Part shown: positions 1 through 64,000 of the stretch, one piece after another
Layout of the letters: every line of letters begins with the position of its first letter
Numbering within the stretch: the stretch's first letter is position 1
NCBI GenBank assembly: GCA_016748015.1
Contig: JAAOMT010000502.1
Span: 806,001-870,000, forward strand
Direction of reading: 5' to 3'
Source of the DNA: Geosiphon pyriformis uo1
Lineage: Eukaryota; Fungi; Glomeromycota
Length of the DNA stretch: 64,000 nucleotides
Translations under genes and position numbers: made by a program
Notes under the pieces: model-generated
Seen by the model: the letters and a program-made list of their open reading frames with translations, nothing else
The model's database searches: none
What the model was told of the DNA's origin: nothing

Positions 1-1984
1 TTCTATTAAAACATTCCATTAGACTATTTGTTTAGGAGTGATAAGAGGAGAAAAGTTTGTAACGTATTCCCATTTTTCTACAAAGTTCTTCAACTAATGT
101 ACTGAGAAAAGCTCTTCCTCTATCAGATAATAGTTCTTTAGAGCAGCCATGACAACAAATAATATCTTCATAAATAAAATTGGCTATTGAAACTGTTGTT
201 TGATCTGGGATGGCTCTTGCTTCTATCCACTTTGTAAGATAGTCAGTAGCTGTCATATTGTATCTGTTGCCATCAGGAGTTACTGTTAAGGGTCTAACAA
301 CATCTATACTAATTCTGTCAAATGGTTGGCCAACAGAGATTGGATGGATATCTTCTTTGTGATTGGGTTTTCTTTTTCTTTGGCAGGTATTACAAGTTTT
401 GATGTACTTAGCAATGTTTTTTCCCAAGATAGGCCAATAATAGCAAGCTAGTGTTTTCTGAATTGTTTTTGTTTTCCCAAAGTGTCCAGCTAATGGATCA
501 GTGTGCATGTTATAAATCACAATTTCTTTTTCTTCAAATTTTATGACTCTCTAAGAGCAATCAAGATCTCTTCTATTTTTTTTGTATAATTGGTTCTGGC
601 ATAATAAATAAAAATTTGATTGTTTGTGCAAATGTTTTTTTTACTGTCAAGTGTATTCTGGTGGGTATTGGTCTTTACCCAAAAATTCTATTAAGACAGA
701 GTAGTTGTCCAAGTCTATTATCGTGTTTGTTTGTGAGAAAATTACTAATAATTAGGTTGGTTTGGTTTGTAGAGGTTGTACTATCACTTGGTGATAAGTT
801 TAGAAAGAGCATTGGCATTTTGATGATTAGCTCTTTTGTGGTATTGAATGTTATAGTCAAATTCGTCCAAGTGGAGTATCCAGCGAGTTATCTATTTATG
901 TTCCAGCTTTTTTTTATTGCATAGCCAAACCAAGACTTGATGATCTGTTACTACCAAGAATTTGGCACCAAGAAGATATTTGCTCCAGTAACTGGTAGAC
1001 CAGACTATAGCTAAGCATTCTTGTTCAGTCACTAAGTAGTTCTGTTCTGCTGGGGTAAGTGTTCTACTGGCATATGCTATGGCATGTTCTTTGTCTTCTT
1101 CATCTTTTTGAACTAGGACAGCTCCAAGTCTATAGCCAAATGCATCAGTGTGAAGGATGAAAGATTAATCTAGATCAGGTTGCCTAAGAATTGGTTCAGT
1201 GATTAGTTTTTCTTTCAGAGTTTCAAAAGCTTTTTGTTGGTGTGTGCCCCAATAGTAGTTGACATTTTTTCTGAGTAGCTGATTGAGTGGAGCAGCAATT
1301 TTGAAGAAATTCTTAACAAATTTGTGATAATAAGAGGCCAAACCAAGATAAGAGTATAGTTCATGTATATTTATTGGTTGTTTAATGTTCTGGACTTTTT
1401 CAACTTTGGCTAAGTCAGAAAAAATTCCATCTTTTATAATAAGATGGCCAAAAAATTGGGTTGATTGCCATCCAAAGAAAGATTTGATTGGGTTTATTTT
1501 AAGGCCAGCATTTCTAAGAAGGTCAAAAATCTTTTGCAAGTATTCAAAATATTTATCCCAGGTTTTTGAGTACACCATTATGTCATCCAAATAAACCAGA
1601 ACAAAGTTTTTTTTCACTGATTCAAATACTTTATCCATTAAGCATTGAAAGGTGGGAGGAGCATTAATGAGATCAAAAGACATGACTGTGAATTCATAGG
1701 TGTCATACTTAGTGATAAAAGTGGTTTTTTTCCAGCTTTCTGAATCCATCTCTACTTGCCAGAATTCAACAGTTAGATCAATAATTGAAAAGAAAGCAGC
1801 ATCTTTGAATTAGTCCAATATTGTATCAATCTTGGGAAATGGATACATGTCTCTTTCAGTGATAGAATTTAATTGGTGGTAGTCAACACAGAAGCATAAG
1901 GTTCCACCTTTCTTGGATACCACTACAACTGAGAAAGCCCATTCACTCTTGGTTTCTTGTATGAATCCAAGTTTTTTCATCCGG

Positions 1985-2875
1985 TGTTACAGATGATTAT
2001 TTCTACTGTTGAATTAAATAACAAATCTGTAACTTGGTGCTCAAAAGCTACTTCCATGGATGAGATTCTGCAAGTGTTGTATTTGAAGGTTTTAATGGAG
2101 TCCTTTGTATAATGGACAGAGATTCAATAGTGCCAATAGTAGATGTATCTTTTCAAGAGTTTTCCCAATTTCTATCTCAATGTGGTGGCCAGATTTAGTC
2201 TGGCAGTCATGCCCTTCTGGTGAGCTATCTGATAATATATAAAATCCTACCCTTATTTCTGGGTCTTTTACCAGGCTATCCTTGACATTAATAACTCAGT
2301 ACTTAATGTTTTAATCAATTAGTATACAACATCAAAATCAAAAAAATCAAAAAAATAAAATAAAGAAAATAAAAAATAAAGAAAATAGAGAAAATAAGTC
2401 AAGGCAATTTGGTACGTTAGTATCTCATTAATAGCCATGATCAAAAGCTATTGTTCCAGCATGGTTAAGTATCAATTACTATCAACATGAAGTATTGATA
2501 GTAGAGAGTGGGTTGAGATATGGAATAATTATTTATTTGATAATTGGGAACTGAAATGTTGCTTAGATTAAATCTAAACTGAGAGGTCTGTCTTTTCAGC
2601 TTCTAATCCTATTGCTATATATACATAATTGAGATTTCTCAATTCCTCAATTCTTTGTGACAGGAATTCTGGGATTTCTGAAATCCTGCAATTCCTGATG
2701 AGAGGAATCCTGCAATTCTGGAATCCTGCAATTCCTCATTGGGGAATCTGAAATTCCTGGAATCCTGCAATTCCTCTGAGAAGAATTCTGGAATTCCACA
2801 TTTACTACATCTACTTCTGATTGGCTAATATCTTCTGACTAATAATACTATATTTTTTATATTCTATGAGTAACA
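1985..2875 (-). repeat. 3' LTR of element B (891 bp)
   Basis: TGTTAC...GTAACA; close copy at 11242-12116; abuts PPT (sense AAAAGAAGGGAATAA). Confidence 0.95.
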
Positions 2876-2888
2876 TTATTCCCTTCTT

Positions 2889-3548
2889 TTAATATTGAGC
2901 TCCATCGAAATCTAATTCTTTTAATTCTCCTTCTTGAATTATTTCTTGAACTTCTTTTTCAAGTATTACTTGTGTTATTTTATTTTGTAGTTCTTCAAAT
3001 TGGGCATTGGTTATTTTTCCCAATTGATTACTTATAACTGTATCCATTACTGTGTTGAGTAAGATTTCTGGTTGGTCTTGAAATCTCATATATAGCCGGT
3101 AAATGGCTCAAGCTTGTGTGGTTAGATTGTTCTTTCCCACAAATTGTTCTAGTTGTCCTAGTATTGTGGTGTCGAATAACCATTTTGTTTTGTCAGTGTA
3201 CAAGTTCTGGATATTTATGTGTTGTTCCAAGTAAAAATAACAATAGTTTTTTGGAAATTGTTGTAACCACCAAGTCCAAGTTTCTCTGAAAAGTTCTTGG
3301 CGTAATCCGACTATTTGTTGTTCTTTCAAAACCAATTTTATCTTGGTCATGATCTTGTCGACTACATTTTCAAGTCTTCTCTGTGCTTTGTTTTGTGGTA
3401 TTTTTGCTGTATTTTTGTAACAAATAGTTTGTTAATTGATAGTAATTTCCATTTCCTGGTGTTGGATTAATTGAAAAATTTGTTGGGCTAGTGAATGGAT
3501 ATTGTCTGTAATCTCCATTTTTTTGATCTCTTCTGTCACATTGACCAT
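2889..3548 (-). pseudogene. Element B third ORF (~219 aa, env position, unknown function), two in-frame stops
   Basis: One frame from ATG 3548 (MVNVTEEIKK...) through track ORFs 3108-3350 and 2889-3089, ending FDGAQY* just before the PPT. Confidence 0.75.
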
Positions 3549-3571
3549 GTTCTTATATATTCTTTTGTCGA

Positions 3572-6500
3572 TTAATTGGACATGTTGTTGTTAATGATAA
3601 TAATTGGTTCCAGATTTCGTGGAATCTCATCTGGTTGGACTAGTATTCTCTGTACTTCTAATTGTGGAATATTACTGGTGGATGATAATGCTATATGGTG
3701 GTATGATTTCAGTCGATCTCTATATGTTGCTTTGGTCAAGATTTTGTTATTCAATCTTAATTTGTAAGCTCCATTTTCTAGAATTTCTTCTATGTGAAAT
3801 GGTCTGTCCCATTTGGGGTCAAATTTTCCACTCCATTGTTTTTCCGCTTTGGTACAATGTAGTAGTACTCTGTCTCCAATTCTGAATTCAACTGGTTTAT
3901 CTGGTAGTTGGTTATTATGTCTTTCTTTTTGTTTCTCTTGTGACTTTTGTATATTATCAGCTGCTCTTCATTGTTTGTTTTCTAATGTTTCTATTAAGTC
4001 ATATGTTTTTTTCAACAATGTATTTTTGAAATTCTCTTCTGTTATTGGTTTGGTTAGATATGTGCTGACTTCTATTTCCACTGGTAGTGTTGCTGTTCTA
4101 CCATATACTAATTCAAATGGTGTTGCTTGTGTAGTATCTTGCTTTATTGTCCAATAAGCAAATAGTACTGATGGTATTAACAAATCTCAATTGTTTTGGT
4201 TTTCTTGGCTGAGTTTAGCTATTGCTTCACACAATGTTCTGTTGAATCTTTCGACTAATCCATTGGTTTGTGGATGGTATGGTGATGATAGTGGTCTCTT
4301 AATTCCGAATCTTTGGCTCAATTCTGTTAATATTTTGTTCACAAAATAAGTTTCTTGGTCTGATAATAATTCTTTTGAACATTCATGTTGACAGATCAAA
4401 TCCTAATGAACAAATTTGGCAATGGATTCTGCATTCGCTCTTTAAATTGCTTTCACCTCTGGCCATTTAGTAAGATAGTCCATGGCTACTGCTATGTATC
4501 TGTTTTCTCTGCTGGTGATTGTTAATGGTCCGACTAGATCAATTCCAACATGGTCGAATGGTTGTCCTACTTTGATTGGTCTTAACAGTTCACTGGGTTT
4601 TGTTCCTCCTTTTCACTGACAAACATCACAATTTTGAACATATTAGATGATGTCTGGATACATTGATGGCCAATAGTATCTTTTTCTGGTTCTTTCCATG
4701 GTTGCTTTTTTGTGAAAATGTCCTGCTGTTAGATTTGAGTACATGTTAAATAATATTGTTTCTTTTTCTGGTTCTGTAACTACTCTGGTTGGTTGATCTG
4801 GATCTTTTCTATTTTTTCGATAAAATATATTTTGGTGAGTGATAAAATATTTTGATTGTTGTTTGATATTCTTTCGTTTCGTTTGAGATAAATTCTCCTT
4901 GAACTGTTGAGTGTTTATATAATGTTAAAGTTGTTAATATTTTTGTATATTCATCTTTTGTTATATTTTTTGTTGGTATTGTTCTGGTTTTGTTATATTT
5001 TTGTGTTAAAATGTTCTTAGATTTGTCTCATTTGTGACAAACCGTTAGCATTTTCATTGTCTTTTCCTTTTTTGTAATATATAGTATAATTGTATGATGT
5101 GAATGCCATTTTTCATCTTGACTGTTTTCCATCTTCAAATTCTTGTTTTTGGAGTGATGTTAATCCCTTATGATCTGTGTATACTTCAAACTTCTGGCTC
5201 AAGTATTCTTTCCATTTCATGACTGCCCAGTATATTGCTAAGTGTTCTTGTTCTGGTGTTCCATAGTTCTTTTTAGCTGGTGTTAAACCTCTGCTGGCAT
5301 ATACTACTGGATGTTTTCTGCCATCTGGTCCTCTCTGAGATAATACTGCTCCCAATGTTTGGCTGAATGCATCAGTGATAATGATGAATAGTTTGCTGTG
5401 ATCTGGATAAATCAGTATTGGAGCTTGAATGAGCTTTCTTTTCAAAATGTCAAAAGCTTCTTGTTGACTTTCTGCCCATTCATATTTGGTATTCTTGGTT
5501 TGCAGTTGGTTAAGTGGCTGCGCTATCTTGGAAAAGTTCTTGATAAAACGTCAATAGTAGCTGGCAAATCCCAAGAATGATTTCAGTTCTGTCATATTGG
5601 TCAGTACTGGAAAGTTCTTTACTATCTCTATTTTCTTTGGATCTGTTTTGATGCTGTCTTTGCTGACTATGTGTCCCAAGAATTTTAGTTCTGTCTTGCC
5701 AAAGAAGCACTTTGTTGCATTTAACTTTAGTCCTGCTCTTCTTAGTCTTTCGAACACTTGTTGAAGATGATGAAGATAATCATCAAATGTTTTTGAGAAT
5801 ATGTTGGTGTCATCCAAGTATACAACTACTGATTTCCACAATAAGCCAGTATAAACAATTTTCATTAGCCATTAGAAAGTGGCTGGTGCATTGGTTAAAC
5901 CAAATGGCATTACTTTAAATTCAAAATTTCCTTCTCTCATGGTAAATGTCGTCTTCTCTTTGTCGGCTGGATCCATGGCTACTTGTCAGTAACCACTATT
6001 TAAGTCTAACGTTGAAAACCATTTGTTTCCACCAAAAGCATCAAATAATTCCTGTATCTGTGGAGTTGGATAGCTGTCTCCATGAGTTACACTATTGAGT
6101 TTTCTGTAGTCCACACAAAATCAGATCTTTCCATTCTTCTTATGGACAAGTACCACTGGTAATAACCATGGGCTTATTAATAGCTAAATTAGCCCATTGT
6201 CAAGCATTCAGTTTATCTCTTGATGAATAATTTCATGGCTGACTGGTGGCACTCTATATGCTCTTTGTTTAATTGGCATTGCATCTCCAGTCTTGATCTG
6301 ATGCTGGATGATATCAGTTTGGCCAAACTCATTTTTGCTGGCAAAGATGTCATTGAACTGGTTAAGCAATATCTTGAGTTGCATATGTTGGAGTGGATCT
6401 AAGTTTCCCATGTTCATTTGTTCCAATTGTTCTGGTTGGAGCAAATAACATTCACTTTGTCTGTATATTGTTTGTGATATGATATCGACATATTCACAAA

Positions 6501-9500
6501 GTTGCAGAAAGTCTGGAATGAGGTTTGGTGGTTGATCTTTTATTTCAGTGTTTAAGTATCCAATAATGGTTCCGGCTGGTATTTCTATGACATTTTCTGT
6601 ATTGTTGTAAATGGGAATTTTGATGTGGCTGTAATCTTTAGCTGGTATGTGGAGATTGATGAATCCAACTTCTCCTGATTCACAAAGACTGGCTTCTGCT
6701 TCAAAAATTTGTGCTTGGTTTTTTTCCTTCCTTTCTATTGCTAGCATGTACTGGTTATATGGTGAAATGGAAATAGCTTGACCAATTGAGATAATTTCTC
6801 CTTGGTCAACAATTTCTTTCTCTGTTATATTAACTAGTATATCTATTCTACCCGTTGATCCGAATCCTTGTATTTCTTTTACTGTTATTCCTAATTCCTC
6901 CCTCTTTCCCACTAATACTAACTGAGCTACTCTAACCAGAGGCAGGAATATTGCCTGTGCTATCTTTTTGTTGGGCTCTATTATATAGGCCTTTTTTGAG
7001 TTATTTTATAGTATAGCGATGATATTTCCTACATATCCCACGTCAATTATTCCTTCTCTTATATTAATTCCTTTTTTCACTAAACTACTCCTAGATGCTA
7101 ATTGAACCATTGTTGTTGTCAGAATTTCTAGTGCTACTTTCAGATCAATGCAGATATGTGAATGTGGTTCTAATTTGATGGCCTCTTTTCCTGGATACCT
7201 CAGATCAAACCCTGCATCAGTATTATGTGTACGTTCTGGCATAATACCTTCCCCATTGTTACTATACCATTTCAACTCTTGTTCTTTGGAGAGATCTGGT
7301 AGTGCAATGTAATGTTCATAGTTTAAATTGGAGTTTGAATCTGAGTTTGAATCGTCTTTGTTGTCATTGCAATTTTGAATGGAGCTGGGAACCAGTGTTT
7401 TTGTCATCGTCGTCGGAGTTTGAATCATGATTGATCAGTGATTTTGATTCTGATGCACAGCTGCTGATTGGTTCTTCTTCTTCAGGGATCATGTAAATCA
7501 TGTGTGGTGGTGGATTGTAAATAAAATCACAATTGTTATAATATTCAAAGTTACTGAGAATTAAACAATGGCAACACAGTCTTGTATTTAACTGTGCTAG
7601 CCAAGTTTTGGTAGTGTTCATGGAACTCTTCTAGTTCCAGAAAATTTATGACTGGCTCTGCGTTCCAGTTAAGCTCGATGGGTTCTGGTGGGTTGTTTTT
7701 AATTGTCCTGATTTCTTCTGGCGACACACCTTCAATTTTGGCAATTGTCATCCACCATAATTCATTATTATCGTGTGGACAACTGTCTAATCGCTGTACA
7801 GCTCTTCTCCAGGTTGCTTCTATGGGTGTTCCTTTCTCGACCCAGTCACTGATGAAGATCGTGTATTGGCAGAACACGTCACATGTTCCTCCTCTCCCCG
7901 GAATGTCGTTCCACATTTCTTTGTCGAGAAGAGTTTCTCTACAGGCTATACATAATGTATTATTCCATTTTCCCACTCGTTTTGGTCTTCCAAAATGTTT
8001 GACACAGCATGCATGGCAATAGAACTTGGTTGCCATCTGATATTCTTCATCGTCACCACAGCATGCACTCATTGACGACAATTTCTTGCCGCAATCAACG
8101 CATATCAATTTGGGTCAGTGATAGGTTAATGATTGTTGTTGACCATAGGTGTATGGGATATAAGTGTTGTTGGCTTGAGTGTTTTCTTCCTCCCTCTCTT
8201 TCCCTTTTCCCTTTTCTTCTTTCTACTCCTAACTCAATGGTTCTTCCTGTTTGTTGTCAGTTCAGATCAAATTGTCTGTTTCCCAGGTCAGTTCCTCTTT
8301 TTGCTTTTCCTTAGGGTTGTCATTCCACGAGAATATCAGTAGTAGTTTGTTGTGATCAGCATCAGCCCAGAAGACTTGGTAAGCTTTCCAGGTAGGTTTC
8401 TCTTTCTTCTCCTCCAGTTTGATCAATAGTTTCTCTCTTGGAGGAGTCTTGAAATGGCCACATGTGGCTGGTACACATATGTATCAGCCCTGATATGTTA
8501 GCTGGAGTTCCAGTCTAATGTCACATTAACTTTGGATAGTCAGTCATTACCAACAAGAGCTTGGTATTGAGTGACTTCCATTACTAGAACTTTAATGAGA
8601 GTCATGATGCCATTGACTTCGAAAGGAAAGTTGTCAATTTCGCCAATTGGAGTTTTGGTTGCTTCATCAGTTGTGATGATTCTGGCGCTGGCAGCTTGAT
8701 CAACTCAGCAACCTAATTGATCCATAAGTTGTTATGTGATGATGCTGTCTGCTAAACCACTGTCAAGGATCAATTTGATGAATTGTCCCTCAACTTTGAC
8801 ATCAGTGTACATTATGGTAATTGGTTTGGCTTCAAGAGCGGCTCCACTAAATAATAGCATTGCAGTTGTTTCCTTGAATTTGAATGGGAATATAGTAGCC
8901 AAAGACTCATCTTCGGTAATGGTAACAGGTGGGATATTACTGGTAAGTAGTTGTTTTTGGGCGAATGCTGGGTTATTAGTTGAGGCATCTTCTGGAGTGA
9001 CCAGGAGACTTAAATAGTTCTGGAAATTTGGGTTCTGGGGTTGACCAGCACCCAAATTCTGCTGGCATAATCCAGATGATTGCTGTGAAGAACTGGGGAT
9101 TGGTTGATGGACTACTATCGCCAATCACCAGCTCTGTTGAGTCATTTTTGGTCTTTGGGTTTCATTGAGTGGTAAGCTTTGGGGTGGTGTTTGGATTTGT
9201 TGGGGCTGATAGATTATTTGTGGCTGTGGTTGTTGATAAATTACTTGTGGCTGCAGTTGATAGATTAGAGCTTGATACACCGGAGATTAATAAACTGATG
9301 ACTGTATCACTGGTAAATAAGCGGATTGGTTTTGATTTGGGTACTGATTTGGAGTTTAAAACTGGCGATTGGGGTTTCGATATTGATTTCCCGATCATTG
9401 GTTATTTAAACGCTGACAACAGTCAATTTGGATATGTCCTTGTTTACCACAATAGTGGCAGATACACGTTTCCTGTTGCCACTGTTGATTGGTCGATGAA

Positions 9501-11179
9501 GATAGACATGGTTGATTTTGGGCATGATTAGAGTTTCTTTGATTATTGCGTCATTGTGGAGGCTAATAAATGGCGTGATTGTCAGCTAAGTATCCTTCCA
9601 ATCTCTTATTAATTGATTCACTGAACTTCTCCAATTTGGAATCCAATTCAGATGATTCATTCATTACTAGATTAACGGCTTGGGCATGGTTAGCCTCTGA
9701 CTCAGCGGATTCAAAATCTCTGGTACATGTGACTGTGTCTTAAAAGGTGCCTGGATGCAACAGATGTACATGTTGTAAGATGCTGCTGCGCAGGCCATGG
9801 ATAAACTGGTTGAGTATCTGTGGGGCTGTGAAATAGTTGGCATTAATTGCTTGAATTTGGTGCAGGTTTTGATGAAAGTGTCCCAAGTAAGTGGTGACCA
9901 CTTCAGTTTCTCCTTATTTCATGGTGGTAAATGTATTGACTAGGTGATTGATGCTGTTATTGTTGCTGAAGTATCTTAGGAATTCCACTTTAAAGGCATT
10001 AAAATCTTATGGTTTATTAACCAAGCTCTAATACCATGAATTGGCAGTATTCTTGAGAAAGTAGGGAATGGCTTGCATTGCCTGGATGTCATTCCATCCA
10101 TTGGCTGTAATGGCCTTTTCTACATCATTTAGCCATGCTTGAGCATCGTCCTCTTCGCCAGTAAAGTTGTCAAGTTTTGTGATTGGTGCGTAGGCCATTG
10201 GATCTAAGTTAGGTGGTTGTGGTGGCTGTTGAAGCAGTTGTTGTTGTACTGGTTGTTGGGATGGTAGTTGAAGTGGCTGTTGTATGGGTTTGGCTATGGG
10301 ATTAATCAGTAGTTGATCAATGACAATTACTAGAGATAAGTTTTGCTGATTAATTAATTCAGAGTTTGGGTTGTTCTGCCTTTGATGATTCGGAGTTTCG
10401 ATTTCCAAATTTTTTAGATTTAGATTTTGCTAAGTTTGAAAATTCAGGGTTTCAACTTCTGGGTTTTCAATGATTGGGTGTTGGTAAGTGAATTCTTGAT
10501 CCTCTGATTCTTCTTCCTCTTTTTCTGATTCTGCTGCTTCCCACAGATTAGAGATTCTGAAATCTGGTGGAGGCGGTGGTGATTGAAGTCCTAATGGGAT
10601 TGATGATCGCGAATTAAATCTCTCAAAGTATTCACCATATGGTCCTAATAATTCTGTTTTCCTTTGTCTACTTTGGAATGGGAATTGTCCAAATACTGAT
10701 GTCGCAGTTGATAGGAATGCATCTGTTGATAATATGTTGATGGCACTTCCAGGTGTATAGTGGTAGGATGGGTTGCTTGGGAATTCAATTCTGTTTTTTT
10801 TCCAAGTAGATGGCTGTATTTTTCTGGATGTTACTGCTGGTGTTTGTAGTTTTCTCTTGCCTTTATTAACGTATGTAATTGGATATCTTTGTTGAGTGTA
10901 GTGTTCAATTTCTTTGTTGATCTCAGTGATGATGGATGTGAAATTATGATTTGTTGGTAGGTTGGTGTTTTGAATTAACTCCCTATAGAAAGTTTCTTTT
11001 GCTGATTCAGTATTCACTGGTGTTCCTAATAAAGAGGAAATCTTTTCGTTGATGTAGAAATTGAAGGCTGATTCGGCAGATATATGATTGTGGTTTAATC
11101 CCAAGTATTGACAATAGTATTGAAATAAGGATTTTGCAAATCCTAAATGGTTTGCTCCTATATTTTCTGATTCTGCCAC
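3572..11179 (-). pseudogene. Element B gag-pol polyprotein, disrupted
   Basis: ORF pieces: gag (MAESENIG..., 10028-11179), protease LILDSG (8732-9124), Cys-rich region (7551-8108), dUTPase, RT YLDD (5551-5865), RNase H TDA (5113-5445), integrase YHPQTNGLVER (4187-4399) ending DRLKSYH. Many stops and frameshifts. Confidence 0.9.
6850..7270 (-). pseudogene. dUTPase domain within element B pol
   Basis: Trimeric dUTPase motifs AGFDL, SRSSL, GIIDVGYVGNI, IAQAIF and the C-terminal GFGSTG, located between protease and RT. Confidence 0.92.
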
Positions 11180-11241
11180 TTTTGGATGGTGTTTGTTGGT
11201 GCTGGTTCTCTGTAGGATTATATTTCACAGGAAGCACCAAA

Positions 11242-12116
11242 TGTTACAGGTGATTATTTCTACTGTTGAATTAAATAACAAACCCGTAACTTGGTGCTCA
11301 AAAGCTACTTCCATGGATGAGATTCTGCAAGTGTTGTATCTGAAGGTTTTGATGAAGTCTTTTGTATAATAGACAGAGATTCAATAGTGCCAATAGTAGA
11401 TGTATCTTTCTAAGAGTTTTTCTAATTTTTTTCTCAGCGTGGTGGCCAGATTTAGTCTGGCAGTCATGCCTTTCTAGTAAGCTATCCGATAATATATAAA
11501 ATCTTACACTTATTTCTGGGTCTTTTACCAGGCTATCCTTGACATTAATAACTCAGTGCTTAATCTTTTAATCAATTAGTATACAACAACAAAATTAAAA
11601 AAAGAAAGAAAATAAAATAAAGAAAATAAAAAATAAAGAAAATAGAGAAAATAAGCCAAGGCAATTTGGTATGTTAGTATCTCGTCAATAGTCATGATCA
11701 AAAACTATTGTTCCAGTGTGGTTAAGTATCAATTACTATCAACATGAAGTATTAATAGTAGAGAGTGGGTTGAGATATGAAATAATTATTTATTTAATGA
11801 TTGGGAACTGGAATGTTGTTTAGATTAAATTTAAACTAAGAGGTCTGTCTTTTCAGCTTCTAATCCTACTGCTATATATACATAATTGAAATTTCTCAAT
11901 TCCTCAATTCTTTGCAACAGGAATCCTGGGATTCCTGAAATCCTGCAATTCCTGATAAAAGGAATCCTGGAATTCTGGAATCCTGCAATTCCTCATCAGG
12001 AAATCCTGCAATTCCTCTGAGAGGAATTCTGGAATTTCACATTTACTATGTCTACTTCTGATTGGCTAATATCTACTGACTAATAATACTATATTTTCTA
12101 TATTCTATGAGTAATA
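11242..12116 (-). repeat. 5' LTR of element B (875 bp)
   Basis: Direct repeat of 1985-2875; followed in element sense by TT + PBS TGGTGCTTCCTGTG. Confidence 0.95.
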
Positions 12117-15100
12117 CCAGTTTATTTCTTTCTTGATGAACTCATTATTTTGGCAATTGGATTGGTAAGACTTCAAATGGATGGGGCAAGTTTTTCTGGT
12201 AGTAATGGTGTATTGTATCACATGGGTTCGTCCTAGGGTATCACCTTCTTTTTAGATAACTGGGCTGTTTCTTGTCAACAGATTTTCAATGTCTATTTTT
12301 TTTTCTTCTGGGGAGGGTTCTCTTTGTTTTACTACTAATAATTAGATTTTAGGTGGTTCATTTTCAAAGGACTTCTGTACTTTTTTTAATTCATCTCTAG
12401 GTATCAAACTGATTGGTTCCCAATCTTTGTAATAGATCAGACATGATTTGTATTCATTACTTGGAGAATACAAGAGTTGGTTGCACTAGTACTGGGCACA
12501 AGGACCATGTTACCAATAACAGTACTTGGCTTTCTTGTCAGGCTTTTGGTCAAAGGTTTTTCTAAGAATATCATAGTAGGGCCAGCAAATCAGCTTGCCA
12601 TTCACAATGATTCCTTCTTTGTCAGCTTTGACATTGTCTAGAGGCTTGCCATTGTTGGTGAAAGTAGTGTATATGAGTTCAGCAGTTTCTTTTTGTTCCT
12701 CTTGTTCTTTTTCTTTGTTACTCTCTTCATCATCTAATTCATCCAATTGTTTTTTTTCTTGATTTTGTTTGTTTACTGGGGGAGTTGTCCAATGGCTGCA
12801 CTTAACTATTATGGGCTTCTCACCACATTTTATGGTTAGTTCACACAGCTCATAGTCAAGTAGTGCTTTGGCTTTCTTAAGCCATTTATTGCCAACAATT
12901 ATGGTGTATTTTTTGGCTTCTGATATTTTTATGTCAGTTTCAATGCTGATGCCATTAATTCAAACAGGAACAGCTTTGACTATACCCAGACCTTTCTTCT
13001 TGTCACCATGTATATTGGTCATTGGTTAAGTAGAGGGCTCATCAATCTTTCTACCAATTGCTTCAAGGAAGTGTTTGGCAATGACACTGACAGATGATCC
13101 ACTGTCTAAAATTAGATCAATGAAATAACCAGCCACTTGAACTTTGCAAATCAGAGGAGTGACATTGCTGTTGTTAGCAAGTCCAGCTTGTCGAGAACAT
13201 TTGTTGGTCTTTGGTGTTTTTTTCTTGGGAATTAGAGATTTGCAGAGATCTTTTTTGAATTATGGGTGGATCATTAGTTGGCCAAAGATAATGTGTGCAG
13301 GAGTTTCCATAAGATCTTTGACAATAGAATAAGGACCAAATTTTTGTACTATTTCTGGGGGTTCCAACTTTAGAAGATTCTTAAAAACTTTAGTCTTTGG
13401 TGGCTCATTGTTATCAGCAGTGGATGTGGATGGTTTGTTTGGGTCCAAAACGAAATCAACCTTGGCTTTCTTCTTCTTTCTGGTTGATTCTGAAATGTTA
13501 ATTGCTAGTTCATCCATGTTGTGGTCATCATTAGTTATGTTAAAAGTGTAAAAGGGGTTTTCTTCTGGTTGGCTTGCATTCTCACTCTTTGGAGGTGTGT
13601 CTACCAGTTTAAAGGCTAATAAACAGTGGCTTCAACTAGGGAATCCTCTCCAAAAAAATTAATGTTTGCATAATTGGTCCTTTGATTGGGAGCATTATTG
13701 TTGTTAAGTCTATTGTTCTGATTCATTATTTCTGGGGGCTGGAAAAGGCAAGGAAAGATTGTTGTAATTTCTTGAGAAATTTCCAGTTAATCCACATCTA
13801 TAACACACAAGAGGGCCACAATTTTGCTGTCTTTGATATGGTGATTGCTGGGGCTGGTTAAAACAGTTTTCAAATCTGGGTCTTTGTAGTTGCTGATTAT
13901 CTCTAACTGCTTGGGCTAATGATTCTAATAGCTGAGCAAGGTTAGCTGTAAGTCTATTTATTAATTGTTCATTTAAATCTTGAGTTTGGGCAGCAAAAGA
14001 AGTAGCAGCCATTTGTGGAGCAGGAGCCATAACAAGAACAGGAGCAAAAACTGGGAGTGTGGATTCCAAATGCATTCTTTGATTGTCTTCAATCCTTTGG
14101 GCAAGTTCAATGGCCATGTCTATTGTAGGGTTGTCTTTTAAAGCCAGGAGAAACCAAAAAGCATAAGAAAGATCAGTTTTTAATTCTTTTGTGAAAGAGT
14201 GAATCTTTTGTTTTTCTGTCCAGTTTCTTCCAGAATCTACTCATTTAATTAACTTTCTTATTACTTTAGCATATTCAATTACTACTTCTCCTGGGCCTTG
14301 GGTTCTTCTTTCCAATTCTATTCACCACTTGGATATCAAGATTGGAGTTCTGAACTTATTTTCAAACCAGATAGTGAAAGAAGTGTTTTCTTCTCCAGCA
14401 TTTGTTGGTGCCCATCTAATTATTCTTTGGTAAGCACCAGCATCAGTTTTTTGTAAGAACCAAGTTGCAGGAGAGCCCTGGAGATAACCACCAACAATTT
14501 AGAACTTGTACTTATTGTTATATTGATTGGCTGTAACAGCTCTCTTAAAATCATCTAACCATTCAATTGGATCTTGTGCATCACCTCTGAATAATGGTAG
14601 TGAGGTATTGTTTCTTTGCTCTAAAGCAGTTGTATGTCTTGAAGGGCAATCAGAATGTTTTGTTGTATGGAGTCATTAGCCATTGGTTCAGGTGTAACTG
14701 TTTGTGTAGATGAATCTGATTTACTTGATAAAAAGTCAAAAACAGGAGCAGTTTGGTAGCTTTCTTCTTCTGTTTCAAAAGAAGTTTCAGTTACTTGATG
14801 GACAGCCATCCAAGTGTGAATTTAATGATTCAGATATTCGAAATCAGGGGGCTGTTGTTCAAAGGTAGTGGAGTATAAAAGCTGATCGATACTATTGTTT
14901 CTTTTTTTAAAGTTGTCTTCAAAATAAGCTTAGTTAAAGTAATGGATTGTGTAGGCTGTATAGGTTCAGCTGAATGTTCATTCAGGAACCAGTTCCAAAA
15001 GTCTTGGAATTGTCTACTGGATTGTTCTTCAATGAAGAAGCAAATCAAGCAGGAGAGCAAAGGATTGAGTTCAATAAAGTCTAAATCATTTTTGTTATGT

Positions 15101-15202
15101 GCTTCAAAGTGTTTTTCTGATTGTTGTGGTAGGTATAAATAATCACCCATATAATAGAAAACAAAGTGGATTTTGACAACCTCACAGAGAGTACCACTTT
15201 TA

Positions 15203-15942
15203 TGTTATGGGTTGGAGTAACAAGCTAACAAATAGCAAGGGAGAACAGGATTGTAGGGTAATGGAAATAATCAAAGGGAATTCAACTTCAAAGAGCAAAT
15301 TGAATAAGTATAGATTTAATGTGCAAGATCAGTCTCATAAAATATCTCAGTTACTATTCTTTTTAAAGGTAACTGGAAAATCTGAAGATAGAGGAATAGT
15401 CTGTACTGTCAACAATTAATCATCACTGGTATAATTCTATGTCTTACATCAGCACTCTTAGAATTTAATATCAGGTATCAACTTGTGCTTTTCAGTCATG
15501 TTTATTCAAATAATCTTCAAATACTACAATTATATATGTCAGAAAAAGGCCAACAAGTAATTTTTTATCTTTTAAGATGTTCAGATACTTAAAGATAGAG
15601 AAAGAGAATTTTTAGTGATCAGAGAAAGATTAAGATAAAAGTTGTTATTTTATTTATTCTTGATTAATCAGATGCTTGTTATTACATACTTTTCTACAGC
15701 TAAGAGACTCATCACTTATATAGCTATTGAAAGTGGTTAATGACCAGGTCAATAATCAAGTCAATGATCAGGTCAACAGTCAGGTCATTGATCAGGTTAT
15801 TGATCAGATCAATAATCAGGTCAACAGTTAGGTCATTGATCAGGTCAATGATCACTATCTATAAATAGAGTAGGTAATTTATATAACATCAGTGGCTAAT
15901 ACATGTGATAACTAATAAAAACTATGAATTTTAATCATAACA
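15203..15942 (-). repeat. 5' LTR of A1 with expanded 12-bp (CAGGTCAATGAT-like) tandem array
   Basis: TGTTA...TAACA termini, adjacent PBS, homologous to the other A LTRs; about 9-10 repeat units at ~15740-15855. Confidence 0.9.
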
Positions 15943-17336
15943 CCACAAAGGAGCAAATCATTAAAATACTGATGCTCTTTCTAGACTTACTATTCAGTAA
16001 TATTACAATCTCTTAAACCAAACCAACTTAATTATTAGTAACTTCTTTACAAACAAACATGATAATGGACTTGGACAACTACTCTGCCTTAATAAAATTT
16101 TTGGGTAAAAGATAATACCCACCAGAATACACTCAACAGCAAAGAGAACATTTGCACAAACAATCAAATTTCTATTTGATCTGCCAGAACCAATTATATA
16201 AAAGAAACAGAAAAGATTTTAACTGCCCCCAAAGAATCATCAGATTTGAAAAAAAAAAATTGTAATATACAACATGCATACTGACCCATTAGCTGGACAC
16301 TTTGGAAAAACAAAAACAATTCAGAAAACTTTAGCTTATTATTATTGGCCTACCTTGGGAAAAAACATTGCTGAATACATCAAAACCTGTGACATCTGTC
16401 AAAGAAGAGATAAATCCAATCACAAAGAAGATATTTATTCAATCTCTGTTGGTCAACCATTTAACAGAATTGGTATAGATGTTGTTAGACTTTTAACAAT
16501 AACTTCTGATGGCAACAGATACATTATCACAGCTACTGACTATCTTACAAAGTGGGTAGAAGCAAGAGCCACCTCAGACCAAACAGCAGTCTCAATAGCC
16601 AATTTCATTTATGAAGATATTATTTGCTGTCATGACTGCCTCAAAGAACTTTTATCTGATAGAGGAAGAGCTTTTCTCAGTACACTGGTTGAAGAACTTT
16701 GCAGAAAAATAAGAATATGTCACAAACTTTCTTCTCCTTATTATCCCCAAACAAATGGTCTAGTGGAACATTTCAATAAAACATTATGTAAAACCCTAGC
16801 CAAAACCAGTAAAGAAACAAACTTATGAGACAAAGTACTGCCTTCAGTTTTGTTTGCTTATAAAACTGACATAACAAGTTATGAACTTTTTTATCTGCTC
16901 TATGGATGCATAGCAACACTACCAATAGAAATTGACATTGAGACAATACTCTTTGAAGAAATCACAATAAAAAATTACAAAGACATTTTGCAAAGAAGAC
17001 TTGGTACTATTCTTGATTTCTTGGTAGAAGTATGGATAATTGCCTTTAAAAAGATAAAGCAGTTCTAAGAAAAGCTTAAGAAAAAAAAAACTTATAAAAC
17101 ACTTTCCTTAAGTGTTAGTAACTTAGTATTGGAATATTGCTCAGACAGAGACAATGTTTATGATAATAAATTCTTTAGCCAGTGGAAAAGATCTTTTATA
17201 GTCAACAAAGATTTGAACAATGGTTCTTATATTCTTCAAAATCAATCCAGAACAATCTTCAATGATCATCCTGTTTATGGTACATAACTCAAGAAATATC
17301 ATAAATAATCTGATTGGTTGCCTGTTGTGGTAATAT
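15943..17336 (+). mobile_element. Family A fragment A2 (RNase H end, integrase, start of ORF3 region)
   Basis: Integrase ORF 16274-16828 (HHCC, GIDVV, YYPQTNGLVE); colinear with 53.65-55.06 kb; a further ORF3 sliver continues at ~26186-26250. Confidence 0.88.
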
Positions 17337-20300
17337 TGTTATGGGTTGGAGTAACAAGCTAACGGATAGCAAGAGAGAACAGAATTGTAGGGTAATGAAA
17401 GGAATCAAAGAGAATTCAACTTCAAAGAGTGAATTAAATGAGTATGGATTCAATGTGCAAGATCAGTTTCATAAAATATCTCAGTTGCTGTATTTTTCTA
17501 AAGATAACCGGAGAATTTAAAAGTAGAGGGATAGTCTGTAATGTCAACAAATGATCACACACTGGTATAATTCTATGTCTTATATCAGCACTCTTAGAAT
17601 TCAATATCAGATATCAGATGTACTTTTCAGTCACATTTTATTCAATAGTCTTTAAATGCTGCAATTACACATTTCAGGAAAAGGGTAAAGAATAACCAAC
17701 AAGTAATCTTTTATTCCAAGATGTTCAGATATGTGAAAGTAGGAAAAGAAAAATTAGCAATAAGAGAATGATTAAGATAAAAGTTGTTATTTTATTTATT
17801 TGATTTCTATATGTTTTTCTACAACTAAGAGATTCATTATTTATATAGCTATTAAAAGTAGTCAATAATCAGATTAATGATCAGGTCAATAATTAGGTCA
17901 ATGGTCAGGTCATTAATCAGATCAATAATTACTTTCTAAAAATAGAGTGGCTAATTTATATAACATCAGTGACTAATACATGTGATAATTAATAGAAAGT
18001 ATAAGTTTCAACCATAACATCATTCTTTCCAAAGAGATTGAGCTCTGACAAAATCAAGCTATTTATGAAGTAATCTATTTGAAAAGTTTTATCTAACTCA
18101 AAGCTAACTAGTTTGTTGAAGTTTTTTGTGAATAAGGTATATAATATTTAAGGTGAAATGAGTTTTGTATTCAAGAAACCAAATCTTTGTATTAGAGGTT
18201 TGGCTTTTTTAGCAATAATTAAAACTCTTGAGACATCTAACCATATAATACCCAAAATTTCTGCCTGTATCTCTGAAGTTGTTTTCTTCATGAGTTTCAT
18301 GTTTTCTATGATTTCACCAAGGTGACTATAGAGTTCTAATTGCCTTCCATATGACAAGTTTTTGTTTATGGGTAAGATTTCTTGGAATGTTTTTTCAATT
18401 GTGTTGAAAAGTAGAAGTATAGCTGCTGTTATACTTTTCAACAGATATTTATCCATTTTACTACCAATTTTTTCTCTTCTGGTAGTAGTTTTCTTTGGTC
18501 TAATAACAGTATGTGTTCCACAGTTATCAGTTATTGTGGTTTGTTTTCCAATGTTCAGAGTAGCATTTGGATAGTTTTTGATCCAATACTCATGGAAAGT
18601 ATAGAAGGTGTTTTGAATGTTTTGATTCAGAAAATAATTGTTCATGTTGATTGAAGATACTTCTGTTTTGGAAATAGTGGATTTATTTATACTTGATTTT
18701 TGCTAATCAATTGAGTTGGTATTATCACAACAGGCAGCCAATCAGGTTATTTATAATATTTCTTGAGTTATGTACCATGAACAGGATAATCATTGAAGAT
18801 TGTTTTGGATTGATCTTAAAGAATATAAAAACCATTGTTCAAAACTTTGTTGACTATAAAAAATTTTTTCTACTGGCTAGAGAATTTATTACCATAGACA
18901 TTGTTTCTGTCTGAATGGTATTCTAATACCAAATCACTAACACTTAAAGAAAGTGTTTTATAGGTTTTCTTTTTTTTAAGCTTTTCTTGAAACTGTTTTA
19001 TCTTTTCAAAAGCAATTATTCATGCTTCTACCAAGGAGTCAAGAATGGTATCAAGTCTTCTTTGCAAAATGTCTTTGTAATTTTTTATTGTGATTTCTTC
19101 AAAGAGTATTGTCTCAATGTCAATTTCTATTGGTAGTGTTGCCATGCATTCATAGAGCAGATAAAAAGGTTCATAACTTGTTATATTATGATTTACAGTT
19201 TTATAAGCAAACAAAACTGAAAACAGTACTTTGTTTCATAAGTTTGTTTCTTTACTGATTTTGGCTAGGGTTTTACATAATGTTCTATTGAAATATTCCA
19301 TTAGACCATTTGTTTGGAGGTGGTAAGAAGAAGAAAGTTTGTGACATATTTCTATTTTCCTGCAAAGTTCTTCAACCAGTGTACTGAGAAAAGCTCTTCC
19401 TCTATCAGATAAAAGTTCTTTGGGACAGCCATGACAGCAAATGATATCTTTATAAATGAAATTGGCTATTGAGACTGCTGTTTGGTCTGGGGTGGTTCTT
19501 GCTTCTACCCACTTTGTAAGATAGTCAGTAGCTGTGATAATATATCTGTTGCCATCAGAAGTTATTGTTAAAAGTCTAACAACATCTATACCAATTCTGT
19601 CAAATAGTTGACCAACAGAGATTGGATGAATATCTTCTTTGTGATTGGGTTTACTTCTTCTTTGACAAATGTCACAGGTTTTGATGTATTCAGGAATGTC
19701 TTTTCCCAAGATAGGCCAATAATAATAAGCTAAAGTTTTCTGAATTGTTTTTGTTTTTTCAAAGTGTCTAGCTAATGAGTCAGTGTACATGTTGTATATT
19801 ACAATTTTTTTTTCTTTAAATCTGATGACTCTTTGGGGTCAGTTAGGATCTTTTCTGTTTCTTTTATATAATTGGTTCTGGTAGATTAAATAGAAATTTG
19901 ATTGTTTGCGCAAATGTTCTCTTTGCTGTTGAGTGTATTTTGGTAGGTATTGTCTTTTACCCAAAAATTTTATTAAGGCAGAGTAGTTGTCCAAGTCCAT
20001 TATCGTGTTTGTTTGTGAAAAAGTTACTAATAATTAAGTTGGTTTGGTTTGAAAGATTGTACTATTACTGGATGGTAAGTCTAGAAAGAGTGTTAACATT
20101 TTGATGATTTGCTTCTTTGCAGTGTTGAATATTATAGTCAAATTTATCTAAGTGGAGTATCTAGCAAGTTATTTATTTATGTTCCAGCTTCTTTTTAATG
20201 TGCAGCCAAACCAAGACTTAATGATCTGTTACCACTAAAAATTTTGCACCAAAGAGATATTGATCCCAGTAACTAGTAGCTCAAACTACTGCTAAACATT

Positions 20301-21289
20301 TTTGTTCAGTTACTGAGTAGTTCTTTTCTACTGGTGTAAGGGATTTACTGGCATATGCTATGGTATGTTCTCTGCCATTTTCATCTTTCTGTGAAAGAAC
20401 AGCACCAAGTCCATAGCCAAATGCATCAGTGTGAAATATAAAATGTTAGTCCAGATCAGATTGCTTGAGAATTGGTTTAGTAACAAGTTTTTTCTTCAAA
20501 ATTTCAAAAGCTTTTTGTTGATAAGTGCCCCAGTAATAATTGACATTTTTTTTAAGTAGCTAATTAAGAGAAAAAGCAATTTTGGAGAAATTTTTAATAA
20601 AGTTGTGATAATAAGAGACCAAACCAAGAAAAAAGCATAGTTTAGGAACATTCATTGATTGTCTAATGTTCTGAACTTTTTCAACTTTAGCTGGATCAGG
20701 AAAAATTCTATCTTTTGTAATAAGATGACCAAAAAACTGGGTGGATTGGCATTCAAAGAAAGATTTGATTGGATTGATCTTAAGGCCAGCATTTCTGAGC
20801 AGGTCAAAAATCTTCTGTAAATATTTAAGGTATTTATTCCAGGTTTTTAAATATACCATTATGTCATCCAAGTAAACCAGAACAAAGTTTTTTTTTACTG
20901 ATTCAAACTCTTTATCCATTAGGCATTGAAAGGTGAGAGGAGCATTGATAAAACCAAAAGACATGACTGTGAATTCATAAGTATCATACTTGGTGATGAA
21001 AGCAGTTTTTTTTCTGCTTTTAGATTCATCTCTACTTGCCAGAATCCAGCAGTTAAGTCAATGGTTGAGAAGAAAGCAGTGCCATTGAATTTATCTAGCA
21101 TTGCATCAATTTTAGGGAGTAGATATATGTATCTTATAGTAATGGTGATAGTCAACACAGAAGCATAGAGTTCCATTTTTCTTGGATACCACTACAACTG
21201 GAAAAGCCCATTCACTCTTGGTTTCTTGTATGAATCCAAGATCTTTCATCCAGTTTATTTTTTTCTTAATAAACTCATCATTGTGTCGA

Positions 21290-23735
21290 GAAAAGAAAAA
21301 AAAACTTTTTCTCTCTTAAATTTTATGACCACAACTAGAGCTAAGATTAAAAAAGTTGCAAACAGTACTTTTCCTATAGCAACTAATAAAGTTTTAACAC
21401 AAGAGGGTTTCTCGATTATTGAAGCAGCTAGACAAAACGTTCTGGCAACATTTCTTTTAAAAAATACTAGTAATAAGCAGCCTTTAGTGGTTTCTGATTT
21501 ATTTTCTTTATCTTTGGCTAGTAGCTCTTCTCCAGTCAAAGTTCCTTCCAAAAAACACATTCGGGTTAGTCCCAGTGTTGTTTCCACCACTTCAAAAAGC
21601 CCAAAAATTTTTAATAACAGACCAGTTAACAAGTTGGTCTTTCCTGTTTTCACTACTTTCACTACTACTTCTACTACTACTGCTTTACAAATGGCTGCAA
21701 AAGCAAAAATTTCCAAAAAACAGCAGCAGGCAGTTGCAACTGCTATGGTTACACTGAATCTCTTTGTGGTTCCAGATGAGATTTTCAGTAAGATCTTCAC
21801 AGCAGCAGCCAGTTTTCTTCCTGATATGGATGACAACAACAGCAGCACATCTTCCAAGATGGGCCAAGATCAACCACTGGCTGTGTTGCCTGATGTGATA
21901 CTCTCCAGTAGATCATTGCCAATCCCAGTAGCAAAACAGTCCATCAATCCAGATGATCTCAAAGATTGGGCTGATCAAATGAAAATGGAATCAACTGTCT
22001 CTCCTCCAGTTTCTGATGCTGCTGATGGCGGTGCTTGGGAAAATGTAAATGGTTGTCAGAGGTTTTCTGGTTGGGTGGCCTCCAATCTAGTACCTGGTGC
22101 TACATTTAAAATCAAAATGGCTCTGCTTAGTTTCTTGTTTTAGTTGCTGCCTGATTGTATTGGGCTTAAGTCAGTTTCACAAGATACTGTTAAGTTGTTT
22201 TGTGTGGAATTTGTATCTTAAGAGAGTTTAAATAGTGCCACCAAAGTGGCTATCAGTGATGAGGTTTTTTTGACCACTTTTAAGATTGCACGGTCTTCTG
22301 GTGTGGTCTCTGTTTCCTTCCTTTCCTTGTCAATTGTACTACATGACATACCTTTGGGTATCTTTTTTGATGACATCAAAACTACTCTTGGTATTTTTGG
22401 TGTTGTTACTTCTGTTAAGTTGAAGCCTGTTGGCTTATGGCAATATGCTGTGGTTAACTTCAAAAACACTTCTTCTATTGCTACTACTCTCTCTAACTGG
22501 TCTGTATTGATTAGAAAAAACAGTGTTAGGATTCTTCCCATTGTCAACCAAAAGGAGATTATCTCTTCAAGAGATGCATTCAAAGCTAAGTTGGTTAATC
22601 TTTCATTTGGCTGTACTGCCTTTGAGATAAGTGATTTGGTCTTCTAAGTTGGTGGCCATACATGTTTCATTCCTCGCTCCTCTGAATCTTATCAATCTTA
22701 ACATTTTGCTGTGGTTACCTTTGATTCTTTGGAATCTCTGAATGTTGCTGTGTCAAAAACTGGTATCTTGTATGGTTGTCGCATTTGGTGAAAAACTTCT
22801 GGATGTTGCTGCTGTTATAGGTGTCAAGACTTGGATCATTTGACCATAAACTGCAAGAAGTCACCTCCTCATTCACCCAAACTTTCCTCCAACACTTCTG
22901 ATGGCCCAAAAATTTTTAAACTTTTGTTTGCTAGATCTAAATCTTATGCCAAAGCTGCTGCTTTTGTGGTTCCTCCTAGTGCTGCTGCTGCTAATATGAA
23001 CTTGGATCTCAGTGGTTCTCCCAAAACTACATCACCCATGGTGCCTGCTGTATCTTCTGTTCCCAATTCTGCTGTTGAATCTAGATTGGCGTCTTTGGAA
23101 TCCCACCTTAGTGAACTATCTGTGTTGATAAAATCTTTAGTTGAACTTGTTAGTGTTCTTGTTGCATTGGTTACTAAATTGCTGTTTACTCTATCTGCTG
23201 TAGATGGGTCAGTTAAGAAATGTGTGGATGAATTAGCTAAGCAAAATAAAGAATTGGCTGCTGTTGCCACCATGATGCAAAAAAGAATAACACACCTTGA
23301 GAAAATATGTGAATGGACCTGCTTAGAGGATAGATCAGATGTTGATAACATGGTTGATGACATTAATAATAATGATTATGAAGACAAAAACTTTTCAGTT
23401 TATGATAATATCTTTGATGTTATGATGCACTTATGAGAAGATTAGCCTTCCAAGATCAAATCCAGTCCTAATCAGACTGCTAAGTGGATGAGTGGTATGA
23501 TTAAGAATAGTCATAAGCTAGTTAGTATTATGGATAAAATGTATGAATTAGATATGTTTGATATATTAAGTAGTAAAGATAGTACTAGCATGTAGTTAGG
23601 GCTTTTTACTAATGGTTAGTCATATCTTGTAAACTTTGTATTATTGAGTGAACTGGCTTTATGAAAGTGCCAACTTTATTGTTGAACAAAATTAATAAAT
23701 GATCAGCATAACTACACATTAATATTAAAAAAAAA
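21290..23735 (+). mobile_element. Full-length ORF1-only non-LTR retroposon (HAL1-like), copy 1
   Basis: 13-bp TSD ATCATTGTGT(C/T)GA (21277-21289 / 23736-23748), AATAAA plus poly(A), single long ORF, no EN/RT. Confidence 0.9.
21325..23595 (+). pseudogene. LINE-ORF1-like protein (~756 aa; RRM-like region, CCHC knuckle, coiled coil), in-frame stops only
   Basis: Track ORFs 21226, 22246 and 22831 share one frame from MTTTRAK to STSM*; VLHDIPLG...FGVVTSVKLKPVGLWQYAVVNF; CYRCQDLDHLTINC. Confidence 0.8.
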
Positions 23736-25175
23736 ATCATTGTGTTGATTGAATTGATAAGGCTTTAAATGGATGAGATGAGTTTCTTTTGTAGCAATGA
23801 TGTGTTGTATTACATGAGTTTGTTCAGGGGTGTTACTTTCTTTTAAAATAACTGGGCTATTTTTAGCCAACAGATTTTTAATGTCTATTTTTTTTTCTTT
23901 AGGGAAAAGTTCTCTTTGTTCTATAATTAGTGATTGAATTTTAAATGGTTTATTCTCAAAGGACTTTTGTATTTCTTTAAGTTCTTTTCGAGATATCAAG
24001 CTAATTGGTTCCCAATTTTTGTAATAGATTAGACAGGATTTGCATTCATTACTTGGTGAATATAAAAGTTTATTACACCAGCATTGTGTACAAGAGTCAT
24101 GTCACCAATAACTGTATTTGGCTTTTTTGTTAGGTTTTTTGTCAAAGGTTTTTCTGAGGATATTATAGTAGGACCAGCAAATCAGCTTGCCATTTACCAT
24201 GATTCCTTCTTTGTTAGCTTTAACATTGTCCAGTGGCTTGCCATTGCTGATAAAGATGATATAGACATGTTTAGCAGTTTCTTTTGGTTTTTTTTGATCT
24301 TCATCATCACTTTCATCATCATTTGATTCATCTGATTGTTTTTTTTCTTGGTTCTGTTTAGTTGCTGGAAAAGTTGTCCAATGACAGCATTTAACCACAA
24401 TGAGTTTTTCACCACATCTAATGGTTAGCTCACACAGTTCATAGTCAAGTAGTGTTTTGGCTTTCTTAAGCCACTCATTACCAACAATGATGGTATACTC
24501 TTTTGCTTCAGATACTTCTATATCTGTTTTAATGTTAATATCATTGATGTATACAAGAACAGCTTTGGTTATATCCAGATCTTTCTTTTTGTCACTATGT
24601 ATATTGGTTATAGGCTGAGTAGAAGGTTCATTAATTTTTTTTCCAATAGCTTCTAGAAAGTATTTGGCAATTACACTTACAGATGATCCACTGTTTAAGA
24701 TTAAATCAATGAAGTAGCCAGCCACTTGGGCTTTACAAATCAGAGGAGTAACATTGCTGTTGTTAGCAAGTCCAGCTTAACAAGAATGCTTGTTGGTTTT
24801 TGGTGTCTTCTTCTTTGGTATTAAGGATTTGCAAAGATCTTTTCTGAACTGTGGATGAATTATTAGTTGGCCAAATGTAATGTGTACTGGGGTTTCCATG
24901 AGATTTTTAACAACAGAATAAGAGTCAGAATTTTGTACTTTTTTTGGAGGTTCTAACTTTTAAAATTTTTTAAAAACTTTAGTCTTTGGTGGCTCATTGT
25001 TGTCAACAGCAGAAGTTGAGACTTTGTTGGGATTTAAAACAAAATCAACCTTGGCTTTCTTCTTCTTTCTTGTTAAGTCAGAGGTGTTAATTGCCAGTTC
25101 ATCCATATTATGATCATTATCAGTTAGGTTAAAAGCATAAAAGAGGTTTTTTTCTGGTTGGCTTGTACTTTCACC

Positions 25176-25792
25176 CCTTAGTTGAACCTATTGGGGCTTT
25201 GGTTGCATTGGTTACCAAATTGCTGTCTACTCCATCTGCTGTAGATGTATCAGTTAAGGAATGTGTGAATGGATTGGCTAAGCAAAATAAAGGCTTGGCT
25301 GCTGTTGCTTCTATAATACAGAAAAAAATGACATGTCTTGAGAAAATATATGAATGGGTCTGCTTAGAGAATAGATCAGATGTTAACAACATGATTGATA
25401 ATGTTAATGATAATAATGATAAAGATAAAGACTTTTCAGTTTATAATAACACTTTTAATGTCATGATGTACTTATAAGAAGATCAGCCTTCCAGAATCAA
25501 GTCCAGTCCTGATCAGACTGCTAAATAGATGAGTAGTATGGTTAAAAATAGTTATGAGCTAGTTAGCATTATGGGTAAGATGTATGAATTAGATATGTTT
25601 GATACATTAAGTAGCAAAGATAGTATTAGCATTTAGTTAGAGCTTTCCACTTGTGGTTAATTGCATCTTGTGATTTTGTATTATTGGGTGAGCTGACTTT
25701 ATGAAAAGATCATGCTTTTTGAATGTGGCTAAACTAATAAAAAACCAGCATGGCTATACGTTAACAAAAAAAAAAAAAAAAAAAAAAAAAAA
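25176..25792 (+). mobile_element. 5'-truncated ORF1-only retroposon, copy 2 (27-nt poly(A))
   Basis: Homologous to ~23135-23735; long A tail at 25766-25792; no TSD, flanks are non-adjacent parts of A3. Confidence 0.88.
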
Positions 25793-25997
25793 GATGAAAG
25801 TTGTTATTTTATTTATTTTATTTCCTTGATTTCTACATATTTTTCTACAGCTAAGAGATTCATCACTTATATAGCTATCAAAAGTGGTTAATGATCAGGT
25901 TAATAATCACTTTCTAAAAATAGAATGGCTAATTTATATAACATTAGTGGCTAATACATGTGATAATTAATAAGAAGTATAAGTTTCAACTGTAATA

Positions 25998-26185
25998 ATA
26001 TATTTAATACATTAGGTAACAAAGATAGTACTAGCATGTAGTTAGGCCTTTCTACTTGTAATTAGCCACATCTTGTGATTTTGTATTATTGGGTGAGCTG
26101 GTTTTATGAAAGCACCATATTACTGTAGACATAACTAATAAATAACTAGCATGACTACATATTAACACAAAAAAAAACAAAAAAA
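25998..26185 (+). mobile_element. Short 3' fragment of the ORF1-only retroposon, copy 3
   Basis: Matches the ORF end (AGTACTAGCATGTAG), 3' UTR and A-rich tail of copies 1 and 4. Confidence 0.8.
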
Positions 26186-26250
26186 CAATTAGAACTCTAT
26201 AGTTGTCTTGGTAAAATTATAGAAGACATAAAACTAATAAAGAAAACAAA

Positions 26251-28670
26251 TAACATACTCTTTCTTTCCTAAATTTCATGACTACAAATAGAGTTAAAAG
26301 TAAAAAAGTTGCAAACATTACTTTTCTTATAGTAACTAATAAAGTTTCAACACGAGAGGGTTTTTCTGTTATTTAAGCAGCTAGACAAAATGTTCTGGCT
26401 ATATTTCCTTTAAAAAATATTAGTGAAAAGTTGCCTTTAGCAGCTTCTGGTTCACTTTCTTCTCCTTTGGCTGGAAATTTTTCTCCAATTAAAGTTTCAT
26501 CAAAAAGGCACACTCAGATTAGTCTCAGTGTTGTCTCTATCACTTCAAAAAGCCCAAAGATTTTTAATAACAGACCAGTCAACAAGTTGGTCTTTCCTGC
26601 TCTTACTACTCCTATTACTACTTCTATTATTACTGCTTCACAAATGGCTGCAAAAGCAAAAAATTCCAAAAAACAGCAGCAGGCAGTCACAACTGCTATG
26701 ATTACACTGAATTTTTTTGTGGTTCCAGATAAGATCTTTGTTAAGATCTCCACAGTAGCAGCCAGTCTTCTTCCTAATATGGATGGCAACAGCAGCAGCA
26801 CATCTTTCAAGATGGGCCAAGATCAACCACTGGCTGTGTTGCCTGATATGGTACTCTCCAGCAGATCATTGCCAATCTCAGTAGCAAAACAGCCCATCAA
26901 TTTAGATGATCTCAAAAATTGGGCTGATCAGATGGAAATGGAATCAACTGTCCCTTCTCCAGTTTCTGGTGCTGTTGATGATAGTGCTTGGGAGAATGTG
27001 AATGGTCATCAGAGGTTCTCTGGTTGGGTGGCCTCTAATCTAGTACTTGGTGCTACGTTTAAGATCAAAATGGCTCTGCTTGGTTTCTTGTTTCAGTTGC
27101 TGCCTGGTTGTATTGGGCTTAAGTCAGTTTCACAAGATGCTGTTAAGTTGTTCTGTATAGAATTTGCATCTCAGGAGAGCCTAAATGGTGCCACCAAAGT
27201 GGCCATCAATGATGAAATTTTTTTGACCACTCTTAAGATTGCATGGTCTTCTGGTGTGGCCTCTGTTTCTTCTTCTTTCTTGTCAATTGCACTCTATGAT
27301 GTACTTTTGGGTACCTCTTCTGATGACATCAAAACTGCTCTTGGCATTTTTGGTGTTGTTACTTCTATTAAGTTGAAGCCTGCTGGCTTATAGCAATATG
27401 TTGTGGTTAATTTTAAGAACATTTCTTTTGCTGCTGCTACTCTCTCTAACTGGTCTGTATTGGTCAGAAAAGATAGTGTTAAGATTCTTTCTATTACCAA
27501 CCAAAAAGAGGTTATTTCCTTAAGAGATGCATTCAAAGCTAAGTTGGTTAATCTTCCAGTTGGCTGTATTGCCTTTGAGATAAGTGATTTGGTCTTTCAA
27601 GTTGGTGGCTGTACATGTTTCATTCCTCGCTTCTCTGAATTTTATTGACGTCAATGCTTTGCTGTGGTTACTTTTGATTCTTTGGAATTTCTGAATGTTG
27701 CTGTGTTGAAAACTGGTACCTTATGTGGTTGTCACATCTGATGGGAAACTTCTGAGTGTCACCACTGCTACAGGTGTCAAGACTTGAATCATTTGGCTGT
27801 GAACTGCAAAAAGTTGCCTCCTCTTCCACCTAAACTCTCTTTTAACACCTTTGGTGGCCCCAAAAATTTCAAATCTTTAGTTGTTGGATCTAAATCTTAT
27901 GTCAAGACTGCTGCTTTTGTGGTTCCTTCTGGTGCTGCTGCTGCTGATATAAACTTGGATCTTGGTGGTCCTCCCAAAACTACAACACCCATGTTGCTGT
28001 CTCTTCTGTTCCCAATTCTGTTATTGAATTTAGGTTGGCTTTTTTTGAATCCCACCTTAGTAAACTATCTGTGTTGATAAAATCTTTAGTTGAACCTGTT
28101 GGTGTTCAGGTTACATTGGTTACCAAATTGCTGTCTATTTCATTTGTCATAGATGTGTCAGTTAAGGAATGTGTAGATGAATTGGCTAAGCAAAATAAAG
28201 GCTTGGCTGTTGTTGCTTCCATGATACAGAAAAGAATAACACACCTTGAGAAAAAATATAAGCAGACCTGCTTGGAGAATGCAGCTGATAATGATGACAT
28301 GGTTGATAATGATGATGATAACAATAAAGATTTTTCAGTTTATGATGACACCTTTAATGTTATGATGTATCTTTGGGAAGATTACCCTTCCAGTATTAAA
28401 TCCAGTCCTAATCAGACTGCTAAATGGATGAGTAGTATGGTTAAGAATAGTCATGAGCTTGTTAGCATTATGGATAAGATGTATAAATTAGATATGTTTG
28501 ATACATTGAGTAGCAAAGATAGTACTAGTGTATAGTTAGAACTTTCCACTTGTGGTTAGCCGCATCTTGTGATTTTGTATTATTGGGTGAGCTGGTTTTA
28601 TGAAAGTGTCACATTACTGTGAACATAACTAATAAATGACCAGCATGGCTACACATTAACAAAAAAAAAA
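26251..28670 (+). mobile_element. Full-length ORF1-only retroposon, copy 4
   Basis: ATG 26278; track ORFs 26431-28535 homologous to copy 1; AATAAA and A10 tail at 28661-28670; no TSD. Confidence 0.88.
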
Positions 28671-31600
28671 GTATAGTGACTAAGATATTTTATGAGACTG
28701 ATCTTGTATATTGAATCCATACTTATTCAATTTGTTCTTTAAAGTTGAATTTTTTTTGATTCTTTTTATCACTCTACAATCTTGTTTTCCTTTGCTATTT
28801 GTTAGCTTGTTACTCCACAACCCATAACATAAAAATAGTGCTTTCTGTGAGGTTGTCAAAATCTACTTTGTTTCTTATTATATGGATGATTATTTATATC
28901 TGACACAACAATCAGAAAAACACTTTAAAGCATACAACAAAAATAATCTAGACTTTATTAAACTCAATCTTTTGCCCTTCTGTTTGATTTGCTTCCTTAT
29001 TAAAAAACAATCTAGCAGACAATTCCAAGACTTTTAGAACTGGTTCTTAAATAAGCATTCAGCTGAAACCTACACAGCTTATACAATCTATTACTTTAAC
29101 CAAGCTTATTTTGAAGACAACTTTGAAAAAAGAAACAATAGCATTAATCAGCTTTTATATTCCATAATATTTGAACAACAGCCCTCTGATTCTGAATATC
29201 TAAATCACCAGATTCACATTTGGATTGCTGTCCATCAACTAGCTGAAACACCTTTTGAAACAGAAGAAGAAAGCTATCAAACTGTTTCTGTTTTTGATCT
29301 CTTCTTAAGTGAATCAAAACATTCTACACAAACAGCTATTCCTGAACTAATGGCTAATGACCCCATGTAACAAAACATTCTGATTGTCTTTTAGGACATA
29401 TAAACTGCTTTAGGATGAAGAAATAACACCCCACTATCTTTATTCAGAAGTAATGCACAAGATCTAATTAAATAGTTAGATGACTTTGAAAGAGCTGCTA
29501 CAACGAACCAATATGATAATAAATACAAGTTCCAAATTGTTGGTGGCTATCTTCAAGACTCTTCTGCTACTTAGTTCTCATAAAAAACCAATGCTGGTGC
29601 TCACCAAAGAATCATTAGATAGGCACCAACAAATGCTAGAAAAAAAAACACCTCAATTTAAAACTAAATTTAGAACTCCTATCTTAATCTCAAAATGGTG
29701 TATAGAATTAGAAAGTAGAACTCAAAATCCTGGTAAAGTTGTGACTGAATATGCAAAAGCAATTAGAAAACTAATTAAACAAGTAGACTTTGGAAGAAAC
29801 TAAATAGAAAAACAGAAAATTTATTTCTTTACAAAAGAATTAAAAACTGATCTCTCATATGCTCTTTGGCCCCTTCTGGCTCTAAAAGACTATTCTACAA
29901 TGAATATGACCATTGAACTAGTCCAACAAATTGAAAACAATCAAAGGATGCACTTAAAATTCACACTTCCAGTTTTTGCTCTTGTTCCTGTTATGACTTC
30001 TGCTTCTTAAATGACTGTTACTTCTTTTGCTGCCCAAACTCCAGATTCCAATAAACAATTGATAGATAGACTCACAGCCAATCTTGCCCAGCTATTAGAA
30101 TCCTTAGCCCAAGCAGTCAGAGAAAATTAACAACCCCAAAGACCCAAATATGAACTCCATTTTAATCAACCCCAACAACCCTCTTATCAAAGACAACAAA
30201 ATTGTGGCCCATTTGTGTATTATTATTGTGAATTAACTGAACATTTCTTCAGAGATTGCAACAATTCTCCTTTGCCTCCTCTAGCTCCTAAAAACAATGA
30301 CAATTAAAACAACAGAACCATTAACAACAATGTTTCCAATCAAAGACCCAATCATGCCAACATCAATTTCTTTGAAAAGAATTCCTTAGCTGAAGCCACT
30401 GTTTATTAGCCTTTAAACTGGTAGGCATACCTTCAAAGAGTAAGAGTGCAAGCCAACCAGAAAAAAACCTCTTTTATGTTTTTAACTTAACTAATGATGA
30501 CCATGACATAAATGAACTACCAATCAACATTTTTGAATTAACAAGAAAGAAGAAAAAAGCCAAAGTTGATTTTGTTCTGAATCCAAACAAAGTATTCAAA
30601 TCAACTACTAATAACAATAAGCCATTAAAGGCTAAAGTTTTTAAAAATCTCTAAAGTTGGAATCACCAGAAATAGTACAAAAATCTGGTTGTCAAAAATC
30701 TCATGGAAACCCCAGCTCACATCACTTTTGGCCAATTATAACCCATCCACAATTCAGAAAGAACTTGTGTAAATCCTTGATTCCAAAGAAAAAGACACCA
30801 AAAACCAACAAGCATTCTCGACAAGCTGAACTTGCTAACAACAGCAATGTCACTTCTTTAATCTGCAAAGCCCAAGTGGCTGATTACTTTATTGACTTGA
30901 TTTTAGACAGTAGATCATTTGTTAGTATTATTGCCAAACATTTTCTTAAAGCAATTGGCAGAAAGATTGATGAATCTTCAACTAGACCAATGACCAATGT
31001 ACATAGTGACAAAAAGAAAAGCCTGAGTATAACCAAAGCTGTTTCTGTTCGCATCAATAGTATCAGCATTGAAACTGACATGGAAGTATCTAAAACAAAA
31101 GAGTACACCATAATTGTTGACAATAAGTGGCTTAAAAAAACCAAAATATTACTTGACTATAAACTTTGTAAGCTAATCATCAGATGTAATAAAAAGTTCA
31201 TTATGGTTAAGTGCCATTATTGGACAACTCTTCCAGTACCCAAGCAAAACCAAGAAAAAGAACAGTTAAATGAATCAAATAATGATGAGAGCAATAAAGA
31301 AGAAAATCAAGAAGAACAAAAAAAAACTGTTAAACTTGCCTATACTATCTTTACCAACAATAGCAAGCCACTAAACAATGTTAAAACTGACAAAAAAAGA
31401 ATCATGGTAAATGGCAAGCTGATCTGCTGACCATACTATAATATTTTCAGAAGAATCTTTGATAAAAAACCTGGCAAAAAAGCAAAATACAGTTATTGGT
31501 AATATGGCTCTTGTGCCAAGTGCTGGTACAATAAACCTTTATATTCCCTTAGTAATGAATACAAGTTCTGGCTGATCTATTATAAAGATTGGGAGCCAAT

Positions 31601-32304
31601 TAGTTTGATACCCAGAGAAGAACTAAAAAAAGTACAGAAGTTCTTTAAAAATGAACCATTTGAAATCTAATTACTAGTTGTAAAACAAAAAAAATCTTCT
31701 CCTGAAGAAAAAAAAATGGTTATTGAAAACTTGTTGGCTAGAAATAGCCCAATTATCTCAAAAAAAAGTGACACCTCTGGACAAACCCATATAATACAAC
31801 ACATCATCACTACCAAAGAAACTCGCCCCATCTATTTGAAGCCTTATTAATCTAATTGGCACAATGATAAGTTTATCAAGAAAAAAATAACTCGAATAAA
31901 AAATCTTAGATTCATACAAAAAACCAAAAGTGAATGGGCTTTTTTAGTTGTAATGGTATTCAAGAAAGGTGGAACTCTACACTTCTGTGTCAACTAGCAC
32001 CAATTAAATGTTATTATTATAAGAAACATGTATCTACTCTCCAAAATTGATGCAATGCTAGATAAATTCAATGGTGCTGCTTTCTTCTTAACTATTGACC
32101 TAACTGCTGGATTTTGGCACATAGAGATGGATCCAAAAAGCAGAAAAAAAACTGCTTTCATTACCAAGTATGATATCTATAAATTTACAATCATGTCTTT
32201 TGGTCTCATCAATGTCTCTCCTATCTTTTAATGCCTAATAAACAAAGTGTTTAAATCAGTAAAAGAAAACTTTGTTCTAGCCTATTTAGATAACATCATG
32301 GTAT
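28671..32304 (+). mobile_element. Family A fragment A4 (partial LTR 28671-28829, PBS, gag, PR, RT to YLDD)
   Basis: LTR end CATAACA, then PBS TAGTGCTTTCTGTGAGG; protease LILDSR (30657-31430); RT 32028-32231; cut at GTAT by the next LTR. Confidence 0.88.
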
Positions 32305-35300
32305 TGTTATGGTTGAAACTTATACTTCTTATTAATTATCACATGTATTAGCCACTGATGTCACATAATTAGCCATTTTATTTTTAGAAAATAATTATTG
32401 ACCTGATTATTGACCTGACCATTTACTTGATCATTGACCACTTTTGATAGCTATATAAGCAATGAATTTTTTAGCTATAAAAAAACATGTAAGAATCAAA
32501 GAAAGAAAATAAATAAAATAACAACTTTTATCTCAATTATTCTCTTATTGCTAAATTTTTCTTTGCTTATCTTCAAGTATCTGAACATCTTGGAATAAAA
32601 AATTATTTGTTGGTTATTTCCTACCCTTTTTCTGAAATGTGTAATTGCAGCATTTGAAGATTATTGAATAAAATGTGACTGAAGAGTACATCTGATACCT
32701 AATATTGAATTTTAAGAGCATTGATGTGAAGCATAAAATTATACCAGTGTGTAATCATTTGTTGACAGTATGGACTATCCCTCTACCTTCAAATTCTCTG
32801 AAAAGTATAGTAACTGAGATATTTTATAAGACTGATCTTATACATTAAATCCTTACTTATTCAATTCACTCCTTGAAGTTGAAATCTCTTTAATTATTTC
32901 CATTACCCTACAATTCTGTTTTTTGTTGTTATATGTTAGCTTGTTACTCCAACTTGTAACATAAAAGTGGTGCTTCCTGTAAGGTTGTCAAAATCCACTT
33001 TGTTTTTTATTGTATGGGTGATTATTTATACTTGCCACAACAATCAGAAGAACACTTTGAAGCATACAACAAAAACAATCTAAACTTTATTAAACTCAAT
33101 CCTTTGTCCTTCTGCTTGATTTGCTTTCCCATTGAAAAACAATCCAGTAAACAATTCCAAGACTTTTGGAACTGGTTCCTAAACAAGCATTTAGCTAAAA
33201 TCTACACAGCTTATATACCTATTACTTTGACCAAAGACAACTTTAAAGAAAGAAATAACAGTATTTTTATACTCCACAACTTTTAAACAACAGCCCTCTA
33301 ATTCTGAATACCTGAATTACCAAATTCACATCTGGATTGCTGCCCATCAGCTATTTGAAACCCCCTTTGAAACAAAAGAAGAAAGCTATCAAACTGCTCC
33401 TGTTTTTAATCACTTTTCAAGTGAATTAGAACATTTCACAAAAACAGCTACTTCTAAACCAATGACTAATAATCCCATACAACAAAACATTTTGATCGTC
33501 TTTCAGGGCCTACAAACTGCTTTATGGTGAAGAAATAACACTCCACTATCTTTATTCAGAGGTAATGCACAAGATCCAATTAAATGGTTGAATGACTTTA
33601 AAAGAGCTGCCACAGTCAATCAATATAATAATGAATATAAATTCCAAATTGTTGGTGGCTACTTCCAAGACAAGAAACCAATTCCAATGCTCAACAAAGA
33701 ATTATTAGATGGACACTGGCAAATGCTGGAAAAGATAACACCTCTTTTACTACTCAGTTTGAAATGAAATTTAGAACTCCTATCTTGATATCTAAATGAC
33801 ATATGGAATTAAAAAAAAGAATCCAAAATCCTGGTAAAGTTGTAACTAAGTATGCCAAAGCAATTAAAAAATTAATCAAGCAAGTAGATTCTGGAAGGAA
33901 CTGAACAAAAGAGCAAAAGATTCATTTCTTTACAAAAGAATTAAGAACAGATTTGTCATATGCTCTTTGGCCTCTCCTGACACTGAAAGACAATTCCACA
34001 ATAAATATGGCCATTGAACTTGTCCAGAGAATAGAAGACAATTAAAGAATACACCTAGGATCTACACTTCCAGTTTTTGCTCTTGCTCCTGTTATGGCTT
34101 CTGCTTCCCAAATGGCTGTTATCTCTTTTGCTGCCCAAACTCAAAATCCAAATTAATAGTTAATAGATAAACTCACAGCTAATCTTGCCCAGTTATTGGA
34201 ACCCTTAGCCCAAGCAGTCAGAAAAAATCAACAATCCCAAAGATCCAGATTTGAACATCATTTTAATCAACCCCAACAACCCACTTATTAAAGACAACAA
34301 AATTGTGGCCCACCTGTGTGTTACCACTGTGGATTAACTGGACATTTCTTACAATTCTCCTTTGCCACCTCCAGTTTCTGGAAACAATGATAATCAAAAC
34401 AACAGAACTATTAACAACAATATGCCAATATCAATTTCTTTGGAGAGGATCCCTTAGTTAAAGCTACTGTTTATCAGCTTTTAAACTAATAGATATACCT
34501 TCAAAGGATAAACATACAAGTCAACCAGAAAAAAACCCCTTTTATGCCTTTAATCTAACTGATGATGACCATAATATGGATGAACTGACAATCAACACTT
34601 CTGACTTGACAAGAAAAAAGAAGAAAGCCAAGGTTGATTTCGTTCTAGATCCCAACAAAGCCTTAACTTCCACTGTTAATAACAATGAGCCACCAAAGGC
34701 TAAAGTTTTTAAGAATCCTCCAAAGTTGGAACCCCCAGAAATTATACAAAAATCTGGACCCTATTCTGTTGTAAAAAATCTTATGGAAACCCCAGCACAT
34801 ATCACTTTTGGCCAGTTAATAACCCATCTACAGTTTAGGAAAGATCTTTGCAAATCATTAATTCCAAAGAAGAAGACTCCAAAACCAACAAGTGCCTTTG
34901 TCAAGCTGAACTTGCTGACAACAGCAATGTCACTCCTCTAATCTGCAAAGCCCAAGTAGCTGGTTACTTTATTGATCTGATCTTAGACAGTAGATTATCT
35001 GTTAGTGTCATTGCCAAACACTTTAGAAAAAATTGGCAAAAAGATTGATAAATCATCAACAAGACCAATAACCAACATACATGGTGACAAAAAGAAAGAT
35101 TTGGACATAGCCAAAGCTATTCCTGTCTGAATCAATGGCATCAGCATTGAAATTGACATGAAAGTATTTAAAGCAAAAGAATACACCATAATAGTTGGCA
35201 ATAAATGGCTCAAAAAAGCAAAAGCCTTGCTTAATTATGAACTCTGTGAACTGACCATCAGATGTGGTAAAAAACCCATTGTAGTTAAATGTTGCCATTG

Positions 35301-35459
35301 GACAACTCCTCCAGTACCCAAACAAAGCCAAGAAGAAAAGCAATTAGATGAATCAGATGATAAAGAAAGTGATGAAAAAAATGAACAAGAAGAACAAAAA
35401 GAAACTGCTGAACTTGCTTACACCATTTTTACTAGCAATGGCAAGTCATTTGATAATGT
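32305..35459 (+). mobile_element. Family A fragment A5 (LTR 32305-32961, PBS, gag, protease)
   Basis: TGTTATGG...GTAACA LTR; PBS TGGTGCTTCCTGTAAGG; gag MGDYLYLPQQ (33014); truncated by A6. Confidence 0.88.
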
Positions 35460-38400
35460 TGTTATGGGTTGAAGTAATAAGCTAACAAATAGCAAGGGAG
35501 AACAGAATTGTAGGGTGATGGAAATAATCAAAAAGGAATTCAACTTTAAAGAGCAAATTGAATGAGTATGGATTTAATGTGTAAGATTAGTCTCATAAAA
35601 TATCTCAGTCACTATTCTTTTCAAAGGTAACTGGGGAATCTGAAGGTAGAGAAATAGTCCATATTGTCAACAATTGATCACCACTGGTATAATTCTATGC
35701 CTTACATCAGCACTCTTAGAATTCAATATCAGGTATCAACTTGTGCTTTTCAGTCACGCTTATTCAAATAATCTTCAAATGCTACAATTAGATATGTCAG
35801 GAAAAGGCCAACAAGTAATCTTTTATCTTTAAAATGTTCAGATACTCTGAAGATAGGGAAAGGGAAATTAGTGATAAGAGAAAAATTGAGATGAAAGTTG
35901 TTATTTTATTTATTCTTGATTATTCAGATGCTTGTTATTACATGCTTTTCTATAGCTAAAAGATTCATCGCTTATATAGCTATCAAAAGTGGTCAATAAT
36001 CAGGTCAATGATTACTATTTAAAAATAAGGTGGCTAATTATATGACATTAGTGGCTAATACATGTAATAATTAATAAAAACTATGAGTTTCAACTGTAAC
36101 ATCATTCTCTCCAAAAAGATTGAGCTCTGGCAAAATCAAACTATTTAGGGAATACTCTATTTGAAGGGTTTTATCTAACTTAATACTAACTAGTTTGTTG
36201 AAGTCTTTTGTAAATAAGATATATAAAACTTGAGGCAAAATAAGCTTTGTGTTCAAGAAACCAAATCTTTGTATAAGAGTTTTGGCTCTTTTTGCAATAG
36301 TCAAAACTCTTGAGACATCTAATCGTACAATGTTCAAAATTTCCACTTGTATCTCTGAAGTTGTTTTCTTTATAAGCTTTATGTCTTCTATGATTTCACC
36401 AAAACGACCGTAGAATTCTAGTTGTCTTCCATATGACAAGTTTTTGTCTATGGGCAAGATTTCTTTAATTGTTTTTCCAATTGTGATAGAAGGTGCAAGT
36501 ATTGCTGCTATTATACTCTCTAGCAAATACTTATTTATTTTGCTACCAATTCTTTCTCTTCTGGTAGTTGTTTTCTTTGGTCTGATAACAGTATGTGTTC
36601 TATTGTTGTCAATTATTGTAGTTTGTTTTCCAATGGTCAGAGTAGCATTTGGATAGTTTTTAATCCAATACTTATGAAGAGTATAGAAAGTGTTTTGAAT
36701 GTTTTAATCTAGAAAATAATTGTTCATGTCAATTGAAGATACCTCTGTTTTGGGAGTAGTGCATTTATTTATATCTGATTTTTGCTGATTATTTGGGTCG
36801 GTATTACCATAACAGATAACCAATCAGATTGTTTGTGATATTTTTTGAGTCACGTGCCATGAACAAAACGATCATTAAAGATTGTTCCAGATTGATCTTG
36901 AAGAATATAAGAACCATTGTTCAGAACTTTGTTGACTATAAAGGGTTCTTTTCATTAGCTAGAGAATTTATCATCATAGACATTGTCTTTGTCTAAACAG
37001 TATTCCAAAACCAAGTTACCAATACTTAAGTGTTTTATGGGTTTTTTTTTTCTTAAGCTTCTCTTGGAACTGTTTTATCTTTTCAAAGACAATTATTCAT
37101 GCCTCTATCAATGAGTCAAGAATGGTACCAAGTCTTCTTTACAAAATGTTTTTGTAATTCCCTATTGTGATTTTTTCAAAGGGTATTATCTCAATATTAG
37201 TTTCTATTGGTAGTGTTGCCATTCATCTATAGAGCAGGTAAAAAGGTTTATAACTTGTTATGTCATAATTCACAGTTCTATAAGCAAACAAAGCTGAAGG
37301 CAGTACTTTGTCTTATAAGTTTGTTTCTTTACTTGTTTTGCCTAAGGTTTCACACAGTGTTCTATTAAAACGTTCCACTAGGCCATTTGTTTGAGAGTAA
37401 TAAGAGGAGGAAAGTTTGTGATGTATTCCCATTTTTCTACAAAGTTCTTCAACCAGTGTACTAAGAAAAGCTCTTTCTCTATCAGATAAAAGTTCTTTGG
37501 AGGAGCCATGACAACAAATAATATCTTCATAAATGAAATTAGCAATGAAAACTACTGTTTAATCTGGGGTGGCACTTACTTCTATCCACTTTGTAAGATA
37601 GTCAGTAGCTGTGATAATATATCTGTTGCCATCAGAAGTTACTGTTAATGGTCCAACAACATTTATACCAATTATGTCAAAGGGTTGGCCAACAGAAATT
37701 GGATGGATGTCTTCTTTGCAATTGGGTTTTTTTCTTTTTTGGCAGGTATCACAAGTTTTGATGTACTCAGCAATATTTTTTCCCAAGGTAGGCCAATAAT
37801 AGTGAGCTAAAGTTTTCTGAATTGTTTTTGTTTTTCCAAAGTGTTCAGCTAATGGATTAGTGTGTATGTTGTAGATCACAATTTCTCTTTCTTCAAATCT
37901 TATGACTCTTTGGGGGTGGTCAGGATCTTTTCTATTTCTTTTATATAATTGGTTCTGACAGATCAAATAAAAATTTGATTGTTTGTGCAAATGTTCTCTT
38001 TGCTGTCAAGTGTATTCTAGTGGATATTGTCCTTTACCTAAAAATTCCATTAAGACAGAGTAATTGTCCAAGTCCATTATTGTGTTTGGTTGTAAAAGAA
38101 TTACTAATAATTAGGTTGGTTTGGTTTGGGAGATTGTACTGTCACTTGGTGGTAAGTCTGGAAAGAGCATTGGCATTTTGATTATTAGCTTTTTTATGGT
38201 GTTGAATATCATAATCGAATTCATCCAAGTAGAGTATCTAGTGGGTTATCTGTTTATGTTCTAGCCTTTTCTTGTTGCGCAGTCAAACCAAAGCTTGGTG
38301 ATCTGTTACTACCAAAAACTTCACATCAAGGAGATACTTATCCCAGTAGTTAGTAGCCCAAACTACTGCTAAGCATTTCTGCTCAGTAACTAAATAGTTT

Positions 38401-41400
38401 TTTTCTGCTGGTGTAAGAGTTCTACTGGCATAGATTATTGTATGTTCCCTGCCATCTTCATCTTTTTGTAAGAGAACAGCACCAAGTTCATAGCCAGATG
38501 CATCAGTGTGAAGGATGAAAGATTGATCCAGATTAGGTTGCTTAAGAATAAGTTCTGTAACCAATTTTTCTTTAAGAGTTTCAAATGCTTTCTGTTGATG
38601 TGTGCTCCAATAGTAGTTGACATTTTTCCTAAGTAGCTGATTGAGTGAAGAGGCAATTTTGGAGAAATCCTTAACAAATTTGCAATAATAGGAGGCCAAA
38701 CCAAGGAAAGAATATAACTTATGAACATTCATTGGTTGTCTTATGTTCTGAACTTTTTCCACTTTGGCTGCATCAGAGAAGATTTTATCTTTAGTAATAA
38801 GATGGCCAAGAAATTAGGTGGATTGTCTTCCAAAGAAAGATTTAATTGGATTGATTTTGAGGCCTGCATTTCTAAAAAGATCAAAAACCTTTTGCAAATG
38901 TTCAAGGTATTCATTCCAGATTTTTAAGTACACCATTATATTGTCCAGATAGACCAGAACAAAGTTTTTTTTCACTGATTCAAATACTTTATCCATTAAG
39001 TATTGAAAGGTGGGAGGGGCATTGGTAAGACCAAAGACATGACTGTAAATTTATAGGTGCCATACTTGGTAATGAAGGCAGTTTTTTTCTGGCTTTCTGG
39101 ATCCATCTCTACTTGCCAGAATCCAGCAGTTAGATTAATGGTTGAAAAGAAAGCAGCATCTTTGAATTGGTCCAGCATTGCATCAATTTTGGGAAGTGAG
39201 TACATGTCTCTTTTAGTGATGGCATTTAATTGGCAGTAGTCAACACAGAAGTGTAGGGTTCCACTTTTCTTGGATACCACTACAACTGGAAAAGCCCATT
39301 CACTCTTAGTTTTTTGTATGAATCCAAGTTCTTTCATCTGGTTTATTTCTTTCTTGATGAACTCATTATTTCAGCGATTGGATTAGTAAGGCTTTAAATG
39401 GATGGGGCAAGTTTCTCTGGTAGTAATAGTGTGTTGTATCACATGAGTTTGTCCTGGGCTATCATCTTCTTTTGAGATAACTGAGCTGTTTCTTGCCAAC
39501 AGATTTTTAATGTCTATCTTTCTTTCTTCTGAAGAGGGTTCTTTTTGTTTTACTACTAATGATTGGATTTCAGGTGGTTCATTCTCAAAGAACTTTTGTA
39601 CTTCTTTTAATTCATCTCTAGGTATCAAACTGATTGGTTCCCAATCTTTGTAATAGATTAGGCATGATTTGCATTCATCACTTGGAGAATACAAGGGTTG
39701 GTTGCACCAGCACTGGGCACAAGAACCATATTACTAATAACAGTACTTGGCTTTCTTGCCAGGCTTTTGGTCAAAGGTTCTTCTAAGAATATCATAGTAG
39801 GGCTAGCAGATCAGCTTGCCATTTACAATGATTTCTTTTTTGTCAGCTTTGACATTGTCTAGTGGCTTGCCATTGCTGATAAAGGTAGTGTATGCAAGTT
39901 CAGTGGTTTCTTCTTGTTCCTTTTGTTCTTCTTCTTCATCACTTTCTTCATCATCTGATTCATCTGATTGTTCTTCTTTTTGATTTTGTTTGTTTGCTGG
40001 GGAAATTGTCCAATGATGGCATTTAACCACTATGGGCTTCTCACCACATCTGATGGTTAATTCACACAGTTTATAGTCAAGTAAGGCTTTTGCTTTCTTA
40101 AGCCACTTATTGCCAACAATGATGATGTATTCCTTTGCTTTAGAAATCTCCATATCAGTTTCAATGCTAATGCTATTGATGCGGACAGAAATAGCTTTGG
40201 CAATACGAAGAAATTTTTTTTTATTATCATGTATATTAGTTATAGGTCTGGTGGAAGGTTTGTCAATTTTTCTGTCAATTGCTTCTAAGAAATGTTTGGC
40301 AATAACACTCATGGATGATCTACTGTTTAGGATCAAGTCAATGAAATAACCAGCCATTTGGGCTTTGCAAATTAAAGGAGTAATATTGCTGTTGTCAGCA
40401 AGTTTAGCTTGATGAGAGCATTTGTTGGTTTTTGGTATTTTCTTTTTAGGGATCAGAAATTTGCAAAAATATTTTCTAAACTGTGGATGGGTCATCAGCT
40501 GGCCAAAAGTAATATGTGCTGGAGTTTCCATGAGATCTTTAACAACAGAATAAGGTCCAGATTTTTGTACTATTTCTGGGGGTTTTAGCTTTAGAAGATT
40601 CTTAAAAACTTTAGCCTTAGGTGGCTCATTATTATCAGCAGTTGATGTGAATGGTTTGTTTGAATTCAAAACAAAATCAACCTTGGCTTTCTTCTTCTTC
40701 CTTGTTGATTCTGTGGTGTTAATTGCTAGTTCATCCATGTTATGGTCATCATCAGTTAAGTTAAAGATATAAAAGGGGTTTTCTTCTAGTTGGCTTGCAC
40801 TTTTACCCTTTGGAGGTGTGCCTACCAGTTTAAAGGCTGATAAACAGTGGCTTCAACTAGAGGATCCTCTCCAAAGAAGTTAATATTGGCATGATTGGGT
40901 CTTTGATTAGAAGCATTATTGTTGATGGGTCTATTGTTTTAATTGTCATTATTTTTGGGGACTGGAGGAGGTAAAGGAGGATTGTTGCAATTTCTTAAGA
41001 AATGTCCAGTTAATTCACATTTATAACATACAAGAGGACCACGATTTTGTTGTCTTTGATAAGGAGATTGCTAGGGCTGATTAAAATGTAGTTCATATCT
41101 AAGTTTTTGTGGTTGTTAGTTATCTCTAACTGCTTGTGTCAAAGATTCTAATAACCAGACAAAATTGGTTGTGAGTCTATCAATTAATTGTTCATTTGAA
41201 TCTTGAGTTTGGGCAGCAAAAGAAGTAACAGCCATTTGAGGAGCAGGAATCATGACAGAAACAGGAGCAAAAACTGAAAATATAGACTCCAAATGCATTC
41301 TTTGGTTGTCTTTAATTTGTTGGGCAAGTTCAATAGCCATGTTCATTGTAGAGTTATCTTTCAAAGCCAAGAGAGACCAAAAAGCATAAGATAAATCAGT

Positions 41401-43126
41401 TCTCAGTTCTTTTGTGAAGGAATGAATTTTTTGCTTTTCTGTCCAGTTCCTTCCAGAGTCTACACACTTGATCAATTTTCTGATTGCTTTGGCATATTCA
41501 GTTACAACTTCATTAGGACCTTGGATTCTTTTTTCTAATTCCATGCACCACTTGGATATCAAGATTGAGATTCTGAACTTGTTTTCAAACCAGGTTGTAA
41601 AAGAGATGTTGTTTTCTCTGGCATTTGCTGGCATTTATCTAATGATTCTTTGATGGGCATTAACATCAGTTTCTTGTAAGAACCATGTAGCAGAGAAGCC
41701 TTGGAGGTAGCCACCAACAATTTGAAACTTGTACTCATCATCGTATTGGTTGGCTGTAGCAGCTCTCTCAAAGTCATCCAATCATTCAATTAGATCTTAG
41801 ACATTACCTCTGAATAATGGTAATGGGGTGTTGTTTCTTCACCCTAAAGCAGTCTGTATACCTTGAAGAGCAATTAGAATGTTTTGTTGCAAAGAGTTTT
41901 GAGCCATTGGTTCAGGTGTAACTGTTTGTGTGGAGTGTTCTGATTCACTTAAAAAGAGATCAAAAACAGGAGCAGTTTGATAGCTTTCTTCTTCTGTTTC
42001 AAGAAGAGTTTCTGTTGATTGATGGGCAGCAATCCAAATATGAATTTAATGATTCAGATATTCAAAATCAGGGGGCTGTTGTTCAAAGGTTGCAAAATAT
42101 AAAAGCTGATTGATACTGTTGTTTTTTCCTTCAAAGTTGTCTTCAAAATAAGCTTGGTCAAAGTAATAGATTGTATAAGCTGTGTAGATTTCAGCTGAAT
42201 GCTGGTTCAAGAACCAGTTCCAAAAGTCTTGGAATTGTCTACTGGATTGTTCTTCAATGGGGAAGCAGATCAAGCAGGAGGGCAGAGGATTAAGTTCAAT
42301 GAAATCTAGGTCATTTCTATTGTGTGCTACAAAGTGTTCTTCTAATTGCTGTGACAGATATGAGTAATTACCCATACAATAAGGGAATAAGTGAATTTTA
42401 ACAACCTCACAGAGAGCACCACTTTTATGTTATGGGTTGGAGTAACAAGCTAATGGATAGCAAGAAAGAACAGGATTGTAGAGTAATGAAAATAATCAAA
42501 GAAAATTCAACTTCAATAAGCAAATTGAATGAGTATGGATTCAATGTGTGAGATCAGTCTCATAAAATATCTCAGTCACTATTTTTTTCAAAAGGTAACA
42601 AGAGAATCTAAAGGTAGAGGAATAGTCCATACTGTCAACAATTGATAACTGCTGGTATAATTCTATGCCTCATGTTGGCATTTTTAGAATTCAATATCAG
42701 ATATCAACTTGTGCTCTTCAGTTATGTTTATTCAAATAATCTTCAAATACTGTAATTACACGTTTTAGAAAAGTGGCAACAAGTAATTTTTTATCCAAAA
42801 AATGTTCAGATACTTGAAAATAAAGAAAGAAAAATTAGCAATAAGAGAATGTTTGAGATAGAAGTTTGTTATTTTATTTCTTTGATTATCTTGATTCCTT
42901 ACATTGATATTTTTCTACAGCTAAGAGATTCATTACTTATATATCTATTAAAAGTAGTCAATGACCAGGTCAATGATCAGGTTAATGATCAAGTCAATGA
43001 TTAGGTCAATGGTCAGGTTATTGATCAGGTTAATGATCACTATTTAAAAATAGGGTGGCTAATTATGTGACATCAGTGGTTAATACATGTAATAACTAAT
43101 AAAAACTATGGGTTTCAACCATAACA
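35460..43126 (-). mobile_element. Family A copy A6, two LTRs (35460-36101, 42428-43126), full internal region, no matching TSD
   Basis: ORF3 36071-36526, IN 37559-37990, RH/RT 38283-39337, PR 39803-40738, gag 41116-42375, PBS ~42405-42421. Flanks ATGT and TTAC differ. Confidence 0.9.
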
Positions 43127-46100
43127 TTACAAAAGATGGAATCTTTTCTGACCCAGCCAAAGTTGAAAAAGTCTAGAACATTAAACAACCAATAAATATA
43201 CATAAACTACACTCTTTTCTTGGTTTGGCCTCTTATTATCACAAATTTGTTAAGGATTTCTTCAAAATTGCCACTCCACTCAATCAGCTACTCAGGAAAA
43301 ATGTCAACTACCATTGGGACACATACCAACAAAAAGCTTTTGAAACTCTGAAAGAAAAACTAGTCACTGAATCAATTTTTAGGCAACCTGATCTAGATCG
43401 ACCTTTCATTCTTCACACTGATACATTTGGCTATGGACTTGGAGCTGTCCTAGTCCAGAAAGATGAAGAAGGCAAAGAACATGCCATAGCATATGCCAGT
43501 AGAACACTTATCCCAGCAGAACAGAACTACTTAGTGACTGAACAAAAATGTCTAACCATAGTCTGGTCTACTAGTTACTGAAGCAAATATCTTCTTGGTG
43601 CCAAATTCTTGGTAGTAACAGATCATCAAGTCTTGGTTTGGCTGCACAATAAAAAGAAGCTGGAACATAAATAGATAACTCACTGAATACTCCACTTGGA
43701 CAAATTTGACTATAACATTCAACACCACAAAGAAGCTAATTATCAAAATGCTAACACTCTCTCTAGACTTACCACCAAGTGATAGTACAACCTCCACAAA
43801 CCAAACCAACCTAATTATTAGTAATTCTCTTATAAACAAACATGATAATGAACTTGGACAACTACTCTGCCTTAATGGAATTTTTGGGTAAAGGACAATA
43901 CCCACCAGAATATACTCGACAGCAAAGAGAACATTTGCACAAACAATCAAATTTTTATTTGATACACCAGAACCAATTATACAAAAGAAATAGAAGAAAT
44001 CCTGACTATCCTCAAAGAATCATAAGATTTGAAGAAAGAGAAATTGTGATTTATAACATGCACACTAATCCATTAACTAGACACTTTGGGAAAACAAAAA
44101 CAATTCAGAAAACACTAGCTCACTATTATTGGCCTACCTTGGAAAAAGACATTGCTGAGTACATCAAAACTTGTGATACCTGCCAAAGAAGAGGAAAACC
44201 CAATTGCAAAGAAAATATCTATTGTTACCAGTAGAATTTTAGCTATTAATTAGCATAAAATTATCCTTATAATTCCTATAATTAATCAGTATATTAATAT
44301 CATTTCAAATTATCATTTATTATTTAATTAATTATCACATATTATGATTCAATTAAAATAATCTAATTAGTATAACAGAAAGTAGAATGATCAAATTACA
44401 CAATACTCTGAACTTTGTAACATTCAAAAATTCGCCGAAATTTACAGAAATTCGCCAAAATTTATAAGAAATTCGCCGAAATTATGAATAGTTCACCCAA
44501 ATTAATCAATAGTTCAGCGAAATAACTTGTAGTTCATCAAAATGTATTTTTAGTTTGCTGAAATTTGAGCAAAGAGAAAAAGTGCAAATTCATAGACTAG
44601 TACTACAACAAGTTGTATAAAAGAAGAGCTTTTCTCTTCTGGAAAATGTATCTTACTTTAGATTTATCTTTTAGAACCATTCCTATACACACAAAAAGAA
44701 ATAAATATCAAATAATTCAAAAAACCAAATTTTTTAACTATTGCACTTGGAAAATCTCCAAAACCCAACTAACATTTCGAAATTGATTAGCTACCAATTT
44801 CAGTAAACTGTTAGTGACTCCAGGCCTGAATAGAAAACGTTTCCCTTGACAGAATTCTATTTCTTTTATATTTCTTTTATTTTTCTTTTATTTTCTTATT
44901 ACAATTATTAGGGTAGCCTACAGACAAGATTTCTGTAGAAGAGTTGACTTTCACAGCAAAGTAACTACACATTTTTAGTGAGCTTCCAGACGAGCAATTC
45001 CTGGGAAAGAGTTGACATTTACTACAACGTAACTACACAAAGTAACTGGCAAGAAATTGGCCATTCCACTTATAAGCCCAACAGTTCAAATTATAGAAGA
45101 TAATTTGAAGCTAAATTCAGTTATTGGAGGTTCAACTACTTCTAGAAAACATGAATTTGCAACCAACAGACAGTTATAACATTCAAGAAAAGAGACCAAA
45201 AACCTCCAGTAACACTATCCAATCTCTGTTGGCCAACCATTTAACAGAATTGGTATAGATGTTGTTGGACCCTTAATAGTAACTCTTGATAGCAACAGAT
45301 ACATTATCACAGCTACTGACTATCTTACAAAGTGGGTAAAAGCAAGAGCAATCCCAGATCAAACAGCAGTTTCAATAGCCAATTTTATTTATGAAGATAT
45401 TATTTGTCACCATGGCTGTTCCAAAGAACTATTATCTAATAAAAAAAGAGCTTTTCTCAATACATTAGTTAAAGAACTTTGTAGAAAAATGGGAATATGT
45501 CACAAACTTTCCTTCTCTTATCACCCCCAAATAAATGGCCTAGTGGAACATTTTAATAGAACACTGTGTGAAACCTTAGCCAAAACAAGTGAAAAAACAA
45601 ACTTATGGAACAAAGTACTGTCTTCAGCTTTGTTTGCTTACAAAACTGTAAATTATGACATAACAAGTTATGAACCTTTTTATCTATTCTATGAATGTAT
45701 GGCAACACTACCAATAGAACTAACATTGAGACAATTTTTTTTGAAGAAATTACAATAGAGAATTACAAAGACATTTTACAAAGAAGACTTGGTATTATTC
45801 TTGACTCATTGGTAGAAGCATGGATAATTGTCTTTGAAAAGATAAAGCAGTTCCAAGAAAAACTTAAGAAAAAGAAAACTTATAAAACATTTTTCTTAAG
45901 TATTGGTGACTTGGTACTAGAATACTGTTCTGACAGAGACAATGTTTATGGTAATAAATTCTCTAGCCAGTGGAAAGAACCCTTTATAGTCAACAAAGTT
46001 TTGAACAATGGTTCTTATATTCTTCAAGATTAATTTGAAACAATCTTCAATAATCATCTTGTTCATGACACATGACTCAAAAAATATTACAAACGACCTG

Positions 46101-47503
46101 ATTGGTTACCAGTTGTGGTAATACTGACCCAAATAATCAGCAAAAATCAGATATAAATAAATGCATCATTTCTAAAACAGAGGTATCTTTAATTAACATG
46201 AACAATTATTTTTTGGATCAAAATATTTAAAATGCTTTCTATACTCTCCATGAGTATTGGATCAAAAATTATCCAAATGCTACTCTGACTATTGGAAAAC
46301 AAACCACCATAACTGATAATAGTAGAACACATACTGTTATTAGACCAAAGAAAACATCTACCAGGAGAAAAAAAATTGGTAACAAAATAAATAAGTATCT
46401 GCTGGAAAGCATAACAGCAGTAATACTTGTACTTTTCAACACAATTGGAAAAACAATCAAAGAAATCTTGCCCATAGACAAAAACTTGTCATATGGAAGA
46501 CAACTAAAGCTCTATGATTGTCTTGATGAAATTATAAAGGAGATGAAACTCTTAAAGAAAACAACTTTAGAGATACAGGCAGAAATTTTGGGCATTATAT
46601 GGTTAGATGTCCCAAGAATTTTAACTATTGCTAAAAGAGCCAAAACTCTAATACAAAGATTTGGTCTCTTGGATACAAAACTCATTTCGCCACAAATGCT
46701 ATATATCTTATTTACAAAAGATTTCAACAAAATAGTTAGTTTTGAATTAGATAAAACCCTTCAATTAGAATATCCCATAAATAGTTTGATTTCACCAGAG
46801 CTTAATCTCTTTAGAGAGAATGATGTTATGGTTGAAACTCATAGTTTATATTAGTTATTACATGTATTAGCCATTGATGTCATATAAATTAGCCACTCTA
46901 TTTATAGATAGTAATCATTGACCTGATTAATGACCTGACTGTTGATCTGATCATTGACCTAATCATTGACCACTTTTAATAGCTATATAAGCAATGAGTC
47001 TCTTAGCTATAGAAAAGTATGTAATAACAAGCATCTAATTAATTAAGAATAAATAAAATAACAACTTTGATCTCAATCCTTCTCTGATCACTAAAAATTC
47101 TCTTTCCCTACTTTCAAGTATCTGAACATCTTAAAAGATAAAAGATTACTTGTTGGCCTTTTTCTAATGTATATAATTATAGCATTTGAAAATTATTTAA
47201 ATAAACATGACTGAAAAGCACAAGTTGATACCTGATATTGAATTCTAAGAGTGCCAATGTAAGACATAGAATTATATCAGTGGTGATCAATTGTTGACAG
47301 TATGGACTATTCCTCTACCTTCAGATCCCCCAGTTACTTTTAAAAAGAATAGCAACTGAGATATTTTATGAGACTGATCTCGCACATTGAATCCATACTC
47401 ATTTAATTCATTCTTTGAAGTTGAATTCCCTTTGATTATTTCTATTACCTTACAATCCTGTTTTCCCTTGCTATTTATTAGCTTGTTACTCCAACCCATA
47501 ACA
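43127..47503 (+). mobile_element. Family A 3' half (RT end, RH, IN, ORF3, 3' LTR 46824-47503), interrupted by solo LTR C
   Basis: ORFs 43225-43581, 43842-44234, 45489-46033 and 46468-46854 colinear with 53.05-56.4 kb. Confidence 0.9.
44223..45214. mobile_element. Solo LTR of a third family (C), 992 bp
   Basis: TGTTAC...GTAACA termini, perfect 4-bp TSD CTAT, integrase sequence resumes after it; internal AATTCGCCGAAAT-type repeats. Confidence 0.88.
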
Positions 47504-47790
47504 GTATTATCAGCTTCTGAACTCCAAGAACAATCACCAACCACTTTGGCAAAAACATCTTTAGCTTTAATATCATCTTTAAAAAAACCACTTCTTTTCT
47601 TTTTTCTTGATAGCACAGATATAAAACCCTTAGTTGGACCAGAATTTTTAACAGCCTTCTTCATAACAGCAATACTAAGGCTAATGGTGGCCTTGTAATC
47701 AAGCAAAAATAGTTTTAATTTATCATACTGAATTGTAAAAAACTTCTTTTAAAAAACTTTTAGACTTTTTTTTGAGAATTTGAAACAAAG
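47504..47790 (-). mobile_element. 5' end remnant of a LINE (ORF1 N-terminus and 5' UTR)
   Basis: N-terminal half of track ORF 47287-47706 (MKKAVKNSG...VLSRKKKRSG...CSWSSEADNT) resembles, from memory, fungal LINE ORF1 N-termini; cut by the A LTR. Confidence 0.5.
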
Positions 47791-49443
47791 GAAAGAAAGA
47801 AGTTTTTTTTATAAAATTATTAAAACTTGTTAAATTTTAAGTTTTTTAAAAGATGTTTTGCTATTATTATTAATTTTATTAACTTTTTTATTTTTTGTTT
47901 TAAATAATATTTTATATATTACTTTTTGTAAAAATTTAATTTGTAAAAATAATTTTAATAATATTAAAATAATCATTATAAAATTAGTTGTTTTTATAAA
48001 ATAATTAATATTATATTACAAAAACAGAATTTAATTATATAAATTTAAATATAAAATTATAATAAAAAAAGTAGTTTAATTAGAAATAATAAGTTAACTT
48101 CTTATAATTTATATAATTTATTAAGTAAAATTTTTAATAAAATAATATATTTGTTTAGTATTATTAAATTTTTGTAATAAAAATTTATTTTTATTATATG
48201 TATTTGTTTTTTAAGTTTAAATGATAATAATATTATATATATAAATATATAATATAGTTTTAACTGATTTAAATAACTAATATATATAATAAATATGTAA
48301 ATTATATTTAGTTAAAAATACTTAATTTGTTTTTATATATATTTTTTTATTAAAATTTAATAAGTATAGTCTAATTACTATCTAATATACAAAGTTAAAA
48401 CTAAGAATCCTAGCTAAATACAATTCATGTTTTTACTACATATGATTAGTTATTTGGATCAATTAAAACAATATTATGTCTTTATATAAATCATTATATC
48501 AGACCAGAAAAAAACAAGCAGAGTTTGCAAAAACCAAAGCTAATCACAAAAGACTCATTAATACTAATTAATCTAATTATTCTGTTTAATAAATTTGATA
48601 TCAAATTATAAAACTCATTAAATACTATTCTGAAATTATTAATTAAATCACATTTTTCTATATCTGTCTTATATTTAAACCTAAAACTTCACAAATCAAA
48701 ACAATGTTATTTACCCAAACCACTGTTTTTATATATTAAAAAAATAATTAAGTTGTGTTTATTAAATATTTTAATAAAATAAATAAATAAATATATGCTT
48801 AAATACATAATAACAATAATATTGTTACGATTGAAACCCATAATTTTTATTAATTATCACATGTATTAGCCACTGATGTCATATAATTAGCCACTCTATT
48901 TTTAAATAGTAATCATTGACCTAGTTGTTGACCTGGTCATTGACCACTTTCAATAGCTATATAAGCAATGAGTCTCTTAGCTGTAGAAAATTATCTTTCA
49001 GACAAGAATCAAATAAATAAAAATAACAACTTTTATCTCAATCACTCTCTTATTACTAATTTTCCTTTCCCTACCTTCAAGTATCCGAACATTTTAGGAT
49101 AAAAGATTACTTGTTGGCCTTTTCTTAACATATATAATTGTAGCATTTGAAGATTATTTGAATAAACATGACTGAAAAGCACAAGTTGATATCTGATATT
49201 GAATTCTAAGAGCACCGATGTGAGACATAGAATTATACCAGTGGTGATCAATTGTTGATAGTATGGACTATTCCTCTACCTTCAGATTCCCTTGTTACCT
49301 TTTGAAAAGAATAGTGACTGAGATATTTTATGAGACTGATCTCGCACATTGAAGTTGAATTCCCTTTGATTATTTCCATCACCCTACAATCCTGTTCTCT
49401 CTTACTATCCATTAGCTTGTTACTTCAACCCATAACATAAAAG

Positions 49444-49460
49444 TGGTGCTCCCTATAAGG
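49444..49460 (+). promoter_or_regulatory. Primer-binding site, complementary to elongator tRNA-Met 3' end
   Basis: TGGTGCTCCCTATAAGG; consensus of 7 PBSs in the window is TGGTGCTCCCTGTGAGG, the reverse complement of CCTCACAGGGAGCACCA, close to recalled eukaryotic elongator tRNA-Met 3' ends. Confidence 0.75.
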
Positions 49461-49489
49461 TCGTCAAAATCCACTTTGTTTCCTATTGT

Positions 49490-51029
49490 ATAGGTGATTA
49501 TTTATACCTGTCATAACAATCAGAAGAACATTTTAAAACACACAACAAAAACAATCTAGACTTTTCTTTTGCCCTTCTGCTTGATTTGCTTTCCCATTAA
49601 AGAACAATTCAGTAGACAATTCCAAAACTTTTGGAACTGGTTCTTGAATGAACATTCAGCTGAAACTTACATAGCTTATACAATCTATTACTTTGACCAA
49701 GCTTATTTTGAAGACAACTTTGAAGAAAGAAACAACAGTATCAATCAGCTTTTATATTCTGTAACCTTTGAACAACAGCCCCCTGATTTTAAATATCTGA
49801 ATCATCAAATCTACATTTGGATTGCTGCTCATCAATCAACAGAAACTCTTCTTGAAACAGAAGAAGAAAGCTATCAAACTGCTCCTGTTTTTGATCTCTT
49901 TTTAAGTGAATCAGAACACTCCACACAAACAGTTACACCTAAATCAATGGCTCAAAACTCTTTGCAACAAAACATTCTAATTGCTCTCCAAGGTATACAG
50001 ACTGCTTTAGGGTGAAGAAACAACACCCCATTACCATTATTCAGAGGTAATGTCTAAGATCCAATTGAATGATTGGATGACTTTGAGAGAGCTGCTACAG
50101 CCAACCAATATGATAATGAGTACAAGTTTCAAATTGTTGGTGACTACCTCCAAGGCTCTTCTGCTACCTGGTTCTCACAAGAAACTGATGCTAATGCCCA
50201 TCAAAGAATCATTAGATAAATGCCAGCAAATGCCAGAGAAAACAACACCTCTTTTACAACCTGGTTTGAAAACAAGTTCAGAATCTCAATCTTGATATCC
50301 AAGTGGTGCATGGAATTAGAAAAAAGAATCCAAGGTCCTAATGAAGTTGTAACTGAATATGCCAAAGCAATCAGAAAGTTAATCAAGCAAGTAGACTCCA
50401 AAAAAAACTGAACAGAAGAACAAAAAATTCATTTCTTTACAAAAGGATTGAGAACTGACTTATCTTATGCTCTTTGGCCTCTTTTGGCTTTGAAAGACAA
50501 CCCTACAATGGACATGGCTATTGAACTTGCCCAAAGGATTAAAGATAACCAAAGAATGTAACTGGGATTCACACTTCCAGTTTTTGCTCCTGCTCCTGCC
50601 ATGGCCCCTGCTCCTCAAATGGCTGCTACTTTTTTTGCTGCCCAAACCCAAAACCCAAATGAACAATTAATAGATAGACTTACAGCTAACCTTGCCTGGT
50701 TATTAGAACTGTTGGCACAAGCAGTCAGAGATAACCAGTAACCACCAAGATCTAGATATGAATCTCGTTTTAACCAGCCCCAGCAACCTTCCTATCAAAG
50801 ACAGCAAAATCATGGCCCACCTGTGTGCTATTGTTGTGGATTAACTGGACATTATTCAAGAGATTGTAACAATTCTCCACTGCCTCCTCCAGCTCCCAAA
50901 AACAATGACAACCAAAACAACAGACTCAACAACAATGTTCCCAATCAAAGACCCAATCATGCCAACATTAATTTTTTTGGAGAGGATCTCCTAGTTGAAA
51001 CCACTGTTTATCAGTCTTTAAACTGGTAA
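49490..51029 (+). pseudogene. A7 gag, disrupted
   Basis: Track ORFs 49569-50015, 50220-50411 and 50823-51029 with knuckle CYCCGLTGHYSRDC. Confidence 0.85.
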
Positions 51030-51055
51030 GCACACTTCCAAAGGGTGAGAGTGCA
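51017..51055 (+). promoter_or_regulatory. -1 ribosomal frameshift signal (T TTA AAC plus downstream stem) joining gag and pol
   Basis: Heptamer in correct gag phase just before the gag stop; pol (51113) is the -1 frame; GCAC...GTGC stem starts 6 nt downstream; heptamer retained in A1, A4, A5 and A6. Confidence 0.85.
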
Positions 51056-54000
51056 AGCCAACCAGAAGAAAACTTCTTTTATGCTTTTAACTTAACTGAT
51101 GATGACCATGACATGGATGAACTAGCAATCAACACCTCAGAACCAACCAGAAAGAAGAAGAAAGCCAAGGTTGATTTCATTCTAGACCCCAACAAAGTCT
51201 CAACTTCTGCCACTAATAACAATAAGCCACTAAAGGCTAAAGTTTTTAAGAATTCTCCAAAGTTGGAACCCCCAGAAATTGTACAAAAATCTGGACTCTA
51301 TTCCATTGTTAAAGATCTCATGGAAACTCCAGCACATATTACCTTTGGCCAGTTAATGACCCACCCACAGTTCAGAAAGGATCTTTGCAAATCCTTAATC
51401 CCAAAGAAGAAAACACCAAAAACCAACAAGCACTCTTGTCAAGCTGGACTTACTGACAACAACAATGTCACCTCTCTGATTTGTAAAGCCCAAGTGGCTG
51501 AATACTTTATTGACTTAATTCTGGACAGTGGATTATCTGTTAGTGTCATTGTCAAACACTTCTTAGAAGCAATTGGTAAAAAGATTGATGAACCTTTCAC
51601 CAGACCAATAACCAACGTACATGGTGACAAAAAGAAAAGACTGGGTATTGCCAAAGCTGTTCCTGTCTACATCAATGGAATTAGTATTGAAACTGACATG
51701 GAAGTTTCTGAAGCCAAAGAATACACCATCATTGTTGGCAATGAATGACTCAAGAAAGCAAAAGCTTTGCTTGATTATGAACTTTGTGAATTAACCATCA
51801 GATGTGGTGAGAAACCCATTGTGGTTAAGTGTCATCATTGGACAACTCTCCCAGTACCCAAACAAAACCAAGAAGAAGAACAATCAGATAAATCAGATAA
51901 TGAAGAGAGTGATGAAGAAGAAGAACAAAAAAAGCAAGAAGAAACTGCTGAACTCACCTATACCACCTTTACCAGCAATGGCAAATCACTGGACAATGTT
52001 AAAGCAGACAAAGAAGGAATCATTGTAAATGGCAAGCTGATCTGCTGGCCTTATTATGATATCCTTAGAAAAATCTTTGAAAGAAAACCTGGCAAGAAAG
52101 CCAAATACAGTTTTTGGTGGCATGGTTCTTGTGTCTGGTGTTGGTGCAACAAACCCTTGTATTCTCCAAGTGATAAATGCAAATTATGCCTGATCTATTA
52201 CAGAGATTGGGAACCAATCAGTTTGATACCCAGAGAAGAATTGAAAAAAGTACAGAAGTCCTTTGAGAATGAACCACCTGAGATCCAATTACTGGTTGTG
52301 GAACAAAAAAAACCCTCTCCAGAAGAAAGAAAAATAGACATTGAAAATTTGCTGGCTAGAAATAGCCCAGTTATCTCCAAAGAAGATGATACCCCTGGAC
52401 GTACCCATGTGATACAATACACTATCACCACCAAAAAAACTCGACTCATCCATTTGAAGCCTTATCAATTCAATCGGCACAATGATGAGTTTATCAAGAA
52501 AGAAATAAACTGGATGAAAGAACTTGGATTCATACAAGAAACCAAGAATGAATGGGCTTTTTCAGTTGTAGTGGTATCCAAGAAAAGTGGAAAACTATGC
52601 TTCTGTGTTGACTACTGCCAATTAAATGCCATCACTAAAAAAGACATGTATCCACTTCCCAAGATTGATGCAATGTTAAATCAATTCAAAGATGCTGCTT
52701 TCTTCTCAATCATTGACTTAACTGCTGGATTCTGGCAAGTAGAGATGGATCCAGAAAGCAGAAAGAAAACTGTCTTTATTACCAAGTATGGCACCTATGA
52801 ATTTACAGTCATGTCTTTTGGTCTCACCAATGTCCTTCCCACCTTTTAATGCTTAATGGATAAAGTATTTGAATCAGTCAAGGAAAACTTTGTTCTAGTC
52901 TATTTGGACGACATAATGGTATACTCAAAAACCTGGGATAAACACCTGGAACATTTGCAAAAGGTTTTTGACCTCTTTAGAAATGCTGGCCTCAAGATCA
53001 ACCCTACAAATCTTTTTTTGGAAAACAATCCACTTAGTTTCTTGGTCATCTTATCACAAAAGATGGAATTTTTCCTGACCCAAAGTTGAAAAAGTCCAAA
53101 ACATCAAACAACCAATGAATATTTATGAACTACACTCTTTTCTTGGTTTGGCTTCTTATTATCACAAATTTGTCAAGGATTTCTCCAAAATCGCCTCTTC
53201 TCTCAATCAGCTACTCAAGAAAAATGTCAATTACCATTGAAAAACACATCAGCAAAAAGCCTATGAAACTTTAAAAGAAAAACTGGTTACAGAACCCATC
53301 CTCAAGCAACCTAATCTAGATCGACCCTTTATCCTCCATACTAATACATCTGGCTTTGGACTTGGTGCTGTTCTCTTCCAGAAAGATAAAGATGGCAAAG
53401 AACATACTATAGCCTATGCCAGTAGAATCCTTTTCCCAGCAGAACAGAACTATTCAGTTACTGAACAAGAATGCTTAGCAGTAGTATGGTCCACCAGTTA
53501 CTGAAGTAAGTATCTTCTTGGTGTGAAGTTTTTGGTGGTAACAGATCACCAAGCTTTGGTTTGGCTGCACAACAAAAAGAGGCTAGAACACAAACAGATA
53601 ACTCACTGAATACTCCACTTGGATGAATTTGACTATGATATTTAACATTGCAAAAGAGCTAATCATCAAAATGCTGAGACTCTCTTCAGACTTACCATCC
53701 AATGACAGAACAACCCTCTTAAACCAAACCAACTTAATTATTAGTAATTTTTCCTTTTTGACAAACACGATAATGGACTTGGATGACTACTCTGCCTTAA
53801 TAGAATTTTTGGGTAAAGGACAATACCCACTGAAATACACACAACAACAAAAAGAACATTTGCGCAAATAATCAAATTTCTATTTGATTTGCCAGAACCA
53901 ACTTTATAAAAGAAATAAAAAAGATCTTAACTGCCCCCAGAGAGTTATCAGATTTGAAGAAAGAGAAATTGTGATCTACAATATGCACACTGATTCATTA

Positions 54001-55086
54001 GCTGGACACTTTGGAAAAACAAAAACAATTCAGAAAACTCTAGCTCATTATTATTGGCCTACCTTGAGAAAAGACATTGCTGAATACATTAAAACCTGTG
54101 ATATCTGCCAAAGAAGAGGAAAACCCAATCGCAAAGAAGATATTCATCCAATCTCTGTTGGTCAATCCTTTGACAGAATTGGTATAGATGTTGTTGGATC
54201 TTTAACAATAACTCCTGATGGCAACAGATATATTATCACAGCTACCGACTATCTTACAAAGTGGGTAGAAGCAAGAGCCACTCCAGACCAAACAGCAGTC
54301 TCAATAGCCAATTTTATTTATAAAGATATTATTTGTTATCATGGCTGCTCCAAAGAACTTTTATCTGATAGAGGAAGAGCTTGTCTTAGTACACTTGTTG
54401 AAGAACTTTGCAGAAAAATGGGAATACGTCACAAACTTTCCTCTCCTTATTACCTCCAAACAAATGACCTAGTGGAACATTTTAATAAAACACTATATGA
54501 AACCCTAGCCAAAACCAGTGAAGAAACAAACTTATGAGACAAAGTACTGCCTTCAGCTTTGTTCGCTTATAGAACTGTGAATTATGACATAACAAGATAT
54601 GAATCCTTTTATTTACTCTATAGATGAATGGCAACTCTACCAATAGAAACTGACATTGAGACAATACCCTTTGAAGAAATAACAATAGAGAATTACAAAG
54701 ACACTTTGCAAAGAAGACTTGGTACTATTCTTGACTCATTAGTAAAAACATGGATAATTGCCTTTGAAAAAATAAAACAATTCCAAGAGAAGCTTAAGAA
54801 AAAGAAAACATATAAAACACTTTCCTTAAGTGTTGGTGACTTAGTTTTAGAATACTGTTCAGACAGAGACAATGTCTATGGTAATAAATTCTCTAGCTGG
54901 TGGAAAAGACCCTTTATAGTCAACAAAGTTTTGAACAATGGTTCTTATATCTTACAAGATCAATATGGAACAATCTTCAATGATCACTCTGTTCATGGCA
55001 CACGACTCAAAAAATATTACAAATGACCTGATTGGTTATCTGTTGTGGTAATATCAACCCAAATAATCAACAAAAATCAGATATAA
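51017..55086 (+). pseudogene. A7 pol (PR, Cys-rich linker, RT, RNase H, integrase), disrupted
   Basis: LILDSG (51113-51748), RT (51767-53089, YLDD), IN 53884-54537 and 54628-55026; several stops and frameshifts. Confidence 0.92.
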
Positions 55087-55127
55087 ATAAATGTACCATT
55101 TCCAAAACAGAGGTATTTCCAATTGAC

Positions 55128-55784
55128 ATGAACAATTATTTTTTAGATCAGAACATTCAAAATGCTTTCTATACTCTCCATGAGTACTGGATTAAAAACT
55201 ATCCAAATGCTACTCTGACCATTGGAAAACAAACTACAATAATTGACAACAATAGAACACATACTGTTATCAGACCAAAGAAAACAACTACCAGAAGAGA
55301 AAGAATTGGTAGCAAAATAGATAAGTATTTGCTAGAAAGCATAACAGCAGCAATACTTATACCTTTCATGACAATTGGAAAAATTATTAAGGAAATCTTG
55401 TCCATAGACAAAAACTTGTCATATGGAAGACAACTAGAACTCTATAGTTGTCTTGGTGAAATCATAGAAGAAATAAAGCTCATGAAAAAAACAACTTTAG
55501 AGATACAAGTGGAAATTTTGGGCATTATACGTTTAGATGTCCCAAGAGTTTTGACCATTGCAAGAAAAGCCAAAACTCTTATACAAAAATTTGGTCTCTT
55601 GGATACAAAGCTTATTTCACTTCAAGTACTATATACTCTATCCACAAAAGACTTTAACAAACTAGTTAGTTTTGAGTTAGACAAAACCCTTCAATTAAAA
55701 TATCCTATAAATAGCTTGATTTCACCGGAGCTCAATCTCTTTGAAGAGGATGATATTATGGTTGAAACCCATAATTTTTATTAA
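55128..55784 (+). CDS. A7 third ORF, 218 aa, intact, unknown function; runs through the PPT into the 3' LTR
   Basis: Open from MNNYFLDQ to VETHNFY*; homologous frames at 18148-18645, 36071-36526 and 46468-46854. Confidence 0.75.
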   Translation: MNNYFLDQNIQNAFYTLHEYWIKNYPNATLTIGKQTTIIDNNRTHTVIRPKKTTTRRERIGSKIDKYLLESITAAILIPFMTIGKIIKEILSIDKNLSYGRQLELYSCLGEIIEEIKLMKKTTLEIQVEILGIIRLDVPRVLTIARKAKTLIQKFGLLDTKLISLQVLYTLSTKDFNKLVSFELDKTLQLKYPINSLISPELNLFEEDDIMVETHNFY

Positions 55785-56396
55785 TTATCACATGTATTAG
55801 CCACTGATGTCATATAATTAGCCACTCTATTTTTAGATAGTGATCATTGACCTAGTCGTTAATCTGGTCATTGACCACTTTCAATAGCTATATAAGCAAT
55901 GAGTCTCTTAACTGTAGAAAATCATCTCTCAGACAAGAATCAAATAAATAAAAATAACAACTTTTATCTCAATCACTCTCTTATTGCTAATTTTTCTTTC
56001 CCTACCTTCAAGGATCTGAACATCTTAGGATAAAAGATTACTTGTTGGCCTTTTCTTGACATATATAATAGTAACATTTGAAAATTATTTGAATAAACAT
56101 GACTGAAAAGCACAAGTTGATACCTGATATTGAATTCTAAGAGCACCAATGTGAGGCATAGAATTATACCAGTGGTAATCAATTGTTGATAGTACAGACT
56201 ATTCCTCTATCTTCAGATTCTTTTGTTACTTTTTAAAAAGAATAGCAACTGAGATATTTTATGAGACTGATTTCGCACATTGAATCCATACTCATTCAAT
56301 TCACTCATTGAAATTGAATTCCCTTTGATTATTTCTATCACCCTACAATCCTATTCTCCCTTGCTATCCATTAGCTTGTTACTCCAACCCGTAACA

Positions 56397-56958
56397 ATAT
56401 TATTATTATTTAATATATTTAAAAAATATTTAAAAAAAATTGTTTATTAATAAAAATTTGTTTTATATAAAAAACAATTAAAATTTTAGAATTAACTTAA
56501 TAAAATTATAGAAAACATAAAATTTTTAAAGAAAACAACTTTAAAAATACAAATAAATTTTTTAAATATTATATAATTAGATGTTTTTAAAGTTTTAATT
56601 ATTGTTAAAAAAATCAAAATATTTATATAAAAATTTGGTTTTTTGAATACAAATTTTATTTTTTCTCAAATTTTATATATTTTATTAACAAAAAATTTTT
56701 CAAGTTAATTAGTTTTAAATTTAACAATATTTTTAAATAAAATATTTCTTAAATAGTTTGATTTTACCAAAGCTTAATTTCTTTGGAAAAAATAATATTA
56801 TAGTTAAAAACCATAGTTTTTATTAATATTACATGTATTAGTCATTTTATTTTTAGGTATTAATTGTTAATCTGATCAATGATTTGGTTGTTGACTTAAC
56901 TATTAACTTGATCTGATAAATAACCATTAATTAATAACTCAAATTTTGCCTGGTAACA
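56397..56958 (+). mobile_element. Ancient AT-eroded A-related element (ORF3 3' part plus ~163-bp LTR 56796-56958) into which A7 inserted
   Basis: Aligns by eye to A ORF3/PPT/LTR start once C>T and G>A are allowed; the left flank of A7 (~48775-48822) supplies the preceding KIDKYLLESITAAI-coding segment; ends GGTAACA. Confidence 0.7.
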
Positions 56959-57309
56959 ATGTAAATAATAGATGATTTACATTTACTTTATGCATAAATA
57001 TGTGCTATTATTGTGTTTAAATAATATATAAGTTTTTAAATCAATGATTGTAACTTTGAATTTAATTCATTTATTATTTTAAAATAAATCGTAACAATAA
57101 AAATATAAATATGTTGCATAAAATTTAATAACAAGGAACTGTTATATGGAGTGTGCTGCAACAAAACAAGCGCTCAATGTCAAAGGTTGTAAGTTTCTTT
57201 TAGCCCAATATCAAGCATTCGCGCTTGTGACGAGGAGCCAAACCATAGTATCTTGAGCAAATCTACTTGAAGTTTGTACCATACATTTGTCGCTTTCTCT
57301 CAACACGTA

Positions 57310-57387
57310 CAGTAGGCACCAAAAGTAACACCCAATTGACATGTCTAACAATATAAAAAAATCGGGCGTTACTTTTGGTGCCTACTG
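57310..57387. mobile_element. 78-bp Tc1/mariner-type MITE
   Basis: 28-bp TIRs CAGTAGGCACCAAAAGTAAC(A/G)CCC(A/G)ATT with 2 mismatches, flanked by TA on both sides. Confidence 0.8.
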
Positions 57388-58456
57388 TATAGATAGCATT
57401 TATACAGTATGAACAATTATCCCTACCATACGCCAAAAGAAAATTACATGCAAGATCAGGTCAGAATACCTTTACAATAATAGCTCATAAAGACACAGAA
57501 GCTCAATGAAATTCCAGATATTTGCTACATAGTAGTCGCTCCACCAGTCCTCCAGCTTTCCGACGTCAGCTCCTTCATTCCATTAACCTCATAACACAAC
57601 TCCCACATAATGTCCCAAAGTTTGATCAAACCATCCTAAGCGTGTACATAGTCAGCAAATTGAGCCATAAAGATGAAACAAACATACCACGTAGCATGAC
57701 ACCAGTTCGAGAACGCCTCGACTACCTTACAATGAAGAGCGATGTCTCTAACAGTGTGAACCGATTTTCTGCAAAGAGGAATAACACGAACATTAATATC
57801 CCATTAACGTGCATTATTGTAAGAAATCAATCCTCATACCGATAACCTGTATGCTGTATGGTTTGCTGCTTAGTTTGACAGATCAAACAGATCATAAACG
57901 GATCACCAAGCAGGATCTCCGCGTAGTATGGTTGTTAATGTAATTAGGTCCAAACAGGTCATCAGATATTTATCCAGCGTCTGCGTAAAAAAGACTAGAT
58001 GCTCGCCTTAACTTTTTCCCAGAAGTTGTAGTGCCTTGTCCGCCATATTAGCAGTGGACGCCTTAACAATGTCTTGCAAGTTCTTGATGAGCCTGTCCAA
58101 TGCTTTCGTATAATCGAGCTTCTCGAGTTTACTCTTGTTCTGTTCTACAAGGTCCCATTTCTTGTAATCATTCATTTCAAATACGTATGATGCTTACTGG
58201 TCGTCCGATCCTATGACAGTCTGCAAAGATTGTCAGAGCAAAAGCTATTAAAGAATTTTCATTATCATTGTATGAAAAAAAACAAGCACTTCGTTTACGT
58301 GTCAAAGATGCGTGACGTCATAAGCCCAATATATTGTAAATAATATAATTTTTTACATAAATATAGGAATGACCGATTATCATTACCATATCAATTTAAC
58401 CCGCAGTATTAGACCAGCAAAATTTTTTGAAACTGTTACCGTCTTAATTTCTGAAT

Positions 58457-60877
58457 ATGCCTTCGACGTCAAAATTGCGAACCAATCTTCCTTCAGAAAT
58501 AACTCTTTATTCAGAAAATCATAGGTCGCTATTGCTTGATACTTCTAGTGATGACGGCAGCCAAGAAAGCGAAGAGTCTGAGGCATTTCTGCAGGAGTGC
58601 CGGATTGTGAGAATATATATATTTAATGCTCTGAAAAAAAAAAAACAGGTAAGGTGCAGTTTATTCTCTATAGCTTTAAACCCTTCAAGTAGTCTTTGGT
58701 ATTATCAATTACAATTCTTAACCTTTCAAGTCTAGAAACGCCACATAATTTTCTCGCTTTAATCGAGTGAATTAAATTTTCCCATTTTCAAAAGTTCAAC
58801 CCAATATCGATTTACAATTTACCATCAAAAAAAGATTAAAAATTCCAAATTTTTTAAAAGACCCCACCAATTTGATCTTTCTTTTTCTAAAGGGTGATTC
58901 GGTGGACTATGAGCACATAATTCACCAATTGAAAGCTCCTCCTAACAGTTCAGATGCCCTTCCCCCTCAAAGATTACTTTTTTGGATCATGGGCTTCTCC
59001 CAGAATACATCTTTGATGAATATTTCTTTTCGTCCCCTCGTAAAAGCAATAATTGATATGGACTGGATTACTCACGATGAGAATATACTCCGGAAATTTC
59101 TTGGATTTCTTCGGAGTCTCATTTGTGCGCATTCATGCTATGCTATGGAAGCTCTTAAAATGACGATCAGAAAATTCACCCGTGGTAAATGTTTATTTAT
59201 TTGACTATCCTAATAATTGCTAAAATATAACTTAAGTCTTTTTCTGTATATATTGTTCAAAACTAACCTCAGATAATACTGCCTTCGTTAACACAGAGCC
59301 AGATTTTGGTACGGCTCATGACAAAGATATATTTAGTACCAATCTTCATCGCATAGTTAAGGTTTTAATAAATGCTACTGAATCATGGGGGTCCTCGGTT
59401 TTTCCTATCGTTGAACGTGAATTTCCACATATGCAAGACTCACGATTAGCTCTAGTTAATTACATTAAGAATTTGTTGCTCATGATTGGTTATGCCACGG
59501 ATCTTCGATCTAAAGTACTCCAATTAATTATTGAAAGAATCCTTCTCATTGACGTAAGTTTTTACACTTCTCAATTTACCTGAGTGAAATTATTGCTCAA
59601 ATATTCAACATATTTCAACTTGAAATCATACTCAGACTGAAATTCAGGGAAGTATCGAGGAGGCTGAGGAGGCTGAAGATGAGATTGAAGCCTTTGATTT
59701 AAGGTTGTATTTCAATAATTGCAAGCCAGAAGCAGGAGTAATAACAAATAAAGTTCCAAAAGGCATCAGTTCAGACATTGAAATGTCTGATGATAAGAGT
59801 GACATGGATATGAACGAGGTTTCCAGCGACTTTGAATTGGAATCAGAAGAGTCCGATCTCGATGATAACACAGGTGGTGTCGTTAAAATTGATGCAAGAG
59901 ATATGATGGAAAAGCTAGATTGCTGCATGAAATTATTATTTGATTACTTGTATTATGGTGACAAAATACCTATGTCTAAAGCAACAGATACAAATGATGC
60001 ATTCCAAGATCTAATGAGAATATTTTCGACGACAATCCTGCCCACTTTCAAATCTCGATACACTCAATTCTTATTGTTTTGGCATATATCCTTAAATGAA
60101 TCGTTTCTTGAAACTTTCATAGCAACTCTATTCAGCAATCTTTTGAATGAAGATTGTCCTCAAGGCGAGAAAATCTCCTCTGCCTTGTATATAGGTTCCC
60201 TCGTAGCTCGAGCAAAATTTATTGAGGAAAGAACTGTGAGATCTTGTGTGAAAATGCTTGTAACAATTGGACGACAAGAAATAGTCCTCGTTCAACACGA
60301 TGTATACGGCTCAGACCCTGATAAATATGGTGTATTCTATTCAATAGCTCAGGCTCTCATGTACATTTTCTGTTTCCGTTGGAAGGATCTAGTTGCCAAA
60401 GAAAATAAGGAATTCAATCAAGACCAGAATGGAGGATTTAAAAATATTGTGCAAGACCACATTGGGCATTTGAAATGGTGCTCTGAAATAGAAGGATTTG
60501 AGGATTTAATCACCTCCCCCCTTGAACCCTTAAAGGTATCAGAATAATCAGCCAATTTTTGCGTTGTTTCTTATTCATCGTGTGGGGAATCTTATAAAAT
60601 TTCTATAACACAGGTTTGCGCACCAGATATCGTGAAACAATTCGTAAGATTATCAGGAATTCTTCGTTTCTCATATTGCTACTCCTTATTATCAAAAGGA
60701 AAAAGATGCATAATGCCCAATCGTGTAGCAGGCGATGAACAGGGAGAAGCGCCCATGCGGCTTGATCAATTCACTTTTTTTCCTTTTGATCCATTCCGGT
60801 TAAAAACTTCTCAATGCTACTTAAATGGTTTATATAGAGAGTGGGAGGAAGTAAATCTTGCCGATGAAAATGAATGA
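58457..60877 (+). CDS. RRN3: RNA polymerase I transcription initiation factor RRN3 (TIF-IA), 5 exons, ~642 aa
   Basis: Exons 58457-58648, 58893-59184, 59273-59553, 59636-60535 and 60614-60877 join in frame via GT-AG introns; motifs ID-TEIQ, acidic loop, LPTFKSRYTQFLLF, FYSIAQALMYIFCFRW, PLKVC, FFPFDPF. Confidence 0.93.
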
Positions 60878-61719
60878 AAAATCGATTGGCACAAAAAGAT
60901 GTAAAAAAACAGGGATTTTAGGAGAGCTGGTATGCAAAAACATAGTATCAATCACGTCTAGATAGCCCTTTTAGAAGCATTAAAATTTAGATCAAAAACT
61001 ATTTATAAATCTTATAAATTGGGGCCAAAAATAAAAATATTTAGCTCAACATTCCACATTATATTTTGTAATTTTAGATTTTTTTACTTTATAGCTATTT
61101 TTTTAAAATTTTTGCAGCTTTTCAAATAACCAACATATTAATTTTTAATAAAAAATATTAATTGTAGCTGATAAAAATTTTAATAAATTGCAACAGTATA
61201 ATGTTTATTGATTTATAATTATAAAAACAATTAATTGAATTATAAACTTAAAAAATTAAAATTTATATTTTTATATTTTTATAATAAAATACAAATTTTA
61301 AAAACAGTTGTATTTTACAAAATTAATTTTTTTTTAAATTTTACTTTGCAATTTCAATTTAAAAATAAATATAAAATTTATTACAATTTTAAAATATTTA
61401 CAAATAAACTAATATAATTATTTGTGCATATATAATAATATTTAATTATAAAAACAAATATAAGTAATAAAATATTTTAGTAATTAATTATTAAAATTAT
61501 ATTATTAAGCTTTTATAATTTAAATATTATATAAAATTTATTAAAAAATATAAAACAAATTATATATATATTTTAATATTTTATTTTTAAATATGGTTTA
61601 AAATTATATTAAAATACCAATTTTATTATTTAAAATAATTATTTTATATGGTTTTTTATTAATAATAATATATATATTTATTATATATTAATATTAAATT
61701 ACTTAAAAAATACAATTCC

Positions 61720-62614
61720 AAATTTTCGAAACAAATGTTGGATCAAGCATCAGCATATTGCTGGCATCATATGTGAAAAAAATTTGGATATTGACTGACA
61801 TAAGATTAAAGGACACTTAAGTGTTTCAGATAATAATCAAACTGATTTGCTTGCTGGCATTTCTTCTTATTCTGGTTAGATCCTCCCTTTTTGGCTCAAA
61901 AAATGTTTTGTTTTGGCCAATGACAGTATTGTTTCTGGGAACTCTAAACACTTTGTTTGTGATATTTTTGGTCTATTTATTGTACATACTAGAAATTGGG
62001 TTCTGGTGCCAAAATTGTGAACAGTTATCTGCTTATGGATATTGATTGGTTTAAGTTATCTCTTGTTTGGCATCCTAACTCTTACATGACTGCTGGCTTT
62101 ACAAGTCACCACTCTGCTGGCTTCTATTTCTATTTTATAAAAACTTTACATTATAGGCTGTCTGTTGCTGTTTGTAAATGCCTTTATAATAAATGTTACT
62201 CCAGTGTAGTGTGTCTGTATTGTGGTGATGTCAAGGTATCAAACCATGTCTTCTCTTGTGTGTTTGATGCAGCTACTTGATTTCAGTTGTTTGTTGATTT
62301 TGTTTCTGCTTAAAAGCTATGTCTGGTCTATTTTATGCCTCCTTTCATGTGTCACAAATGTTATCCAGTTGTTTGGTTGATTTGAGGCTGGTTGCTTTAC
62401 TGTGCAAAGGTTTTGTGCTTGTGGATTGGTACCAGAAAGCTGCTTCTTGCTTTGATGACACTAAGATTGCATCTGGTAAGATAATTGAGTTTGTTTGTGG
62501 TTTGTGCCTGTCTTTTAGAAATGATATTTGGCTGGTTTGCTCCAAGCATTGTGCTTTTATGGAGAGACATGGCCTAATCTTTCACAATAGTTTGATCCTT
62601 GTTTCAGTGTTCAG
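61720..62614 (+). mobile_element. LINE ORF2 C-terminal remnant
   Basis: Track ORFs 61996-62280 (CLYCGDVKVSNHVFSC zinc-binding motif typical of non-LTR ORF2 ends) and 62319-; cut by an LTR at 62615. Confidence 0.7.
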
Positions 62615-64000
62615 TGTTATTCATAAAAAGAAAACAGATATAGAAAATAGCAGACCAATAAGAAAATAATATTTAGCATGTGAGCACATTGCTCAGCAAT
62701 GTGGAGCAATATCAGAAATCATGGCACATTGTTCAAAAAATCATAGCACATTGCTCAAGAATGTGAGTGATCTTATAAAACATCAATTATGTATATATAG
62801 CAGTAGCATTAAAAGTAAAAAGAGCAGAATCTTTTAGTTAGAAATCTTCTATCCAAAAATATCAAATAAATAAATCATTCACTATCCAAATCCACTCTTC
62901 ACTATCAACACTTTATGTCGATAGTAATTGATACTTAACCATACTGGAACAATAGTTCTTGATCATGGCTATTGACAAATACTAACTTGTATATTGCCTT
63001 GGCTTATTTCTTTATTTTTTTTTTATTTCTTTTCTTGATTTTATTGTTGTATATTAACTGATTAAGGATTAAAGCGCTGAGTAATTGACGTTATGGATAG
63101 CCTGGTAAAAAACCCAGAAATAAAGATAAAATTATATATATATTAACAAATAGCTTACCAGAAGGGCACGAATGCCAGAATAAACTGGCCACCAAGCTAA
63201 AGACAGAAATTGGGAATACAACTCACCAACCAACTACATTGTCATTGAATCTCTGTTCATTATACCAAAGACTCAATGCTAAAACCTTCAGATACAACCA
63301 ATATACTGATAACACCAGCATTGTTAAGATATTGAACACCAAGTTATGGATTTGTTATTTGATTTGAGACCCCAAATAATCATCTGTAACATTTGGTGCT
63401 CCCTATGAGGTATAATCCTACAGAGAACCAGCACCAATAACATTCATCCAAACAGTGGCAGAATCCAAAAAAACAGGGACAAACCATTTAGAATTCGCAA
63501 AATCTTTATTCCAACACTACTGTTAACATTTAGGATTAACCAACAACTACTTATCAGCAGAATCAGCTTTCAATTTTTATGTTCACAAGAGAATCTCATA
63601 TTTACTAGAAGTACTAGTAGAAACTGATTTAGCCAGAGGAAACTTCTACAATGAATTAATTCAGAATACCAGCCTACCAACAAATTACAATTTCACAGCA
63701 ATTCTCACTGAAATCAATAAAGAAATTGAAATTCACACTCAACAAAAATATCCAATTACCTATGCAAACAAAGGCAAAAAAAAATTATAAACACCAGCAG
63801 TAACATTTCAAAAGATACAACCATCCACTTTAAAGAAAACAAGAGTTGAATTACCAACTAATCCATCATACTATTATATACCCAGAAGTGCCATCAATAT
63901 TACAGGTGCATTTACATCAAACATGACATCAATCTTTGGACAATTTTTATTTTAGAGTAAACAAAGGAAAGAAGATCTTCTAAGACCATATGGTGTGTAT
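62615..64000 (+). mobile_element. B-related Gypsy (B2): 5' LTR 62615-63391, PBS 63394-63410, start of gag; truncated by window end
   Basis: LTR ends match B; PBS TGGTGCTCCCTATGAGG; downstream DNA homologous to B gag 10.6-11.2 kb. Confidence 0.9.

Follow-up and report, generated by a model that had tools for sequence, protein, structure and literature searches.

The long U5 of family A, a Ty3/gypsy family of Geosiphon pyriformis, carries two boxes that, once joined, are antisense to the anticodon arm of tRNA-Met, and several relatives whose primer-binding site (PBS) appears to be of another tRNA type carry instead a box antisense to the arm of that other type. We propose that these boxes probably offer the primer tRNA a secondary binding site in the 5' RNA, working like the C-rich region and the A-rich loop of HIV-1. 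The novelty lies in the box apparently changing with the PBS across several relatives, since extra tRNA contacts are themselves known from HIV-1 and others; in the literature consulted, mainly openly accessible, boxes of this kind were not described for any Glomeromycota element.

Organisation of family A

The 64,000 nucleotides analysed (hereafter the window) are crowded with decayed LTR elements, and their CpG content is 0.17 of expectation. Family A was assigned to Ty3/gypsy on the order of its domains (reverse transcriptase, RT, then integrase), LTR ends of the form TG...CA, a PBS and a short polypurine tract immediately 5' of the 3' LTR. Its LTRs measure 610-740 nt, and in the copy at 48823-56396 every reading frame is broken. 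The features of this copy are as follows.

48823..56396, + strand: family-A Ty3/gypsy element, RT then integrase between two LTRs
48823..49437, + strand: 5' LTR, with TATA at 48958-48964 and AATAAA at 49012-49017
49278..49288, + strand: box 1, antisense to tRNA-Met positions 37-47
49289..49327, + strand: spacer of 39 nt, from which one copy has lost 11 nt; its hairpin is weak and variable
49328..49339, + strand: box 2, which contains the Met codon and is antisense to the 5' anticodon stem and loop of tRNA-Met (positions 27-38)
49444..49461, + strand: PBS, likely of elongator-Met type, beginning 6 nt past the LTR end, decayed in this copy
51749..52849, + strand: broken pol, RT part (PF00078)
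53872..55026, + strand: integrase part of the broken pol (PF17921, PF00665), following RT as it does in Ty3/gypsy elements
55128..55784, + strand: extra ORF between integrase and 3' LTR, without a Pfam family over the cut-off
55755..56396, + strand: 3' LTR, sharing 93.5% identity with the 5' one; its boxes are at 56209-56219 and 56259-56270

We infer an R/U5 boundary that gives family A a U5 of about 400 nt. Given the positions of TATA and AATAAA, the boxes should lie inside this long U5, and the RNA would therefore carry them at its 5' end only. An Rfam scan of 48800-49600 returned six matches, all far under the cut-off, and ARAGORN called no tRNA anywhere in the window.

Other features were recorded in passing. 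The U3 of family A contains a 12-bp tandem repeat of about 2 to 9 units depending on the copy (48914-48945, 15723-15866, 17848-17943 and 42932-43051). The extra ORF is found at the same place in many relatives (e.g. L012:2613-3053) and has 28 matches among protein representatives, with no Pfam family over the cut-off; the versions of family A and L012 do not align to each other. A poly(A)-tailed repeat family with about three 3' ends occupies window positions 21289-28670, and the tail of one of its copies joins an A LTR within the spacer, near 28665. Among the elements also lies a host gene, RRN3 (RNA polymerase I initiation factor, 59624-60547), 100% identical to the Geosiphon pyriformis protein.

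Two boxes antisense to the anticodon arm of tRNA-Met

A first-pass annotation of this DNA had described both boxes, the 39-nt spacer and a PBS about 100 nt downstream, and all four were found where it placed them, the PBS starting at 49444. The distance is right for the copy it described, which has a 28-nt deletion and 104 nt between box 2 and the PBS; about 132 nt separate them in the others. The boxes do recur across A LTRs as it had claimed: of 9 copies (8 full, 1 partial), 6 show box 2 unaltered and the other three differ from it at a single place, while the box-1 10-mer is exact in three of the eight full copies, has one change in four and three changes in one, all of these changes being C/T or G/A.

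The antisense relationship was borne out with tRNAs that serve as surrogates for those of Glomeromycota, as in all our tRNA comparisons. Seven of the eight viral-contig matches to the joined boxes are tRNA-Met(CAT) genes, and the same anticodon arm is present in a eukaryotic tRNA-Met (L138) and in a human Met(e) oligonucleotide given in the available text of PMC1797187. The split-box pattern matched the viral contigs once, at a place without a tRNA, and this match was judged to be chance; a host-like tRNA-Met pattern gave no match in prokaryote genomes. Two separate matches of at least 10 nt occurred in only 12 of 20,000 dinucleotide shuffles of the family-A U5, and just one of 100,000 base shuffles yielded a pair that was both adjacent and collinear, so that the arrangement is not due to chance. 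For two A copies the predicted gain in binding amounts to -21.2 and -16.7 kcal/mol, against about -4 kcal/mol for shuffles.

The break between the boxes had been located beside the anticodon, at the 37/38 site of tRNA introns. This site is possible, but positions 37-38 are contained in both boxes, and the break may be drawn at 36/37, 37/38 or 38/39. A bulky modified base at position 37 could, we presume, favour a break there, an explanation that is not needed since the threonine boxes described below cross position 37.

The same annotation had offered, as an alternative, the capture of part of an intron-containing tRNA-Met gene in antisense. Boxes and spacer would then both derive from that gene, the spacer being its intron, and would now be neutral or in secondary use. 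No positive support was obtained for this origin, which we consider unlikely. The would-be intron, 40-41 nt long if the break is set at 37/38 (ambiguous by 2 nt), has as its third-last base a G that could pair with C32; tRNA introns carry a purine third from their end, and a purine at this place is near chance. The sequence before box 1 also resembles the T arm faintly and in collinear order (4-6 nt, by eye). Against capture, the exact match stops at positions 27 and 47 with flanks that do not continue into the D and T arms, the spacer contains no triplet complementary to the anticodon, and no Pol III A or B box was found in the eight A LTRs. Moreover, box 1 occurs in families B and B2 and in locus L095 without any spacer-like sequence, the threonine relatives span 37/38 unbroken, and capture leaves unexplained that the boxes appear to track the PBS.

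Box 2 could also be seen as the site of a half-tRNA primer, of the kind used by copia and Ty5, or as the target of a tRNA fragment, rather than as a grip on a full-length primer. It does cover positions 27-38, the region of half-tRNA priming (PMC5371799, PMC10886601, as far as their available text describes it). Its location within U5, 98-126 nt before the LTR end, intact LTR ends followed by a full 3'-end PBS, the gypsy order of domains and the lack of box 2 in family B all speak against such a role, and we hold it to be very improbable.

The spacer hairpin proposed earlier did not stand: its z-scores are -0.4 and -0.85. At 49315/49316, T>C accounts for 42% and G>A for 34% of the depth of contigs mapped to the region. 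The variants of the hairpin 3' arm trace to an ancestral CpG, which leaves a mismatch, and the 5' arm exists in two types among A copies; the perfectly paired consensus is therefore partly an artefact of decay.

Nor did the boxes exceed the flanking U5 in conservation among the eight full A copies, box 1 ranking at the 54th and box 2 at the 13th percentile of windows. Decay at the rate of the flanks is expected of dead copies, so that this comparison is uninformative to mildly negative on selection. Among 40 of the 107 variable places found by contigs over 49100-49500, none lies inside the boxes, a count that supports no conservation figure. One 270-nt contig from a second sequencing run, whose type we guessed, keeps both boxes, restores CpGs and says nothing on expression. 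Separately, an 8-mer at 49210-49217, about 230 nt before the PBS, could in its CpG-restored form pair with the first 8 PBS bases (two G-U pairs), a match near chance.

A shared box in families B and B2

The window also contains a second family, represented by B and B2.

12116..1985, - strand: family B
from about 62630, + strand: B2, of the same second family as B
11338..11347, - strand: box 1 in the U5 of the family-B 5' LTR, 108 nt before its PBS
63284..63293, + strand: box 1 in the B2 LTR, 110 nt before its PBS
11222..11299, - strand: family-B U5 hairpin (z -5.5) that by prediction hides the first 8 PBS nucleotides, and the PBS itself (11239-11222)
63334..63411, + strand: predicted PBS-burying hairpin of B2 and PBS (63394-63411; z -3.7)

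The claim that B and B2 each keep one box was verified: both contain the box-1 10-mer, the sole 10-mer common to A, B and B2, and family B lacks box 2. The U5s of A and B cannot be aligned (local scores of 32-37 against shuffle means of 37-38), and the two families are only 48% identical in integrase and 42% in RT; in a quick tree, built without a test of clades, they are not sisters and B forms a long branch. They have one PBS type. The between-family signal is clear, with unalignable U5s and a diverged pol, yet a common box 1. For the B U5 by itself, any match of at least 10 nt arose in 487 of 20,000 shuffles.

The predicted binding gain for family B is -13.1 kcal/mol, against about -4 for shuffles. 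For B2 it is only -4.6, no better than shuffles, and an internal hairpin is predicted to sequester the B2 box. The hairpin that covers the PBS in B and B2 shows one pair changed on both sides; burial is clear for local hairpins, and over 300 nt only 3 of 25 shuffles keep it short of significance. Burial of the PBS as a general rule was rejected, being mixed in A and absent in all six valine-type families. As a separate observation, the pol of family B includes a dUTPase domain upstream of RT (PF00692, E 2e-8, over the cut-off; 6208-7434, - strand).

The PBS had been said to match the 3' end of the same tRNA type as the boxes. This was sustained in part, again with surrogate tRNAs. A 17-nt PBS pattern matched 24 viral contigs, and the four matches that are tRNA genes are all Met(CAT); their anticodon stem differs, and they are not host-like. 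The eukaryotic tRNA-Met L138, whose arm matches the boxes, agrees with the PBS at 12 of 15 positions and has an identical T stem. Among the yeast probes given in the available text of PMC11601438, Ile-UAU agrees at 11 of 15 positions, which weakens the assignment, and iMet shows no resemblance. The A/B primer is, on these matches, likely to be elongator tRNA-Met.

Relatives in metagenomes

Relatives were collected by an integrase alignment search, from which we retained the best 80 of 435 confirmed metagenome loci together with 23 loci from metagenome-assembled genomes (MAGs); integrase searches of viral contigs gave no locus in one case and one weak locus in the other. An acceptable LTR-PBS junction was present in 12 of the 80 metagenome loci and 1 of the 23 MAG loci; four candidates were dropped and two near-copies merged (L126 with L125, L084 with L080). 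The PBS candidates rejected, L062, L088, L095 and L133, had no G opposite tRNA C61 or lay within coding or U5 sequence. The relatives, too, were placed by a quick tree without a clade test. Many prokaryote MAGs were seen to contain eukaryotic retroelement contigs (L011-L033, G001-G005), and G001 has many near-identical, SINE-looking copies resembling tRNA-Thr.

A box matching the type of its own PBS was found in five of the eight PBS-bearing lineages (A, B/B2, the valine clade, L060 and L065). The other three are without a clear box: L073, with a Thr-like PBS, and L080/L084 and L092, with a PBS resembling the decayed Met one. L095 has an exact box 1 in its U5, on a contig that ends before the PBS.

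Valine-type relatives

Six distinct families have a PBS that matches the yeast Val-AAC probe at 14 of 17 positions (probe from the available text of PMC11601438). All six contain GCGTGT 72-116 nt upstream of the PBS, followed by C in five; the motif is absent from ten other upstream segments (eight true junctions and the later-dropped L062 and L095), and its background is 9 of 1291 windows, valine loci included. It is antisense, over 6-10 nt, to the anticodon and 3' stem (from position 35 to 40 and beyond) of L040, a viral tRNA-Val that here stands in for a eukaryotic one. The L040 arm ranked among the top 4 of 68 tRNA arms in all six families. The C opposite position 34 of tRNA-Val would, we assume, fit reading by inosine. 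Patterns for tRNA-Val matched nothing in viral contigs; of the matches obtained besides, two had no tRNA called and two further ones were at control level. The valine families form one clade in the quick tree (integrases 61-74% identical), hence the motif has a single origin.

Two further observations concern these U5s. A second conserved motif, TCCCT(G), lies 43-61 nt before the PBS in all six (L012, L103, L113, L115, L125, L131), and is, in some predicted folds, a candidate pairing partner for the PBS in its 3' portion. All six loci also have a hairpin in the last 50 nt of U5, just before the PBS, built from differing sequences and similar to the retroviral U5-IR stem; an alignment-based fold of the valine U5s did not recover this hairpin and gave no covarying pair.

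The valine motif is short and GU-rich, and lies 45-61 nt past AATAAA in five families and 30 nt past it in one, where a GU-rich poly(A) element could sit. This raises the alternative that something else preserves the motifs (a poly(A) downstream element, a site for a protein or intramolecular structure), their complementarity to tRNA in the relatives being coincidental. Besides the valine spacing, such a reading could draw on the three lineages without a box and on boxes 1 and 2 themselves, which mirror a stem and can pair with neighbours in the LTR RNA. The Met boxes, however, lie at least 260 nt and the L065 box about 175 nt past the first AATAAA, and further families with AATAAA lack the valine motif. 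Separate accidents would have to be assumed for the arrangement found once in 100,000 shuffles and for each of three tRNA types in which box and PBS agree, and we judge coincidence improbable.

Threonine-type relatives

Three families on separate branches (L060, L065 and L073) have a Thr-type PBS, that of L060 agreeing with the yeast Thr-UGU probe, as given in the available text of PMC11601438, at 13 of 16 positions; the integrases of L060 and L065 are 57% identical. Two of the three, L060 and L065, contain CCT-N5-TT-ACN, in the register of the Met boxes with a Thr codon and no spacer. The motif is absent from 13 other U5s and present in 19 of 1244 background windows (1.5%); this register was noticed post hoc.

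A pattern derived from the Thr box matched 46 viral contigs, 43 of them at tRNA-Thr genes. As the pattern itself forces complementarity, this shows only that the box is antisense to a Thr arm that is common in nature. Of these 43 genes, 14 are perfectly complementary to the L060 box over 13 nt, and 29 are complementary to the L065 box over 13-14 nt, with perfect complements of 14 nt; a viral tRNA-Thr 3' end agrees with the L060 PBS at 13 of 15 positions. Part of the L060 box recurs in the PBS of the same element. L062, a close relative of L065 on a contig that does not include the PBS, retains at 5615-5626 just that portion of the Thr box which faces the variable loop and 3' stem, as in B for Met.

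A probable second grip on the primer

In the mechanism we favour, the 3' 18 nt of the tRNA would anneal to the PBS while U5 folds back onto the anticodon arm. This weak arm would be opened as two short helices of one turn each, the spacer being looped out between them. Such a second grip would aid primer selection, packaging or minus-strand initiation, selection together with initiation being our best guess by analogy. Family B has box 1 by itself, which may serve as a toehold next to the hairpin predicted to hide the PBS. The box was apparently re-matched at each change of primer (Met, Val, Thr). The suggestion of a multipartite primer-capture structure made from the first reading of the sequence is thus retained in its essence, given a box 1 common to the unalignable A and B LTRs and boxes that appear to change with PBS type in relatives; the analogues it named, Ty1 and Ty3, are replaced by HIV-1.

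A broader proposal, which we put forward tentatively and hold to be possible rather than probable, is that a widespread Glomeromycota-type Ty3/gypsy group reads the anticodon of its own primer: the U5 box would show the codon (AUG, GUC, ACA/ACC) and be rebuilt, perhaps by copying from the tRNA, at each switch, and priming would need both PBS and box. If true, anticodon reading would be a natural, repeated counterpart of the engineered primer-switch experiments in HIV-1.

How a retroelement chooses and keeps one primer tRNA has been argued mostly from HIV-1, for which the available text of PMC5066621 describes short contacts and conflicting models. Long boxes and natural primer switches make the role of an anticodon-arm contact testable by comparative genomics and by annealing and priming assays. 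The boxes would also serve as a sequence marker for the long U5s of this LTR group; in a fungus bearing it, LTR sequence is reported to be 41.2% of the genome (PMC11952901, available text).

Comparison with known systems

The accounts of other systems below follow the available text of the sources cited. The Helenus TRIMs are non-autonomous elements with tRNA-derived LTR sequence that keep the Pol III A and B boxes (PMC10886601). Family A is like them in having tRNA-related sequence within a fungal LTR and unlike them in encoding pol and containing only the antisense anticodon arm; a match resembling the A and B boxes is absent from the eight A LTRs and two B LTRs, stray matches occurring only in the B2 slice. 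In copia and Ty5, priming uses a half tRNA (PMC5371799), whereas here box 2 lies within U5 and the LTR is followed by a 3'-end PBS.

Ty1 has a multipartite and Ty3 a bipartite PBS, both for initiator tRNA-Met and involving its T and D arms, the second part in Ty3 being about 4800 nt away, in U3 (PMC5371799). Pairing between element and tRNA beyond the 3'-end PBS is common to these systems and ours, but our boxes match positions 27-47 only and the PBS is unlike the yeast iMet probe. Drosophila gypsy has a second site for tRNA-Lys2, an 11-nt stretch complementary to part of the anticodon stem that anneals the tRNA in vitro; this site, directed against the anticodon and T stems, is located close to the 3' end of the RNA, whose two ends it bridges (PMC1635307). 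Geosiphon family A resembles it as a gypsy-type element with an extra anticodon-stem site and differs in having its boxes in U5, at the same RNA end as the PBS.

The closest analogue is HIV-1, closer than Ty1 or Ty3, with U5 contacts to tRNA-Lys3 described for the C-rich region, for the A-rich loop and for the PAS (PMC11251516, PMC13191261, PMC5066621, PMC1797187). The fungal boxes differ in belonging to Ty3/gypsy elements, in their length (10-14 nt), in their distance from the PBS (65-270 nt) and in apparent natural switching between Met, Val and Thr; for the PAS, which is directed against the 5' T arm, there is just the 4-6 nt resemblance upstream of box 1 mentioned above. What the two systems share, as judged with surrogate tRNAs, are U5 elements placed before the PBS and directed against the 3' anticodon stem together with the variable loop and against the anticodon loop, in the same order (PMC11251516).

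Follow-up and report, generated by a model that had tools for sequence, protein, structure and literature searches.

Extra open reading frames (ORFs) are known from LTR retrotransposons of plants and rotifers, and their functions are mostly open. In plants such ORFs occur as sense frames lying between pol and the 3' LTR, and the parts used here of a review of them (Vicient and Casacuberta 2020, PMC7264820) describe gene23 of maize Grande as nuclear with a promoter of its own and name Boty, with an antisense ORF, as the single fungal case. The ORF treated here, ORF3 of a decayed Ty3/Gypsy copy (A7) from Geosiphon pyriformis, is like the plant ORFs of that source in being family-wide, in lying between pol and the 3' LTR and in lacking a database match. 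It differs in that the sense ORFs of plants resemble env and contain membrane segments and the plant ORFs with their own promoter are antisense, whereas ORF3 is sense, soluble by prediction and overlaps the purine tract and U3. The ORF3s of bdelloid rotifers, as far as described in the parts used of Rodriguez et al. (2017, PMC5408684), are likewise non-env third ORFs that were gained, lost and shared between lineages; they are GDSL esterases, DEDDy nucleases or membrane proteins and typically spliced, whereas Pfam scans of 10 and 23 ORF3 proteins of the present clade gave no match to GDSL, DEDDy or other bdelloid ORF3 families. Foamy viruses carry an accessory gene with an internal promoter, tas, the product of which binds both the LTR and the internal promoter (PMC4929722; also PMC13220597, PMC8670036, each used in part).

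Our preferred reading, which we hold at a probability of about 40%, is that ORF3 is an accessory gene with a likely TATA promoter of its own and that its product, likely a DNA-binding protein of the nucleus, would activate the LTR of the element in the manner of foamy Tas. The tas gene resembles ORF3 in its 3' position and size and in its overlap with U3. There is no env in the present elements, and no sequence or fold link between Tas and ORF3 was found; Tas is a functional model here, not a family assignment. A literature search found no such extra ORF described for Glomeromycotina Gypsy elements, the sections used of a survey of fungi (PMC3248453) and of two articles dealing with mycorrhizal transposons (PMC11952901, PMC8647823) mention none, and the ORF3 protein family was met in none of the libraries and publications searched. 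What is known is the occurrence of extra ORFs in the slot that separates pol from the 3' LTR; new is an undescribed clade-wide family with a likely promoter of its own, in elements that also have integrase as a separate gene.

Host element of copy A7

The window, i.e. the whole 64-kb stretch analysed, is a nest of decayed LTR elements, adjoined by an exon of the host RRN3 gene (59783-60547, E 4e-63). A sense ORF of 218 aa between integrase and 3' LTR, reported for family A in the initial annotation, is present and open in A7. The features of A7 and of the further A copies are:

48823..49437, plus strand: 5' LTR of A7, with a TGG-type primer site directly 3' of it
49438..53705, plus strand: A7 gag-protease-RT-RNase H region, decayed, with 13 stops over three aligned blocks, frames differing
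53773..55086, plus strand: integrase of A7, a separate ORF with its own ATG, broken by stops in A7; its end is 55026 or 55086
55082..55088, plus strand: TATA box 46 nt 5' of the ORF3 ATG, a position shared by all four window copies; likely internal promoter
55128..55784, plus strand: ORF3 of A7, 218 aa, open, with a basic helical core (approximately residues 88-181) and an acidic tail
55727..55735, plus strand: motif GGAGCTCAA, 5' of the polypurine tract; in B at 2903-2895 in another codon frame
55743..55753, plus strand: polypurine tract, inside ORF3
55754..56396, plus strand: 3' LTR of A7; over 616 aligned bases it differs from the 5' LTR at 42, of which 39 are transitions
46198..46851, plus strand: second copy of A ORF3, with a single stop at codon 11
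36074..36727, minus strand: third copy of A ORF3, with a single stop at codon 8
17992..18645, minus strand: fourth copy of A ORF3, with a single stop at codon 166
56397..56844, plus strand: older, AT-decayed family-A copy (ORF3 end and LTR start) within which A7 is inserted

Both A7 and a second element, B, have the paired LTRs, primer site, purine tract and target duplication of Ty3/Gypsy elements (Metaviridae), and the domain order protease, RT, RNase H, integrase is that of Ty3/Gypsy. A 4-bp duplication, ATAT, flanks A7 (48819-48822 and 56397-56400), and the integrase pieces gave Pfam matches to rve and Integrase_H2C2 at 53983-54534. ORF3 lies 3' of these pieces; its last ~10 codons are within the 3' LTR, and its stop is ~30 nt into U3. 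The sequence at 56397-56790, previously regarded as a much older relative, turned out to be part of a 71%-identical decayed copy of family A itself, with C>T and G>A changes making up 102 of its 161 mismatches. The U3 of A contains a 12-bp repeat in ~3 to 10 copies (15735-15854, 42957-43039, 55835-55875), and its 10-nt core recurs in opposite orientation at 54977-54986, ~100 nt 5' of the internal TATA box. An N-terminal Gag extension of ~200 aa with a His/CxxC motif precedes the capsid domain in A and in many related loci (49560-49750; L059:2675-3300), and the B version of it looks different. Cys-rich inserts without a Pfam match at cut-off lie between protease and RT in B (8114-7554, minus strand) and in A (~52150-52260).

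The contrast between an intact ORF3 and broken gag and pol in A7 is correct as a description, but the argument drawn from it fails, as three stops in four copies make the openness of this one a matter of chance. Stops at CAA/CAG columns amounted to 3 per 32 cells in ORF3 versus 5 per 36 in integrase, and the surplus of integrase stops stems from CGA/TGG-type columns. Because of this origin, and because each of the other three copies has one stop, the open frame of A7 adds no evidence. A protein database contained at least 130 matches to A ORF3; among the 120 listed, 118 were named hypothetical proteins of G. pyriformis, and one was identical to A7 ORF3 across 97% of the query.

Distribution of the ORF3 family and selection on it

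A soil-metagenome scan with the integrase cores of A and B confirmed 443 relatives, of which the best 80 were retained; 33 of these, with at least 900 nt downstream, were judged for ORF3, and the 47 that were too short were left out. In five loci, ORFs just 3' of the integrase matched a profile of A-type ORF3 at E values from 4e-11 to 2e-3, and in 26 of the 33 judged loci a sense ORF of one family, 139-241 aa long, directly follows the integrase. These 26 ORF3s were chosen by eye; 23 are non-redundant, and the other three are near-copies, one ended by the contig end. Leave-one-out searches with the 23 gave 27.6-147 bits versus at most 9.2 bits for reversed sequences. Nearly all metagenome ORF3s stop at the purine tract or extend through it, and one groups with a protein of Dentiscutata erythropus. 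The remaining seven loci comprise four without ORF3 (L009, L019, L030 and L033), one with an unrelated HTH-like ORF and two that are indeterminate. The unrelated ORF (L021:1524-1886, 121 aa) occupies the ORF3 slot, has weak helix-turn-helix matches and is accompanied by a TATA box at -47 and a GAGCTC motif.

ORF3 of A belongs firmly to this family by sequence comparison. Full-length metagenomic homologues show 24-33% identity, and a family profile built without A7 scored A7 at 16.5 bits (0 of 500 shuffles), falling to 6.3 bits (4 of 500) once six A-like loci were dropped. Profile-profile comparison of A7 with the family gave a probability of 92.9% and an E value of 3.8e-7, with 0 of 60 block shuffles reaching it. 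Loci with similar integrases tend to have similar ORF3s (Mantel rho 0.67, 0 of 999 permutations). In an integrase tree of 37 rows, drawn with midpoint and unrooted, with its base unresolved, ORF3 occurs on all main branches and three ORF3-less loci fall on one starred branch, a pattern that fits an old gene with later losses, the tree being unrooted. The earlier idea of an ancestral accessory protein of the lineage is thus upheld by a non-Env gene that appears old, is under selection and tracks the integrase.

ORF3 is dispensable in some sub-lineages and swappable. Loci L028 and L035 share integrase (76% DNA identity) and LTR start and carry different ORF3 subtypes, and the ORF3 of L035 is 50% identical to that of the distant L069; either a module was swapped or the assembly is chimeric. 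Across the family the sequences suggest at least one swap between lineages. Position and descent bear on a distinctly unlikely explanation, in which ORF3 is an integration cofactor, tethering integrase in the place of the chromodomain of chromoviruses, or a self-limiting repressor of transposition, as is Ty1 p22, which is also made from an internal promoter. ORF3 comes directly after an integrase without a Pfam chromodomain match (broken pieces were scanned) and mostly descends with it, yet the close integrases of L028 and L035 with their different ORF3 subtypes argue against a tight partner. Strong self-limitation is at odds with a share of LTR elements of 41.2% in the G. pyriformis genome, the figure given in the part used of PMC11952901.

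Among the four window copies of A ORF3, dN/dS was 0.19-0.37, i.e. not near 1, in line with the expectation of a selected gene. Since transitions inflate synonymous counts, the substitutions of each pair were redistributed in their dinucleotide context as a neutral simulation (500 per pair, six pairs). The synonymous share of ORF3 differences was 0.40-0.54 versus a simulated mean of 0.29-0.32, and 0, 12, 0, 0, 1 and 0 of 500 simulations reached the observed value; in the same test the other frames gave 0.12-0.35 and integrase 0.37-0.44. ORF3 of A is a gene under purifying selection. Two metagenome pairs, which count against the preferred reading, gave dN/dS values of 0.38 and 0.49 at near-saturated dS.

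These rates also bear on the quite unlikely proposal that ORF3 counters host silencing by small RNA or CpG methylation, either clearing methylation via element DNA or binding silencing proteins. The window copies decay through C>T and G>A, and transposons of Rhizophagus are methylated and produce small RNAs (PMC8647823, in the part used). ORF3 changes faster than integrase (dN/dS 0.12-0.22 versus 0.02-0.15) and is swapped between lineages, as in an arms race; however, any protein that is not an enzyme normally changes faster than an enzyme core, and none of the ORF3 pairs computed had a dN/dS above 1. The proposal overlaps the transactivator reading, and sequence is unable to separate the two.

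Separate integrase frame, internal TATA box and element B

An in-frame stop lies 91-163 codons ahead of the integrase core in 47 of 49 loci, and in 42 of 49 the first Met falls at 86-96 codons. In A7 the RNase H stop (53703) precedes the integrase ATG (53773) by 70 nt; a corresponding stop ahead of integrase is present in 6/6 window A copies and in B (~5020-4960). The gap between RNase H and integrase is tens of bases or more, with no stop/start overlap, and the start context has a purine at -3 in 32 of 35 and G at +4 in 30 of 35 cases. Integrase is a separate ORF in this clade, unlike in the canonical single Ty3/Gypsy Pol polyprotein. The three-gene retroelement of the initial annotation therefore stands as to its extra gene, but its layout has to be amended to gag-pro-RT-RH, a separate integrase ORF and ORF3. 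The Gypsy integrases with YPYY motif and Ginger1 (Bao et al. 2010, PMC2836005) are similar in their YPYY-like N-terminal motif (by eye), 4-bp target duplications and TGTNR ends; Ginger1 is a DNA transposon, and for the retroelements the part used of that paper describes neither a separate integrase ORF nor a third gene. A structured RNA motif of 40 nt lies shortly 5' of the integrase ATG at L055:2271-2316 and at 24 other loci, the next ATG following 9-24 nt on in 24 of 25; 8 of its 13 predicted pairs show double changes among 21 aligned sequences. It gave no Rfam match for eight loci and was not found in the window, and is a candidate translation-initiation or packaging element.

The sequence TATAWA[AGT] occurs 31-70 nt ahead of the first ATG in 15 of 26 ORF3s (shuffles: mean 2.8, maximum 8) and is lacking from that interval in 11; at integrase starts, used as control, it was found in 4 of 35. 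B and the metagenomic L039 would fit with the second Met as start, a point noticed after the count. The distance from integrase stop to ORF3 ranges from -41 to +1358 nt across loci, which argues against readthrough or coupled reinitiation. In L039 and L050, ORF3 begins 1.1-1.4 kb past the integrase stop, versus within 170 nt elsewhere, a spacing more readily explained by an independent promoter than by reinitiation. ORF3 is therefore likely transcribed from its own internal TATA promoter, as predicted from the motif, and the sequence points to such a promoter rather than to splicing.

Element B carries the following features:

1985..2873, minus strand: 3' LTR of B, 91% identical to the 5' LTR at 11242-12114
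2889..3548, minus strand: ORF3 of B with two internal stops (codons 39 and 147); likely start ATG 3518 (209 aa)
3553..3559, minus strand: TATA box of B, 41 nt 5' of the ATG at 3518

B is inserted in an A copy, with 4-bp target duplications CTGG/CCGG at its ends (12114 and 1985). It encodes a dUTPase between protease and RT (7434-6800, minus strand, E 1.5e-18), as do bdelloid elements; according to the part used of PMC5408684, dUTPases of retrotransposons had been reported only in basidiomycetes before the rotifer cases. The sense ORF of ~219 aa reported for B does occupy the same slot as in A, but its frame is not open. B ORF3 had 111 database matches, all from G. pyriformis, and 43 of these 111 proteins start with the sequence of the second Met.

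Direct comparison of A and B ORF3 found no similarity, neither by blastp (best E 1.2) nor by profile-profile alignment (probability 0.2%). The C-terminal pattern seen by eye as common to both falls, in its register, into the conserved core of the family for A and B alike, but the A/B statistics remain null. Against the family profile, B aligned over 84 columns in the register seen by eye with an E value of 0.0019, which 2 of 60 block shuffles reached; other alignments gave 0.004-0.3, and the core only (77 columns) 0.075, no better than the best shuffle. The best core score of B was 7.3 bits; among 425 gag/pol decoys the top score was 9.1 bits, and among 1000 shuffles it was 13.9 bits. Homology of the two ORFs is thus suggestive: the register fits, the statistics do not. 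That A and B hold two unrelated genes in the same slot, with only A in the family, is a serious minority view about homology (not function). It draws on the absent direct similarity, on a B core score below the best decoy and the best shuffle, on a B core that is not clearly basic (+2, -1, +5, -2) and on L021, in which an unrelated ORF was able to occupy the slot; it sits less well with the common register of the 84- and 77-column profile alignments and with the family's presence in 26 of 33 clade members. Kinship is favoured because of the context, namely the slot, the length, the TATA spacing and GGAGCTCAA before the purine tract, in all of which B agrees with A, and B ORF3 is probably, at about two in three, a member of the same family.

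Protein features and candidate function

Among 33 ORF3 proteins, 30 have a basic conserved core and 27 an acidic tail, the acidity of the tail being partly forced by the purine tract. A7 ORF3 has no furin site and one Cys, and its top 19-residue hydropathy of 1.65 (residues 69-87) is borderline; the corresponding values of the three nearest metagenomic homologues tested are 0.33-0.85. Among 29 ORF3 proteins, the hydropathy scan revealed no membrane anchor, and neither a shared furin site nor a cysteine frame was found; RxK/RR occurs in four, at scattered positions, and in neither A7 nor B. Scan and search agree with the earlier statement that A and B ORF3 lack an evident C-terminal anchor or furin site. 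A reduced Env-like or membrane protein moving elements between nuclei or hyphae would suit the env position and orientation, the A7 hydropathy stretch and the short membrane ORF3s of bdelloid Vesta elements (PMC5408684, in the part used). Only 2 of the 29 proteins reach 1.6, however, and at different places, cysteines are few, and a length of 139-241 aa compares with ~500-600 aa for an Env fusion glycoprotein, so that this origin is very improbable; by these features ORF3 is not Env.

The predicted structure of one homologue (pLDDT 59) is confident only for three helices, its N-terminal half being unreliable. In the prediction these central helices pack like a helix-turn-helix and overlay the corresponding region of ParB/Spo0J weakly (2.2 Å over 42 residues), with weak Atlas structure matches; this likeness is at chance level for helical bundles. 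By eye, the long forms (A and B) seem to carry an extra N-terminal helix-strand module.

The basic helical core fits RNA binding equally well. An RNA-binding factor serving genomic RNA export or as a chaperone, or aiding the separate integrase into the particle, e.g. via the motif before the purine tract, is an unlikely alternative to which several observations speak. Being encoded by a separate ORF in 47 of 49 loci, integrase must somehow enter the particle, but L019, L030 and L033 have the split integrase and no ORF3. Exact GGAGCTCAA occurs twice only in the window, in A7 and B, and the GGAGCTC-type motif is kept across codon frames; GAGCTC or AGCTC precedes the purine tract in 13 of 23 ORF3-bearing loci inspected and is lacking in 10, while three ORF3-less loci have a GGACG-type motif at that site. 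A promoter of its own would moreover uncouple ORF3 from genomic RNA levels.

In the preferred reading of a Tas-like activator, a short ORF3 mRNA would start ~15-25 nt 5' of the ATG and end in the 3' LTR, and the protein would bind DNA, with the short tandem repeats of U3 as a candidate site, and activate transcription from the element's own LTR. ORF3 is not required for LTR activity across the whole clade, since four loci lack it. A test for autoregulation by words shared between the internal-promoter region and the own LTR was negative across 21 elements (8.1 nt versus 7.8 nt for other LTRs; 1129 of 5000 permutations), and a 10-12 nt match between both regions of A7 is one case among these 21.

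Going further, one may doubtfully picture the clade as a complex retroelement without env, consisting of three separately expressed units (gag-pro-RT-RH, integrase and the internal-promoter gene) and equipped with its own sequence-specific transactivator, the undescribed DNA-binding domain of which would be convergent with foamy Tas, and a swappable ORF3/U3 module would set family specificity; this extended picture is rather unlikely. For the annotation of G. pyriformis, at least 130 A-type and at least 111 B-type pieces entered as hypothetical host genes mean that gene counts are inflated. The function of such genes can be put to the test here, in a defined family some members of which are apparently intact and which shows natural losses, natural swaps and a predicted promoter.
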